Positions 1-64,000 of a stretch of DNA of 64,000 nucleotides are shown here, one piece after another (position 1 is the first letter of the stretch; the number at the start of each line of letters is the position of its first letter). Below the pieces are notes generated by a model. The model searched no databases. It was not told the origin of the DNA and was given only the letters and a program-made list of their open reading frames with translations. Source of the stretch: Oopsacas minuta. Taxonomy: Eukaryota; Animalia; Porifera. A program made the position numbers and the translations under genes. The stretch spans positions 1 to 64,000 of the forward strand of contig JAKMXF010000313.1 of the NCBI GenBank assembly GCA_024704765.1, written 5' to 3'.

Positions 1-789
1 TCCAATCATGAAGGTGCTCCATCAGTAGCACACGCAATAATATTTCCCATTGGTATGTTCTTCTCTTCACAAAATTGCTTTACCACCATAAATATTGTCT
101 CACCTTTAGTATCTGTTTCTAGTGGCTTGGAGAAGAGCATTTCTTCTTTTGATACACCATTGTGAATATATCGTGCATATGCCATAAGTAAGGCTTCATT
201 GTCACGTAAGGTTGACTCATCAAGCTGTAAAGCGAATTCCGTTGTTTGTAAACTTTACACAACTGTTGTTCAACATCTATAGCCAAGTCTTCGATCCTCC
301 TCGAAACTGAGTTATTACTTAAGGGAATTGATCTAACTACACTAGACGCATCTTGATGCATGACAGTAGATATAACCTCTCTTATAGCTGGAAGGATGAG
401 CTTTTCACCTATTGTATGAGGCTTTCCACATTTGGCGATTAAAAGAGATATATTGTAAGAAGCAACAAGACCATCGTCATTTTTAGTAGTAATTTTGTTA
501 ATCATTCCATCTATGGAACTACGATTTGCAAACTGCTTGCTTAAAGTCTGGAAATATTTGAGATCCTTGTCTTTCTTATCAGGGTGTTTCTTCGTCAAAT
601 GGCCGCACATACGTGAAGGTTTCATGCCCTCATTAGAGAACACTTGATTGCAGAGTAAACAAAAGGGTAATTGTTGATTAGTAGGTGAAGCGATGAAGCC
701 AAATTTCAGATAATCTATGGAGTATTGACGGCATTTTTTCTTGGGGTTTTCAGCCATGATTGGATATGCAAGAAAAATCGTGTCTATTA
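1..789 (-). pseudogene. Truncated Buster/ZBED5-like hAT transposase (N-terminal part), a near-identical copy of about 19560-20349
   Basis: ORF 119-802: BED-like FCLLCNQVFSNEGMKPSR..HLTKKH, then KPHTIGEKLILPA and IPLSNNSVSRRI; the frameshifted continuation reads LQLDESTLRDNEALLMAYVRY. It aligns base by base with the element at 18362-20694 and diverges from it at 790. Confidence 0.9.
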
Positions 790-2256
790 CACAGGCCAAC
801 AAAAAAATATTTCTATCTCTTGACTTAGATTGTTGGAGTGTTTTTAGGGTATATCGGGGTTGCTGTATCCGAAAATACTATTAGTTTTGCTGAATTGGCT
901 CTAGTTTTCTAGATATTACACAACCTTAAATTTTAAGGTAATACTACAAATATTTTCGGTTTGTATGTTTATATCAACATTTACAACTATTTGTTCACAA
1001 CATAGAACCTTTTATGGATTCAAAACGCATTAGACGTTGTTGCCTCAATGATCCTGATGTCTTTTGCTATATTTGTGGTGAATATATGGCAAAGGAACAT
1101 CGTTTTAATATTAGAGATGTCACCAAAATAGCTTATCAGGCTTACTTTGGTATTAAATTAGGCGATCAGGATAAGTCATGGAGCCCTCACAAAGTGTGCA
1201 AATATTGCACAGAAACCCTCCGCCTATGGACCCAAGGAAAAGCCAAATCCATGAAGTTTGGGGTACCAATGGTTTGGCGAGAGCCGAAGAACCATCACGA
1301 TGACTGCTACTTCTGCATGGTTAAAATGTCTGGATGGAACCGGCAGAAAAAGAATTCGTGGCATTATCCTGACATACATTCTGCAAGACGGCCAATTCCA
1401 CACTGCAGCGAAATTCAGGTGCCTGTTTTTACGGCCTTACCTGATACTGCGTTTACCGAGGCAATTGATGAATCGTCGGACAGCACTTACAGCAGCAATA
1501 GCTGTAATGAGTTGTTACAGATAAGTAAAGCGGAGCCTTTCACACAGGGGCGGCTCAACGACTTAGTAAGAGACTTAGGCTTGTCAAAAGATGCTTCAGA
1601 GATCCTGGCTTCCCGTCTCAGTGAACACCATGTTCTCCACAGTGAAGCTAAGATAACTAATTACCGACGCAGAGACGAAGAACTTATTCGCTATTTCAGT
1701 GAAGAAGGCGGCTTCGTGTTTTGTAATAACATCCCAGGACTTCTCTCAGCAATGGGACTGTCCCAATACAATCCAAATGAGTGGCGTTTATTTATCGACA
1801 GCTCTAAACGGAGTCTAAAGTGCGTGTTGCTGCATAATGGTAACAAATTTGCCTGTGTTCCGATCTGCCATTCAGTAATCTTGAAAGAGCACTATGCAAC
1901 TGTAAAGATGGTCCTACAAAAGCTGTGTTATGATGAACATAACTGGATCGCGTGTGTGGACTTGAAAATGGTCAATATCCTGTTAGGACAGTAAAGTGGT
2001 TACACTAAATACCCATGCTTTCTTTGTTTGTGGGACAGCAGAGCGGATGAGGTGCACTGGGAAAAGAAGAACTGGCCAGTTCGTCAAAAGATTGCCGTGA
2101 GGGAAAAGAATATCATTAATGAGCCACTAGTTAGCCGTGACCGTATCATCCTACCACCACTACATATCAAGTTGGGACTGATGAAACAATTCGTAAAGGC
2201 ATTGAACAAAGATGGTACCTGTTTCAATTACCTCTGCTCAGTATATCGTGGTCTGA
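790..2256 (+). mobile_element. Chapaev3-like (CMC superfamily) DNA transposon, 5' part, inserted into the hAT copy and cut by the assembly gap
   Basis: Begins CACAGGCCAACAAAAAAAA right after TTA, exactly where homology to the sister hAT copy stops. ORF 1014-1994 has CLNDPDVFCYICGEY, WREPKNHHDDCYFC and FIDSSKRSLKCVLLHNG, then one in-frame TAA and SGYTKYPCFLCLWD..LPPLHIKLGLMKQFVKAL. The family is assigned from recalled motifs; the right TIR is not visible. Confidence 0.65.
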
Positions 2257-2267
2257 NNNNNNNNNNN
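2257..2267. other. Assembly gap (11 N)
   Basis: Run of n in the sequence. Confidence 1.
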
Positions 2268-2384
<117 letters not shown>

Positions 2385-4038
2385 ACATCTATTGTGGACT
2401 TTTCACCTCTCTCAAAATATCCTCACACATATCAAACTAATTCTAAGTAAGAGAAACGATCCGAAACAAAATTGGAACAATATTCTTTAATCTTGGTGGT
2501 CGATTTGTAAGAAGCAGGATGCACTTGCATCCAAGGATTTGAATTAGACTGGAATCGATTAATTGACATCATTGATTCGAACAAAGATTCATTGACTGAA
2601 AAAACCTACAAAGACACGAAAAGGTGGCTTAATTTTTTGTATGAAAGACGTAAACATACACGATTGACCGAAGTCCGAAAAAAAATGGAATATCGACAGA
2701 CTATCTCTGAAAGAAGCGAAGAAAAAGCAACAAGCTTTACTTAGCATCGCATTATAGCATATTTAAGAGAATATTTGACCCCAATTACTATGAATTAGCT
2801 AAAGCACAGATGATAAGATCTATGAATTACTCAATCGACAAATCTTTTAGGTGGAGAATTCATCGGAGAATGAAGAAACCTATTTTCTGAAGAAAATAGT
2901 AGCATCGGATAATGGTTCCAAATTGAACGAACATAATCTTAGTCACCAAGAAGTCATTCTGAATGTGCAGTTAAACGCAGATAATTTAGGACTTATCTCA
3001 GAAACAATAGATCAAAATGATGTTTTATTGAGACATTAAAACACCAATAAATTGTTCTTGTCTCTTTCCAACTTGCTGGGGAATCCCTTGCCGTCAAATT
3101 TTCCGCAGTTACTTAGGGAATAGTCTAAACCATATGCCCAAAGGAGCAATTAGCATGATTCGTATAAAAAAATGAAGAGCGAAAGATTGGACCACTCAAC
3201 CAACGAATTTCTTCAAAATATAATATTGTTCCCTTAGTGTCAACAAACCAATCTAACACCAAAGATGAATGGCATCAAATATTTATGGCAGAGTGTAAAG
3301 AAGTTGCAAGAATCGCTTTTCAAACTCCTGAAAGTGCTAAGAATGTTCAGTTAGAGCTAAGAAAGATGTTCACCTGCGTTTGCACTCGTCGAATGAAGAA
3401 ACTAGCTTAGCATCAAACAACAATATAATCAAGATAAAGAATAGTTTCCAATCCTAAAAAGACACCTGATCGAGGACGACCCCCTCAAAACGAAAGAAAG
3501 GTCGTCACGAAACTGTAAAAAACTATATATTAGGATGAATGCAATATATCTTAGCAAAGTATATAGTTACTCGTTGTAGTTCAATAATTCAATAACAAAC
3601 TATGCTTTTTTCGCTAAGTATTTGTAACATGAGCGTTGAAAGTGACTCTCTAGTTAGATTTTGAGATGTCACCCACTGTATACCCTTGCATTCACAACAA
3701 TTTTATGTATTTAAAAATGTTCATCTCCAATTCGCGTATATTTCATGGAGAGTTAATTCCAGTAATAAGGTACTCACCGTAATTCAAGAAATCAGCTATT
3801 TCATGTTCTATAGAAAGCAAAGCAAGGCTGAAGGCCTTTCTTGATGTATAGTTGATTTTAGGCATGTTTTATCAACTTTAACTTACTGAAACTTATTTCT
3901 ACACCAGTAGTAGCTACTGGAAGAGTGATAGAGATTCTTAAGAGCATAGACAAATTTGGGAATGTCTTTCTAAACAGTGATTTGTCATTTCTTCTAAATT
4001 ATCGGTATAATCAGCAGAATATTGCCATGAATCATCTA

Positions 4039-4460
4039 CAGTCAAACTGGTCTATAACTGTCACAGAAGGGATTGACCAAAAGTGATTATTATATACAGG
4101 TGGCCGCTATAGAGAGGTTGACCGTCATACACTGGTACTATGACGCAGGCGTAAAACGGTCAACTTTATATGAAAGGTGGTAATATAGAGAAGATGGCCT
4201 CTAAGACAAGTGCCCGATTTTTAAGATGATACAGTGGAAGTAGTTAATGATCGCCACTCAAGGGACTTGTCAAAGTAGACTTTATGGGAGCACTATATAA
4301 AGTGGCCGTTAGATATAGGAACTGGCCGTTATAGACAGGTTTAGCGCCAATAAGGGACCAAAAATGGTGGCCGCTATAGAAAGGTCATTATATGGGAAAT
4401 CGGAGGGAACTGGTTTTAGGTGACCGCTATGTGCAGGTGGCAGTTAAGCAGGTTTGACTG
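4039..4460. mobile_element. Tc1/mariner(pogo)-type MITE
   Basis: TA|CAGTCAAAC ... GTTTGACTG|TA, with internal repeats of a GGTGGCCGCTATAG-like motif. Confidence 0.8.
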
Positions 4461-5257
4461 TATATATATTGCACTCAGGGGTGGATAAGGATCTTGTAAG
4501 GGGCTGAGTGAGGAATAATTATTTGGTACGCGAACAAATTTTGAATTTTGACTGCACTGAGGTTGAGTCTGGTGCAAATTGAACTCTAATACAAATAGTC
4601 ATAGGCGTATGGGCAGTTGCGAAAGGAGATTGCTAGAATTTTGACATACTATAATTGTCGCATATTAACGATACAATCTGCCAGGAATCAATACTAGACT
4701 TTTCTTTTCCCAGTGATAGCAGATTAATTAATTAGTGTATTTTGTGTCCGATTAACTTAAAGGAAATATATATATCAAATAAATTTTGACCTGAAGAATA
4801 AAGAATAATAGATAATTCGATAATTTGATAATTCATTATCCTTTATCCGGAATTAGTAAACTTTGTCTTTAAGTTCAAACTGTACGATACTATAGTACAC
4901 AAATGGAATGTACTATAGTATAGTTGAGCTATAATATTTTATCTCTTAAAAACAATGAGTTAACAATTATTAACAATTAGGCTACTCAAGCCTGCGACCA
5001 GTCGCTGTGTAGGCTTCTACTCTAAGTATGATATATAATGTATTATTACTGTAGGACGGCAAAATAGGTTTGAAATCATAGTGAGATTGAATTATAACAA
5101 AAAAGAATATATAGTATATCATTCAAATAGGAATTTCAAGTTACAACATAATTTAGGTGAAATTTAACAAATTTGGGGGGTTAAGGCCCCCAAAGCCCCC
5201 CTTGGCCACGCCCCTGAGCAAGTTCCGTATATTGTGAACCTGAAAAAAATCTTTATA

Positions 5258-6584
5258 CAGGGTGCGTCAAAAGTTCTGCAACAATATTGAAAGCTCTATT
5301 ACAATTCATATATTGGTGCAATCATTTATATAAATGTGGAATAACTATAATATGAGCATCAATAATGAGTAATGTAAGGATTTCTGGCTAAGAAGTTTCA
5401 AATCTCATCCCTTTGGCTTTCAAACAGGACCTGACCCTATTTTGGAATATATTACAGACACGAGCAATTTCCTCTTGGTCTAGATCTTTTCAAGCTCGTT
5501 TTAGAGCACGCTTAAGTGAAGGAATATCATTGTAAGAACGATTATTAACGATAGCTTCCAATCTCTCCCATAAATAATAATCGCATGGGTTGAGATCCGG
5601 ACTTGATGGGGGCCACTCTTCACGTCCTAAAAACGCCGGTACATTGCTTGATAGCCATTGTAGGGTAGATTTAGCAATGTGTGCCGGCGCACCATCCTGT
5701 TGAAATATCCATTTTTCTCCTTTCATAAAGGTTGATCCAATATGCCGAACATATTTATCTAATATAAGGTCTTGATAAACTTTTGCATTGATCTTCGTTC
5801 CTTCTGGGACGAAAACTAAGGGGGTTTTTGCCAATTGAAGATATACCTGCCCAAACCATGACAGATTTAGAATATTGACTCTTCTGAACTGTTCTGAACT
5901 GTTCAGGCATATCCTTCCGTGATATTGAATAAATACACGAATTTTTCGAGTTGTATTTTTCATCAATACTGAAAATCTTCTCATCTGAAAACACAATTCT
6001 CTTAGGGTTGACAGATTTGAGCCAGGTAAGAAGCTTACGACATCTTTGTACCCTCTTGTGAATAACTGTATCAGTTAGAGACCCAGTCTTAGTTCTCTTG
6101 AAGGACTGATATCCCAGGACTTTAGTAACAATTCGCCGAGTCGATGCATTAGAAATCTTGACCCGGGCAGCGATTTTTCAATGGGAAAGGGTCGGATGAC
6201 GAGTCATAGCTGGCGAACTTTCTTCTTGTTCACAGCTGTACAAATAGAGCGCGGACGACCAGATCTTCGCTTATCTGTAATATTGCCAGTCTCCCTGAAG
6301 CGTTTCAAGGTACGCCAGATAAAGGATTTGCCGAATTTCTTTGGATCAAGAGTTTTGAAAATTTGGTTTTGCTCAACACCACTGAGAAATAATTCTATAA
6401 CCGCAACTCTCCTTTGTTCAAGCATGATTTTTAGTTGACATGACACTAGTATCAATCTAAGTGGCTATTATTACTTAAGTACGTATATAGATAATTCAAA
6501 AGGATGCTTAGTATAGAAAATTCATTTAAGGGTTAATATGAAATATTGTAATCAATTTTGTTGCAGAACTTTTGACGCACCCTG
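5258..6584 (-). mobile_element. DD37D (maT-like) Tc1/mariner element with a frameshifted transposase
   Basis: 27-bp TIR CAGGGTGCGTCAAAAGTTCTGCAACAA at both ends and TA TSD. ORF pieces 6204-6455 (HTH; RRSGRPRS), 5755-5994 (FSDEKIF, VWAGIS) and 5490-5996 (FQQDGAPAH..WPPSSPDLNPCDY), with 37 residues counted between the second and third D. Confidence 0.92.
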
Positions 6585-8655
6585 TATATTCAAATTCTCA
6601 ATTTTTTCATGTTTGTTACATATATTATGTCATCAATTTGCATCCCACTGTGACAGCCAGACAACAAGCTTTACATGTGAGTCGAGTGACGTTGGATTCA
6701 TAGAATTTGCAGAATTGGATTTCTCAAGAAGTATGGCAGGCTGTTCGCGAAGAAAGGAACATTTATTGTTACTGTAGTAACTGTGCAGCTAGATATCTTT
6801 CTTAATGAGGAGGATTTCATCCGAAGTAGTGATATTAATATTGATGAATAATTTAGGCCATCCACAAATAGTGCGCCAGTACATTCTCAGAATAATACCT
6901 TATCCACGCCGTTCCTACATTTGAATTGAATATTTGCAACCCAACTTATTTCAATATTGAGGCGACTTTTGCTAACCGGACTTATCGATGAAGAGACTCA
7001 TTTAAAATAAAGGATGAAGTAAACTTAACAATTCCAAATTTGGCTCTTGATGATGATGTCAAATTAAATCGGATTCTACTCTGAACACGGGAACTTTATA
7101 ATGACAAAATTTGATATTTTGAACAGCAACATCCTTCGATCCCATGGAATACAATTTGAAACCATAAATGTATTAATTTCTTCTTTAAGAGTACAAGACC
7201 GGAGCATTTTTTACATAAATGCTAAGAAAGCAATCAAATAACGTCATTTTTGCCTGAAAATTGTTTGTAGATGTAGACTGTGAATTTTATAGCTACAAAT
7301 AGAATTAATAAGCACTGACTTAACGTATCCCTGGTTCAAGTCCGTCAATCAGCACCAATACTCTAGTGTTTAGAGTGCTATGACCCCAATTAATTGGCCT
7401 AACTAACTATACTTATCAAATGTAGATAATAAACAGCATTTGGAAACCAAATTTCTAGAGTGCAGAACTAGTTAATTAGGGCGAAAAATGATGTTGAAGG
7501 TTGGCACTCCAGTTTGAATTGAACCATAGCAAGAAAAAAATTGAATTCTATCTGTCGAGTTACTCTGGAGAGGGTAAACGGAACTTTAGTTTCAGGAAAT
7601 TTAGAATCCGGAAATTTGGTCTCCTACAAATTTCGTATCCGGAATTTTCGCATCAAGGAGTAATTTTTATGTAATTAAAATGATATTCTTCACGAATCCT
7701 TATTAAAATTCTCAAGACAACAATCATACAGGTATTGCATCGAAATATTTTTTATGTGTTTATAGTGCAGCCGCACAATCTTGATTAAAATACACAAACA
7801 ACCACAGCCTATACTCTTATAGGGTAAGTAATTCAATACTACAAATATCTTAATTATACAAATGTTTCCATATTAACCTAAACGTAATAAATACTTTAAT
7901 ATAAATATGACTGGAGTTCTTTCAATGGAATTGCTCAAGAGTACTTGAGGCAAAGATAAAGCTACTATCCAAGGATTAGCCTATACTTTTGTTAGGTCAG
8001 TGTGAAAAACGAGAAGATTGTAAAGCAATCATGAAATTGAAGATTGTCATACTCATGGATCAGATCCCACACATATTGTGATGCTTTAATGGTATAATTT
8101 GTAAAACAAGGCTCTATCAATTTTGAAGAGATTACTAAAGCTATATTAGCTATTGGAGTTTAATAAATTCCCTCATCAAGCATAGCAAAGCTAAAAACAT
8201 AGACTCTGCTAAAAGAACTATCGAAAATTACAAGAAAGTTTCTCAAATAATGTGTGATAATCCAACAGGTGCTGCCGAAATCTTGATCCCCCAAATAGGT
8301 AATTACCAAGACCATTTTTGCTATATGATTCCGGGTATGGGGGCAATAAACAAATTTTCTATCTAGGTATTCGAGATACTTCTATACGTGAAAATTTGTT
8401 AGCAAGTAAAGAGAACAACTTTGATGCGACATACTGCTGAAACCGGCATTCCTAAGTTATTAAAGGCAAATGCAGTAAATATAAACGATGGAAACATGGG
8501 CATATAAACATCCCCCTATTAGGGATCAGATTAAACACTAAGAGTATATTAGGAGTATCTCTAAAGCAAATATTTGGCATCAATATGCCGATAGGTTTCA
8601 AAAATAGGAGTAGTGTAACAGATATAAATATAATCACATTCTGTGACATGTCAAC

Positions 8656-9070
8656 TAGGGATCGACCGGGAGCACAATTTTCGGCCAGGGCCAGGGAAAA
8701 AGTACTAATTTTCGGCCGGGACCGGGGCCTTGGCCGATGACTCGGTCGAACCCTAGTTCCTCAAGTACAACTTAAGAGCTGTTGGATTTGGCTCATTCAA
8801 ATTACTTAAACCAGCTCCTAAAGTGGTTCTTCCTAATCGACAGGTCGAGGAAATTGATGATGATAGTATAGATTTGATACAAGCAGGATTTAGATAGATT
8901 ATAGAGATACGTATATATTTTGATTTAGTATCTCGCATATAATTTCTTCGTTCCAAACTATGATGTTTTGCTTTAGAATTAACTCTGAGCATAAATTTCA
9001 TTAAACACCCCGGCTGGCCAAGGGCCGGGTTCTCAACTTTTGGCAGGGGCAGGGGCCCGATCGATCCCTA
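8656..9070 (+). mobile_element. hAT deletion derivative / MITE
   Basis: TAGGGATCGA...TCGATCCCTA termini; TSD ATGTCAAC/ATGCCAAC (7/8); internal + frame FLKYNLRAVGFGSFKLLKPAPK resembles a hAT C-terminus. Confidence 0.8.
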
Positions 9071-9391
9071 ATGCCAACAGCATAGTATATTAATTGCATT
9101 TATTTAAAGTGGTATAATGAATTTGTGGCACTATTAATATTGAGGCTGACGGTTCACGATCGAGGTAAATTAAACATTATATAGTGCCACCATAAATAAA
9201 TTCAATACTTTTTCGAGATATGGGTATGCAGCCATATCACGAAAAAATAGTTCCAGGGCCAAAAATAGTACTACCTAGCCAAAATTGCCGGTGCCTAGAT
9301 ATCTTGTAGAAGTTGTGAAAATTCATCAAATAACTATCTCTGAACTTCCCCAAAAATTGTAAAGAGACACTGATATAGCATACAGGGACTA

Positions 9392-9574
9392 CAGTAGAAC
9401 CTCGTTGGTACGATTACGGTTAATACGCTTTCCGGATAATACGAACAAATATTTGCACAAAATCAGGTTCCTACAATGGTTTTTCAATTGATTTGGCTCC
9501 GGTTAATACGTACTCCGGCTAAGAAGTACAATTTTCGTAGCACCGGTCGTGTATGTATTAATGAGGTTCTACTA
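9392..9574. mobile_element. pogo-type MITE family A
   Basis: TA|CAGTAGAACCTCGTT ... ATGAGGTTCTACTA|TA; internal sequence shared with 10041-10205 and 17679-17858. Confidence 0.75.
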
Positions 9575-10040
9575 TAGTTTTCTACGCTAATCTATGAAAC
9601 ATCTGTCTAGACAACTCTAAGAGCTAGTTAAGAGACATTGGAGGATGGAATATTGTCTTGAGGTAGGTCACAATTTTTTACCAGGACCAATTATAACCGA
9701 CCCAAATTTTCGTGGACCACTTTTAGCGTGATAGTCACCACAGATTGTAATTTGTATTTTTGCTCGCGATGTTGCAGATTTTCTAAAATATTATTAATCA
9801 CTAACTCATCGACGTTTATATATTGGGTGTATGAGCCATCATTCGGATCACCTGGATGAGCTAAATATTCAATATTTACCAAGCGAATAGGGGGCTAAAA
9901 ATGCTGGTTATAAGAACCTTTCCTTGATTTACTGAATCTTTTGTATTCTAGTCCATGGAATTTTGACCGGTTATAAGAATATTTACTCGAAAACAGTTGC
10001 CATACACCCCAATCCAATATATGTACATATATATCAGATT

Positions 10041-10205
10041 TAGTAGAACCTCGTTAATAAGTGTACGAGCGGACATTTAAAATTTGTATTTCTTATCCGG
10101 AGTACCTATTAACGGGAGAAATACCAATTAAAAACCATTGTAGGGATCACATTTTGTGAAATATTTGTTCGTATTAACCGTGTTCGTAATAACGAGGTTC
10201 TACTG
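10041..10205. mobile_element. pogo-type MITE family A
   Basis: TAGTAGAACCTCGTTAAT ... AACGAGGTTCTACTG. Confidence 0.75.
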
Positions 10206-10220
10206 TTATATATATATATA

Positions 10221-10648
10221 TAGGGCATTGGTTGGTCACGAAATTAATGATCACAATCCCAATCGTTCAATAAATAATTATCGGAAATCATGATTCCGAT
10301 CCTTGCACAAAAAGGATCGCGAACACAATCATGATCATTTTTCCGATCACATTTCTGAAATTTAAGCACCTCGGTAGGGAGATGCTCTATTACCTGCAGC
10401 AGTCCGTCCGTCCGGGCGGCAATGTGAAATCTACCAGTCCGATTGCCATGGAAATCAGTACATACATTTTTATAAACATTTTGGGTATAGATTACCAAAT
10501 TTTCAAATTCTGTCTGTCTAGAAAGATCGAAAATATGATAAAATGAAGGTGATCTTATAATCGTTCACTGTATATAAAATGATCGGAGATCTTCCATCGA
10601 ACGTCAAAAACAGATCGCGGTCAATGATCGCACGAAACTAATGCCCTA
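10221..10648. mobile_element. hAT-type MITE
   Basis: TAGGGCATT...AATGCCCTA termini and GATC-rich subterminal repeats; TSD only loosely matched in AT-rich flanks. Confidence 0.6.
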
Positions 10649-10679
10649 AATATAAATATTTATGTATATATGATAAAAA

Positions 10680-11220
10680 TATGTTTGTATGTCCAGAATT
10701 GATTGAAGAAACTAGAAGACCCCACCAGGACTGACAAGCTCGAGTCTTGGATGAAAGTTCACTCCTATGATGAAATATTGACATCATTGTCACCTTTTTG
10801 GATTCCCAATATAAATGTTAGAAGTTTGAAATGTGAATCACAGGTACTCCTCAATATGTAAATGTCCTGACCTCATGATTTTGACCAAATAAAAACTAAT
10901 AATGGAATTATAACATCACCATTACTGACAAACAATTCAAATGTTCCCGAATTTCATAATACTTGAGGCAAATTACTAACGACAAACCACGTGGCAACTC
11001 CAGTATTACTACAGAAGGTTATTTAATGCAAATTGGATGGATCATAGGTAATATAAATAATTCCGTAAAAGTTAAACTCGAGGCACGTATTGCAGAGTAT
11101 ATCCCGTCGCGTAGCAAGACCAAAGCACTGACAACTATCTCACACTTATGCTAAACCAATGCACGATAATTAAGGATATGTCGGCCGTCGCGCAGTGACC
11201 TAGGAAGCGAAGCGGACTAG
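10680..11220 (+). mobile_element. Non-autonomous Helitron-like family B
   Basis: Shares the GAATTGATTGAAGAAACT head block with the copies at 14060 and 58683 and a copy on the - strand near 56290; ends in a GC-rich hairpin-like tract GACCTAGGAAGCGAAGCGGA followed by CTAG|T. Confidence 0.65.
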
Positions 11221-11580
11221 TATATGTAAATCGCACATTATTTACAATCTGAGAAATACATAAAGTTAGAACAACTGATAAGTGAGAGAAACAGGTTTCG
11301 ACTGTGCGTTATTATCCTAATCTTCCTTTAGGATTGTGGATCATTGAGCAAATTAAATAAAAGTAGAGAACAATAGATTGAATTAAGAGTTTCGAGTTAG
11401 TAACTACTTGTACTGGTTAGTCAGTCTAAATTAAGAAAATAGACTATTACTTGTAGATATTTGGAAGGATCGGGATCATTTCAGAAAATTATCGACCGAT
11501 CTCGACCTAATATTGATAATATTTTGTTATGTCCACCGAATACTACTGATAATATAGTAACCGAATATTGAACTATTCAC

Positions 11581-11878
11581 CACGAGTTTACAGAAAAAGG
11601 ATTTTATAACTGGTACGAGTTGACATAAAAATTGGTAGAGTTGGTTCGAGTTGACTCAAAAATTGGAACGAGTTGACTTATTCTACTGGTATGAGTTGGT
11701 CATTGGCAGTAGTTTGCTTAAAAGTCGTTACAGTTTAGAAACTGGTACGAATTTACTTAAGAAGTACTAGTTAACTTAAATATTTGGTACGAGCTGACTT
11801 AGCACGAGTTGATTTAGCCTGAGTTGACTAAGAACGAGTTGACCTGGTACGAGTTGGTGTGGTACGAGTTGACTGGAA
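11581..11878. repeat. Degenerate array of the GGTACGAGTTGAC motif (probable subterminal repeats of a MITE)
   Basis: More than 10 imperfect copies with 10-25 bp periodicity and no unique spacers of constant length. Confidence 0.7.
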
Positions 11879-11936
11879 ATCATGGAGAGAATGAGAAATT
11901 AATTAAATAAAGCAATAAGGATAAATAGGTAAATAT

Positions 11937-12076
11937 CAGCGCTCGACAAATTGAATTCCGTGGTGACTAACAAAGCAACTACCCTGCATAACTAAGCCAT
12001 AATACATTACTTTTCGTGGCTTAAGGAAAAATTCTGGTGGCTATAGCCACCAATCCATCGAATTTGTCGAGCACTG
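11937..12076. mobile_element. Short hAT MITE
   Basis: CAGCGCTCGACAAATT ... AATTTGTCGAGCACTG; TSD GTAAATAT/GTAAATAG. Confidence 0.8.
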
Positions 12077-14059
12077 GTAAATAGAAAGTAACAAACGTAC
12101 GTACATAATTTTCCAATGGTTTGATTGTCGAGTACTAAAAGATTAGAAAAGATAAAATGACTCAGTGATCGATATAGTAAACTACTCAGCGGTAGGAGAG
12201 GGCGGAGAAGGCGAGAAATTCACTCAACGACTCGAAAATTTAGGATTCAATTCTAGAACATTTATTGGTAACATACTATTCTACTTTACTATTGCCACTG
12301 ATTAAGGAGTTTTATATCTATTCATAGCTTTCTATTACAGTGAAGCCTAGATTGTGAACACTATTTCCAGTCCCAAATTATCCCTACGAATTAATATTAG
12401 GGAGAACCTCACTTAAATTAATTAATAAACACACCTTATTTGTTAAATCCCTATATGATTCAATTTTAATGAACCTCTAATAGTGAACATGAATATACGA
12501 GAATGCTGCATATTACTAACACCATTAGTTGTCAGATTACCAACAAGTCTTGTCAAATTATCAACACTATAACGATTGTTGTTTGGAATTTTGGCATGCA
12601 TTAGTGTCTGTCCTAGTCTAGAATGTTGTCCGACTTCTTGGAAACCCTGTGGGTGTGATGAGGTGTATTTTGAAGCGTTTTTGGCTATGTTGGAATGATC
12701 TATGATCGGATTATAGTGGAGTATCAATACGGATACTTGAAAAGCGGAAAACCCATTTACAACGGACAGACTTCCTGGAACGGAATGAATTTAACATACA
12801 TATAATTATTTCTAAACAGTCTCCGAAAAGTGGACAAAACCGAATTCCGAATAAAGGACAGAGTACTGGCCGGAATAGTGTTCTTAATACAAATTATCTC
12901 TCAAGAACGGACAACCCAATACTAAACTAAATAATAATCATGGATATCACAAATTTAGCATAATTATAGGTAGCTCAACAAGTCCAGTATCTCTCATGTC
13001 TTCAACAATTCTTTCATTTCATCAGCATAAACTTTGGATTCGTATAGCTATAGGTCGTACAGAGTAGGGAATGAGCAGCATATTCTAAAATCATGATAAT
13101 ACACTGAAAAATTGCTCAAATTGCAAATCGTAAATTTTCGGAAAGCTTCGCTCGCATTTAATATCATGTTATATTGCCCGAATCTATGGTATACACTAAC
13201 CAAACAAAAGTACTGTTGCAAGTAGTATTGTTTTGTTAGTGTATAAGTTAGAGTAATTTGCATACCACTAACTAATTTGCACACCACTAACTCAGTTGAA
13301 TCTCGTTAATGCGTACAAAGCGGACTGTATAAATTTTTACTATTTTCCGGTGTAGGGATGACCAGAGGAAAAACAATTAAAAAGCCTTTGTAGGGACTTG
13401 AATTTGTGTAAATATTTGTTCGCATTATCCGTGTTGTACTTACAAGTTACTACTATATACTAATCTATATCCTGGTCATACGCAAATATTGAATATGCAT
13501 ACTATTTGACTATGGTAACATTGTCCTGAATGAATGTACGAAAATTGTTCAAAATCGATATTTTCTAGCCACACTCTGCAAATTAATAGATGATGAACTA
13601 ATTAATTATTCAATAGCTAATTGCACGAATTAACATTAGATAGAACAATTCTGACATAATATTTGAATTCTAGGGTTCTGTATCACCTCAGTATGAATAT
13701 ATAATATTATTTAAAGCCAATCTTATCGACTTGTTAGTATTTAATATTTGTGCCACATCTATGAATTATTAGCACCAGAATGAGAAGCAGTATGAAGATC
13801 AATTTAAGATTCTATAAACTGACTAGCAAATATTTGTCTATTTGTTAGGCAGTCAATATTCCCAATATTTTGTTAACATACGAGTGGAGCACAAATCATT
13901 GATATGTACCACATACGGCACATGCGGTACAAGTATTAAAATGCATTTAAGTTAACAAAATAATATATATTCATACTGGGTTATAGAGGGGTAATACAGA
14001 CTCGTCGGATTCAAACATGCTACCAGAATTGTTCCATTTATATTTTGTACAATTAGTAC

Positions 14060-14586
14060 TCTATGTTCGGAATTGATTGAAGAAACTGGAAGATTCCAGG
14101 GCTGATATTTTGCATACAGGGGCATTTTTGGCCTGACTCGGGAAGTTCGAGTCTTGAGCGAAATTCACATCTAACGAAATTATGACGTATTGTCACCCTT
14201 TTGGATTTTCGAAAAATCATAATACTAAGCACTCCTCAGCAAATATAAATGATTGAAGTTGGAAATTTGATTCATAAATTGAAATTTTTCCAAATTTGGA
14301 GAATTTATAGAATTTATAAATAAATGAGGCACAGAGTGCCGAGATTACTAAGCAAAAGTTACATAGGAGCTCCATTATTATCACAGAAGACCATTAAATA
14401 GAATTTGGATGGATCATGGATGATAAAATAATTAAATTTCTGCAAAAATATAACCTCAAGCCACATAGTGCTGATTATATCCGGTCGCGTAGCGACCAAA
14501 AGCATTAAGTGATTTAGTTGTTTAATACCAAGCTAACCTGAGGCATTAAGTTTTTGCAGAGCGACCAAACAAGTAAATCGCGCTAG
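14060..14586 (+). mobile_element. Helitron-like family B copy
   Basis: Same head block, the same internal TTGGATGGA(T/C)CATGGAT block, and a 3' ...TCGCGCTAG end; start approximate. Confidence 0.6.
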
Positions 14587-15005
14587 ATATGAAATAAATG
14601 AGCAAAGGGTGACTAAAAATATCTAATTGGAAAACTTTCATATATTTAGTCAGGATAATGTTAATTAACAGTCAAATAGTTCCTTTAGGTACCTTAACGT
14701 AAGCATGTTCAAATATTCGCTGCATAGCAGGATATACAATTGTATACTTGGTGGTGTGCGGGTGCTTTTGTTCGGTTAGTGTATATCTTGTATTGATCTA
14801 CGGACTGAAGTTGCGTGAACAGTAACGGGGGGTATGAACAAGTATTATGAGCAAAACAACACACAATTAGCTTATGAGAATTTTCTCCAAATTAACCATT
14901 TAATAAGGTATTCAAGTGTAAGGCTGCATACCATGTTGCAGTGTATCAACAAAATTGGTGTGTGTACACGCACCTGGTGTACTTCCAAACACCAATACTC
15001 TATTG

Positions 15006-15569
15006 CAGGGTACCCAAACTGGGGGCCGCGGAAAGTTTATGGAAGTGATTTACGCAAATTTTATTCTTTAGTTTTAGATATTCACACAACATCTACGATA
15101 ATATCGGAATTCCTTTCGCTTTCCTCGAATAATAAACAAATTACACGTATTACACTTCCCAGAATTCTATTTAGAATTACGTCACCCTGAAAACATATAA
15201 CATAGAGCGTTAAATGAAAACAATCATCCTGTGTTGAGAATGGGTAGGGCTTCAATGATATTGTTTAAATAGATTGTACCTTTGCTAATATCTATTAATA
15301 TTTTAGTTATTAATTGCTATCGTTGATAAAGAAATTTATGGCCAAACGAAAGCGAAGACAATTGGATACTTACCTAACTAAAAGTAATATACTCTATACA
15401 AATTGTCAATACATTTCGGGATCTGATGAAGATGAGTTAATTGGCAACACAGATATAATACAATAATAATAACAATTTATAATCACAAATAATGAGACCA
15501 AAAGCAGGGGTCCGTGGAATTGTGATGAAGAAATTTTGGAACCGCGACATAAAAGTTTGGAAAGCACTG
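15006..15569. mobile_element. Buster-type hAT MITE
   Basis: CAGGGTACCCAAACT ... AGTTTGGAAAGCACTG; perfect 8-bp TSD CTCTATTG with central TA. Confidence 0.85.
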
Positions 15570-16364
15570 CTCTATTGTACGTCAAGTAACAACAACATTT
15601 GTTGTTGTCACTTGACATAAACATGGTAATTTCATATCAAAGCATCCAAAGATTCACAAACCTTTTCCGATTTTCCTGAAACTTTCCATATTGATAGTAC
15701 CTTACTAGTCTATAATAACCTGCAAATTATAGCTCAATCTGTTGAATTTCAAATTCGAATTCGCGATTTTTGACCCTAAACGGGGCTCAAATGGTAGGTT
15801 TAGTAAAGACCCATGTTTACTAAGGTCGCCATAATTTCGTTGTAACATATTCTTTCCGCTTCGATGTTGGTATACAGGTTGGAAAGAAATCATATACCAC
15901 GATGTAACTATTTCCAACCCGATTTGGGAGTATCTAGATGGTACAAATTTTAATTGAAATTCACACTTAATCGATTTTACGAAGCATGCTATAACCCAAG
16001 AGGGATTGTTGGAAACTCTATTTAGTGCATCATGTTTTTTTGCATCAGGGACTTCTCATATGATAACAACTTTCGAGAGTTTTCATTAGTTTCCTGGGAG
16101 TAATTTATAAATATATCATTCGGTAGATATCTACTATATTTGTATGGAAATGATCAGACATATATTGTCATATTTAACACCAGATAAACATTTCCAATTT
16201 AGTAACAAACATATATATTGCTTGGAACATGAATTATTCGGACGTCCACTGCCCTCTCTTTGACTTTGGTTTATATTTCGACATTATACTTATTTGGTTA
16301 TGTATATTAATCTATACTATTAAAACGCGAATAATCTCTATCTATATATATGTGTATATGTTGC

Positions 16365-17077
16365 AGTGTATCAGAGAATTTTGTGTTCTGATTTATCTCG
16401 TTCGTACGCGTACACACAATCCATCTTCAGTGTACTAGAACCCATATGCATGTGGGTCAATTAAAATGTGTTAGATTCACAGTGATGGTATTTCATATAA
16501 GTTATCGCACTAAATTTGGAAACAGTTAATGTCGATTATAATTGGACCAAGTGTCTCCGTACCTCCTGGTTGTTGGTTGGAGTATTTGGAAGCGATATCT
16601 AGTTGCTGAACAGTTTTGATCAAATTAGTTGAATATATATAGCTTCTAATGGATGATTATGTGTATTGTTCACTGTTTGGAATATAGTGAAGGAACTTTC
16701 CTTGGATTAGTGTTAGGCTTGCCAGAGGATGTTGTCCAAATGTCCAACTACCTCTTGGTTGCTGGATTGGGTATTTGGAATCGATAGCTACGTAGCTACT
16801 CGTTGAATGGGATTTTGAACGGACTAGTTAAGAATATTGCTTATAATTTATGTTGGTCAAAATTGACCCGCTCGGGACTAAGTATTGTCACCCAGCCTCA
16901 ACTATGTTGGCCCTATCTGGTGAAGGACCATTTAAAGCGTTACACTTCGATCCCTGGGCCTTAAATTCATATTAATTGACCCATATGCATTTCCCTAATT
17001 CACTAAGGATGCATCGTGTGTACACGCACACCCGAAAAATTCGTGTGCACATGTACACACGAAATTCTCTCATACAC
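16365..17077. mobile_element. MITE with diverged terminal inverted repeats of about 110 bp
   Basis: 16365-16475 matches the reverse complement of about 16960-17077 (AGAGAATTT..GTACACAC..ATGCAT(G/A)TGGGTCAATTAA); internal direct repeat TACCTC(C/T)TGGTTG; bounds approximate. Confidence 0.6.
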
Positions 17078-17099
17078 TCCAACACCCCAGAGCTGATGT

Positions 17100-17650
17100 T
17101 CGGCAAATAGGGGTATTTTGGAACTGGCCCGGACATGTTCCAGTCTTGGAAGAAAATCTACATATTTGACGAAACTATAACGTCCTTATCACCTGATTTG
17201 ATCTTCGAAAAATTATATTATCAGGCATTGCTCATCCAATATAAATGATAGATGTTGTAAATATGAATCACTACACCACAATATGCCAAATATGCTGAAA
17301 TTATTACGCCATCATGTCTGAGCAAAAATTGATAATTCTCCAGATTTCAAGAATTGTATAATTTCTTAATACATGAGGTACGAAGTGCTGAGATTAATTA
17401 CCAAAAGCCACGTACGCTCCAGTATTACCACACAAGGCCATTAAATGGAAATTGGATGGACCATGGATAATAAAAAATAGAAATTTCCACAGAAATTAAC
17501 CTAGAAGTACGTAGTGCTGAGTATATCCCATCGCGTAGCGACCCAAATGCATTACAAATGTAGCTGTTTTATACTTATGCTAAAACAAGGGACATAGCTC
17601 AAGGATACTTCTGCCTATAGTGCAGGGACCTAGCAAGCGAAGCGCGCTAG
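17100..17650 (+). mobile_element. Helitron-like family B copy
   Basis: Internal TTGGATGGACCATGGAT block; 3' GACCTAGCAAGCGAAGCGCGCTAG|T; start approximate. Confidence 0.65.
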
Positions 17651-17678
17651 TTGTTAATAATTATTGCGTGTTTATCTA

Positions 17679-17858
17679 CAATATAACCTCGTTAATAAGT
17701 ACATGACCGGCGCTTCGAAATTTGTACTTAGCCAGAGTACGTATTAACTGGAGCCAAATCAATTGAATAACCATTGTAGGGACCTGATTTTGTGCAAATA
17801 TTTGTTCGTACTATCCGCAAAGCGTATTAACCGTGTTAGTACTAACGAGGTTCTACTG
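17679..17858. mobile_element. pogo-type MITE family A
   Basis: TA|CAATATAACCTCGTT ... AACGAGGTTCTACTG|TA. Confidence 0.75.
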
Positions 17859-18361
17859 TACATTTAAATTCATAATATACAACACACGAGAATAATTAGT
17901 TGGGCAGCTTAGCAACATTATGCGAACATACCGGATAAAAGCATCAAACTTTTCTATATGTTAACCATAACCATAGATCCTGTTCAAATCTAATCGAACT
18001 TGGAAACACTAGATTCGTACTCAGCAAATATTTCCAGCCATTTAATGGGTCACTTGACAATATTTTGGAGATATTTTCCCTAGCTACGCAGAAATGTCTC
18101 AGGAATGTTATAACATTCCATTCTCAAAATTTGTCATAACTCCATCGAGTGACCATACGTTGACGCAGCTATGCGAACTGAGTCTAGTTATACACGCATC
18201 GACCATCTAAATTATCTTGAAACACGGTTTTACGTGATCGTGCCAGCGGCCTGATATTTACTTATGAGCTTTTAGCGTATTTCTTACAGATACATAAAGT
18301 CATCCTCTGTTTTTGTCAGAAATCTTTAAGATAATTGCAAAATTATGGTTATGATATAGAT

Positions 18362-20694
18362 CAGTGTTTCCCAACCTTTACCAATTTAACGCCCCCTTAT
18401 AGACTTAATATTTACAGAACGCCCCCTATTTAATACTTTATTGAATCAGTTTTAATTACTGCTATATAGAAATATTAAAGATAGACTGATAGAGTATCTA
18501 GGGACTAATCTAAGTATCAGTATACGTTGGAACATGTGATCCTTGACTTTGGTGGCTCTTTGCTAGTTTGACTACATCCGGTTCTAACTGCGTCAGAAAG
18601 AGTCTCAAGTCGCCTCTTGTTGCTATTTCCAGTCGATTTCTTTGTTTTGTGAGCAGATTAACTACTGTGCTGAATCCCTTTTGGACAAGATATGATGATG
18701 GAAATGCAACAAACATTAATTTTACAGTTTGAAAAATATGGGGATAGCGTTCAGAGACTTCCTTCTTCATCCAGAATGCACTATATCCACATTGGGTGAA
18801 TATGGCATTGCATTCGATATCATTCTGCAAATCGATGAATTTTTGAAATTGTGGATCCAAAGTTTCTATATTTGTTCTAAATGGATTTATCACAAAATTA
18901 GGGATAACTAACTCGGTTAAATCTTTGAATCGAATCAACAAATCTTCGCTAAGGGAATCAACATATGAACAGTAAATATGAATGTTGTCATCTCTAATGA
19001 TGTTATTATTTACCATATCCAGTTCACTTAAACAAGGTAACTGCCCAAATTCACGATGCGCAATATTTTGTCGGAACAAGGTTAGTTTACTTAAGAATGA
19101 TAGAACAACGCCCTTCACTTGAATAAGAGTAGTATTATTTCCTTGTAGCTGCATATTCACTATATTCAGATTCACGAATGTCAGCTAAGTAAGTCACATC
19201 AGTCCTTATCATTTTAACCTTTTCTGCCAGAGTTTAATCGTATTCTTCTAGGAACTCGACTATAGAATCAAACAGTTGATTGAATCGTTTCAAACAATTA
19301 CCTTTAGAAAGCCACCGAACTTCAGTATGGAGAAGGAGGTGTTTGTAATCTTCATCATTGTTTTCACAAAGTTGGTGAAAGATGCGATCAGTCAGTGAGT
19401 TCTTTTTGATTTTGTTCGTAGCAGTAATCACGATTTGAAAAGACTGGTGAAGATCAGGTGTTAGGTGCTTGGCGATCAAATCTTGAAGATGTATGACACA
19501 ATGAATAGAGAAAACCTTTGGCACAGCTCGTTTCAGATGAGCTATGAAACCACGATCACGTCCAATCATTGAAAGTGCTCCATCAGTAGCACACGCAATA
19601 ATATTTCCCATTGGTATGTTCTTCTCTTCACAAAATTGCTTTACCACCATAAATATTGTCTCACCTTTAGTATCTGTTTCTAGTGGCTTGGAGAAGAGCA
19701 TTTCTTCTTTTGATACACCATTGTGAATATATCGTACATATGCCATAAGTAAGGCTTCATTGTCACGTAAGGTTGACTCGTCAAGCTGCAAAGCGAATTC
19801 CGTTGTTTGTAAACTTTACACAACCGTTGTTCAACATCTATAGTCAATTCTTTGATCCTCCTCGAAACTGAGTTATTACTTAAGGGAATTGATCTAACTA
19901 CACTAGACGTATCTTGATGCATGACAGGAGATATAACCTCTCTTATAGCTGGAAGGATGAACTTTTCACCTATTGTATGAGGCTTGCCACATTTGGCGAT
20001 TAAAAGAGATATATTGTAAGAAGCAACAAGACCATCGTCATTTTTAGTAGTAATTTTGTTAATCATTCCATCTATGGAACTACGATTTGCAAACTGCCTG
20101 ATTAAAGTCTGGAAATATTTGAGATCCTTGTCTTTCTTATCAGGGTGTTCCTTCGTCAAATGGCCGCACGTACGTGAAGGTTTCATGCCCTCATTAGAGA
20201 ACACTTGATTGCAGAGTAAACAAAAGGGTAATTGTTGATTAGTAGGTGAAGCGATGAAACCAAATTTCAGATAATCTATGGAGTATTGACGGCATTTTTT
20301 CTTGGGGTTTTCAGCCATGATTGGATATGCAAGAAAAATCGTGTCTATTATAGAGGTAATTAATGAAATTACATGGTATGATCACTTTTTATAACTTCTT
20401 TGTTAAGAAGCCGTCTGAACTGATAATTCAAAACAAAGAAACAACACCATTGAAAGCATTGATTGATTGTAAATGGTGAATACTTAGCTCTTCTTGTGGG
20501 CCCAACGTGTTAGAATTGTCATTATGGGTGAAGTGCACAACATACTAATGATACAATAGTATTTCGCAAAATTTACAGATGTAAAATAAATCTTCATCCA
20601 ACGGCTCATTATCTTGTCAGCCCCCCCCACAGCGCCCCCTGAGGCAAAGCAAACGCCGTCCGGGGGGCGTTTAAGCCCCCGTTGGGAACCACTG
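18362..20694 (-). mobile_element. Full-length Buster/ZBED5-like hAT transposon with a disrupted transposase
   Basis: TIR CAGTG(T/G)TTCCCAAC; perfect TSD ATATAGAT; ORF pieces 19680-20318, 19234-19791 (LDES, ATDGA, HCVIH, HTEVRWLS) and 18510-19175 (FPSSYLVQKGFS..QAHPSH-like SHQSQGSH end). Confidence 0.95.
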
Positions 20695-20794
20695 ATATAG
20701 ATCATGGCATAAAAGTTTCAAATGTTAAAGAAATAAAAATTTTGTAATATAAACTGTCTAGTAACTACACATCATGGCTAATTACAGAAATCTG

Positions 20795-20952
20795 CTGGAG
20801 TTCGCTTATTAGCAAGTCGGGTTTTATATGAGAAACTTGCTAATAAGCGAACTTGCTAATAGAGCAACTTAATCAATTTGATAAATACTATTGTTATAGT
20901 ACACGTACATATGTGTATGTAATAATGTAATATGTATAAGAATATTGTAGTA

Positions 20953-20991
<39 letters not shown>

Positions 20992-21152
20992 CCTAAAGAG
21001 TTCGAAGCAAATAAACGAACTAAAAGTTCGTGTAATAGCAAGTTCTTCTTGCTTATAAACGAACTAAAGGTTCCTGTATTAAGTTATTAGCAAGTCGTGT
21101 TTTTATGAGAAAACTTGCTAATAAGGCAATTGAAAATAGACGAACTCTACTG
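20795..21152. mobile_element. pogo-type MITE carrying a (GT)n tract at 20956-20989
   Basis: GGAGTTCGCTTATTAGC left end and GAACTCTACTG|TA right end; same family as 61392-61515. Confidence 0.65.
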
Positions 21153-21469
21153 TATATATCATAAATATATATTTTGCAATTATAGCAAAAATTTCTCACA
21201 AACCAGATGATGACATTATGTATCTGTAAGAAATACGTGAAATACTTACAAGAAAACATCATGCCGCGGGGACGATCAAGTAAACGTGTTCAAAGATAAT
21301 TTAGAGGTCGATGCGTGTATAACTAGACTCAGTACGCCTTACAGGACCGAACGAGGGGTCACTCAATGGGGTTAGCACAAAGTTTGAGAATGAAATGTTA
21401 TAGCATTCCTGAGTTGTTAGGGAAAATATCCCTAAATATGATAAAAATTATTGAGAGGTTCCCATAATC

Positions 21470-22960
21470 TTAATTATTGTGCTTCCTCAGACTATATCTA
21501 ATTTTCTGTACTAAGGCGCTCTGAATTTAACCGTCCCTACTGTTACTGAAAGGATTGGTCAAATTTTGTTGATACTTATCATATAGTTCTTAATTGTAAG
21601 GACTGTCGACTTTCCAATTCGGGCGATCAAACTAGTTGCCATTGTTATCTCAAAACTATTCAGTATTTTTATAATGCATTATAGTTGAATAGGAAGATAT
21701 AAGGAGTGTATATTGCATTCCACATATATAACTTCCTATATTTTTGAGTTTTTGTGGTTATCACACATTTTCATACTGGTATATGTGGTATATTGCTAAA
21801 ATTTCGGAAACAGCTTAAGTTAGACCCACTACGATTGAACATGGGACCCAGTTGGCTTATCCATATCCATAGCATTTTATATACTAAGGCATGAGTCTAT
21901 TGAAATTTTAAGTATAGGGAATCTTAATATTCCTATAGTGTCAAAATGGTACACTTTTGACCGACTAAATGTATTAGTGGTAATAAACTATACACATAAT
22001 CCATTTCTGCAAAATTTTCAGAATGAATAACGTTACCCGAGTTATTTTTAGACAGTTGTATGACCAAAAATGGCCATTTGGAAGTCTGCAAATAATCTAT
22101 TATTGCATATATACAATAAACTTTTACCATGGGATTTCAGGATTTTATAATTCAAAATATAAAAGTTTAGCATGATAAAGTTCATGCATTACAGTAGCGA
22201 CCATGGATGACATATTTTGCCAATGTTCACCAATAACTTGACCACCTTCAACGTTATGGCAAAATCATCTTGCACGCAGTTTTGAAAACATATGGCATTA
22301 TTGATGACTACACAATTTCCTTTCATATCATATCAAAATATATGATCAGGTCATCAAAAAATTTGGAATGAGAAAGTTCACACGTTTCAGAGTTAGAGTA
22401 TTAACCATGGATGAGATACCTATGCCCGTGTTCACCAATAACTTGACAACCTTCAACGTTTTGGCCAAATTATCTTGCACACACATATAGTATATCCCCA
22501 ACTTCACATTGGCTTAGTATATAGAATGCTATGGATAAGCCAACCGGGTAAATAGGCTCCCATTTACAACTTCCCTTTCAATCGTAATATGTTCAACTTG
22601 AGCTGTTTCCGAAATTTTAGCAATATACCACATATATACGTATGAAGAGGTGTGATAACCACAAAACTCAAAAACCAGAAATTTTGAATTATGTCATTAT
22701 GTGCAATATACTTGCCATATATAACTTCCTATTCAACTATAATACATTTTATAACAAAATACTCAATAGGTTTGAGATAACAATGGCCCATAGTTTGATA
22801 GCCCGAATTGGAGAGCTGGAGAGTCGACAGTCCATCCAATTAAAAATGATAATTATCAACAAAATTTGATAAATACTTTGAGTGACAGCTGGGACGATTA
22901 AATTCTAAATGTCTTAGAACAGAAAATTCGAATATAATCCGAGAAATCGCAGTAAAAAAG
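21470..22960. repeat. Second foldback element: diverged inverted arms of about 430 bp (about 21470-21900 and 22500-22960)
   Basis: For example GTGGTATATTGCTAAAATTTCGGAAACAGCT on the left and its reverse complement at 22601-22631; the spacer has two copies of GTTCACCAATAACTTGAC.ACCTTCAACGTT. Confidence 0.75.
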
Positions 22961-25399
22961 ATTACGTCACCAAATATGGAGAGGTCAATATGACGTCAGT
23001 ATATATTACTCAGAGGGAATTCATGTGAACTTGTCAATTTTGATCATATTGAGATATCCCCTAGAGCAAGAATTAGGATAGTCATCTAACAATACTTACT
23101 GCGTTATGCTATATTTCGTAAAAGTGAACCTGCACTAAGTTCAACCATAATTTTTGTCAGTTGATTTTCTTGAAAACTATCAGGTGGAATGTGTTGTAAC
23201 TTTCAGGATACTATAGACTAGTAACGGACTTGCAGTGTGTAATGTTAAATATGATAACGATATACAGCGATATAAATAAATATCAGGATATCAATTTTCT
23301 TAAAATTACCTCACTGGAACAAGTAGCCAAACATCTAGCATCCAAATAAACAGATTGGAAATCTATATTGTTTCCATTCGCAATATACACGAATTGAATA
23401 AGTAAATTCAATATATGTATTAACTTCAGCATTATTGTTATTTACATTTCCAGTTTAAGATTATCGAATATATATATTAAATACAATATGTTTAGTGCAT
23501 ATTGGATATTTAGATTACTAATAGAATTACCAAATACCATGCAAGTAAAAAGAATGTAATTTGAGATGTAAGAAAACTAGAGAACTATCTATTAAAAACA
23601 ATGGTAAGTAAAGTTAGTGCTAAATTTAACCTAAATAGATTTCATATCGCTCTTTCCATGTTCAGGGCTAAAGAAAGTGAAAGTGAGGCATAATAGGGAT
23701 GAAATAGACTCTGGAATTAACCAAAACCGTAAATTGCAATATAATATTTGTAGGATTAAAAATATCAAAGTAAATAACTGAGTTGAACTGACCGGACACT
23801 TACACTATACGACAAACCCGAGAAGTTTGTGCGGTGTAGATGATGTGCCTTAGTATCCACACCACATATAAGAATGTACGATCTCGAACCTGTTTGTATA
23901 GTTACCCCGAAACTAAATGTATAGATGCAGTAGTATGTAATGAAAGCTTCATAATTTGGACTTAGGATTCAATTATAACTTGAGCCTTTCTTGAATTTTC
24001 TCTTAAAGAATATATACATATTTTGATAAGACAAAGAAAATAATTGTGCTGCAGTCAATATCCGCCATCTCGAATGCCCGTTAACCCGAACAGAATTTTA
24101 TTTCCTCTTAAAACTTGACTCTTTATTGAATTTTCTCTTAAAAAATATACGTATATTTTTCACTATAGTCAACTTCCGTTATCTCGAATGCTCGGTAACT
24201 ATTGGTGGGCAGTTCGCTGAGTTAAAGGGAGCTGTAACTTTGACCGATTTCTAAGTATTTAGACGGGAAATCTAAACACAAATGTCCCTGTATACAAGTA
24301 TCGTACTTCCGTATATTTCCCTTTTTCTCTGCCAGCGTGAGAGCAATGTTTTCTTTAGTAAGTGACATAATATACAAATATAATATTCTAATTCAAAAGA
24401 AAAGTAGAAAACGTCTGAAAATACTTGAGTTTAAAAGTATATACCGTGATATAATAAGTATTTCACTAAAAGTCAACATGAATTACACTAAAAAAATAAT
24501 TTTAAGTCAATACAAGCACTTATGGAGGGAGACGTTTGTGTACAGTACCTTATGCGACGTTTGTGTACGGATTTTGCTTGTGCCCGAAAATATTAGCCCA
24601 ATGAAAACGTTTAAACCCTCTGAGAAGGGCTTGAAATATAAAGTTGGAACAAAGTAATTGATAGTTGGTCACGAGTTGAGGGCACCAAAAGTCCCAAGTT
24701 TGAAACATCAAATGTTAAGCCGCGAAGAGCAAGTAGCGCGCTTGTATAATCTAGTTTTTCCTTTTATTATCGCATACATATAATGTGTGCTATTTTAGCT
24801 TCGCTATTACATAAATCTCGTATTTAGAAAACTATAACTGTGTCATACTGGAATTTAGGAACGTAACGCCACCAATCTCATTAAACCATAATTTGTGGCA
24901 ATTTTCAAGAACGTAACCCATCGTTCTATTTATGTAAGTAATCACCTGTTAAATCAAAACAATGGAAGTATTAATTAGTAAAAAATTTTATCGATGAAAC
25001 CCAATTATTGCAAATTTAACAGATTTAGCCAGAAGTTGTTGACATGCTTGATAACATTCTGCAGTATATGGTATGGGTTGCCCCAAAGTCGTCCTAATGT
25101 GATTTTGATGCAGCAGGGATAGAAAAATGTCGTTTTAGCGATTTGTCGTTAAAATCCGTAATTTAATGTATTTATACTTATAACATATTATCTTAATTGT
25201 CTATCATATCGAAATAGGGCAACACTAAAATCTACAATATTAGTGACCTATAGAGATAATCTAACAGCAATGCTATTAAGGTAAGTAATGAGAGGCCTAG
25301 TGTGGTAACTCATGACCAAACCAACCATTAAACATTCTTTTTCTAGTGACACTTTAGACTTAGACAGTGGTTTACCAGAATAATATTGAGCTGGCTTCA

Positions 25400-27037
25400 G
25401 TCCTATACTTGCTTGTTCAATTTTGAGTGCTTCGCAACTTCAAAAAGGAAGGTGATGTGACGCGACTGTGCAAATTGCCCAAGGTGGAAAAAGCATCCTT
25501 TGATGAACGTCATAGGCCAAACTTATTTGTAAGTATTAATCGCTGCTCTTTCAAAATCCACTAAAAGGCACTGGATTAGAGTCAGGACATAACTGTCTAA
25601 TCACCTGCCACATTCTCGGTAATATACAGAGCTCTTCCCTGGAAGTAATATATATATCAAAGGCAATAAGTGTCCATCACGAAAAGGGTAAACTCCTCCA
25701 ACTAGTGTATGCACAGTATAGAGTTAGGGAAAGAGGCTAGGAACCACCTTAAATGTGCCATCTGCCATCCAAATTGATGCAAAGGAGAGAATTTTTGTTT
25801 TCTTCGGTTCCAAAAATGATCATCCTATCAATTCTCGGTCCGGTATCGAACAATAAAAAGCTATTGCCGCCTAATGATTTTATATTTGAATCTACGTGAA
25901 GATCGAATAGAGAGGTAGGATTAGTTGGCATATGTCTTATCCGTTGGCAAAGTTTCTTTAAGCTTTTTTCACGCGGTAGAAGTGTTTTGCCATTTCGGTT
26001 AGTTTCCTTGATGCTTCGTCAATGATTCGATGAGGATTATCATGAGATTCTAGGGCACGTATTTTAACCCCTGTTCCGAAATTGAAACCTTCCTCTTTCC
26101 CAATTTCTTCCGCATGGCAATGTTGGCCTATCATTTTTAAGATAGAGATTCCGACAGTATGGATGCGGTCTTTACAATTTTTGAATTGACAACGCCAGTG
26201 TTTTGCGACATTTGTTGTGCGCTGAAAGTTATAAATATATCCATCATATAATACTTTGTCTCGTCCTCTTGAAGATTTGATCAATTTTAGTTCTGAATTG
26301 TTTCAATTGTGCTGAATTGATACTGTTGTGTTGGTGTCTACTTGTGATGGGTCAATTTCAGATAAAAAGATAGAGCTATCCATCGGTATGATATTATTCA
26401 TATCCACAAAAGCATTTCCCAATCCTATTGCATTTTCTGCAGCTTCTTTATGCAAGAGATCCATATGTTGTTGTCTACTGTGGCAATAATTATGGAGATC
26501 TGATAGTTTCTCCTGTATTCCTACACTATCGACTAATGTAACATCTTCATCAACATTCCAAGATATTATCCCTCCATATTCTTGGTAATCCCCCCAATTC
26601 ATCAATGCTACTTTCACGCTTTCAGAATTCAAGTTGATCTTGTATCCCACTTTCAGGCTAGGTATTGCAAGGGTAACAAAATTTTCATCTAGTCCAAGTG
26701 ATATTAATTGGAGGGGATATTGTGTATTTCGCAAGGGGAGAAGAATGGTTATCAGGACTTCAAACGGCTTCTCCATCAGTTAATAGGTTGATAGGGTGGT
26801 AGAACAATTTAGAGCGTACGAGAGAACAATTCCATTGAGAGGAACCCATTTATTTTCCAAAAATGATCCCCATCGGATAGACAAGTAGTCCATAATGATG
26901 TGCAAACTTTCGATTAGGTACTTAGATGTAAAATTGTTATTATAACCTGATATGCTTATAATTGATTTATATATAATTTGTATACAGAACTGTACACAAA
27001 AGTCATACTCCCAAGCACGTATATACAGTAACCTCAC
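25400..27037 (-). pseudogene. Degenerate FLYWCH-MULE transposase with a long in-frame upstream extension
   Basis: 25958-26284: SSRGRDKVLYDGYIY..HWRCQFKNC..HCH (FLYWCH); 25749-25931: FLLFDTG..RMIIFGT; downstream GCFFHLG motif. ORFs 26303-26776 and 26780-27037 are in the same frame, separated by single stops. Confidence 0.7.
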
Positions 27038-29343
27038 AAATAATTGAGTTCTACAAGTGTATCTATTCGCATACTACTCAAAGGAAAATGCGGATCAGAA
27101 GGTACTAAATTAATTAGCAGGACATCGCGGGACGCAGCATATTTGGATTATTGGACTGGACTACAAAAAGTAAGACTCCAGGGTTTACAAATTGTGGTAA
27201 TCATATGATATAGGCTCTAACCCAGTCCAATTAGGATGCAATGGTTCCAATTGCGCAAAATTTTCAAATCCAATTTGTTATACCTGTAACTATGTTATGT
27301 AACCCACTACATTGCGGACTCTATTGTATCAATTACTTCGACACACTCACACTAACATTAATGGAATTGCCCTACAAACCGATTGCTAAAGGGATGAAAA
27401 ATACATTGAAATCCTCTCAAAAACGAAAAGTTGCATTCTTAATATTAACTTAGTATATTCATTTTGCTTTTTAAAATATATTAATTTCTAATAGACTACT
27501 AAGGAAATCTAATTATAATCCACTCAACAGACTTTCAGTAGAACCCATATTGATATACAGGATACATCTATCATCTATCTAAATTTTTTATGTTAATTTT
27601 AATTTGTAGTGAAAAAGGACTACAGTAATTTGTTCAAATTCTTTCAATAAATTCTCTGCTTACTATCGAAATTTGACTGGAACAGTGTAGAAACATATCT
27701 AAGTACTCAATGTGTTTCCAAGGATTGAATAATTGACTAATGTATTGACATATTACATTCCAATAATGACCTAACCGTATCTAAGGGCTTATCCCAGATC
27801 ACAGGTAATTTTGAATGGACCAAATTTCGTATAGTTCCTGTTTGTGTAATAATATTCAATGCCACTTGAATTAGCAAATCACTAATGAGGGTTGGCCAAA
27901 AGTATATAAATACCATTGTTATTTTTGAAAAATATCAAATAACAATAATCAACATGGCAAACCTGATAAGCAACAAATAGAAGTTAACATCACTGATGAT
28001 TTACTTGACTCGGGCGTTGATGATGAAAGTATCCTCCACCCAACCAGAAAGCTATCTTAAGGTGAGAGTGAGACTAAAGAAGTCACGAAGCAGTCCGGAA
28101 AGAAAACACGGAAATTCTAAATGAGGAAAAGGATGGGAGGCGACCCTAATATAGCTCTTAGTTTTAAAAAGGCTAAGTTAATTAGGGACATAACCAGTGG
28201 AAATACATATTTACAAGAAGGGGTTACTCTTCAAATTATAATAAATTTTAGCTTATAATGTTATAATTAACAATGTATATACCATGTATTTAATCCATTA
28301 TTCAAAATATTAAATATCCTTCAGATAAATTTATTCGATACTCTTAAAATGTAAATAACCACAATTTATTGGTTAGAATTGGAAGTTTGTTAACTGAATT
28401 GAAATTATAGAATATATTTTTGGAACTCATAGATAATCGAAGAGTTATCTAACAAAGGTTAATTAGATTGCAAAAATTTAACTAATTCCATGAATGTTTG
28501 CCTAATTTTATTATGTGAAATTAATGATTAATTTGTTGTCAATGTAATGCTATCATGAGAAATGTAAATAGTTGATATGCATATGTTCAATATTAAATAA
28601 AAAAGAATACAGTGAGCACCCCCCGCGACACTTAGTGTTCAAGTGTTCGCTTGCCGCCGAAAGCAAGTAAGCGTAGCTTGCTTGTATACATAGTTTATTA
28701 ATAGAGGATGACATATATAATTACGTAGAAGTTTTTACAAACTGGTATAGCTCCAAGATCAGTTGACTAGATCTTACTGTATTTGTTAAAACATTTTTAG
28801 CGTCCTCGCAGATTCAGTGGGGGCTATAACCTCACGCCCTATGTTGGTTTTGCCCCTTTTATTGATAATATATGTATACAGCCCACCAGCACTATATACG
28901 ATGCAACAAAGCTGCGTCGTGTAAGGTGTACTATATTTATGTACGCGGTATTTTAAATAAACGAGCGAGTTTCGCTTGCGAGTTACGATCACGCTATTAG
29001 GGGATACCAGGGCTGTCTAAGTTGATGTGCAGATGGTCAATTAGAAATGTTTTAGGGTTATATTTCATTACTTTTGTCGAGATTTTACGAAGCCAAAGCT
29101 CTTCATATATCCTAGTTTCCCAGTTTAAATATGCACTACTTGTATTATTAATAAGTAACTTGCGAGAAATAAAATTAATTAAAGAAACGCTTAAATAATG
29201 ATGGAATATTGTAACATAACTAACAAACAGAAGATTAAACTAAGTTCTACTTGGTGCAGCTACCACATCCCAACCACTGTCCACTTCAATTGGTAGCTGC
29301 ACCGTCAGGAGTGAGGAGGAAATATGGAGAGAGGTGGGAAAGA

Positions 29344-30724
29344 GGAGACTTGACACATTGGCAGTGTGAGCAGAGAGGAGAGTGTAGAGCAAGGGTTCAT
29401 ACGAAGGGAATGGAGTAGTGAAGCGTGCGAATGAGCATCTGCATGCACCTGATGTGCAGGCTACGGTCTGCTGTGTGAGATAAAGGCAGGCATCTCGAGG
29501 AAAGCACGAGACACACAGGATGACTCACACCACATAATCGGTGAGGGTATGCTAACAGCATCAGAGGGTACTGCTGCTGCTAAACTACCTAAGCTGGACA
29601 GCCTGAAGCGGACGATACAGCGTCAGCGTGCATGCGTACTATCAGCTCCAGTAGAGCCTACCGCTCTAGCAAAGTTGGTCTACCTGCGAATACCAGCGGA
29701 CAGCCAAGGGGGAACAGTTCCTACTCTATAACTCTGGGGAAGACGATGCACATAGATTCCTCATCTTCGGGACAAGAGGGTACCGCTGGACGCTACAGCA
29801 AAGCAAGATCTGGCTAGCCGATGACACCTTCAAGACGGTGCCTCTCCTCTTCGCCCAGGTGTATGTGGTGCATGGAGTCCACCGAGGATACGATCCTATG
29901 AAGACCGGTCATCTGTTGCGGAGTCTGTTCGTGCTACTGCCCAACAAGACAAAGGATACCAGCCTGAGGATGTGGGAGCAGATCCACCTACTATGTCCTC
30001 TTGCCCAGCCTGAACAGATACTCCTAGACTTTGAGAAGGGCGCAATTAACAGCTTTGAGCATGTCTGGCCTAACACAGTGGTGAAGTGCTGCTTCTTCCA
30101 CCAGACACAGAATACCTGGCGTCATGTGCAGTCTGACTGCACACATAACCGAGAGCTGGCTATGCGCCCCCTTAAGATACCAACCCTTGAATTCGCCCGA
30201 CCAGCAGACGTCCCCGATCTGTTTGAGCAAGTGTCAATGGACCTCCCCCTTACGTCTGAGATAGGCGAGCTAGTCGACTACTTTGAGAGGACGTATATCG
30301 GTCGCACGCTAGCCACTGGACACCATGTAGCGGCGACGTTCCCAATTGGCCTGTGGAACTACCACTTCAGCACGCCATTCGGACTCCCCCGTACAACCAA
30401 CGCCGTAGAGGCATGGCACCGCAGCTTCAATGCCACTGTCGGCTGCCATCACCCACCATATGGAAGTTCCTCCTAGCCCTCAAGCGTGAGCAGGGCCTAG
30501 TGGAGGTGCGGCAGACTAACTACCTTGCTGGGAAGCCGCCAACCAAGCGGAGAAGGTCCCAACAGAGTGAACAAGTGTTGAAGACTCTAGCTGGAGAATA
30601 TTATTCGCCAAATCATACTAAGATGGAGTTCTTGCAGGGTGTACATATCATTTCAGTATGGGAGCGGATAAACATGTTAATCCAAAGTATTATCTCAAAT
30701 CAAATATATTTGAGGACTAGATAA
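29344..30724 (+). pseudogene. FLYWCH-MULE (Mutator) transposase relic, left arm of the palindrome
   Basis: HWQCEQRGECRARVHT..EHLHAP; DDTFKTVPLLFAQVY; DFEKGAINSF; CCFFHQTQ; RTTNAVEAWH. Confidence 0.9.
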
Positions 30725-30745
30725 TATGAAGATTAACATCCGTTC

Positions 30746-32096
30746 TCAGGCTGAGATGGTCTCTACACTTGTATGGAACTTTGTTTTAGTATGATTTGGC
30801 GAATAATATTCTCCAGCTAGAGTCTTCAACACTTGTTCACTCTGTTGGGACCTTCTCCGCTTGGTTGGCGGCTTCCCAGCAAGGTAGTTAGTCTGCCGCA
30901 CCTCCACTAGGCCCTGCTCACGCTTGAGGGCTAGGAGGAACTTCCATATGGTGGGGTGATGGCAGCCGACAGTGGCATTGAAGCTGCGGTGCCATGCCTC
31001 TACGGCGTTGGTTGTACGGGGGAGTCCGAATGGCGTGCTGAAGTGGTAGTTCCACAGGCCAATTGGGAACGTCGCCGCTACATGGTGTCCAGTGGCTAGC
31101 GTGCGACCGATATACGTCCTCTCAAAGTAGTCGACTAGCTCGCCTATCTCAGACGTAAGGGGGAGGTCCATTGACACTTGCTCAAACAGATCGGGGACGT
31201 CTGCTGGTCGGGCGAATTCAAGGGTTGGTATCTTAAGGGGGCGCATAGCCAGCTCTCGGTTATGTGTGCAGTCAGACTGCACATGACGCCAGGTATTCTG
31301 TGTCTGGTGGAAGAAGCAGCACTTCACCACTGTGTTAGGCCAGACATGCTCAAAGCTGTTAATTGCGCCCTTCTCAAAGTCTAGGAGTATCTGTTCAGGC
31401 TGGGCAAGAGGACATAGTAGGTGGATCTGCTCCCACATCCTCAGGCTGGTATCCTTTGTCTTGTTGGGCAGTAGCACGAACAGACTCCGCAACAGATGAC
31501 CGGTCTTCATAGGATCGTATCCTCGGTGGACTCCATGCACCACATACACCTGGGCGAAGAGGAGAGGCACCGTCTTGAAGGTGTCATCGGCTAGCCAGAT
31601 CTTGCTTTGCTGTAGCGTCCAGCGGTACCCTCTTGTCCCGAAGATGAGGAATCTATGTGCATCGTCTTCCCCAGAGTTATAGAGTAGGAACTGTTCCCCC
31701 TTGGCTGTCCGCTGGTATTCGCAGGTAGACCAACTTTGCTAGAGCGGTAGGCTCTACTGGAGCTGATAGTACGCATGCACGCTGACGCTGTATCGTCCGC
31801 TTCAGGCTGTCCAGCTTAGGTAGTTTAGCAGCAGCAGTACCCTCTGATGCTGTTAGCATACCCTCACCGATTATGTGGTGTGAGTCATCCTGTGTGTCTC
31901 GTGCTTTCCTCGAGATGCCTGCCTTTATCTCACACAGCAGACCGTAGCCTGCACATCAGGTGCATGCAGATGCTCATTCGCACGCTTCACTACTCCATTC
32001 CCTTCGTATGAACCCTTGCTCTACACTCTCCTCTCTGCTCACACTGCCAATGCGTCAAATCTCCAACTCTTCGATGCATCAATTGTAGGTAGCCTC
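30746..32096 (-). pseudogene. FLYWCH-MULE transposase relic, right arm of the palindrome; its 5' end continues at 34594-34660 beyond the hAT insertion
   Basis: Reverse complement of 29356-30621 except for one C indel; ORF 30746-31570; joining across the hAT restores MDPDQPSFRLIRTSKGGEKLLEGGYLQLMHRRVGDLTHWQC. Confidence 0.9.
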
Positions 32097-34593
32097 TAGT
32101 GATGTTGAACGAACATCATTTTAAATAATTGGTTATCGAATAGTTAATCCGCAAAGTAACCGATTAATCGGTTATAATCGGTTAAACTCAATTATCATTA
32201 TATTCTGCCTTTAATTGCTAGTACTCTCCTGTATTTTAATTTATCAAATGAAATCAAATTAGATATAATAATGAGCTAATGACTAATAATGAAGAAATCC
32301 TAAAATCTAATAATTTATTGTTACTTTATCTCTTGCTTCTTGAAATATGACTTTAAGATCATTAAGCTATCAACCGAGTTTTCACTCAACCGTGATCTCA
32401 ACTTCGTCACAAAAAGTCCTGCTGCTGAGAAAGCACGTTCTGCCTCAACGCTTGTCGGAGGAATTGTATTCAGTACTTCCTCTATAGAAGAAATATTTGG
32501 GATTTGTCTCCAGTGGCTTCAAATAAGGCCATTTCCTTTATCAGAGATAGAAATCCAATATCTTCTTTCGGGGTTCTTACATGAGTTGTGGAATTTTGTA
32601 TTGCTCTTTTTAATTGGTCAGCAAGTAATATCGGAGAGCTACGTATTTCAACGTCTCCAATGTCTTCCGAAGTCTCCTGAGAATTTAAAATTACACTATC
32701 GAATTGTTCAGTTCCATACTGTGAATACAATTGTGAAAGGATCATTTTCATTGTCTTTTGCACTTCTTTTCTTTTAATACACGGATCCTCCCTTATCGAA
32801 TTAGGATTCAATAAATATTTCATAACATTGATAAGATTAGACTGCCGCCTCTCGTTAAATCTTTGTCTTAGGTTCTGCAATAATTGTAAGGAGAACTCTG
32901 AACCAACCATTTCAAGTTTCTGGAACATAAAATAGAATATCCCTTCTGCACTGAGTAAATTTGCGTCACGCTGGCATAGAGCAGATATTCCCATTTCGAT
33001 GGGTTTTAAACAACTGCAAATGTTTTCCAACTCTTGCCAATCAAGTTCACAAACTTCCATGTTTAAATTGATGTCGATCATTGCTTTGCATAGTGGTTTT
33101 CTTACAGGTAACAATCGATTAATCATACTAATTAAGCTATTCCACCTAGTTTTGCACTCCATGACTAGATTTGAAGTTTTTCCTAAATCTTCCTTTATGT
33201 ACGACTGAAGTACTTCATTTTTTAATGGGGCTTCCTAAATATACGAACGATATTTCGAAACTTAACGATAACAGTTTCTATATTTATTTTCAAAGGCGGG
33301 ATAAACATGTCTTCATCAATTTCACCGTCATCTTCATCTGAGAAAATTGATTCACCCTCAGTATCTTCTGCACCACCAAGGCCATCATTATATGAGTCAG
33401 AGATAGTCGACTGAATTTGAGATGTGCCAATTGGCTCTTCGTCCGTTCCTTCATCATAAATAGGAATCCTATTCTTGGAGTATAATACTGCAACTACTGC
33501 TAAATGTACCCCGTGAGCCAAACAAAGTTGCTGATGAATATTACTTGGTCTTCCCATCTTCACCATGACAGGGGCTCCATCACAGGTGATGCTAACAATA
33601 TGCTTCTGCAACTCAATATAGAATTCAATCAATATCCTTTCCAAAAGCTCAAGAACCTTCTCAGCTGGCATCTTTCCATAAATACGCTTCATTCCAGGGT
33701 TCCAAAAGTTATTGATGCTATGTATATTGACATTCATATACCGTTTATTTTGGATAGAAGTATATTCGTCCAAGTACACGCTCATCCTTTTTCCATTAGC
33801 AAGTAAAAACTGTAACTGAGAAGTGATCACTCCCTTAACATGATTTGCATACCTCAAAACCATTCTTGAAACTGTAGAATGGTCTGGAATTGGGGTGAAA
33901 CCCTTTTCTTGTAACGAAGAACGGATAAATTTACTTTGGCTGATTTTCAGATAACTGAAACAATCCTCAGCAGCTAACCTAGCAATTACCTCATCCAAAC
34001 TTTGTTTTTTGGAAAATAATGGTAACAAACTTTGAGTACTATGTTTCTTCGAAGGGGGTTCGTTGTCAGAAATGTGATTCAGGCCCAATTGGATGTTATG
34101 TATCAAAAGATGATTTCTTAACCCAGTAGTTGTACTGCCTTTACAACTTACATTCTTCTTACAAATAAGGCATTTGGCTTCTTCCCCATGTTTCTCGAAA
34201 TGTTTCCACACCTCAGACCTTTTAGCCATAATACCGTACAGTATTGTAAGTATAGAAGTAACGATTTATAGAAAAGCTAGAATATTCAAAATTATGCTGT
34301 AACAAATGCGTTTACAGATAATTATACATATAAATATGCGTATCGCCGTATGCCTATAAACTACTATATCTAGCAATTAGGTCTCTAGCCGTTAAAACAT
34401 AATTCAAGAATACATAGAATGACAATTGTGTGGTTTTTTAATAATAATTCCAATAGAAACTTTATTGTTGACCAAAAGGTGAAATTTTGAAAATAACCGA
34501 TTAATCGAAGTAGAATAATCGGTTATCGATAATAAGTATAAATTCAATAATCGATTAAATAATCGAATATTTACTAATCGGTTACCATCCCTA
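32097..34593 (-). mobile_element. BED-finger hAT (Ac/ZBED1-like) transposon with a frameshifted transposase
   Basis: Termini TAGGGATGGTAACCG / TAGTGATGTTGAACG; TSD GTAGCCTC/GCAGCCTC; AATCGGTTA subterminal repeats; VWKHF..CLIC..HLLIH, LDEYTS, TCDGA, CLAH, KTRWNS, PPTSVEAERAFS. Confidence 0.93.
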
Positions 34594-34936
34594 GCAGCCT
34601 CCTTCTAGTAACTTCTCTCCTCCCTTACTTGTCCTGATCAGTCGGAAGGAGGGTTGATCAGGGTCCATCAATAATAGGAAAGTTGTTTAGAATACAAATT
34701 GTATTATGATACAAGCTGCAAAATAATACAGTTGCAACATTTAAATAGAGCTATACAGGTGACTTTCCATGTTTACTGGCAAACATACAAATTAATTTCG
34801 ATCTTCTCCCACAATGGAATTAATACTACGTATGCATTCCTGATATAAATTCATTATCTTTAATATATAAATCATCTCACCTCACTTTGCTATCACAGAA
34901 CTTCTATGTATAGGTTTACGATATCAATACTGTAAC

Positions 34937-36365
34937 CATAGACTCCTTAAATAGAAGGACTAGTATCTCCTATGCTCGGGGCCTGGAACTTGGGTCCCAT
35001 CATATCTTGGGTTGTACACATGCTAAAACCTTCATCTTGGTGTCTAACATGGGGTTTTGAGGGACAAGGAATTAATTTTTTATACTTTTGGCCATCTAAA
35101 AGGTCACCTGAAGGTCATTTGAAGGTTAAAACACTCAAAATGGCAGGAATTTATCTAAAATTTTGTGTATTCTTCTAATCAAATGCAGGGTAACGAGACA
35201 AACAGTCAAAATAGTATACATTGTGATTATATATCAAAATGACAGTTTAAATGCTAAAATTAGCACGAATGAATTAATAAGGTCAGTATACAAAGCAAAC
35301 AAAAGGCAAAAATTGCATGTATACACGGATATCACTGTGAACAGGGATATTACTGCAACTTAGTTTTGAGATGAGAGTTTTTCCTTCCTTCTCAAACAGC
35401 CAAGTTGTCTTTCTTTATCACTATTATCAAGCACAAAGGACTTCAAAAGTATGTTTGACAAAGTAACACATGCTCCTTGAATAATAGACATTGCACTGTC
35501 AATACGAGATAAGGCTTGGCTGAGGTGAGCTCGACAGCAGTGTAAATTGCAATTAACAAACAGTTTGTAAGCTGAATGAACGAAATGAACAGTTGAGATT
35601 AGGGGCACAGTTAGTCCACCCCTGTTTAAATTAGTGAGAAACTCCGAATCAGTTAGATTGTCATCATCATCTTCAGCTGAGGCTGTTGGTTGACTGTACA
35701 AAAAGAATCAAAGTCACCAATTTGATCAAGAGCGTTAGTTCTAAGGTCTTCATTTCTGTCACGTACTTCTGCCGAAGAACTTGTACTCCTAGGAGTTGAA
35801 GAGACTTGCTTTAAACAGGACTTTGGGACACCAGAAAAAATGGATGGAGGTTGGCTAGATCGTTTACCACCTTTAACTGTGACCCATTCACAGTCAAAAT
35901 GATGGTAACAAGCATATATTTGTTTAAGTTGTAACAGACTGGAGCGTTCATTTGGCATAGCATCAATCCAACGATCTCGCTCATCTTCATCACTTGGAAA
36001 TTGTACTACTTTTGTGTATGGTTCACACCTGTAATTTCCACGACATCCAAATACGTTACACTTCTTAGGCATTATAAAGTAAATACCACCACCACCTTTA
36101 AAATGCAGTTGTAAATTGGATGATCCCCAGCACCAGAAATGCTGGTAAAGCTACAATACAAACCTGAAAAAACATAATACAGCAGCATGAGCTACGGACA
36201 GCGTCAGGTGACGCCAGGTGACGCCAGGAGCGGCGATAAAGCAAAAGCTTTCCATGACCTGCCATGTTTATTACGCAATGACGTCGTTGCGTCATGATAC
36301 AGTGGGACCCAAGTTCCGTAATCCGAGATTGCCAGATACTAGTCCTTCTATTTAAGGAGTCTATG
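34937..36365 (-). mobile_element. THAP-domain (P-element-like) internal deletion derivative
   Basis: Perfect 32-bp TIR CATAGACTCCTTAAATAGAAGGACTAGTATCT; flanked by TAAC on both sides; ORF 35653-36072 MPKKCNVFGC..FP..W..ACYHHF..P; overlapping frame NRGGLTVP resembles a THAP9/P transposase C-terminus. Confidence 0.85.
35653..36072 (-). CDS. Intact 139-aa THAP zinc-finger protein (transposon-derived)
   Basis: THAP C2CH signature with conserved P, W, F and P residues; open from ATG to stop in both copies. Confidence 0.7.
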   Translation of the reverse strand: MPKKCNVFGCRGNYRCEPYTKVVQFPSDEDERDRWIDAMPNERSSLLQLKQIYACYHHFDCEWVTVKGGKRSSQPPSIFSGVPKSCLKQVSSTPRSTSSSAEVRDRNEDLRTNALDQIGDFDSFCTVNQQPQLKMMMTI

Positions 36366-37609
36366 TAACTAATAATAAATAGCAAAAAACGAATGCATTT
36401 GTAGTTCATCCATGGTCCAGCTTTTTTTGCTGTTTCCATTCCTGATATTGCGTAGTTCACGATAGGACAAATATGAATTAGATAAAATGGAAGAATGATA
36501 AGGTGGGAAAATATACATTATTGAAAGAGTATCTACAAAATGATCCAAATCGTGTTAAGATTCATTACTAATATTATCGAAAGAATATATAAAAGTTAAG
36601 GTTTATTAATATAATAGCCTTCCTTTAATCCATGGTCCAAGTTCACAAAGTTGGTGTATAGGCCTTATTTAACGTAGGTCACGAATCAGTATATATCGAT
36701 TTGATGACTAATACAATTTCGCCCATAGACTTTGGCTTAGTTGTGTATTTGGCTCTAACTTTTCAATTGTGCACCGATTTGAACGTTGTAAAGTGGAATC
36801 TTCATCATTCAGCGAGTACGATCAGACTAGATATGTGAGTTTTATATTTCGGATGAAAAGTTCGGGGGTGCAATTCTATAGTTGTACCCAACTGTTTTGC
36901 AGGTTGTAGAAAACAATTTATGGTCCAACTGTTAAAATACCTGTGTTCATGATGCCACAGAACCCCGATGAACTAAAACATGCATTGTTACGAGCGCTAC
37001 ACAGAGATGATATAGACGAATTGAAAGTGGCGTGCGCGTACTCTAAACATGTTAGAGAAGATAATGTCGAAACAGTACATAAAGTGCCTAACGGAGACGG
37101 AAATTTTCGAGAAATACCACGAACCGTCCTGAGCTGAAAGATGGAACTGTCCCAACTATTCTACCAGAATCTCCGAATTACTATTCATCTCACTCTGCCA
37201 CCAACCGCACCCGTTTCTCTCGAAATGACAGGGATGAAGAACTTCTCTATCAAGCAGTTTCACTAGATCGAGAGTCAGAGGTCGAAGAAATAGAAGTTCA
37301 AAATTCCTTGTTTCCATGATTTACAAGCTAAGTTACCCTTTCTTTCAATTGCTAATACCTGGTCCACCTGGTCGACGAATATACACTATTTTTATGTTCC
37401 TCATATTAATAGTAAAATCTACTATTTTAGATAACGCATCTCATATTGCATCTGCGGAAAGTCAAATCACACAAGTTAGGCCACTGTTAGTTGGAAACTT
37501 TTTTCAGCTCCACCGCCTACATAAAGTTTAACTGCCGCATGAATATTTCATTATTGGAATTTTTTGTCATTATTTCCCATTTCTCAGTGATATTCACCAA
37601 CACAACATA

Positions 37610-38089
37610 CAGTGCCGGTCAAAAAGAATTGCTCAGAATTAATTTATCCCCAAATTCTTATCTCTATGACTGATTTTCACAATAATTTCTTGTCTTTGGT
37701 TGTGACATGAGGCCTACCCGAAATGCGAGGCTTCTTATCGAGTCAATCAGCCTGTGTTTGTTTAGGATCTCGGCTACGCTTTTTTGGCTACACCCAACCA
37801 TTTTGGCCTCTGAGTATGGTCACATTTTGATAGCAGTATCAGGTTGACCCAATTTTAATGGAATTTCGGGGTTTGAGGGCATTGAAAATTCGATAAAACG
37901 GATAGATTGGAAAAAATGAAATTGAGAAGTTGTGCAAATAATGAGTGGAATAGCTGTTGTGGGTGTTACTTGTCAAATATATAGCTGAATATGGTTTCAC
38001 ATGAAGTCAACTATCTGGTGAGTGTATCCAATTTGATATTTACTATACTGTATACATTCATTTTGAGCAATTCCTTTTGACCGGCACTG
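37610..38089. mobile_element. Tc1-type MITE
   Basis: TA|CAGTGCCGGTCAAAAAGAATTGCTCA ... TGAGCAATTCCTTTTGACCGGCACTG|TA. Confidence 0.85.
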
Positions 38090-38644
38090 TATATACTAAC
38101 AAACAGGTGAATAATTGTTCTTTATTAACATTTTCGTAGTATAGTAATTGGAACTGGTCACTTTGTACTATCATAACGTCATACAATAATGAGATAATGA
38201 TAATCAGCCGCCCGCCAGCATGCATATTATTTCGACATCATGTGGAGCTGAAACAAGTTTCTCATTAACATGGGCCTTATTGATGATATGTAAGATCCTG
38301 ATTTTGATGATGATTTGGTCTCCCGTCCTGAAGTTTCAACGCTCCGATTTGTTCTTTGTCAGATTCGAAACAGTCTTGTACCAAAAACAAGCAGAGGTTT
38401 AACGTATTGATGCAGATTTTATCTCTTAAAACTCATCTCATTTCCCCTGCTTCTTACCAGCATCTACAGGAAATATCTTGTCATAGCATTCTAATACACT
38501 AAGGCACTGGAACTGCATGTACCATGGATGGGTTAATCCGCTCAAAGGAGATTTTAGAAAATGTGTAGCATCAAAATATATCATTCTAATGTGCAACAAT
38601 GGCAGGTTCTGAATATGTTATTAACTATCTTAACCCAGTATTAC

Positions 38645-38942
38645 CTAGGGTGCGACCCGTACGGGCTTTATCGTAAATCACGGATTACGGTCCTTTTTCG
38701 ACGGGCCGAAAAAGTCAAAAGGATTAATTTTACAAATGAATGTACTTTAATTTGATTATGAAATTTACCGCATCTTATAACACGGGAATTAAATAAATTC
38801 TCACTTCTTACAGAATACCTTCACCAATTCAGCCAACGGTGTCATAAAATGAACAAATTTATTGAATCGCGGGCTGCCGAGAATACATAAACGGGCCGCG
38901 GGCTTCGATTAACGACCCATGGGCTTTACAGGTCGCACCCAG
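38645..38942. mobile_element. hAT MITE
   Basis: GGGTGCGACC...GGTCGCACCC termini; perfect TSD AGTATTAC. Confidence 0.85.
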
Positions 38943-39696
38943 AGTATTACGCAATCTAACCGCCTAGACTAGATTTAGAGAAACTAGATGTTTATTTACA
39001 ATTCTGAGGTAAATTACAAACAAATCAGCATTTCAACATTCACAAAACAACGTTAAACACCAATAAAAGCAATATCTAGTATCTTCTATTGTAATGGGTA
39101 ATGAGGTTAAGTACGCATCTAGGTAGCATAGGCGCCAATATTAATAACTAATCAGCGCCACGTAAATTAGGAAATTTCCTTCACATCTTTATTATCCTTG
39201 ATAAAGAGCCAAATGGGCGGCCTAGGATCTGGCATATCCGGGGCAGGATTTTCAAACCCCGGGAAAACTCCTATTCTAGTATAGAATCTGGCAGGGGTTG
39301 GAATTTACAAACTCAGAATAAATGCCCCGGTTTCCCCCCCATAGTACTGCCACTTAGTCAAACTCCTACATGGGGTGGTATACAACCAACCAAACCAGTA
39401 GTTGTGGCCGCCCAATATTGGTCGACAAAAGGCGCCTATGCTACGTAGTATCTTTAATGAGCTAAGTACATATCTAGTATCTTTAGTGAAGGTAAATACA
39501 CTTGAGGATAGAGTATACTTACACATCAAGCATAGAATCTTGATTGTACTGAGGTATATTGTGTAGGAATTATGTGAAGGTATTTTGAGTATCATCAAGT
39601 CAACTATAAGAAATAAGTACGAATTAGTTGCTAAATTTTTTAGACTTCGCGACTAATGCATTAAAATTCTTAACTCTCCTTGATAACGGGTGAGCA

Positions 39697-41115
39697 CATA
39701 GACTCCTTAAATAGAAGGACTAGTATCTGGCAATCTCGGATTACGGAACTTGGGTCCCACTGTATCATGACGCAACGACGTCATTGCGTAATAAACATGG
39801 CAGGTCATGGAAAGCTTTTGCTTTATCGCCGCTCCTGGCGTCACCTGACGCTGTCCGTAGCTCATGCTGCTGTATTATGTTTTTTCAGGTTTGTATTGTA
39901 GCTTTACCAGCATTTCTGGTGCTGGGGATCATCCAATTTACAACTGCATTTTAAAGGTGGTGGTGGTATTTACTTTATAATGCCTAAGAAGTGTAACGTA
40001 TTTGGATGTCGTGGAAATTACAGGTGTGAACCATACACAAAAGTAGTACAATTTCCAAGTGATGAAGATGAGCGAGATCGTTGGATTGATGCTATGCCAA
40101 ATGAACGCTCCAGTCTGTTACAACTTAAACAAATATATGCTTGTTACCATCATTTTGACTGTGAATGGGTCACAGTTAAAGGTGGTAAACGATCTAGCCA
40201 ACCTCCATCCATTTTTTCTGGTGTCCCAAAGTCCTGTTTAAAGCAAGTCTCTTCAACTCCTAGGAGTACAAGTTCTTCGGCAGAAGTACGTGACAGAAAT
40301 GAAGACCTTAGAACTAACGCTCTTGATCAAATTGGTGACTTTGATTCTTTTTGTACAGTCAACCAACAGCCTCAGCTGAAGATGATGATGACAATCTAAC
40401 TGATTCGGAGTTTCTCACTAATTTAAACAGGGGTGGACTAACTGTGCCCCTAATCTCAACTGTTCATTTCGTTCATTCAGCTTACAAACTGTTTGTTAAT
40501 TGCAATTTACACTGCTGTCGAGCTCACCTCAGCCAAGCCTTATCTCGTATTGACAGTGCAATGTCTATTATTCAAGGAGCATGTGTTACTTTGTCAAACA
40601 TACTTTTGAAGTCCTTTGTGCTTGATAATAGTGATAAAGAAAGACAACTTGGCTGTTTGAGAAGGAAGGAAAAACTCTCATCTCAAAACTAAGTTGCAGT
40701 AATATCCCTGTTCACAGTGATATCCGTGTATACATGCAATTTTTGCCTTTTGTTTGCTTTGTATACTGACCTTATTAATTCATTCGTGCTAATTTTAGCA
40801 TTTAAACTGTCATTTTGATATATAATCACAATGTATACTATTTTGACTGTTTGTCTCGTTACCCTGCATTTGATTAGAAGAATACACAAAATTTTAGATA
40901 AATTCCTGCCATTTTGAGTGTTTTAACCTTCAAATGACCTTCAGGTGACCTTTTAGATGGCCAAAAGTATAAAAAATTAATTCCTTGTCCCTCAAAACCC
41001 CATGTTAGACACCAAGATGAAGGTTTTAGCATGTGTACAACCCAAGATATGATGGGACCCAAGTTCCAGGCCCCGAGCATAGGAGATACTAGTCCTTCTA
41101 TTTAAGGAGTCTATG
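39697..41115 (+). mobile_element. THAP/P-like deletion derivative, inverted duplicate of 34937-36365
   Basis: Same TIRs and ORFs (39980-40399, 40351-40692); lacks a 10-bp tandem repeat; outer flank is not the TAAC TSD. Confidence 0.88.
39980..40399 (+). CDS. 139-aa THAP protein, duplicate copy
   Basis: Translation identical to 35653-36072. Confidence 0.7.
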   Translation: MPKKCNVFGCRGNYRCEPYTKVVQFPSDEDERDRWIDAMPNERSSLLQLKQIYACYHHFDCEWVTVKGGKRSSQPPSIFSGVPKSCLKQVSSTPRSTSSSAEVRDRNEDLRTNALDQIGDFDSFCTVNQQPQLKMMMTI

Positions 41116-41458
41116 GTTACAGTATTGATATCGTAAACCTATACATAGAAGTTCTGTGATAGCAAAGTGAGGTGAGATGATTTATATATTAAAGATAATG
41201 AATTTATATCAGGAATGCATACGTAGTATTAATTCCATTGTGGGAGAAGATCGAAATTAATTTGTATGTTTGCCAGTAAACATGGAAAGTCACCTGTATA
41301 GCTCTATTTAAATGTTGCAACTGTATTATTTTGCAGCTTGTATCATAATACAATTTGTATTCTAAACAACTTTCCTATTATTGATGGACCCTGATCAACC
41401 CTCCTTCCGACTGATCAGGACAAGTAAGGGAGGAGAGAAGTTACTAGAAGGAGGCTGC

Positions 41459-43955
41459 TAGGGATGGTAACCGATTAGTAAATATTCGATTATTTAATCG
41501 ATTATTGAATTTATACTTATTATCGATAACCGATTATTCTACTTCGATTAATCGGTTATTTTCAAAATTTCACCTTTTGGTCAACAATAAAGTTTCTATT
41601 GGAATTATTATTAAAAAACCACACAATTGTCATTCTATGTATTCTTGAATTATGTTTTAACGGCTAGAGACCTAATTGCTAGATATAGTAGTTTATAGGC
41701 ATACGGCGATACGCATATTTATATGTATAATTATCTGTAAACGCATTTGTTACAGCATAATTTTGAATATTCTAGCTTTTCTATAAATCGTTACTTCTAT
41801 ACTTACAATACTGTACGGTATTATGGCTAAAAGGTCTGAGGTGTGGAAACATTTCGAGAAACATGGGGAAGAAGCCAAATGCCTTATTTGTAAGAAGAAT
41901 GTAAGTTGTAAAGGCAGTACAACTACTGGGTTAAGAAATCATCTTTTGATACATAACATCCAATTGGGCCTGAATCACATTTCTGACAACGAACCCCCTT
42001 CGAAGAAACATAGTACTCAAAGTTTGTTACCATTATTTTCCAAAAAACAAAGTTTGGATGAGGTAATTGCTAGGTTAGCTGCTGAGGATTGTTTCAGTTA
42101 TCTGAAAATCAGCCAAAGTAAATTTATCCGTTCTTCGTTACAAGAAAAGGGTTTCACCCCAATTCCAGACCATTCTACAGTTTCAAGAATGGTTTTGAGG
42201 TATGCAAATCATGTTAAGGGAGTGATCACTTCTCAGTTACAGTTTTTACTTGCTAATGGAAAAAGGATGAGCGTGTACTTGGACGAATATACTTCTATCC
42301 AAAATAAACGGTATATGAATGTCAATATACATAGCATCAATAACTTTTGGAACCCTGGAATGAAGCGTATTTATGGAAAGATGCCAGCTGAGAAGGTTCT
42401 TGAGCTTTTGGAAAGGATATTGATTGAATTCTATATTGAGTTGCAGAAGCATATTGTTAGCATCACCTGTGATGGAGCCCCTGTCATGGTGAAGATGGGA
42501 AGACCAAGTAATATTCATCAGCAACTTTGTTTGGCTCACGGGGTACATTTAGCAGTAGTTGCAGTATTATACTCCAAGAATAGGATTCCTATTTATGATG
42601 AAGGAACGGACGAAGAGCCAATTGGCACATCTCAAATTCAGTCGACTATCTCTGACTCATATAATGATGCCCTTGGTGGTGCAGAAGATACTGAGGGTGA
42701 ATCAATTTTCTCAGATGAAGATGACGGTGAAATTGATGAAGACATGTTTATCCCGCCTTTGAAAATAAATATAGAAACTGTTATCGTTAAGTTTCGAAAT
42801 ATCGTTCGTATATTTAGGAAGCCCCATTAAAAAATGAAGTACTTCAGTCGTACATAAAGGAAGATTTAGGAAAAACTTCAAATCTAGTCATGGAGTGCAA
42901 AACTAGGTGGAATAGCTTAATTAGTATGATTAATCGATTGTTACCTGTAAGAAAACCACTATGCAAAGCAATGATCGACATCAATTTAAACATGGAAGTT
43001 TGTGAACTTGATTGGCAAGAGTTGGAAAACATTTGCAGTTGTTTAAAACCCATCGAAATGGGAATATCTGCTCTATGCCAGCGTGACGCAAATTTACTCA
43101 GTGCAGAAGGGATATTCTATTTTATGTTCCAGAAACTTGAAATGGTTGGTTCAGAGTTCTCCTTACAATTATTGCAGAACCTAAGACAAAGATTTAACGA
43201 GAGGCGGCAGTCTAATCTTATCAATGTTATGAAATATTTATTGAATCCTAATTCGATAAGGGAGGATCCGTGTATTAAAAGAAAAGAAGTGCAAAAGACA
43301 ATGAAAATGATCCTTTCACAATTGTATTCACAGTATGGAACTGAACAATTCGATAGTGTAATTTTAAATTCTCAGGAGACTTCGGAAGACATTGGAGACG
43401 TTGAAATACGTAGCTCTCCGATATTACTTGCTGACCAATTAAAAAGAGCAATACAAAATTCCACAACTCATGTAAGAACCCCGAAAGAAGATATTGGATT
43501 TCTATCTCTGATAAAGGAAATGGCCTTATTTGAAGCCACTGGAGACAAATCCCAAATATTTCTTCTATAGAGGAAGTACTGAATACAATTCCTCCGACAA
43601 GCGTTGAGGCAGAACGTGCTTTCTCAGCAGCAGGACTTTTTGTGACGAAGTTGAGATCACGGTTGAGTGAAAACTCGGTTGATAGCTTAATGATCTTAAA
43701 GTCATATTTCAAGAAGCAAGAGATAAAGTAACAATAAATTATTAGATTTTAGGATTTCTTCATTATTAGTCATTAGCTCATTATTATATCTAATTTGATT
43801 TCATTTGATAAATTAAAATACAGGAGAGTACTAGCAATTAAAGGCAGAATATAATGATAATTGAGTTTAACCGATTATAACCGATTAATCGGTTACTTTG
43901 CGGATTAACTATTCGATAACCAATTATTTTAAAATGATGTTCGTTCAACATCACT
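41459..43955 (+). mobile_element. BED-finger hAT, inverted duplicate of 32097-34593
   Basis: Same ORFs (41823-42830, 42890-43570) with the same lesions; ends CATCACT|T, without the terminal A or the outer TSD. Confidence 0.92.
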
Positions 43956-44123
43956 TTTATACACCCGTTATTAACATTCTTAATTTACCTACTCATATTT
44001 GTATTGTATTTTCTACCATAGTATATTCATAATAATACGTATTTTACTTTTCAATATCATTTCTAAATTATTGAACATAAAAATATCATATCTGACCCAA
44101 TATACATATTGAACAATCGCCTT

Positions 44124-44776
44124 GGTGACGCTGCATTTGTCAGAATTTTGAGTTCTGGCCTTGTCAGAATGGTCTTATCGAGTTTGGATTTTGTTAGAAT
44201 AGTTTTTATCGAGTTTTGACTTTGTCAGAATGGTTTTTACTGTGCTTTGATTTGTGAGAATCAATTTTGTATTTTGATTTAAAGCTAGGATGGAATCATG
44301 ACAGGATATTTCTTGGATTGGCTATCAATTTGGTTATATCAGTAGTTGATCGGGGATTTGAACACGAACTAAATGGTGATCGAATGTTTTTCTTCTATTA
44401 GTTATATCAAGGTCTGGAGTATGAGATATGATGCTTTAAATGAATGAAAAGAAGAAGACAGGGTTTTTAACTGTCATTAGTGTTGTTGGAACCGACTGTA
44501 ATTGTGTCTAGGTGTTTCTATCTTTGGAGAATTTGAGATCAGGTATTTTTTCCGAATTGTTACTCGGTTCTAACAGTGTTTCTTTGTTTTCTAAGAAACT
44601 ATCTTTTTCAAAACAATAACAACTAAATCGTGTCGAAACATGATGCTAAAATTACTTCTCCCAAATCGGAGCACAATACACTCGATAAAAACCATTTTGA
44701 CAAAGTCAAATTTCGATAAATACTATTCTGACGAAGTCAGAACTCGATAAAAACCATTCTGACAAACGCAGGCACC
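44124..44776. mobile_element. MITE with tandem subterminal repeats
   Basis: GGTG..CTGC.TTTGTCAGAAT terminus and its reverse complement; repeated TTGTCAGAATGGTTTTTATCGAG motifs in inverted orientation at the two ends. Confidence 0.75.
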
Positions 44777-44932
44777 CCATAGCCTTCCTTAATCCATAGT
44801 CCAAGTTCACAAAGTTGGTGCATAGGCCTTATTAGTAGGTCACGGCTCTGTATATTCATTGCTAGCAAAATCCCAAAAACTTGCATAAGCCATGGAAACT
44901 GTCAACAGACAGATCGAGCAAATTTTCCTTTA

Positions 44933-48467
<3,535 letters not shown>

Positions 48468-49029
48468 TTAGTTAAATTCAGTATACTTCGGATTTTTGAC
48501 GGCAGTTTTAGCGACAAATCGCTGGTACCGACACTTTTCTCTGGCCCACAAACCCAAGCAGTATTTTCTACGCACCATATTTTGTGTATAACAACATGTT
48601 AGATAATTACACTTCGAATATATCGACAATTTTTCCATGCTTGATGCATCCCAATCACATCGGATATTACGATTCTGGCGCATTTTATACTGAGTAATGC
48701 AGAAATGGTTTCTGTGTATATGCAGGAACGCTTAGCAAAATTAGTATAATTAGTGAATAATTGGGTTTTGAATGATCTAAGTATACTGCATACACCATTA
48801 AACTGCCCTTGTTTTGGGCCATACAGATGCCCTATAGCCAACATGGAAAACGCATTTAAATATAGTCATTTTGTACAATGTAATTTGAATATTTTCTAAA
48901 CCTACTACTACATTTCATCGTTTAGATTCGAGCTGAGTTGGCAAACTAAAGCGACAAGTATTGAGTAATTTATATTACATTTTACATGTTTTCGTGTTCG
49001 CAAGAGAGTTGTGCCATATTAAAATGAAT

Positions 49030-50560
49030 GTATTTGGAGTCCATCAAGGTACATAATAGACATTTGGAGCAACTTCGGATTTAGCTACACATCGTATATA
49101 ACGTCCTGTTTGACTTGCACAAATGAGTTCGTTAAGTCCGAAGTTTACTGTAGTAAGATTCGCATCGGAAATTACTTGAGTTGTAAAATGATTAGTAATC
49201 CAGTTATTTGTCAAATCTTTTTGATTTATTTCAGGAAAATATTTCAGGAAACTATTTGCAAGTGTTCTTAAATGATTGATAATTATTGCCATTACTGTCC
49301 CTGCAAGAAATATTTTCATTGATATAGTCGCTGGGCGAATCAAAAGATGTAATATCTCCTTTTTCAATTTGAGTAATCTAAAACAATACTTTCCTTTAAA
49401 AGCCTTTCACCTTGTCATGTGCCATATAAATATAAATATCAAAGCCCAACCAGTGTTTCCTACAAGATTTTTGGAAAGCGCTCATTTTGGGGATTGAGTG
49501 GGGGCCTCTGTCGCTCATACACGTATTAAGCCCTATGCATAGTGTCCTCATTTTAACGCAGATAGATATCCTAAGCGAATCAACCAATGGGGAAAGCGCG
49601 TTAATTTGCGCGCTTAACCCGATTTGGGGGAAACGCTGTTTGTAACTGTAAGTTAAGCTCGTTGATTTTAGTGAATATTTCAGCCAGATAGGACAATTGA
49701 CAAATCCAGTTTTTTGTCAGAAAAATTATTTACAAATCAGATTTCATATCTGAGAGAAAATTACATACTTCGTGTCTCATTTCAAAAAGTCGTGTCAAGA
49801 CTCGTCCTCTCGAAAATCATCTGACCTCAGTATGTGATAATAATTGCGCGTCATTTGACCCTATTCCTTCACACATTATTTTAAATAGATCTGAATTTCA
49901 TATAATTGACTATCTTAACAGCATCATCCAAATCTTTTGTAATTCTGGGGTTATTTTCTTGCTTGTTAAAGCTTGTTTGTGAATCATGCAATGTTGTCAT
50001 TTTAAATTTAATTTAATGACCTAAGGCGGAAAATGAAACCATTAGTATGCCCTGTCATTGAGGCATCTCAATCTGAAGATATACTGATGCACCATTCTCA
50101 TTTTCAACCACAATGAACTCTAATGTGGCCATCGAGTACTTCAAATATTTTGTCCCAGTTGTTTTTCCAAGTAAATTTGTACATGCTAAGTTTTGATCAT
50201 TAATACCTGCATCATAGTAACGAACGTACCTTAGTAAATGAGCCTGATTTGAGATATCAGTCGATTCATCAAGTTGCAAAACGTTATCCTGTTTTATCTT
50301 CTCTAAAATTGTCGTGCGGTATCACACGTCATTTCTTCAATTATACGAGCCATCGTTGTATCAGAAAATGTTGTCAACTTGATGACATTGACAGCTGTAG
50401 CACTAAGCATGTTTTCCAGCTATTATCAAAGCACATGGAATTATTAGAGTCTTTGTGGTTGAATAGTCTTTCTTGACCCTAGCTGTGAGAAGTGCAAATT
50501 CTTATCATGTTTTTGTGCTATCTTTGTTGGCTGTGAAATTGATGTATAAATTTTCCTTAT
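49030..50560 (-). pseudogene. Highly degenerate Buster/ZBED5-like hAT transposase
   Basis: LQLDESTDISNQAHLLRYVRY (50055-50279) and WITNHF further downstream; many stops; termini not identified and bounds approximate. Confidence 0.6.
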
Positions 50561-50854
50561 AGTAAAAGTCGACGGAGGATGCGCACTAAATCCAAATAGG
50601 CCGATTTTACTGTATCAACGCTCTCCAAAATTGTGGATCTTAATGTTCTAAGTTAGAAAATGGCTGAAAAACTTCTGTTTTACGAGTTACAAATTTCGAA
50701 TCCCAAGAAAGAAAATAACCCAAACAGAATATTTGGATTCATTATCACTTGACATAATAGCCCTTCATCCTGAAATATCTGATCATGATGACAAGATTAC
50801 CTCTTTGAAATTACAAGTTCGGAGTAGACCTACACCAGGTGATCATTTGATTTA

Positions 50855-52190
50855 CAGGGTGTTTCACAATTGATGTCATATTTTCTAAATTTGTTTATTA
50901 TGCACCTATGCAATAATATCTGTGTATTTAAACTTGCAATCATAATTAATCTTACAGGGTTCTATTGAGTAATTATTTCATTCATCAATCGAAACATTTT
51001 ATAGCTTCTATTTCCATATCCAAATTGGGCTAATTATTTGCATAATATAATGGTGAAAGAATACAGTATCATGATTCGCTCACAGGCTGTTGGCATGCTA
51101 CAAGCTGGCTCTTCTCAGAAGTTTGTGTCTCTTAAACTTGGAGTTAATATCCGTACAGTTCAGCGTTGGTGGCGACTTATCAAGAATGATTTGACATTAG
51201 AAAACAAAGGGGGACGTGGCCGTAAATCGTCCATATCGAAAGTTGCCAAGATTGTAATTACTAAATCAATTGGCAAAAAACGACAGTCTGTCCATGGTCT
51301 ATCCAAGAAATTAAAGTTGAAAGGTCATTCCGTATCTCAGAGTACAGTGTACCGTTATTTGACAAAAGAAAAGGGCGTAAAATCTTACAAACGCCAGCGA
51401 CAGCCGTTAATAACAGAGAAAAACATGGCTGCTAGGTTAAAATTTTGTAAAGAACGTGTCAATTGGACAGCAAATGATTGGAAAACATATTATTTACAGA
51501 TGAATCACCGTTTGAGTTAAATCATCCCCCAAACAGGAAAAATGATTGTGTTTGGGCGAGAAACGCATTGGATGTCGAGCCCGTTCAGATGGTGAAATTT
51601 CCAAAGAAAATTCAAGTATGGGGTATGATGTCACATCGTGCACTGTCGGAGTTACATTTCATTCCCGTTGGACAAACTGTATCTGCAGAGTACTATGTTA
51701 GTGAGATACTGGGTAAAACTTTAATGTCTACAATGAACAGAAAGCGAGAAAGAGGCACAGTTGTTGAGAGGAAAATGTTAAAAAAATATGTCCCGTGCGA
51801 TATTTCAACAAGATGGCGCTCCAGCTCACACGGCAAACATGACACAAAATTGGTTGAGAAGTAACCTAAAGAGTTTTTGGGCGAAAGGTACCTGGCCAGC
51901 CAACTCTCCAGACTTGAGTCCCATTGAGAACATATGGTCGATTTTGAAAGATGATCTAGATTCAATAGGTGAGATAAAAGAGATAAAAATGTTGGAAAAT
52001 CGACTGAAAACAGCATGGTCCAATATTTCACCAGAGGTTTTGGACAAATTGATGGATGGAATGCCAAAACGAATCCATAAGTGTATTGAACTTAGTGGTG
52101 GATATATTGGCAAATAATTGTAGTAATATATCTAGTATTCTATTAGTTATGTAATATTGTATAACACGACATCAATTGTGAAACACCCTG
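50855..52190 (+). mobile_element. DD37E Tc1-like element with a frameshifted transposase
   Basis: 23-bp TIR CAGGGTGTTTCACAATTGATGTC and TA TSD; GRGRK linker, LFTDES, VWGMMS, FQQDGAPAH..WPANSPDLSPIENIW, with 37 residues counted between D and E. Confidence 0.92.
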
Positions 52191-52399
52191 TATACCCAAT
52201 AGTATTTTGATCACTAATTTTAGTATAAAATTAATCAGAGATATCGTAACTAAGAAGAGTAGCATTTTCTAAGAATTTAATAGTACATGATGCCCTCTAC
52301 AACGATATATTTCTCTGTTCGGATAGGTGTGTCCATTATATTGATCTGTATATTTGAGTTGAACTCATTGTGTATGTACTAAAAATTATGTTATTTAGG

Positions 52400-54070
52400 C
52401 ATTCTGACGACGATAGAGCATTATTCTTAGAAATCCTTGTGATAGAGCAATATGTACAAAATCCTGGTTGAAGAAATCAAAATATGGAAATTATCTGATA
52501 CAAACCTCGTTCCAATAGCAGACTCTCAAAATATTGAAGGTAAGAATCAATTTAGGTTCCTTTTATACAGTATATGTGTACTACATACAGTACTGAAAAT
52601 AATATCCCATTGTTATATTAGGGAAGATCAGGCTAAAGAAGAAACTCATAGTTGTTGATTTCCATAAACAGTATTGTACATATTGTACTATTAGAGAATG
52701 CTTACATTTTCAAGCAACAGTTACATCTGCACAATATCAATATTACTCAGTTTGCGAACTACGTAATATAAAAGATTGCATCTATTTATCCTAAAATGCC
52801 AAAAGGATTTTTCTGATTTGCAAAACTGAGTACCATTGTTATTATTACAAAGAAAGAAAATGGTACTATGATACTTGTACTAGTATTTGCGAAAAGGATA
52901 CTGAATTTCAATCCATTTTGGTAAATTTGGATCAACCAACAAGTACAAAGAGTACACCTAACTATTCTGCAGTCTCCACAATCTCGATTCCATTAAGTCT
53001 AGATCACACTTTAAACAAAGTACAGTGATCAACTTTTTCGAGGAATATCATTACCCTCAAATTTGATTCCAGAAATTGACATTTGCCTGAATGGAGATGG
53101 AACGAATGAGACGAGAACATAAATACCAATAGCATATTATACAACATGCTTGGAATGCATATTGAGAATGGTCAACATTGATTACACAGATTATTTTATT
53201 TACCCGAAATGTTTGGATAATCCAGACGTAATAATAATGGATGGAATAACGATGAGGACATGTAAAGAATCACCTCAAGCTCATTTCCAATTTGATGACG
53301 ATCAACAGCATCCTCAGATACCACAAAGTGCAAGGTTATTTATTGCGACTACTAAGTTAAGGAAACAGTTACAAACTGTGCACAATCTTCCAACACGCAG
53401 TCTTGTTGAAGTAGAACCTATGTCTCAAGACTTCTTCACTTATTTTCCAGCTTTCAAAAAGAATTACAAGTGAGTGATATCAAAAATTGCATAATAATTT
53501 GTATTAATCAACAGCTAGACTTTGACAAATGTGCTATTTTGATATCACTTCTACATAATCTAAATACATACTAAGCAAGATTAATAGTATTGACAAAAGG
53601 ATTAGTGCATGTATGGTAGCGGAAAATAGGAACAGCCTTTTAATGTGTGGCAGTCCCACACATGGTTAATGATACCATTTACTGCATAATGGACATTGTA
53701 TCATGTTGTTGAACGCGTATGATGGAAGTCTGGAAACGCACCAAGAACTATTTTATTGTTGGTCCCTTGAGCTGTAATTTTGGGCTTTTTGATATGATAA
53801 TTGGAAATGGTTTAACGATTTCTGTGTACGAAATATACCACTCAAATGATTCCGCATTCTCCCTTAATGAATCTTAGATTGAATGGGTCCCTGCTGATTT
53901 GCCAATGCTATTAGAAATGCAATAGCAAATAACTCACTATCTGCACCTCCATCTGCTGTTGTACTGGCTGTAGGGTGATTTACAGGTCGGTTAATTCTTG
54001 TCAATATAATAGAGCCAGTTGTGTGCCTAATCCTTCTGTTGTATGATCTGACAACATGGAATCGTACACC
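52400..54070 (+). pseudogene. Degenerate CxC/KDZ-like (HMGXB3-related) coding relic
   Basis: Cys/His-rich fragments and WNA(Y/I)LRMVNIDY..F.YPKCLDNPDVIIMDGITM, resembling the C..C...P..hhhDG motif of CxC/KDZ proteins; fragmented, bounds approximate. Confidence 0.4.
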
Positions 54071-55799
54071 GATACAGCTACATTACCATCGATGCTGGAA
54101 CATATCCAATGTAACTGTTCATCATGATGAATCTGTGAACTCGGAATTGGAGCCTTGATAAATTGGCGTTTCTAGAAAATAAGTTATAAAAATCGTACAA
54201 GCTGCCGTCCAAGGTCATAAATTTCCTTAAACCCAAACTTAATATTCTATTGACTATCGATATACTTGTCAGAATAGTGTATCTTGAAGACCTTTGACCT
54301 GAGGATAGTTGTTTTTCAAAATATCCTATTAAATGAAAAAGATACAAACATGCGCATATAGAAATATAAGATCAAATTATACTAGTTATTCCACTTACAC
54401 AGATGGCGTTCGTTGTAACGTCTGTGAGATATGTTAGAGTGTTTGACAACTCTACTAAACACCTTGATCTCGGACTTCATCTAAAATTCTGGAACCACCC
54501 ATATCAGAAAGGGGTGTGATTATGCAAGGAAGAGGGGGAGGCATGGAAGCAGAAAGAGGTAAGCTTAGGCTAGGAAGTGTGGAGGTTATATTATGAATTG
54601 GTGGAAGAATGACAGTGAGAAGAGGGGAGATTGGTCTAGCACCGGATAATTCTGCTATTTAAGATGTTACTGTTGGAAATATTGCTTCTGTGAGTAAATC
54701 TTGGCTCCAGGGAAACGTTATTCATTATACAGGTTGGTAGATTCATCGATATCACCACTATGCTGTAATTCTGAATATGAGAACTAAAATCTCTCGTTAC
54801 ATGTGAGCGTTCTCTCGTGGTGTCAGTTTGAGGGGAGGATGGTGGTGTTACTCCTTGAGTCGTATAGATTTTATGAGAATGAACAATTTTCAGCAAGGTT
54901 TCCTTAGAAAATTTCCGTGGCACTCTGGTAAACTCTACACTTGGCCACCATTTGGGTTTGAGGTGGTCTTTCCCCAGAAGTGACGATTTTCCCTATAAAA
55001 TACATAATATCAGTTCTTTCCAGAAAGATCACTTCAATATGACCGGGATATATTTAACAAGAGTATCCGTAAGTATGATTACCTTATTTACTGACTATAC
55101 TGAAAGTTGTAAATAAATTTCATATGTCAAGTCCGGTTTTAGCGCTTTCGAGCTTTCTTATATACATTTAAATCTTTTACACAAAGCGTACAATTATATA
55201 AATGATATAATTTAAGTCTAAAAGTAACGTACCCAGTTGACAGTGCACGATCCAAGAAATGAGTTTCCTTAAAGTTTCTACATTCATGGTGGAGAAATCT
55301 TTTTCTAACAGCGAATTCATTTCTTTATCCTAGACAGTTTAGAAAGATCATACCCACTGGCTTTAGTATAAGAAATAGATTACCAAATCTCCTATTTATT
55401 TTGCGAGACGTACTGTTTAAAAGAATCACATCCTAGTACTGTTAGGCTGCCTTCCCAAGTAAACACAACTCCGAACTGATTCTTTAATAACTTCCCTGTA
55501 ACACTCGAGAGTTTCCTTTGTGCATCTGAGTCATTATTTTGTGATTTGCTAGGTGAAAATGAAAAAAATTAAAATGATCTTTTTGATATAACACATTTTA
55601 TATATAAATAATCCTCATTAATTTTACACTTTAACTTAATGCGCATGAGCACTGGTATCAATTATCAATTGCGGCAGTGTAGCCAGCATTTTCTAACGAG
55701 GATTGGTCAAGAGATATCATATGATGATTATCAGAAATTGTCAGCAAGAAATTAAAATAATTTACCGTAAAGCTAGCTGTTAATCAAAGTAATCTTGCA

Positions 55800-56300
55800 G
55801 TTTTGATGGCTACCGAATTGCAGTAAGTGTAAGCATGACTTGTACACTTGACTTATACGTATGTGCACTGGAGCTAATCTGCATACGCACTCGACTTTTA
55901 ATACCTCAAATTTCCTTGCCCTAAGAAATACCAAAACTTCTAGAAATTTGGAGAATAATCAATCTTTGTATAGTCATGATGACGTAATAATTTCAGGATG
56001 AGTTTGCAATTGTTCAAGTGATGACGTCATGACTTTTAACATACTTTGGGGTACCTGTGATTCAAATTTCAACCATCTATCATTTATGTTGGCTGAGCAG
56101 TTGCTAATAATGTGATTTTTCAAACATCAACAAAGGTGATAATGACGACATAATTTCCTCAGGTGTGAAATTTCGTCGATGACTCTAACTTGTCCGAGCC
56201 AGGTCTAAATTACCCGTGTGCCAAAAATCAGCCCTTGGGGTCTTTCAGTTTTTCAATCAATTTCGAACATACAGACATTTATATACTTGTATATATCAAT
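55800..56300 (-). mobile_element. Helitron-like family B copy (reverse strand)
   Basis: Reverse complement of the head (TGTCTGTATGTTCGAAATTGATTGAAAAACTG) and of the internal GAAATTTGAATCACAGGTACC block; 3' end not resolved. Confidence 0.55.
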
Positions 56301-56759
56301 ATATACACTGGACCGTCATTGTTTTTCTGGAGGGTCGGGACCGTTCCAGACCGATAGCATAAACCTGGTCAATTCGTGTTCAGCCACCCTAAAGTTTTTG
56401 CTAGTTTTGGCGGAACATTAGCCTCAATAGCAAGGATGTATTGGGGAGGAACGCTGTTCCCTTACTTTCAATTCTAGGGGGATGGAAGGAGAACATGAAG
56501 GCGGTTCTCTATGGAAATATTTGGATTATTAAACTATATTTTTCAGTTCAGAATTTAGAGTTCAACGTTATACTCAATATTTTATTACCAAGTAATATAT
56601 TTTTGTATTATCCCATTTGTAAAAGTATCATTTACATGTGGAAATGCTTATGTTCCTTAGATTTTCAGCTAAAAGTACTAATATGATGGCATCCACTTTT
56701 TTACTTTGAATATTTCACATTTAGTGTATACGAGCCTTTGATTCGTCGCATTGCGCCTT

Positions 56760-57405
56760 GAGGTATTCAACGGACAAACAACAGACAAACAACAATTGAG
56801 ATTAAATAATATTGATTTTATTTACAATATTCAGACTCAGCATGCTCGAGTATACCAGTAGAGTCGTTGAAATTATGAGTCTACCTCAATTTAGAAATTT
56901 GTTTACTTTATATACCTAAAAGTAAACAAATATTGATAATATGTTGTTTACAATACCATATTCGGACTCAGCATACTCAATTATCCCAGTATAGTCGTTG
57001 TAAACATGATTCTACCTCAATTTTGGAATTTGTTTAATTTATATTCATAAAAACAACAATAAATTTACATATGAGAAACTTGAAAATGCGAAATTCGGAT
57101 TCAGCGTACTGTGTTACCCTGTGTAGCCGTTTAGAGCAAGCCCGTACGTTAGTTTTGAGATTTGGCAGATTTGTTTACATTATATACATAAAAACAACAA
57201 TAAATTTACAAGTGATTAATCCCAAAGTGTGAAAATCGGATTCAGCATGTTCGATACATTAGTGCAGTTTTATTGAATTATATTTATATCCTTGATAAAC
57301 ACGATAAATACTTAGTCATGCCACAATTTCAAAATTGCATACCGTAAATCCTTTCCTTGACAACGGACACACAAACAGACAACAATTGAAATTTAATAAT
57401 ATAGA
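56760..57405 (-). mobile_element. Helitron-like non-autonomous element(s) with two 5' heads and internal repeats of about 150 bp
   Basis: The minus strand reads TCTATATTATTAAATTTCAATTGTTGTCTGTTTG from 57405 and TCAATATTATTTAATCTCAATTGTTGTTTGTCTG from 56815; repeated GAAATTCGGATTCAGC units recur at 63760-64000. Confidence 0.5.
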
Positions 57406-58289
57406 TTTATACCTCGTATTTCATAAGATGTTAATGTAGACCACTACGACATCAAAAGGCGTTGACTATACCACATATTAGGCGCAAATTTAGTGGAAGA
57501 GGCAGGCTTTTTGAGCGTTCCCTTACCTTTATACTTAGGAATATACCCCTGCTCAACACATATCTGAAAAAGCGGGACAATCCTGGAATTCGCTGCTAAC
57601 TTCACACTCGTATTCAATGTAGACCTTTCATAACTTCATGAACAAACTAAACAGGATTTTATTCAAATCTGGTCTACTAATTAGGATCCCTATTGCAAGG
57701 AATCAAGGGGTAGATGAATTGGCAAAGTGGTTCTATTCATTGGATGGTGAGTCCTATGAAGCCTACTCTAAGTCTGAACTGAAATTGATTATCTTATGCC
57801 CCGAGATCGGGAACAATCGTACCGCGACCGGAATGCTAACAGAATAAATGATTTACGCGCCAACCTAAATCCTATTACGGCTAGTATGGTTCAGCTGAAT
57901 AAGAAAGTTGAGGAAAACTCGAATACATTTGACGGAACATTCTCGGATACCGAAACTCATTTGCTGGAGTAGTATCAGGAGGTATTTCTTGCGACCAACT
58001 ACGTTCTCTTCTTCAAGAAGAAGAAACAAAAAGGAAGCCGCCGTTTTTATATCAATATATAAAAGAGCCAAGGCATGGCATTTTAACAAACAGTATATTG
58101 AACCTTATATTAACTAAGGAGGGATCCCATCAATAACATTATTGTTAGACCTCCTTTGAAGGGTAATGACCACTTTATCTTATTCTTTGATTTTACATTA
58201 TGGTTTCACCAAAAGACAGTCTAGGATAGTATATCAACATCACAATACAAATGGCGCACATTTTGAAGATGAAAGGATAGATTTGAAAT

Positions 58290-58490
58290 TGATACTGATA
58301 AATCTGTTATTCAATTATGGAATGATTTTGTTCGAATTTCCTTGGTTTTGTTACCCCCATCTACGCGACCACCTAAGTCAAAATTCAGATCAATATTCTT
58401 TACAGAAAGAATAATTCAACAACTATGGAACAGTCTGCCAAACGATATTGTAACAGGACCTCACTCTCTACATTCAAAGGGGGGTTGGAC
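58290..58490 (+). mobile_element. 3' relic of a CR1/L2-like LINE ORF2
   Basis: FRSIFFTERIIQQLWNSLPNDIVTG matches the typical R.FF..R..WNSLP..V tail; the degraded upstream part is not confidently aligned. Confidence 0.55.
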
Positions 58491-58682
58491 CAATACTGTA
58501 CTAACGAAAGGAATTTATCAAAATGCTCATGTGATACCCCAACGGTTTTTGTCTTCCTCTATCAACACATTGACTTGTAACTGTTTATATTGTGCACCAA
58601 GCCCCAATTAGGGCAGTATTTAATCTTCTTTGTCTGTATATTTTAACTTTGCACTAAAATAATAATAATTATTAATATAAAT

Positions 58683-59348
58683 TCTATATTATTAAAACGC
58701 AATGAATCTATGTGTATGTGTGTGTGTGTGTATATTAATGTGTGTTTATATGTCTCGAATTGATTGAAGAAACTGGAAGCCTCCAGACTTGGTTTGGTAT
58801 ACACGGGTATTTCAGACCCGGCTTGGACAAATTCTAGTCTTGTACGAAAATTCACATCTATGACGAAATTATGACGTCATTGTCACCTTTTGGAATTTTC
58901 GAAAAAATCACATTATTAACCACTGCTCAGCCTATATACCCGCTAGATGGTTGAAATTTGAATCACAGGTACCCTCCAATGTGACAAATGTCTTGACGTC
59001 ATTATTCTTACCAAAAGCTAACTCATCATGGGATTATTCCGTCATAATGACTTTACAAAAAATCAAATTTCGATTAATTTCTTAATACACGATGCATAAA
59101 AGGCCCAGATTACTAACCAAAAGCGACATAGCATCTCCATTGTCACCACAGAAGCTCATTTAATGTAATTTGGATGGACCATGGATAATAAATTTTAAAT
59201 TTTACCTATTCCAAGAAATCGAGGCACGTAGTGCTGAGTATATTCTTTTGCGTAGCGACCAATAACACTATAAAATTTAGCTGTTTAGTACTTAAGCTAA
59301 TGGAGCATCAAGTTGTCCCGCAGCGACCTAGCAAGCGAAGCGCGTTAG
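58683..59348 (+). mobile_element. Full Helitron-like family B copy upstream of Chk1
   Basis: 5' TCTATATTATTAAAA followed by a (TG)n tract and the family head block; 3' CGCAGCGACCTAGCAAGCGAAGCGCGTTAG|T. Confidence 0.7.
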
Positions 59349-59572
59349 TGGCTCTTTCAATTGAAAGGTTGCCGATCCCTGATATTGTCTTCTTAATATT
59401 AAGTATATCTTTTAATATACCAAGTATTCAAGTTCTTGTAGTTTAAAATTATGATGGGCCCCACTACCTTAAATCCGGCCCTGCATAGCAGTGAGTGAAA
59501 CTAGCATACAACAGGCCTATGTATATGTATAGTAGGCTATGCCCAATTTTACCTACTTTTTGATTCAGATAA

Positions 59573-60943
59573 ATGGTTAGTGCTGAACCATTCATAGAAG
59601 GTTGGAATTTCATCCAGACATTAGGTGAAGGTGCATATGGAGAAGTGAAGTTAGCCGTAAATAATAAGCAGGATTATATTGCAGTCAAGATTATCAACAA
59701 TGGGCCTATGAACAGTGTACAGCCCGATTGTAAGCGAAATGAGATTGATACATTTATTCAAAAAGAAATAGCTATTCACAAAGCATTAAATTGTAAAAAT
59801 ATAATCCGATTCTTTGGAATGCGAAAGCAAACTGACCGAATCTATATATTTTTGGAGTACGTATCTGGAGGAGAGTTATTTGATCGTATTGAGCCAGATA
59901 TTGGTATACCTCGCAGCTTAGCACGTTTTTATTTCACACAACTTCTCACAGGCATTGAGTATATTCACTCAAAGGGAATTACTCATAGAGATATCAAACC
60001 TGAAAACATTCTATTCGATTCTCAAGATGTTTTGAAAATTTGTGACTTTGGTTTAGCCACAATGTTTCGCTTCCAGGGGAAAGAACGAAAGTTAACAAGA
60101 CGCTGTGGAACAATTTGCTATGTTGCTCCAGAAGTTATCCATTTTCCTTACGATGCTCAGCCTGCTGAGCTATGGTCATGTGGCATAGTATTATTTAGTT
60201 TATTCTTTGGTCAATTGCCTTGGGATGAACCTACGAACAGGGATCAAAATTATATGGATTGGGTTGAGGGTAACACAAGAGATAAAAAGATCTGGAGCAG
60301 ACTTGACAAAGAAGAACTATCACTATTCCGTGGAATTATTTCGATTGACCCTAAAGATAGATTGAATATAGAGGATATAAGGCAACATGGGTGGTTCAAT
60401 GAGAAATTGCCAAGTACTTCTAGCATAGATGTGATATCTGGCCTATCTGATGGCAGCATTGCATCGGACGGATCAACTCCCTGTACTCAACCCACCAAGA
60501 TGTTATCTACAGACCAGAATCCTGATTTCTCTTTTCACAAAGAGGTATTTCTCTCTCAGCCTATGTATACTGATGAAATATACTTAGGGACTCAATTCGC
60601 AACCCAGACCCGTCCTTCAGCTCAACAAACTATATCTAACTTTCTTACGAAGCGTCTGACCCGTATATTCTTGGATTTAGATTTGAAATCCACTATAAAT
60701 TCTCTCACAAAGATTTTATCTGAGCTCAGAATAGACTCAAAGTTGACTTCAGATCATTCTAATGCATGTATCCGAGTATTGACTACTGACTTGAGAGGTC
60801 AACTATTACAATTTAATCTATTGCTTTATAGTTTCTCCTTGTGCACAACTATGGTAGACTTTAGAAGAACGAAAGGAGATGCATTGGAGTTCAAAAGGAA
60901 GTTCAAGTTAATCGAGCATGCTGTTAAGGATGTTCAAACTTAG
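59573..60943 (+). CDS. CHEK1: Serine/threonine checkpoint kinase Chk1, single exon, 456 aa
   Basis: PFIEGWNFIQTLGEGAYGEVKLA, YIFLEYVSGGELFDRIEPDIG, HRDIKPEN, DFGLATMFR, PWDEP; regulatory TQ/SQ sites (CTQP, LSQP, GTQ); C-terminal KA1-like KRLTRIF..VDFRRTKGDALEFKRKF. Confidence 0.96.
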   Translation: MVSAEPFIEGWNFIQTLGEGAYGEVKLAVNNKQDYIAVKIINNGPMNSVQPDCKRNEIDTFIQKEIAIHKALNCKNIIRFFGMRKQTDRIYIFLEYVSGGELFDRIEPDIGIPRSLARFYFTQLLTGIEYIHSKGITHRDIKPENILFDSQDVLKICDFGLATMFRFQGKERKLTRRCGTICYVAPEVIHFPYDAQPAELWSCGIVLFSLFFGQLPWDEPTNRDQNYMDWVEGNTRDKKIWSRLDKEELSLFRGIISIDPKDRLNIEDIRQHGWFNEKLPSTSSIDVISGLSDGSIASDGSTPCTQPTKMLSTDQNPDFSFHKEVFLSQPMYTDEIYLGTQFATQTRPSAQQTISNFLTKRLTRIFLDLDLKSTINSLTKILSELRIDSKLTSDHSNACIRVLTTDLRGQLLQFNLLLYSFSLCTTMVDFRRTKGDALEFKRKFKLIEHAVKDVQT

Positions 60944-61391
60944 ATACTCCTCCTTTTCGAATTTTCTTTTGGAGTGATAGATTTTGGAATACTGTTGAAA
61001 TGCTTTAATTTAATTGAAATTATTTTCGTTTATGACACACGATTCATTTCTTAATTTAGTGTCACACTAGTTCTAATTTGCTGAGCCCTAATTAGATAGG
61101 CTTCAAATCTTCAATGCATAATGTGAAATAGACCATTGATCTTTTCAATAATTGCTGCTTCTATTGTCAGGATATGAGGTATTAAAAATTACTTAGCTCT
61201 TAGTTCAGCCCGCGGTGAAAGTACTTATGCGAGCGCTAGACTTATGTTATTGAAACATATTTTTAGTACTCACAAAGAAATCTTTTTGTGAGATTAGTAG
61301 TATCAATCTACAATGGTGCATTATTCACCTGTATTTTATGTTATATACCTTCCTTGTTTACATTGCATCTTATATACGTACGTACTACGTA

Positions 61392-61515
61392 CAGTGGAGT
61401 TCGCTTATTAGCGGGAAATGGAATTAATACAAAATCTCCACTTGGGAATTGAAACTACGTTGCTAATAAAGGAATATTGCTATTAAGCGAGTTATATTAT
61501 AAGCGAACTCCACTG
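61392..61515. mobile_element. pogo-type MITE
   Basis: TA|CAGTGGAGTTCGCTTAT ... ATAAGCGAACTCCACTG|TA. Confidence 0.85.
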
Positions 61516-62379
61516 TATATTATAATATGGAGAGAATCCTTAGCTTTAAGATCAATTTTCCCAATGTAAATTTAAATTTTAAATTAAGAAAGACAAATTT
61601 AATTAAAGAGAGAGTTTGTTCAATTTAAATCAGTCAGCCTCACTTCAGGGCCATGAGAATTCCGTGAGAAACAACTATGCTTGACTGCTTCACTTGACTT
61701 GAATAAAACCATACACCCAAGTAATCGAGTTCTTCCTCTGCTTGACTGCTTCACTTTAATGGAATATAACCAGAAGGCACAAAATCAGTCATGTTTCCTA
61801 AATGGCTTCAAATCGAAAATTATAAATACTACGTACTCCTAATGCTGATATTTATGCAAACCTCCAACATATATTATTTCTACCATTTCCAGACTGACAT
61901 AGCAACGCCAAAGGATACTTGTACTCATCTGTGAGGAAGTATGTGCAATTAACTGGGGAACAAATTGCGCTCATCTTCACCGAAAAGGGGAATATATCAG
62001 TGATTGGGAGAGAATCATTTAATTATTTTGTATCCGCTTACAGGAGGGAGATTCTAAGGACTATAATGAAATCTTCGAATACAACAGATTCACCTACTCT
62101 CCCAACTGGAATCGATGAATCAACAACAGCACTAGATCCCAACTTCTATTAAATTGATCGCTTGCGTAAACTAGTAGCGGATGCAGTGAAATCAATGTTA
62201 ATTACATCACTATTTTATGTTTAATAATGATAATTATTCATGTTAATTACCATTTTGATTAGATTAATAGAAGTATCCTTCGCTTTTTGACTGGTACGTA
62301 ATATGGTTGGTACAATTAAAATTTCTTATTCTTGTATAATATTACTGTTTTACATCAACAACGATTCTTGTCAGTATAT

Positions 62380-62760
62380 TGGCTTAAAAAGTATCGAGTG
62401 GTATAAAGATGTTCTCTACCTTCATGTACACTAATTGTGGGGAAATTCGCCTGAGTCTAGAGTAGAGTTGCTTACATCCTTGAGAGTTCACAACTTGAAT
62501 CTCTCTCATTGGAATGTTTCTCATAGAATAATCAGGATTGCACTTGTGATATACCGAATGAAAACGATCTACCAGGAAAGTTGTTTTGCGAAACAAATTT
62601 GGATCTCTAAAAGTAGTGAATGTTAATGAATAATGTATTATTCCATAAAATCTACTTTTGTTATAAAATACCTTATCAAGCACATGTTATGTAGATTACA
62701 GGCATTATCGTATATAATCTATGTTGGCTGATGTCGAAAACGTCCACAGCGCTGAAACAA
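62380..62760 (-). pseudogene. KDZ-like transposase C-terminal catalytic region in two exons, with a 65-nt GT-AG intron at 62607-62671
   Basis: Splicing gives IIYDNACNLHNMCLI-RDPNLFRKTTFLVDRFHSVYHKC..NSQGCKQLYSRLRRISPQLVYM; an in-frame stop lies just upstream of IIYD. Confidence 0.7.
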
Positions 62761-63759
62761 TATAAACAGATTGAGTCTCAGTTGCAACTGGTTGATGGGG
62801 CTACTCGCAATTATAAAACGCGCCCTTTTTCTGATATACTAACCGTTATTGTGGCACCTGAAATAATGGGTCTTGATTTCCTCCAGCAACCTCATGATTA
62901 TGCTGGCCATAAATGTGAGGAACGTACTTAACTCTCTTAAAAGATTTAGTTTATTGGCTTAACATGAATACAGACGTAAATATATATGTAAAATCGTGTG
63001 AAGCTTGTCAGGAAGCTAACTTCCTCTGGCAACTAAAGCTCCTTAATTAACACCTATTGGAAAACGTACCTCTTCAAAAACTGCAGTGTTTGAAACGTGG
63101 ATCTGATCAAAATTGGGATAAGTAAAAGTCTTGTTATAATCTTTTTGAATTAGCTAGTTATTACGGTATGTGTACCAAGTCAAAGAGCAAAAACAATGAT
63201 CGATTGATGTCAATAGGGTGAGGAACGGTATGTTTAAGATTCAGTCTGGAGAAAATAACTATAGATATATAATTATCTGTACCATAGCCTATAAAAGATA
63301 AGGCATGATCACTACTTTGGACCAGGGATAAGAGGAAGTGGATATATTTTGATGGGAAATTCTATAATCACCGATAATAAGAAAATGGTACATTTTCACC
63401 CGAGTAAATGTATTATTGATTTGTAGGAATTCACAAAACCACATTTGTGAAATTTTCAATTCGATGTGACATCATTTGTTAGCGTAATTGGCAAATGTAT
63501 ATTACAAACTGCTCCATCTTTGAACCATGTAGAACGTTAATTATTAATATATGTTTTAGATGTTGAAATACCAAATTATCTAAACCGTCCCTGTATAATA
63601 TAAGAATTTTTCATGATAATCTTCGCAGGTTTGAGTTATCACACAGACCATGGATGTCACATGTTTTGCCATTCCTCACATAACTCGATAATCGTGGAAA
63701 TTATGCTCAGACCAGGATAGCCATTTTATAGTATACACTCTATCTTTCAACTATTTTTT

Positions 63760-64000
63760 ACTTTATGTTCATAAAACAACAAATTTACATATAATTAACT
63801 TGAAAATGCGAAATTCAGATTCAGCGTAATTTGTTGTCCCAAAAGCTGTTAAAAGCAAGCCTCTGCCTATATTTTAAAAACTCAATTGTTTATATACTTT
63901 ATATTCATAAAAACAACAAAAAATTTACATATGATAAACTTAAAATGTGGAATTCAGATTCAGAGTACTTTGTTACCCCTATAAATCTGTTGAGCAAGGC
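63760..64000. repeat. Two repeat units of about 150 bp related to 56816-57350
   Basis: TTCATAAAACAACAA..TTTACATAT..GAAATTCAGATTCAG occurs twice; runs off the window end. Confidence 0.7.

Follow-up and report, generated by a model that had tools for sequence, protein, structure and literature searches.

Inverted duplication of a transposon block in the Oopsacas minuta assembly, with ends at the tips of a hAT and a P-superfamily element

In the genome assembly of the glass sponge Oopsacas minuta, a block of 4.26 kb occurs twice in opposite orientation, and both copies begin and end almost exactly at the tips of DNA transposons from two different superfamilies. How can a single duplication take one of its boundaries from a hAT element and the other from a P-type element? 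Here, we dissect the junctions of this locus and weigh the mechanisms that could have produced them. We will argue, with a confidence that falls somewhat short of even, that the structure is a real, one-off rearrangement, an inverted duplication plus deletion made in one break-and-repair event, with its ends set at two transposon tips and sealed by end joining. Canonical composite transposition is not supported.

The window, that is, the whole stretch of 64,000 nucleotides that was analysed, contains the locus at 32-44 kb within a 411-kb contig (C313) of the 61-Mb source assembly. Positions 32098-36366 are the reverse complement of 39696-43955, with a spacer of 3.33 kb between them. A repeat search of the window returns arms at 32119-36218 / 39834-43933 (4100 nt, 100% complementary) and at 36212-36366 / 39696-39850 (155 nt, 99%). 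According to a global alignment, just three differences separate 32098-36366 from the right copy: a 1-bp indel in an A run (32123 / 43930), a single C/G substitution (33382 / 42670), and a 10-bp tandem-unit indel that is present on the left at 36205-36214 and missing on the right. On the hAT side the homology ends at 32098, the terminal T of the hAT element at 32097 being unshared, and on the P-type side it ends at 36366, one base beyond the final base (36365) of the P-superfamily element, here called E. The preliminary description of this locus had reported a 4.26-kb inverted duplication with three differences, ending at most 1 nt from a hAT terminus and from the terminus of a THAP element, and both statements hold in the assembly.

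The left copy carries one derived state, the 1-bp deletion in the A run, located 26 bp from its junction. The right copy carries two, the C/G substitution and the 10-bp tandem-unit deletion, and its A4 run is ancestral. Since derived mutations are found on both copies, they represent two distinct molecules and not a chimera of one locus, and the right copy was not made by a chimeric read from present-day left-copy molecules. The MDA chimera that had been feared earlier also drops out, since MDA was not used for this assembly. A genome search found no further copy of the whole block in the 61-Mb assembly, and the best other genomic copies of its parts are at most 97% identical for the hAT element and at most 98% for E.

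From left to right, the block consists of a hAT element (H), a segment of a MULE-like element (X) and E. H occupies 32097-34593, with its transposase ORFs on the minus strand. It is flanked by the 8-bp target-site duplication (TSD) characteristic of the hAT superfamily, GTAGCCTC at 32089-32096 (plus strand) with its partner GCAGCCTC at 34594-34601. Its terminal inverted repeats (TIRs), TAGTGATG... / ...CATCCCTA, read TAGTG... and, as reverse complement, TAGGG... at the two ends, which we take to fit the YARNG-type consensus of hAT elements. The transposase contains a BED zinc finger (zf-BED; Pfam, E 1.7e-8). A Pfam scan of the C-terminal 226-aa ORF gave no domain, and a PDB sequence search with the transposase gave no match; in a feature search, this ORF was nearest to the hAT-like_RNase-H / Dimer_Tnp_hAT clusters (0.95, 183 shared features). 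H accordingly combines the BED finger with the hAT RNase-H-like / dimerisation region expected of the superfamily. Five other hAT copies are 95-97% identical and have 8-bp TSDs matching at 6-8 of 8 positions.

In the copy of X present in C77, the hAT target 8-mer occurs once and the sequence is continuous across the site. This continuity and the 8-bp TSD place the left hAT element in its native site, so that the right-hand hAT junction is derived. In the right inverted copy, H′ (41459-43955, plus strand), the terminal base of the TIR is missing or changed at 43956: the tip reads CATCACT followed by T, not CATCACTA, the T/A being kept in the left copy and in 5/5 other copies. The earlier claim that the right copy is the derived one is thereby borne out for its hAT junction, but the copy is not a clean insertion, its hAT tip being one base short and the adjoining element B (see below) truncated, and derived mutations lie on both copies.

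The hAT insertion lies in X. The palindromic core of this element (29344-32064) has outer arms at 29344-30454 / 30954-32064 that are 100% complementary and inner arms at 30452-30631 / 30776-30955 that are 98% complementary, with a MULE transposase domain on both arms that scores just under the Pfam cut-off. A second palindromic copy is found in C77; the palindromes are 100% identical within each locus and 10-13% apart between the two loci. Beyond H, X continues at 34602-34936 (plus strand), ending at ...ACTGTAAC, and the inverted counterpart of this segment, including the copy of the hAT TSD (41451-41458), lies at 41116-41458 (minus strand). The 343 bp at 34594-34936 had been taken for an inter-element spacer; the genome search instead assigns them to the X repeat family, and it finds about 30 or more sequences in the genome that match the X segment with 70-85% identity. 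Other X copies run on as ATTAGATTCTTC... past 34936, and the usual X sequence following ACTGTAAC is ATTAGATTC..., whereas here X stops exactly at the left tip of E. Because X is cut at this tip without an 8-bp TSD, E must already have taken part in a rearrangement. This X/E boundary is the third junction that falls exactly at an E tip, with X truncated and no 8-bp TSD, and it shows that breaks at the tips of E recur at this locus.

E itself (34937-36365, minus strand) is a 1.43-kb, internally deleted, non-autonomous element of the P superfamily with 73-bp TIRs, and its right inverted copy, E′ (39697-41115, plus strand), has one 10-bp tandem unit fewer, the derived state. The window copy keeps only the THAP exon (THAP domain; Pfam, E 3.6e-7). 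Its full-length relatives have THAP (1.5e-6), TNP-like RNaseH_N (2.6e-8) and the GTP-binding insertion domain (GBD, 1.4e-4, a score that falls just short of the Pfam cut-off), and the same domains are recognised in element B (1.3e-3, 4.9e-7 and 2e-3, respectively). Both elements therefore display the combination of THAP, TNP-like RNase H and GBD that marks the P-element superfamily. The TSD of the E family is 8 bp long and perfect in 4/4 other copies, and the full-length copies have perfect 8/8 TSDs together with long transposase ORFs. Judged by these features and by the 95-97% identity of the hAT copies, both families look recently active. In the window, the flanks of E, ACTGTAAC / TAACTAAT, differ, and a matching TSD pair is found in neither copy. 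Of the earlier claim that the left copy keeps both native TSDs, the hAT half stands on the 8-bp pair and the continuity in C77, but the TAAC assigned to the THAP element does not, given the 8-bp TSD of the family and the mismatching flanks. The reciprocal junction between the right end of E and ACTGTAAC was not found in the genome.

We now consider the DNA around the right copy. The spacer opens with a unique segment of 95 bp (segment f, 36366-36460) between the tip of E and a truncated piece of B. This segment has no other match in the genome. It contains two exact matches of at least 12 nt with B and the X segment (P ~0.013 vs random 95-mers from the window), and it may be filler. There follows Pr, the 5′-terminal 223 bp of B, the second P-superfamily element, at 36461-36683 (L061 4041-4275), with the terminus at 36683 and an internal cut at 36461. 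In the rest of the spacer (36684-39695), MITEs are nested at 37478-38277, and the sequence is unique from ~38100 on. The 3′-terminal part of B, Pl, lies on the far side of the right copy at 43960-44844 (L061 939 to 713, with a 655-bp MITE inserted at 44124-44778); its internal cut coincides with the H′ junction, and the 5′ part of B is missing there. The two pieces, both given in plus-strand coordinates, are 7.3 kb apart and mutually inverted. At least 3.1 kb of the interior of B is not in the window, and the upstream 300 bp of B itself, present in 8/8 other copies fetched, are not in contig C313. A reciprocal junction for the lost part of B was found nowhere in the genome, in which the B family is low-copy (~10 copies in 61 Mb).

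Compared as a TSD, the sequences flanking Pr and Pl, AATCAGTA vs TACAGAGC, agree at only 1/8 positions, whereas two intact copies of B give 5-6/8. Pr and Pl hence probably derive from separate insertions. For the same reason, we disfavour the notion that an inversion split a single insertion and left Pr and Pl as its two ends. We also considered whether the end of the spacer could be the missing upstream part of B, and rejected this because local alignment scored 67-68, while shuffled sequences averaged 61 and reached up to 79. No haplotig with the un-rearranged site was found in the genome search, where the unique part of the spacer matched only itself. Within the last ~20 nt of the spacer, ATAACGGGTG (39683-39692) is the reverse complement of 43962-43971, and an inverted match of at least 10 nt in 30-nt flanks was obtained for 3/4000 random position pairs. 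The matching stretch of B lies 6 nt from the outer junction, and the 10-nt match ties the two junctions to one event, although, like the patchwork in segment f, it was noticed post hoc and its significance is modest.

As the junctions show, H was inserted in X, and the deleted element E adjoined it after an earlier event that truncated X at the left tip of E. In the break-and-repair reading, B would then have been broken near its position 939, some 3-7 kb to the right, and the break would have been repaired with an inverted copy of H, the X segment and E. That the copy starts at the right tip of E and ends at the outer tip of H would follow if, at that time, these tips either were DNA ends or acted as barriers to replication; each element's own transposase might have cut or nicked its tip, or the TIRs might have folded into hairpins. 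The joins would have been made by end joining or short templated synthesis, not by transposase integration, with loss of the 5′ part of B and a further stretch. Afterwards, the copies would have acquired one and two private mutations, or their near-identity may have been upheld by conversion between the arms. The joins are repair-like: the right copy has no TSD, its hAT TIR lacks the last base, B is truncated and no reciprocal junction exists. In maize, alternative transposition of hAT elements followed by repair yields inverted TE duplications with outward-facing termini (bioRxiv 10.1101/2020.01.07.897926). It should be stressed that the simultaneous placement of the ends at two unrelated elements is a coincidence, which the break-and-repair model covers only by assumption.

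The structure might instead be an assembly artefact, the graph edge of the block having been threaded twice by mistake, or separate near-identical hAT and P-type copies having received the left-locus path between them; the spacer orientation would then perhaps be arbitrary. The pipeline used hybrid SPAdes (k up to 99), SSPACE with a 15-bp merge, Pilon and GapFiller. In such a de Bruijn-graph hybrid a two-copy repeat is one edge threaded twice, so that the assembler in part decides both the near-perfect identity and the orientation of the spacer. This assembly also tends to present the arms of inverted repeats as exactly identical even for old elements, as the X palindromes illustrate. The junction sequences must themselves occur in reads, however, and 26 bp separate the A3/A4 difference from the outer junctions, a distance that one k-mer or read covers, with the right copy in the ancestral state. 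Moreover, the assembly has no other hAT copy above 97%, no E copy above 98% and no alternative flank for these copies, the locus lies well inside its contig, and a 4.3-kb repeat fits within PacBio read length. An artefact thus appears unlikely, though far from negligible. Among biological routes, two hAT-driven steps can be envisaged: a sister-chromatid 'twin' inversion that puts an inverted hAT element in B and flips the intervening DNA, and later repair synthesis from the right copy that extends the left repeat through the X segment and E, replacing the interior of B. Low-copy B pieces that are 7.3 kb apart and inverted are what an inversion breakpoint in B predicts, and the right hAT element shows the expected native inner flank and new outer flank. 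We nevertheless find this route improbable, as the B-piece flanks are not a TSD pair (1/8), the inner flank of the left hAT element is the native TSD and not a swapped one, the inverted match at the inner junction is left as a coincidence, and the synthesis must still stop exactly at the tip of E. hAT and P elements hop locally, and a second hAT and a second E could have inserted nearby in matching order and orientation, with the intervening 343 bp then copied from the left locus by gene conversion or double crossover. Identity boundaries at TE termini would in that case need no unusual chemistry, but two local hops with the correct order and orientation are required, and the E copy has to be the same unique deletion derivative. 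An intact hAT tip, with B continuing beyond the hAT element, would also be expected, no TSD halves can be paired, and the B fragment beside the left copy is unaccounted for, which makes independent insertions quite hard to credit.

Cross-family composite mobilisation, in which the block is cut from the sister chromatid by the hAT transposase at one tip and a P-type transposase at the tip of E and re-inserted as a unit, would place both ends at the exact cut sites of the respective enzymes, and both superfamilies give 8-bp staggered target cuts. We judge it very improbable. A composite transposon is expected to have intact termini and one TSD, whereas the flanks of the right copy are GGTGAGCA and TTTATACA and the terminal hAT base is missing; it should further leave its target intact and occur in additional copies, whereas B has suffered a multi-kb deletion, the unit exists in two copies only, and the genome holds no second unit with a hAT end and a P end. 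To our knowledge, there is no mechanism for pairing the ends of two superfamilies. Composite transposition by paired ends, which had been suggested earlier, is hence argued against by the missing TSD, the short hAT tip, the truncated B and the X element cut at E; template switching at the TIRs, or repair, suggested at the same time, remain candidates. Alternative transposition of the hAT element should leave a swapped or inverted 8-bp TSD, whereas the left hAT has its native pair and the right outer flank has no partner. A different scenario is that the block was freed from the sister chromatid by simultaneous hAT and P-type transposase cuts and that a break nearby then captured it in the opposite orientation, which we consider distinctly unlikely. 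Other options were discarded: a simple insertion of the right copy (its flanks are contiguous in no relative, and B is truncated), a macrotransposon between two outward hAT ends (the flanks GTAGCCTC and TTTATACA differ), an inversion produced when inverted E copies recombine (at odds with the TSD pattern), and a cryptic end of hAT type at the tip of E, or of E type at the tip of the hAT element (inspection by eye showed no similarity).

The closest known products are those of Ac/Ds in maize, where sister-chromatid transposition, reversed-ends transposition and re-replication 'composite insertions' have been described (PMC4270019; bioRxiv 10.1101/2020.01.07.897926). As in those products, a transposon and its flanking DNA are here duplicated in inverted orientation with the hAT terminus facing outward, and the inner ends are joined by repair with an accompanying deletion. 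In the maize cases, however, the two ends that react both belong to hAT elements, and an 8-bp TSD and an intact TIR are found at the new hAT junction, whereas here there is one hAT end, without its last base and without a TSD, and the other boundary is a P-superfamily tip. Aberrant P-element events in Drosophila include hybrid element insertion, and flanking deletions and duplications that start exactly at the P end. The X/E and E′/spacer junctions resemble these, as each coincides exactly with a P-type terminus whose element is kept and whose TSD is lost, but the Drosophila events involve two ends of one family, while the partner boundary here is a hAT one. The Mu killer and Ac killer loci are TE duplications in inverted orientation that set off silencing (10.1101/2020.01.07.897926). 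Like them, the present locus is a long inverted repeat over transposase-coding parts of active DNA transposons; unlike them, it would span two superfamilies.

If confirmed, the locus would be a natural segmental inverted duplication with ends set by the tips of two transposon superfamilies. Rearrangements associated with transposon ends have so far been described chiefly for Ac/Ds in maize and P in Drosophila; the locus would add an early-branching animal to this record, and with it a case in which each of two families supplies one boundary. Should it not be confirmed, it would serve as a warning about repeat threading in this hybrid assembly, which is widely used. If capture after cuts by two transposases were true, it would constitute a cross-superfamily route to segmental inverted duplication, and the 4.3-kb hairpin-forming repeat over hAT and P-type transposase gene starts could act on both families as a dual 'killer' locus, seeding their silencing by small RNAs. 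As long inverted repeats of active transposons trigger silencing in maize, any small RNAs from this locus would be of interest. Three junctions of the locus, all within 12 kb, lack a TSD and coincide exactly with transposon tips, which also makes it a compact place for studying the repair of broken transposon ends in sponges.

At the level of the assembly the inverted duplication is confirmed, although its structure is messier than first described. Its unit, here called the block, consists of a hAT element (H), a segment of a MULE-like element (X) and a P-superfamily element (E), and 32098-36366 indeed pairs with 43955-39696, as the preliminary description had it. There are three differences between the copies, and for each of them the ancestral and derived states were assigned by comparison with other copies of the element family concerned. 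A 1-bp indel in an A-run (32123/43930) is A3 on the left, which is derived, and A4, the ancestral family state, on the right. At 33382/42670 the left copy has the ancestral family base C and the right copy a derived G, and at 36205-36214 a 10-bp tandem-unit indel leaves the two ancestral units of the family on the left and one, derived, on the right. Derived states are found on both copies, and no more than 26 bp separate the A3/A4 site from the outer junction of each copy, which means that the hAT end at X and the hAT end at B (a second P-superfamily element, with two fragments in the window) belong to different molecules. A chimeric read of present-day left-copy DNA cannot have yielded the hAT end next to B. 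The genome assembly (61.46 Mb in 365 contigs) contains no third copy of the block.

H (32097-34593) has a BED zinc finger, TIRs of the form TAGTG.../TAGGG... and a C-terminal ORF that clusters with hAT RNase-H-like/dimerisation groups. Its host is X, whose core is a 2.7-kb palindrome at 29344-32064 and whose family has about 30 or more genome matches at 70-85% identity. The 8-bp TSD of the left H is GTAGCCTC/GCAGCCTC, and five other H-family copies, 95-97% identical, have an 8-bp TSD of their own each. In the X copy of contig C77, the stretch up to 32096, on the left side of H, passes directly into 34594 onward, and the 8-mer is present once. Since X is uninterrupted there, the left H is an ordinary insertion at its native site, and the native hAT TSD previously assigned to the left copy is confirmed by an empty-site counterpart. 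The C77 copy runs through the H site, and the 343-bp "inter-element spacer" is therefore not separate DNA; it is a copy of the hAT TSD plus 335 bp of X. At the right junction, the TIR of H' (the right copy of H) reads CATCACT|T in place of CATCACTA, the terminal T/A being present in every other copy. The two X arms in the window differ by one C-run, CCC versus CCCC (30452-30456 versus 30952-30956), which disrupts the MULE frame in the left arm only (ORFs of 212 + 123 aa, versus 274 aa on the right). Elsewhere, at positions 852 and 1472 of C295:224437-229836, a hAT terminal region and no less than 20 bp of its flank are repeated in tandem, the period being 620 bp.

E (34937-36365) belongs to the P superfamily; at 1.43 kb it is a derivative with an internal deletion that has kept the THAP exon. 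Full-length relatives are present in contigs C222 (3.3 kb) and C188 (6.1 kb, including a nested insertion), and they encode THAP, a TNP-like RNase H domain and a GTP-binding insertion domain. A 539-aa ORF with an integrase core (rve) and an OTU cysteine protease domain is nested in a full-length P-superfamily element at C188:509750-516200 (3171-4790). Four other E-family copies have perfect 8-bp TSDs. TAAC, earlier taken as the TSD of the THAP element, does not hold as such, the family TSD being 8 bp and the left E being flanked by the mismatched 8-mers ACTGTAAC and TAACTAAT; the free flank of E' (the right copy of E) is TGCTCACC. All six other X copies examined run on from ACTGTAAC directly into ATTAGATTCTTCTGAAATC, for ~150 bp further in C77, while the X of the window ends at the first base of E. 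The X-E junction is thus a TSD-less one located exactly at the E tip, and since it is common to both block copies, it predates the duplication.

B is a 3.56-kb P-superfamily element with 72-bp TIRs, THAP, RNase H and GBD domains and about 10 copies; its positions are numbered here according to the copy L061 (C323:306500-311400), where it spans 713-4275. Homology to B starts at 43960, four bases right of 43955, and this 3'-terminal part (43960-44123 and 44779-44844, with a 655-bp MITE between) is cut at about B position 939. The other end of B, also cut internally (at position 4041), lies at 36461-36683, separated by 95 bp from the right edge of the left copy, and its orientation is opposite to that of the 3' piece. 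The sequence upstream of the B cut is conserved for 300 bp or more in all eight of the other copies fetched, and it was not found in the 411-kb contig C313, whose first 64 kb are the window; nor is there a reciprocal junction of the B break in the genome. The final 1.6 kb of the spacer between the block copies is unique and unrelated to B. Taken together, the damaged H' tip, the cut B and the spacer end indicate that the right copy is not a simple insertion; it has taken the place of 3.1 kb or more of B and of a further stretch. The TIRs of B and of the E family have a TTAAATA core in common, and B insertion sites follow a palindromic pattern of 8 variable bases and then a TATA-like sequence. 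The nested MITEs in the spacer (37478-38277, with 41-nt and 36-nt inverted repeats) and the MITE inside the B fragment (44124-44778) each come from a multi-copy genomic family.

The O. minuta assembly was made from Illumina and Canu-corrected PacBio reads with SPAdes 3.9 (k up to 99), followed by SSPACE scaffolding, Pilon polishing and GapFiller, and the sequencing did not involve whole-genome amplification (PMC10280926). An MDA chimera is therefore excluded as the source of the inverted repeat. Because a de Bruijn graph threads a two-copy repeat as one edge, twice, perfectly identical arms say little about how recent the duplication is. Exactly identical inverted-repeat arms are common in this assembly even if old. 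Palindromic X is found at two loci, 29344-32064 in the window (arms of 1111 nt) and C77:161500-169000 (1838-5621, arms of 1789 nt); at either locus the two arms are 100% identical to each other, and the loci are 10-13% different. The X arms are homogenised, by either conversion or graph collapse, and the same two processes could underlie the arm identity of old inverted repeats in this assembly. We consider an assembly error at the block unlikely, though the assembler may also have set which way round the spacer lies. Derived states on both copies would still be compatible with wrong threading between two real junctions; the assembly, however, contains no other hAT copy above 97% identity, no other E copy above 98% and no alternative flank for the block copies.

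Canonical transposition of the block as a composite unit is not supported; a cross-family form of it had been among the possibilities suggested earlier. The right copy lacks a TSD and has one damaged terminus, its target carries a deletion, and the genome holds no more copies of the unit. A hAT "twin inversion" would explain the outward hAT end, the new hAT junction in B and the opposite orientation of the two B pieces. However, the left hAT still has the TSD pair of its native site, the sequences flanking the B pieces do not pair as a TSD (a 1/8 match, versus 5-6/8 in intact copies), and a second event, ending exactly at the E tip, would additionally be required.

We tentatively favour a single break-and-repair event. 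The junction anatomy is observed, whereas what broke the DNA, and in which order things happened, is inferred. A break within B would have been closed by H-X-E copied in inverted orientation; breaks, nicks or stalls at the outer tip of H and the right tip of E would have set where this copy ends, the joins would be made by end-joining, and the 5' part of B would be lost. The breaks or stalls at the tips could possibly be caused by the transposase of each family acting on its own element, or by hairpins of the 73-bp TIRs. Junctions exactly at a tip and without a TSD occur repeatedly at E (X-E and E'-spacer), which agrees with the break-and-repair reading. In addition, ATAACGGGTG in the last spacer bases (39683-39692) is the reverse complement of B at 43962-43971, only six bases away from the other junction; such an inverted match occurred by chance in 3 of 4000 random position pairs. 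Two matches of at least 12 nt link the 95-bp segment between the right tip of E and the B fragment at 36461 to B and to the X segment (P ~0.013). The latter two observations are post hoc, and they are only suggestive of repair synthesis having made both right-copy junctions together.

The closest published parallel comes from maize, where alternative transposition of a hAT, with re-replication that aborts and ends that then fuse, gives inverted TE repeats with termini facing outward (bioRxiv 10.1101/2020.01.07.897926). The likeliest reading of the duplication is that of a single repair scar left at transposon tips; it would be a variation on rearrangements already associated with transposons, not a new mechanism of transposition. 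In contig C339, left and right E-family termini (214125-214453 and 225366-225554) face each other across 10.9 kb, and these "everted" ends may be another aberrant-transposition scar.
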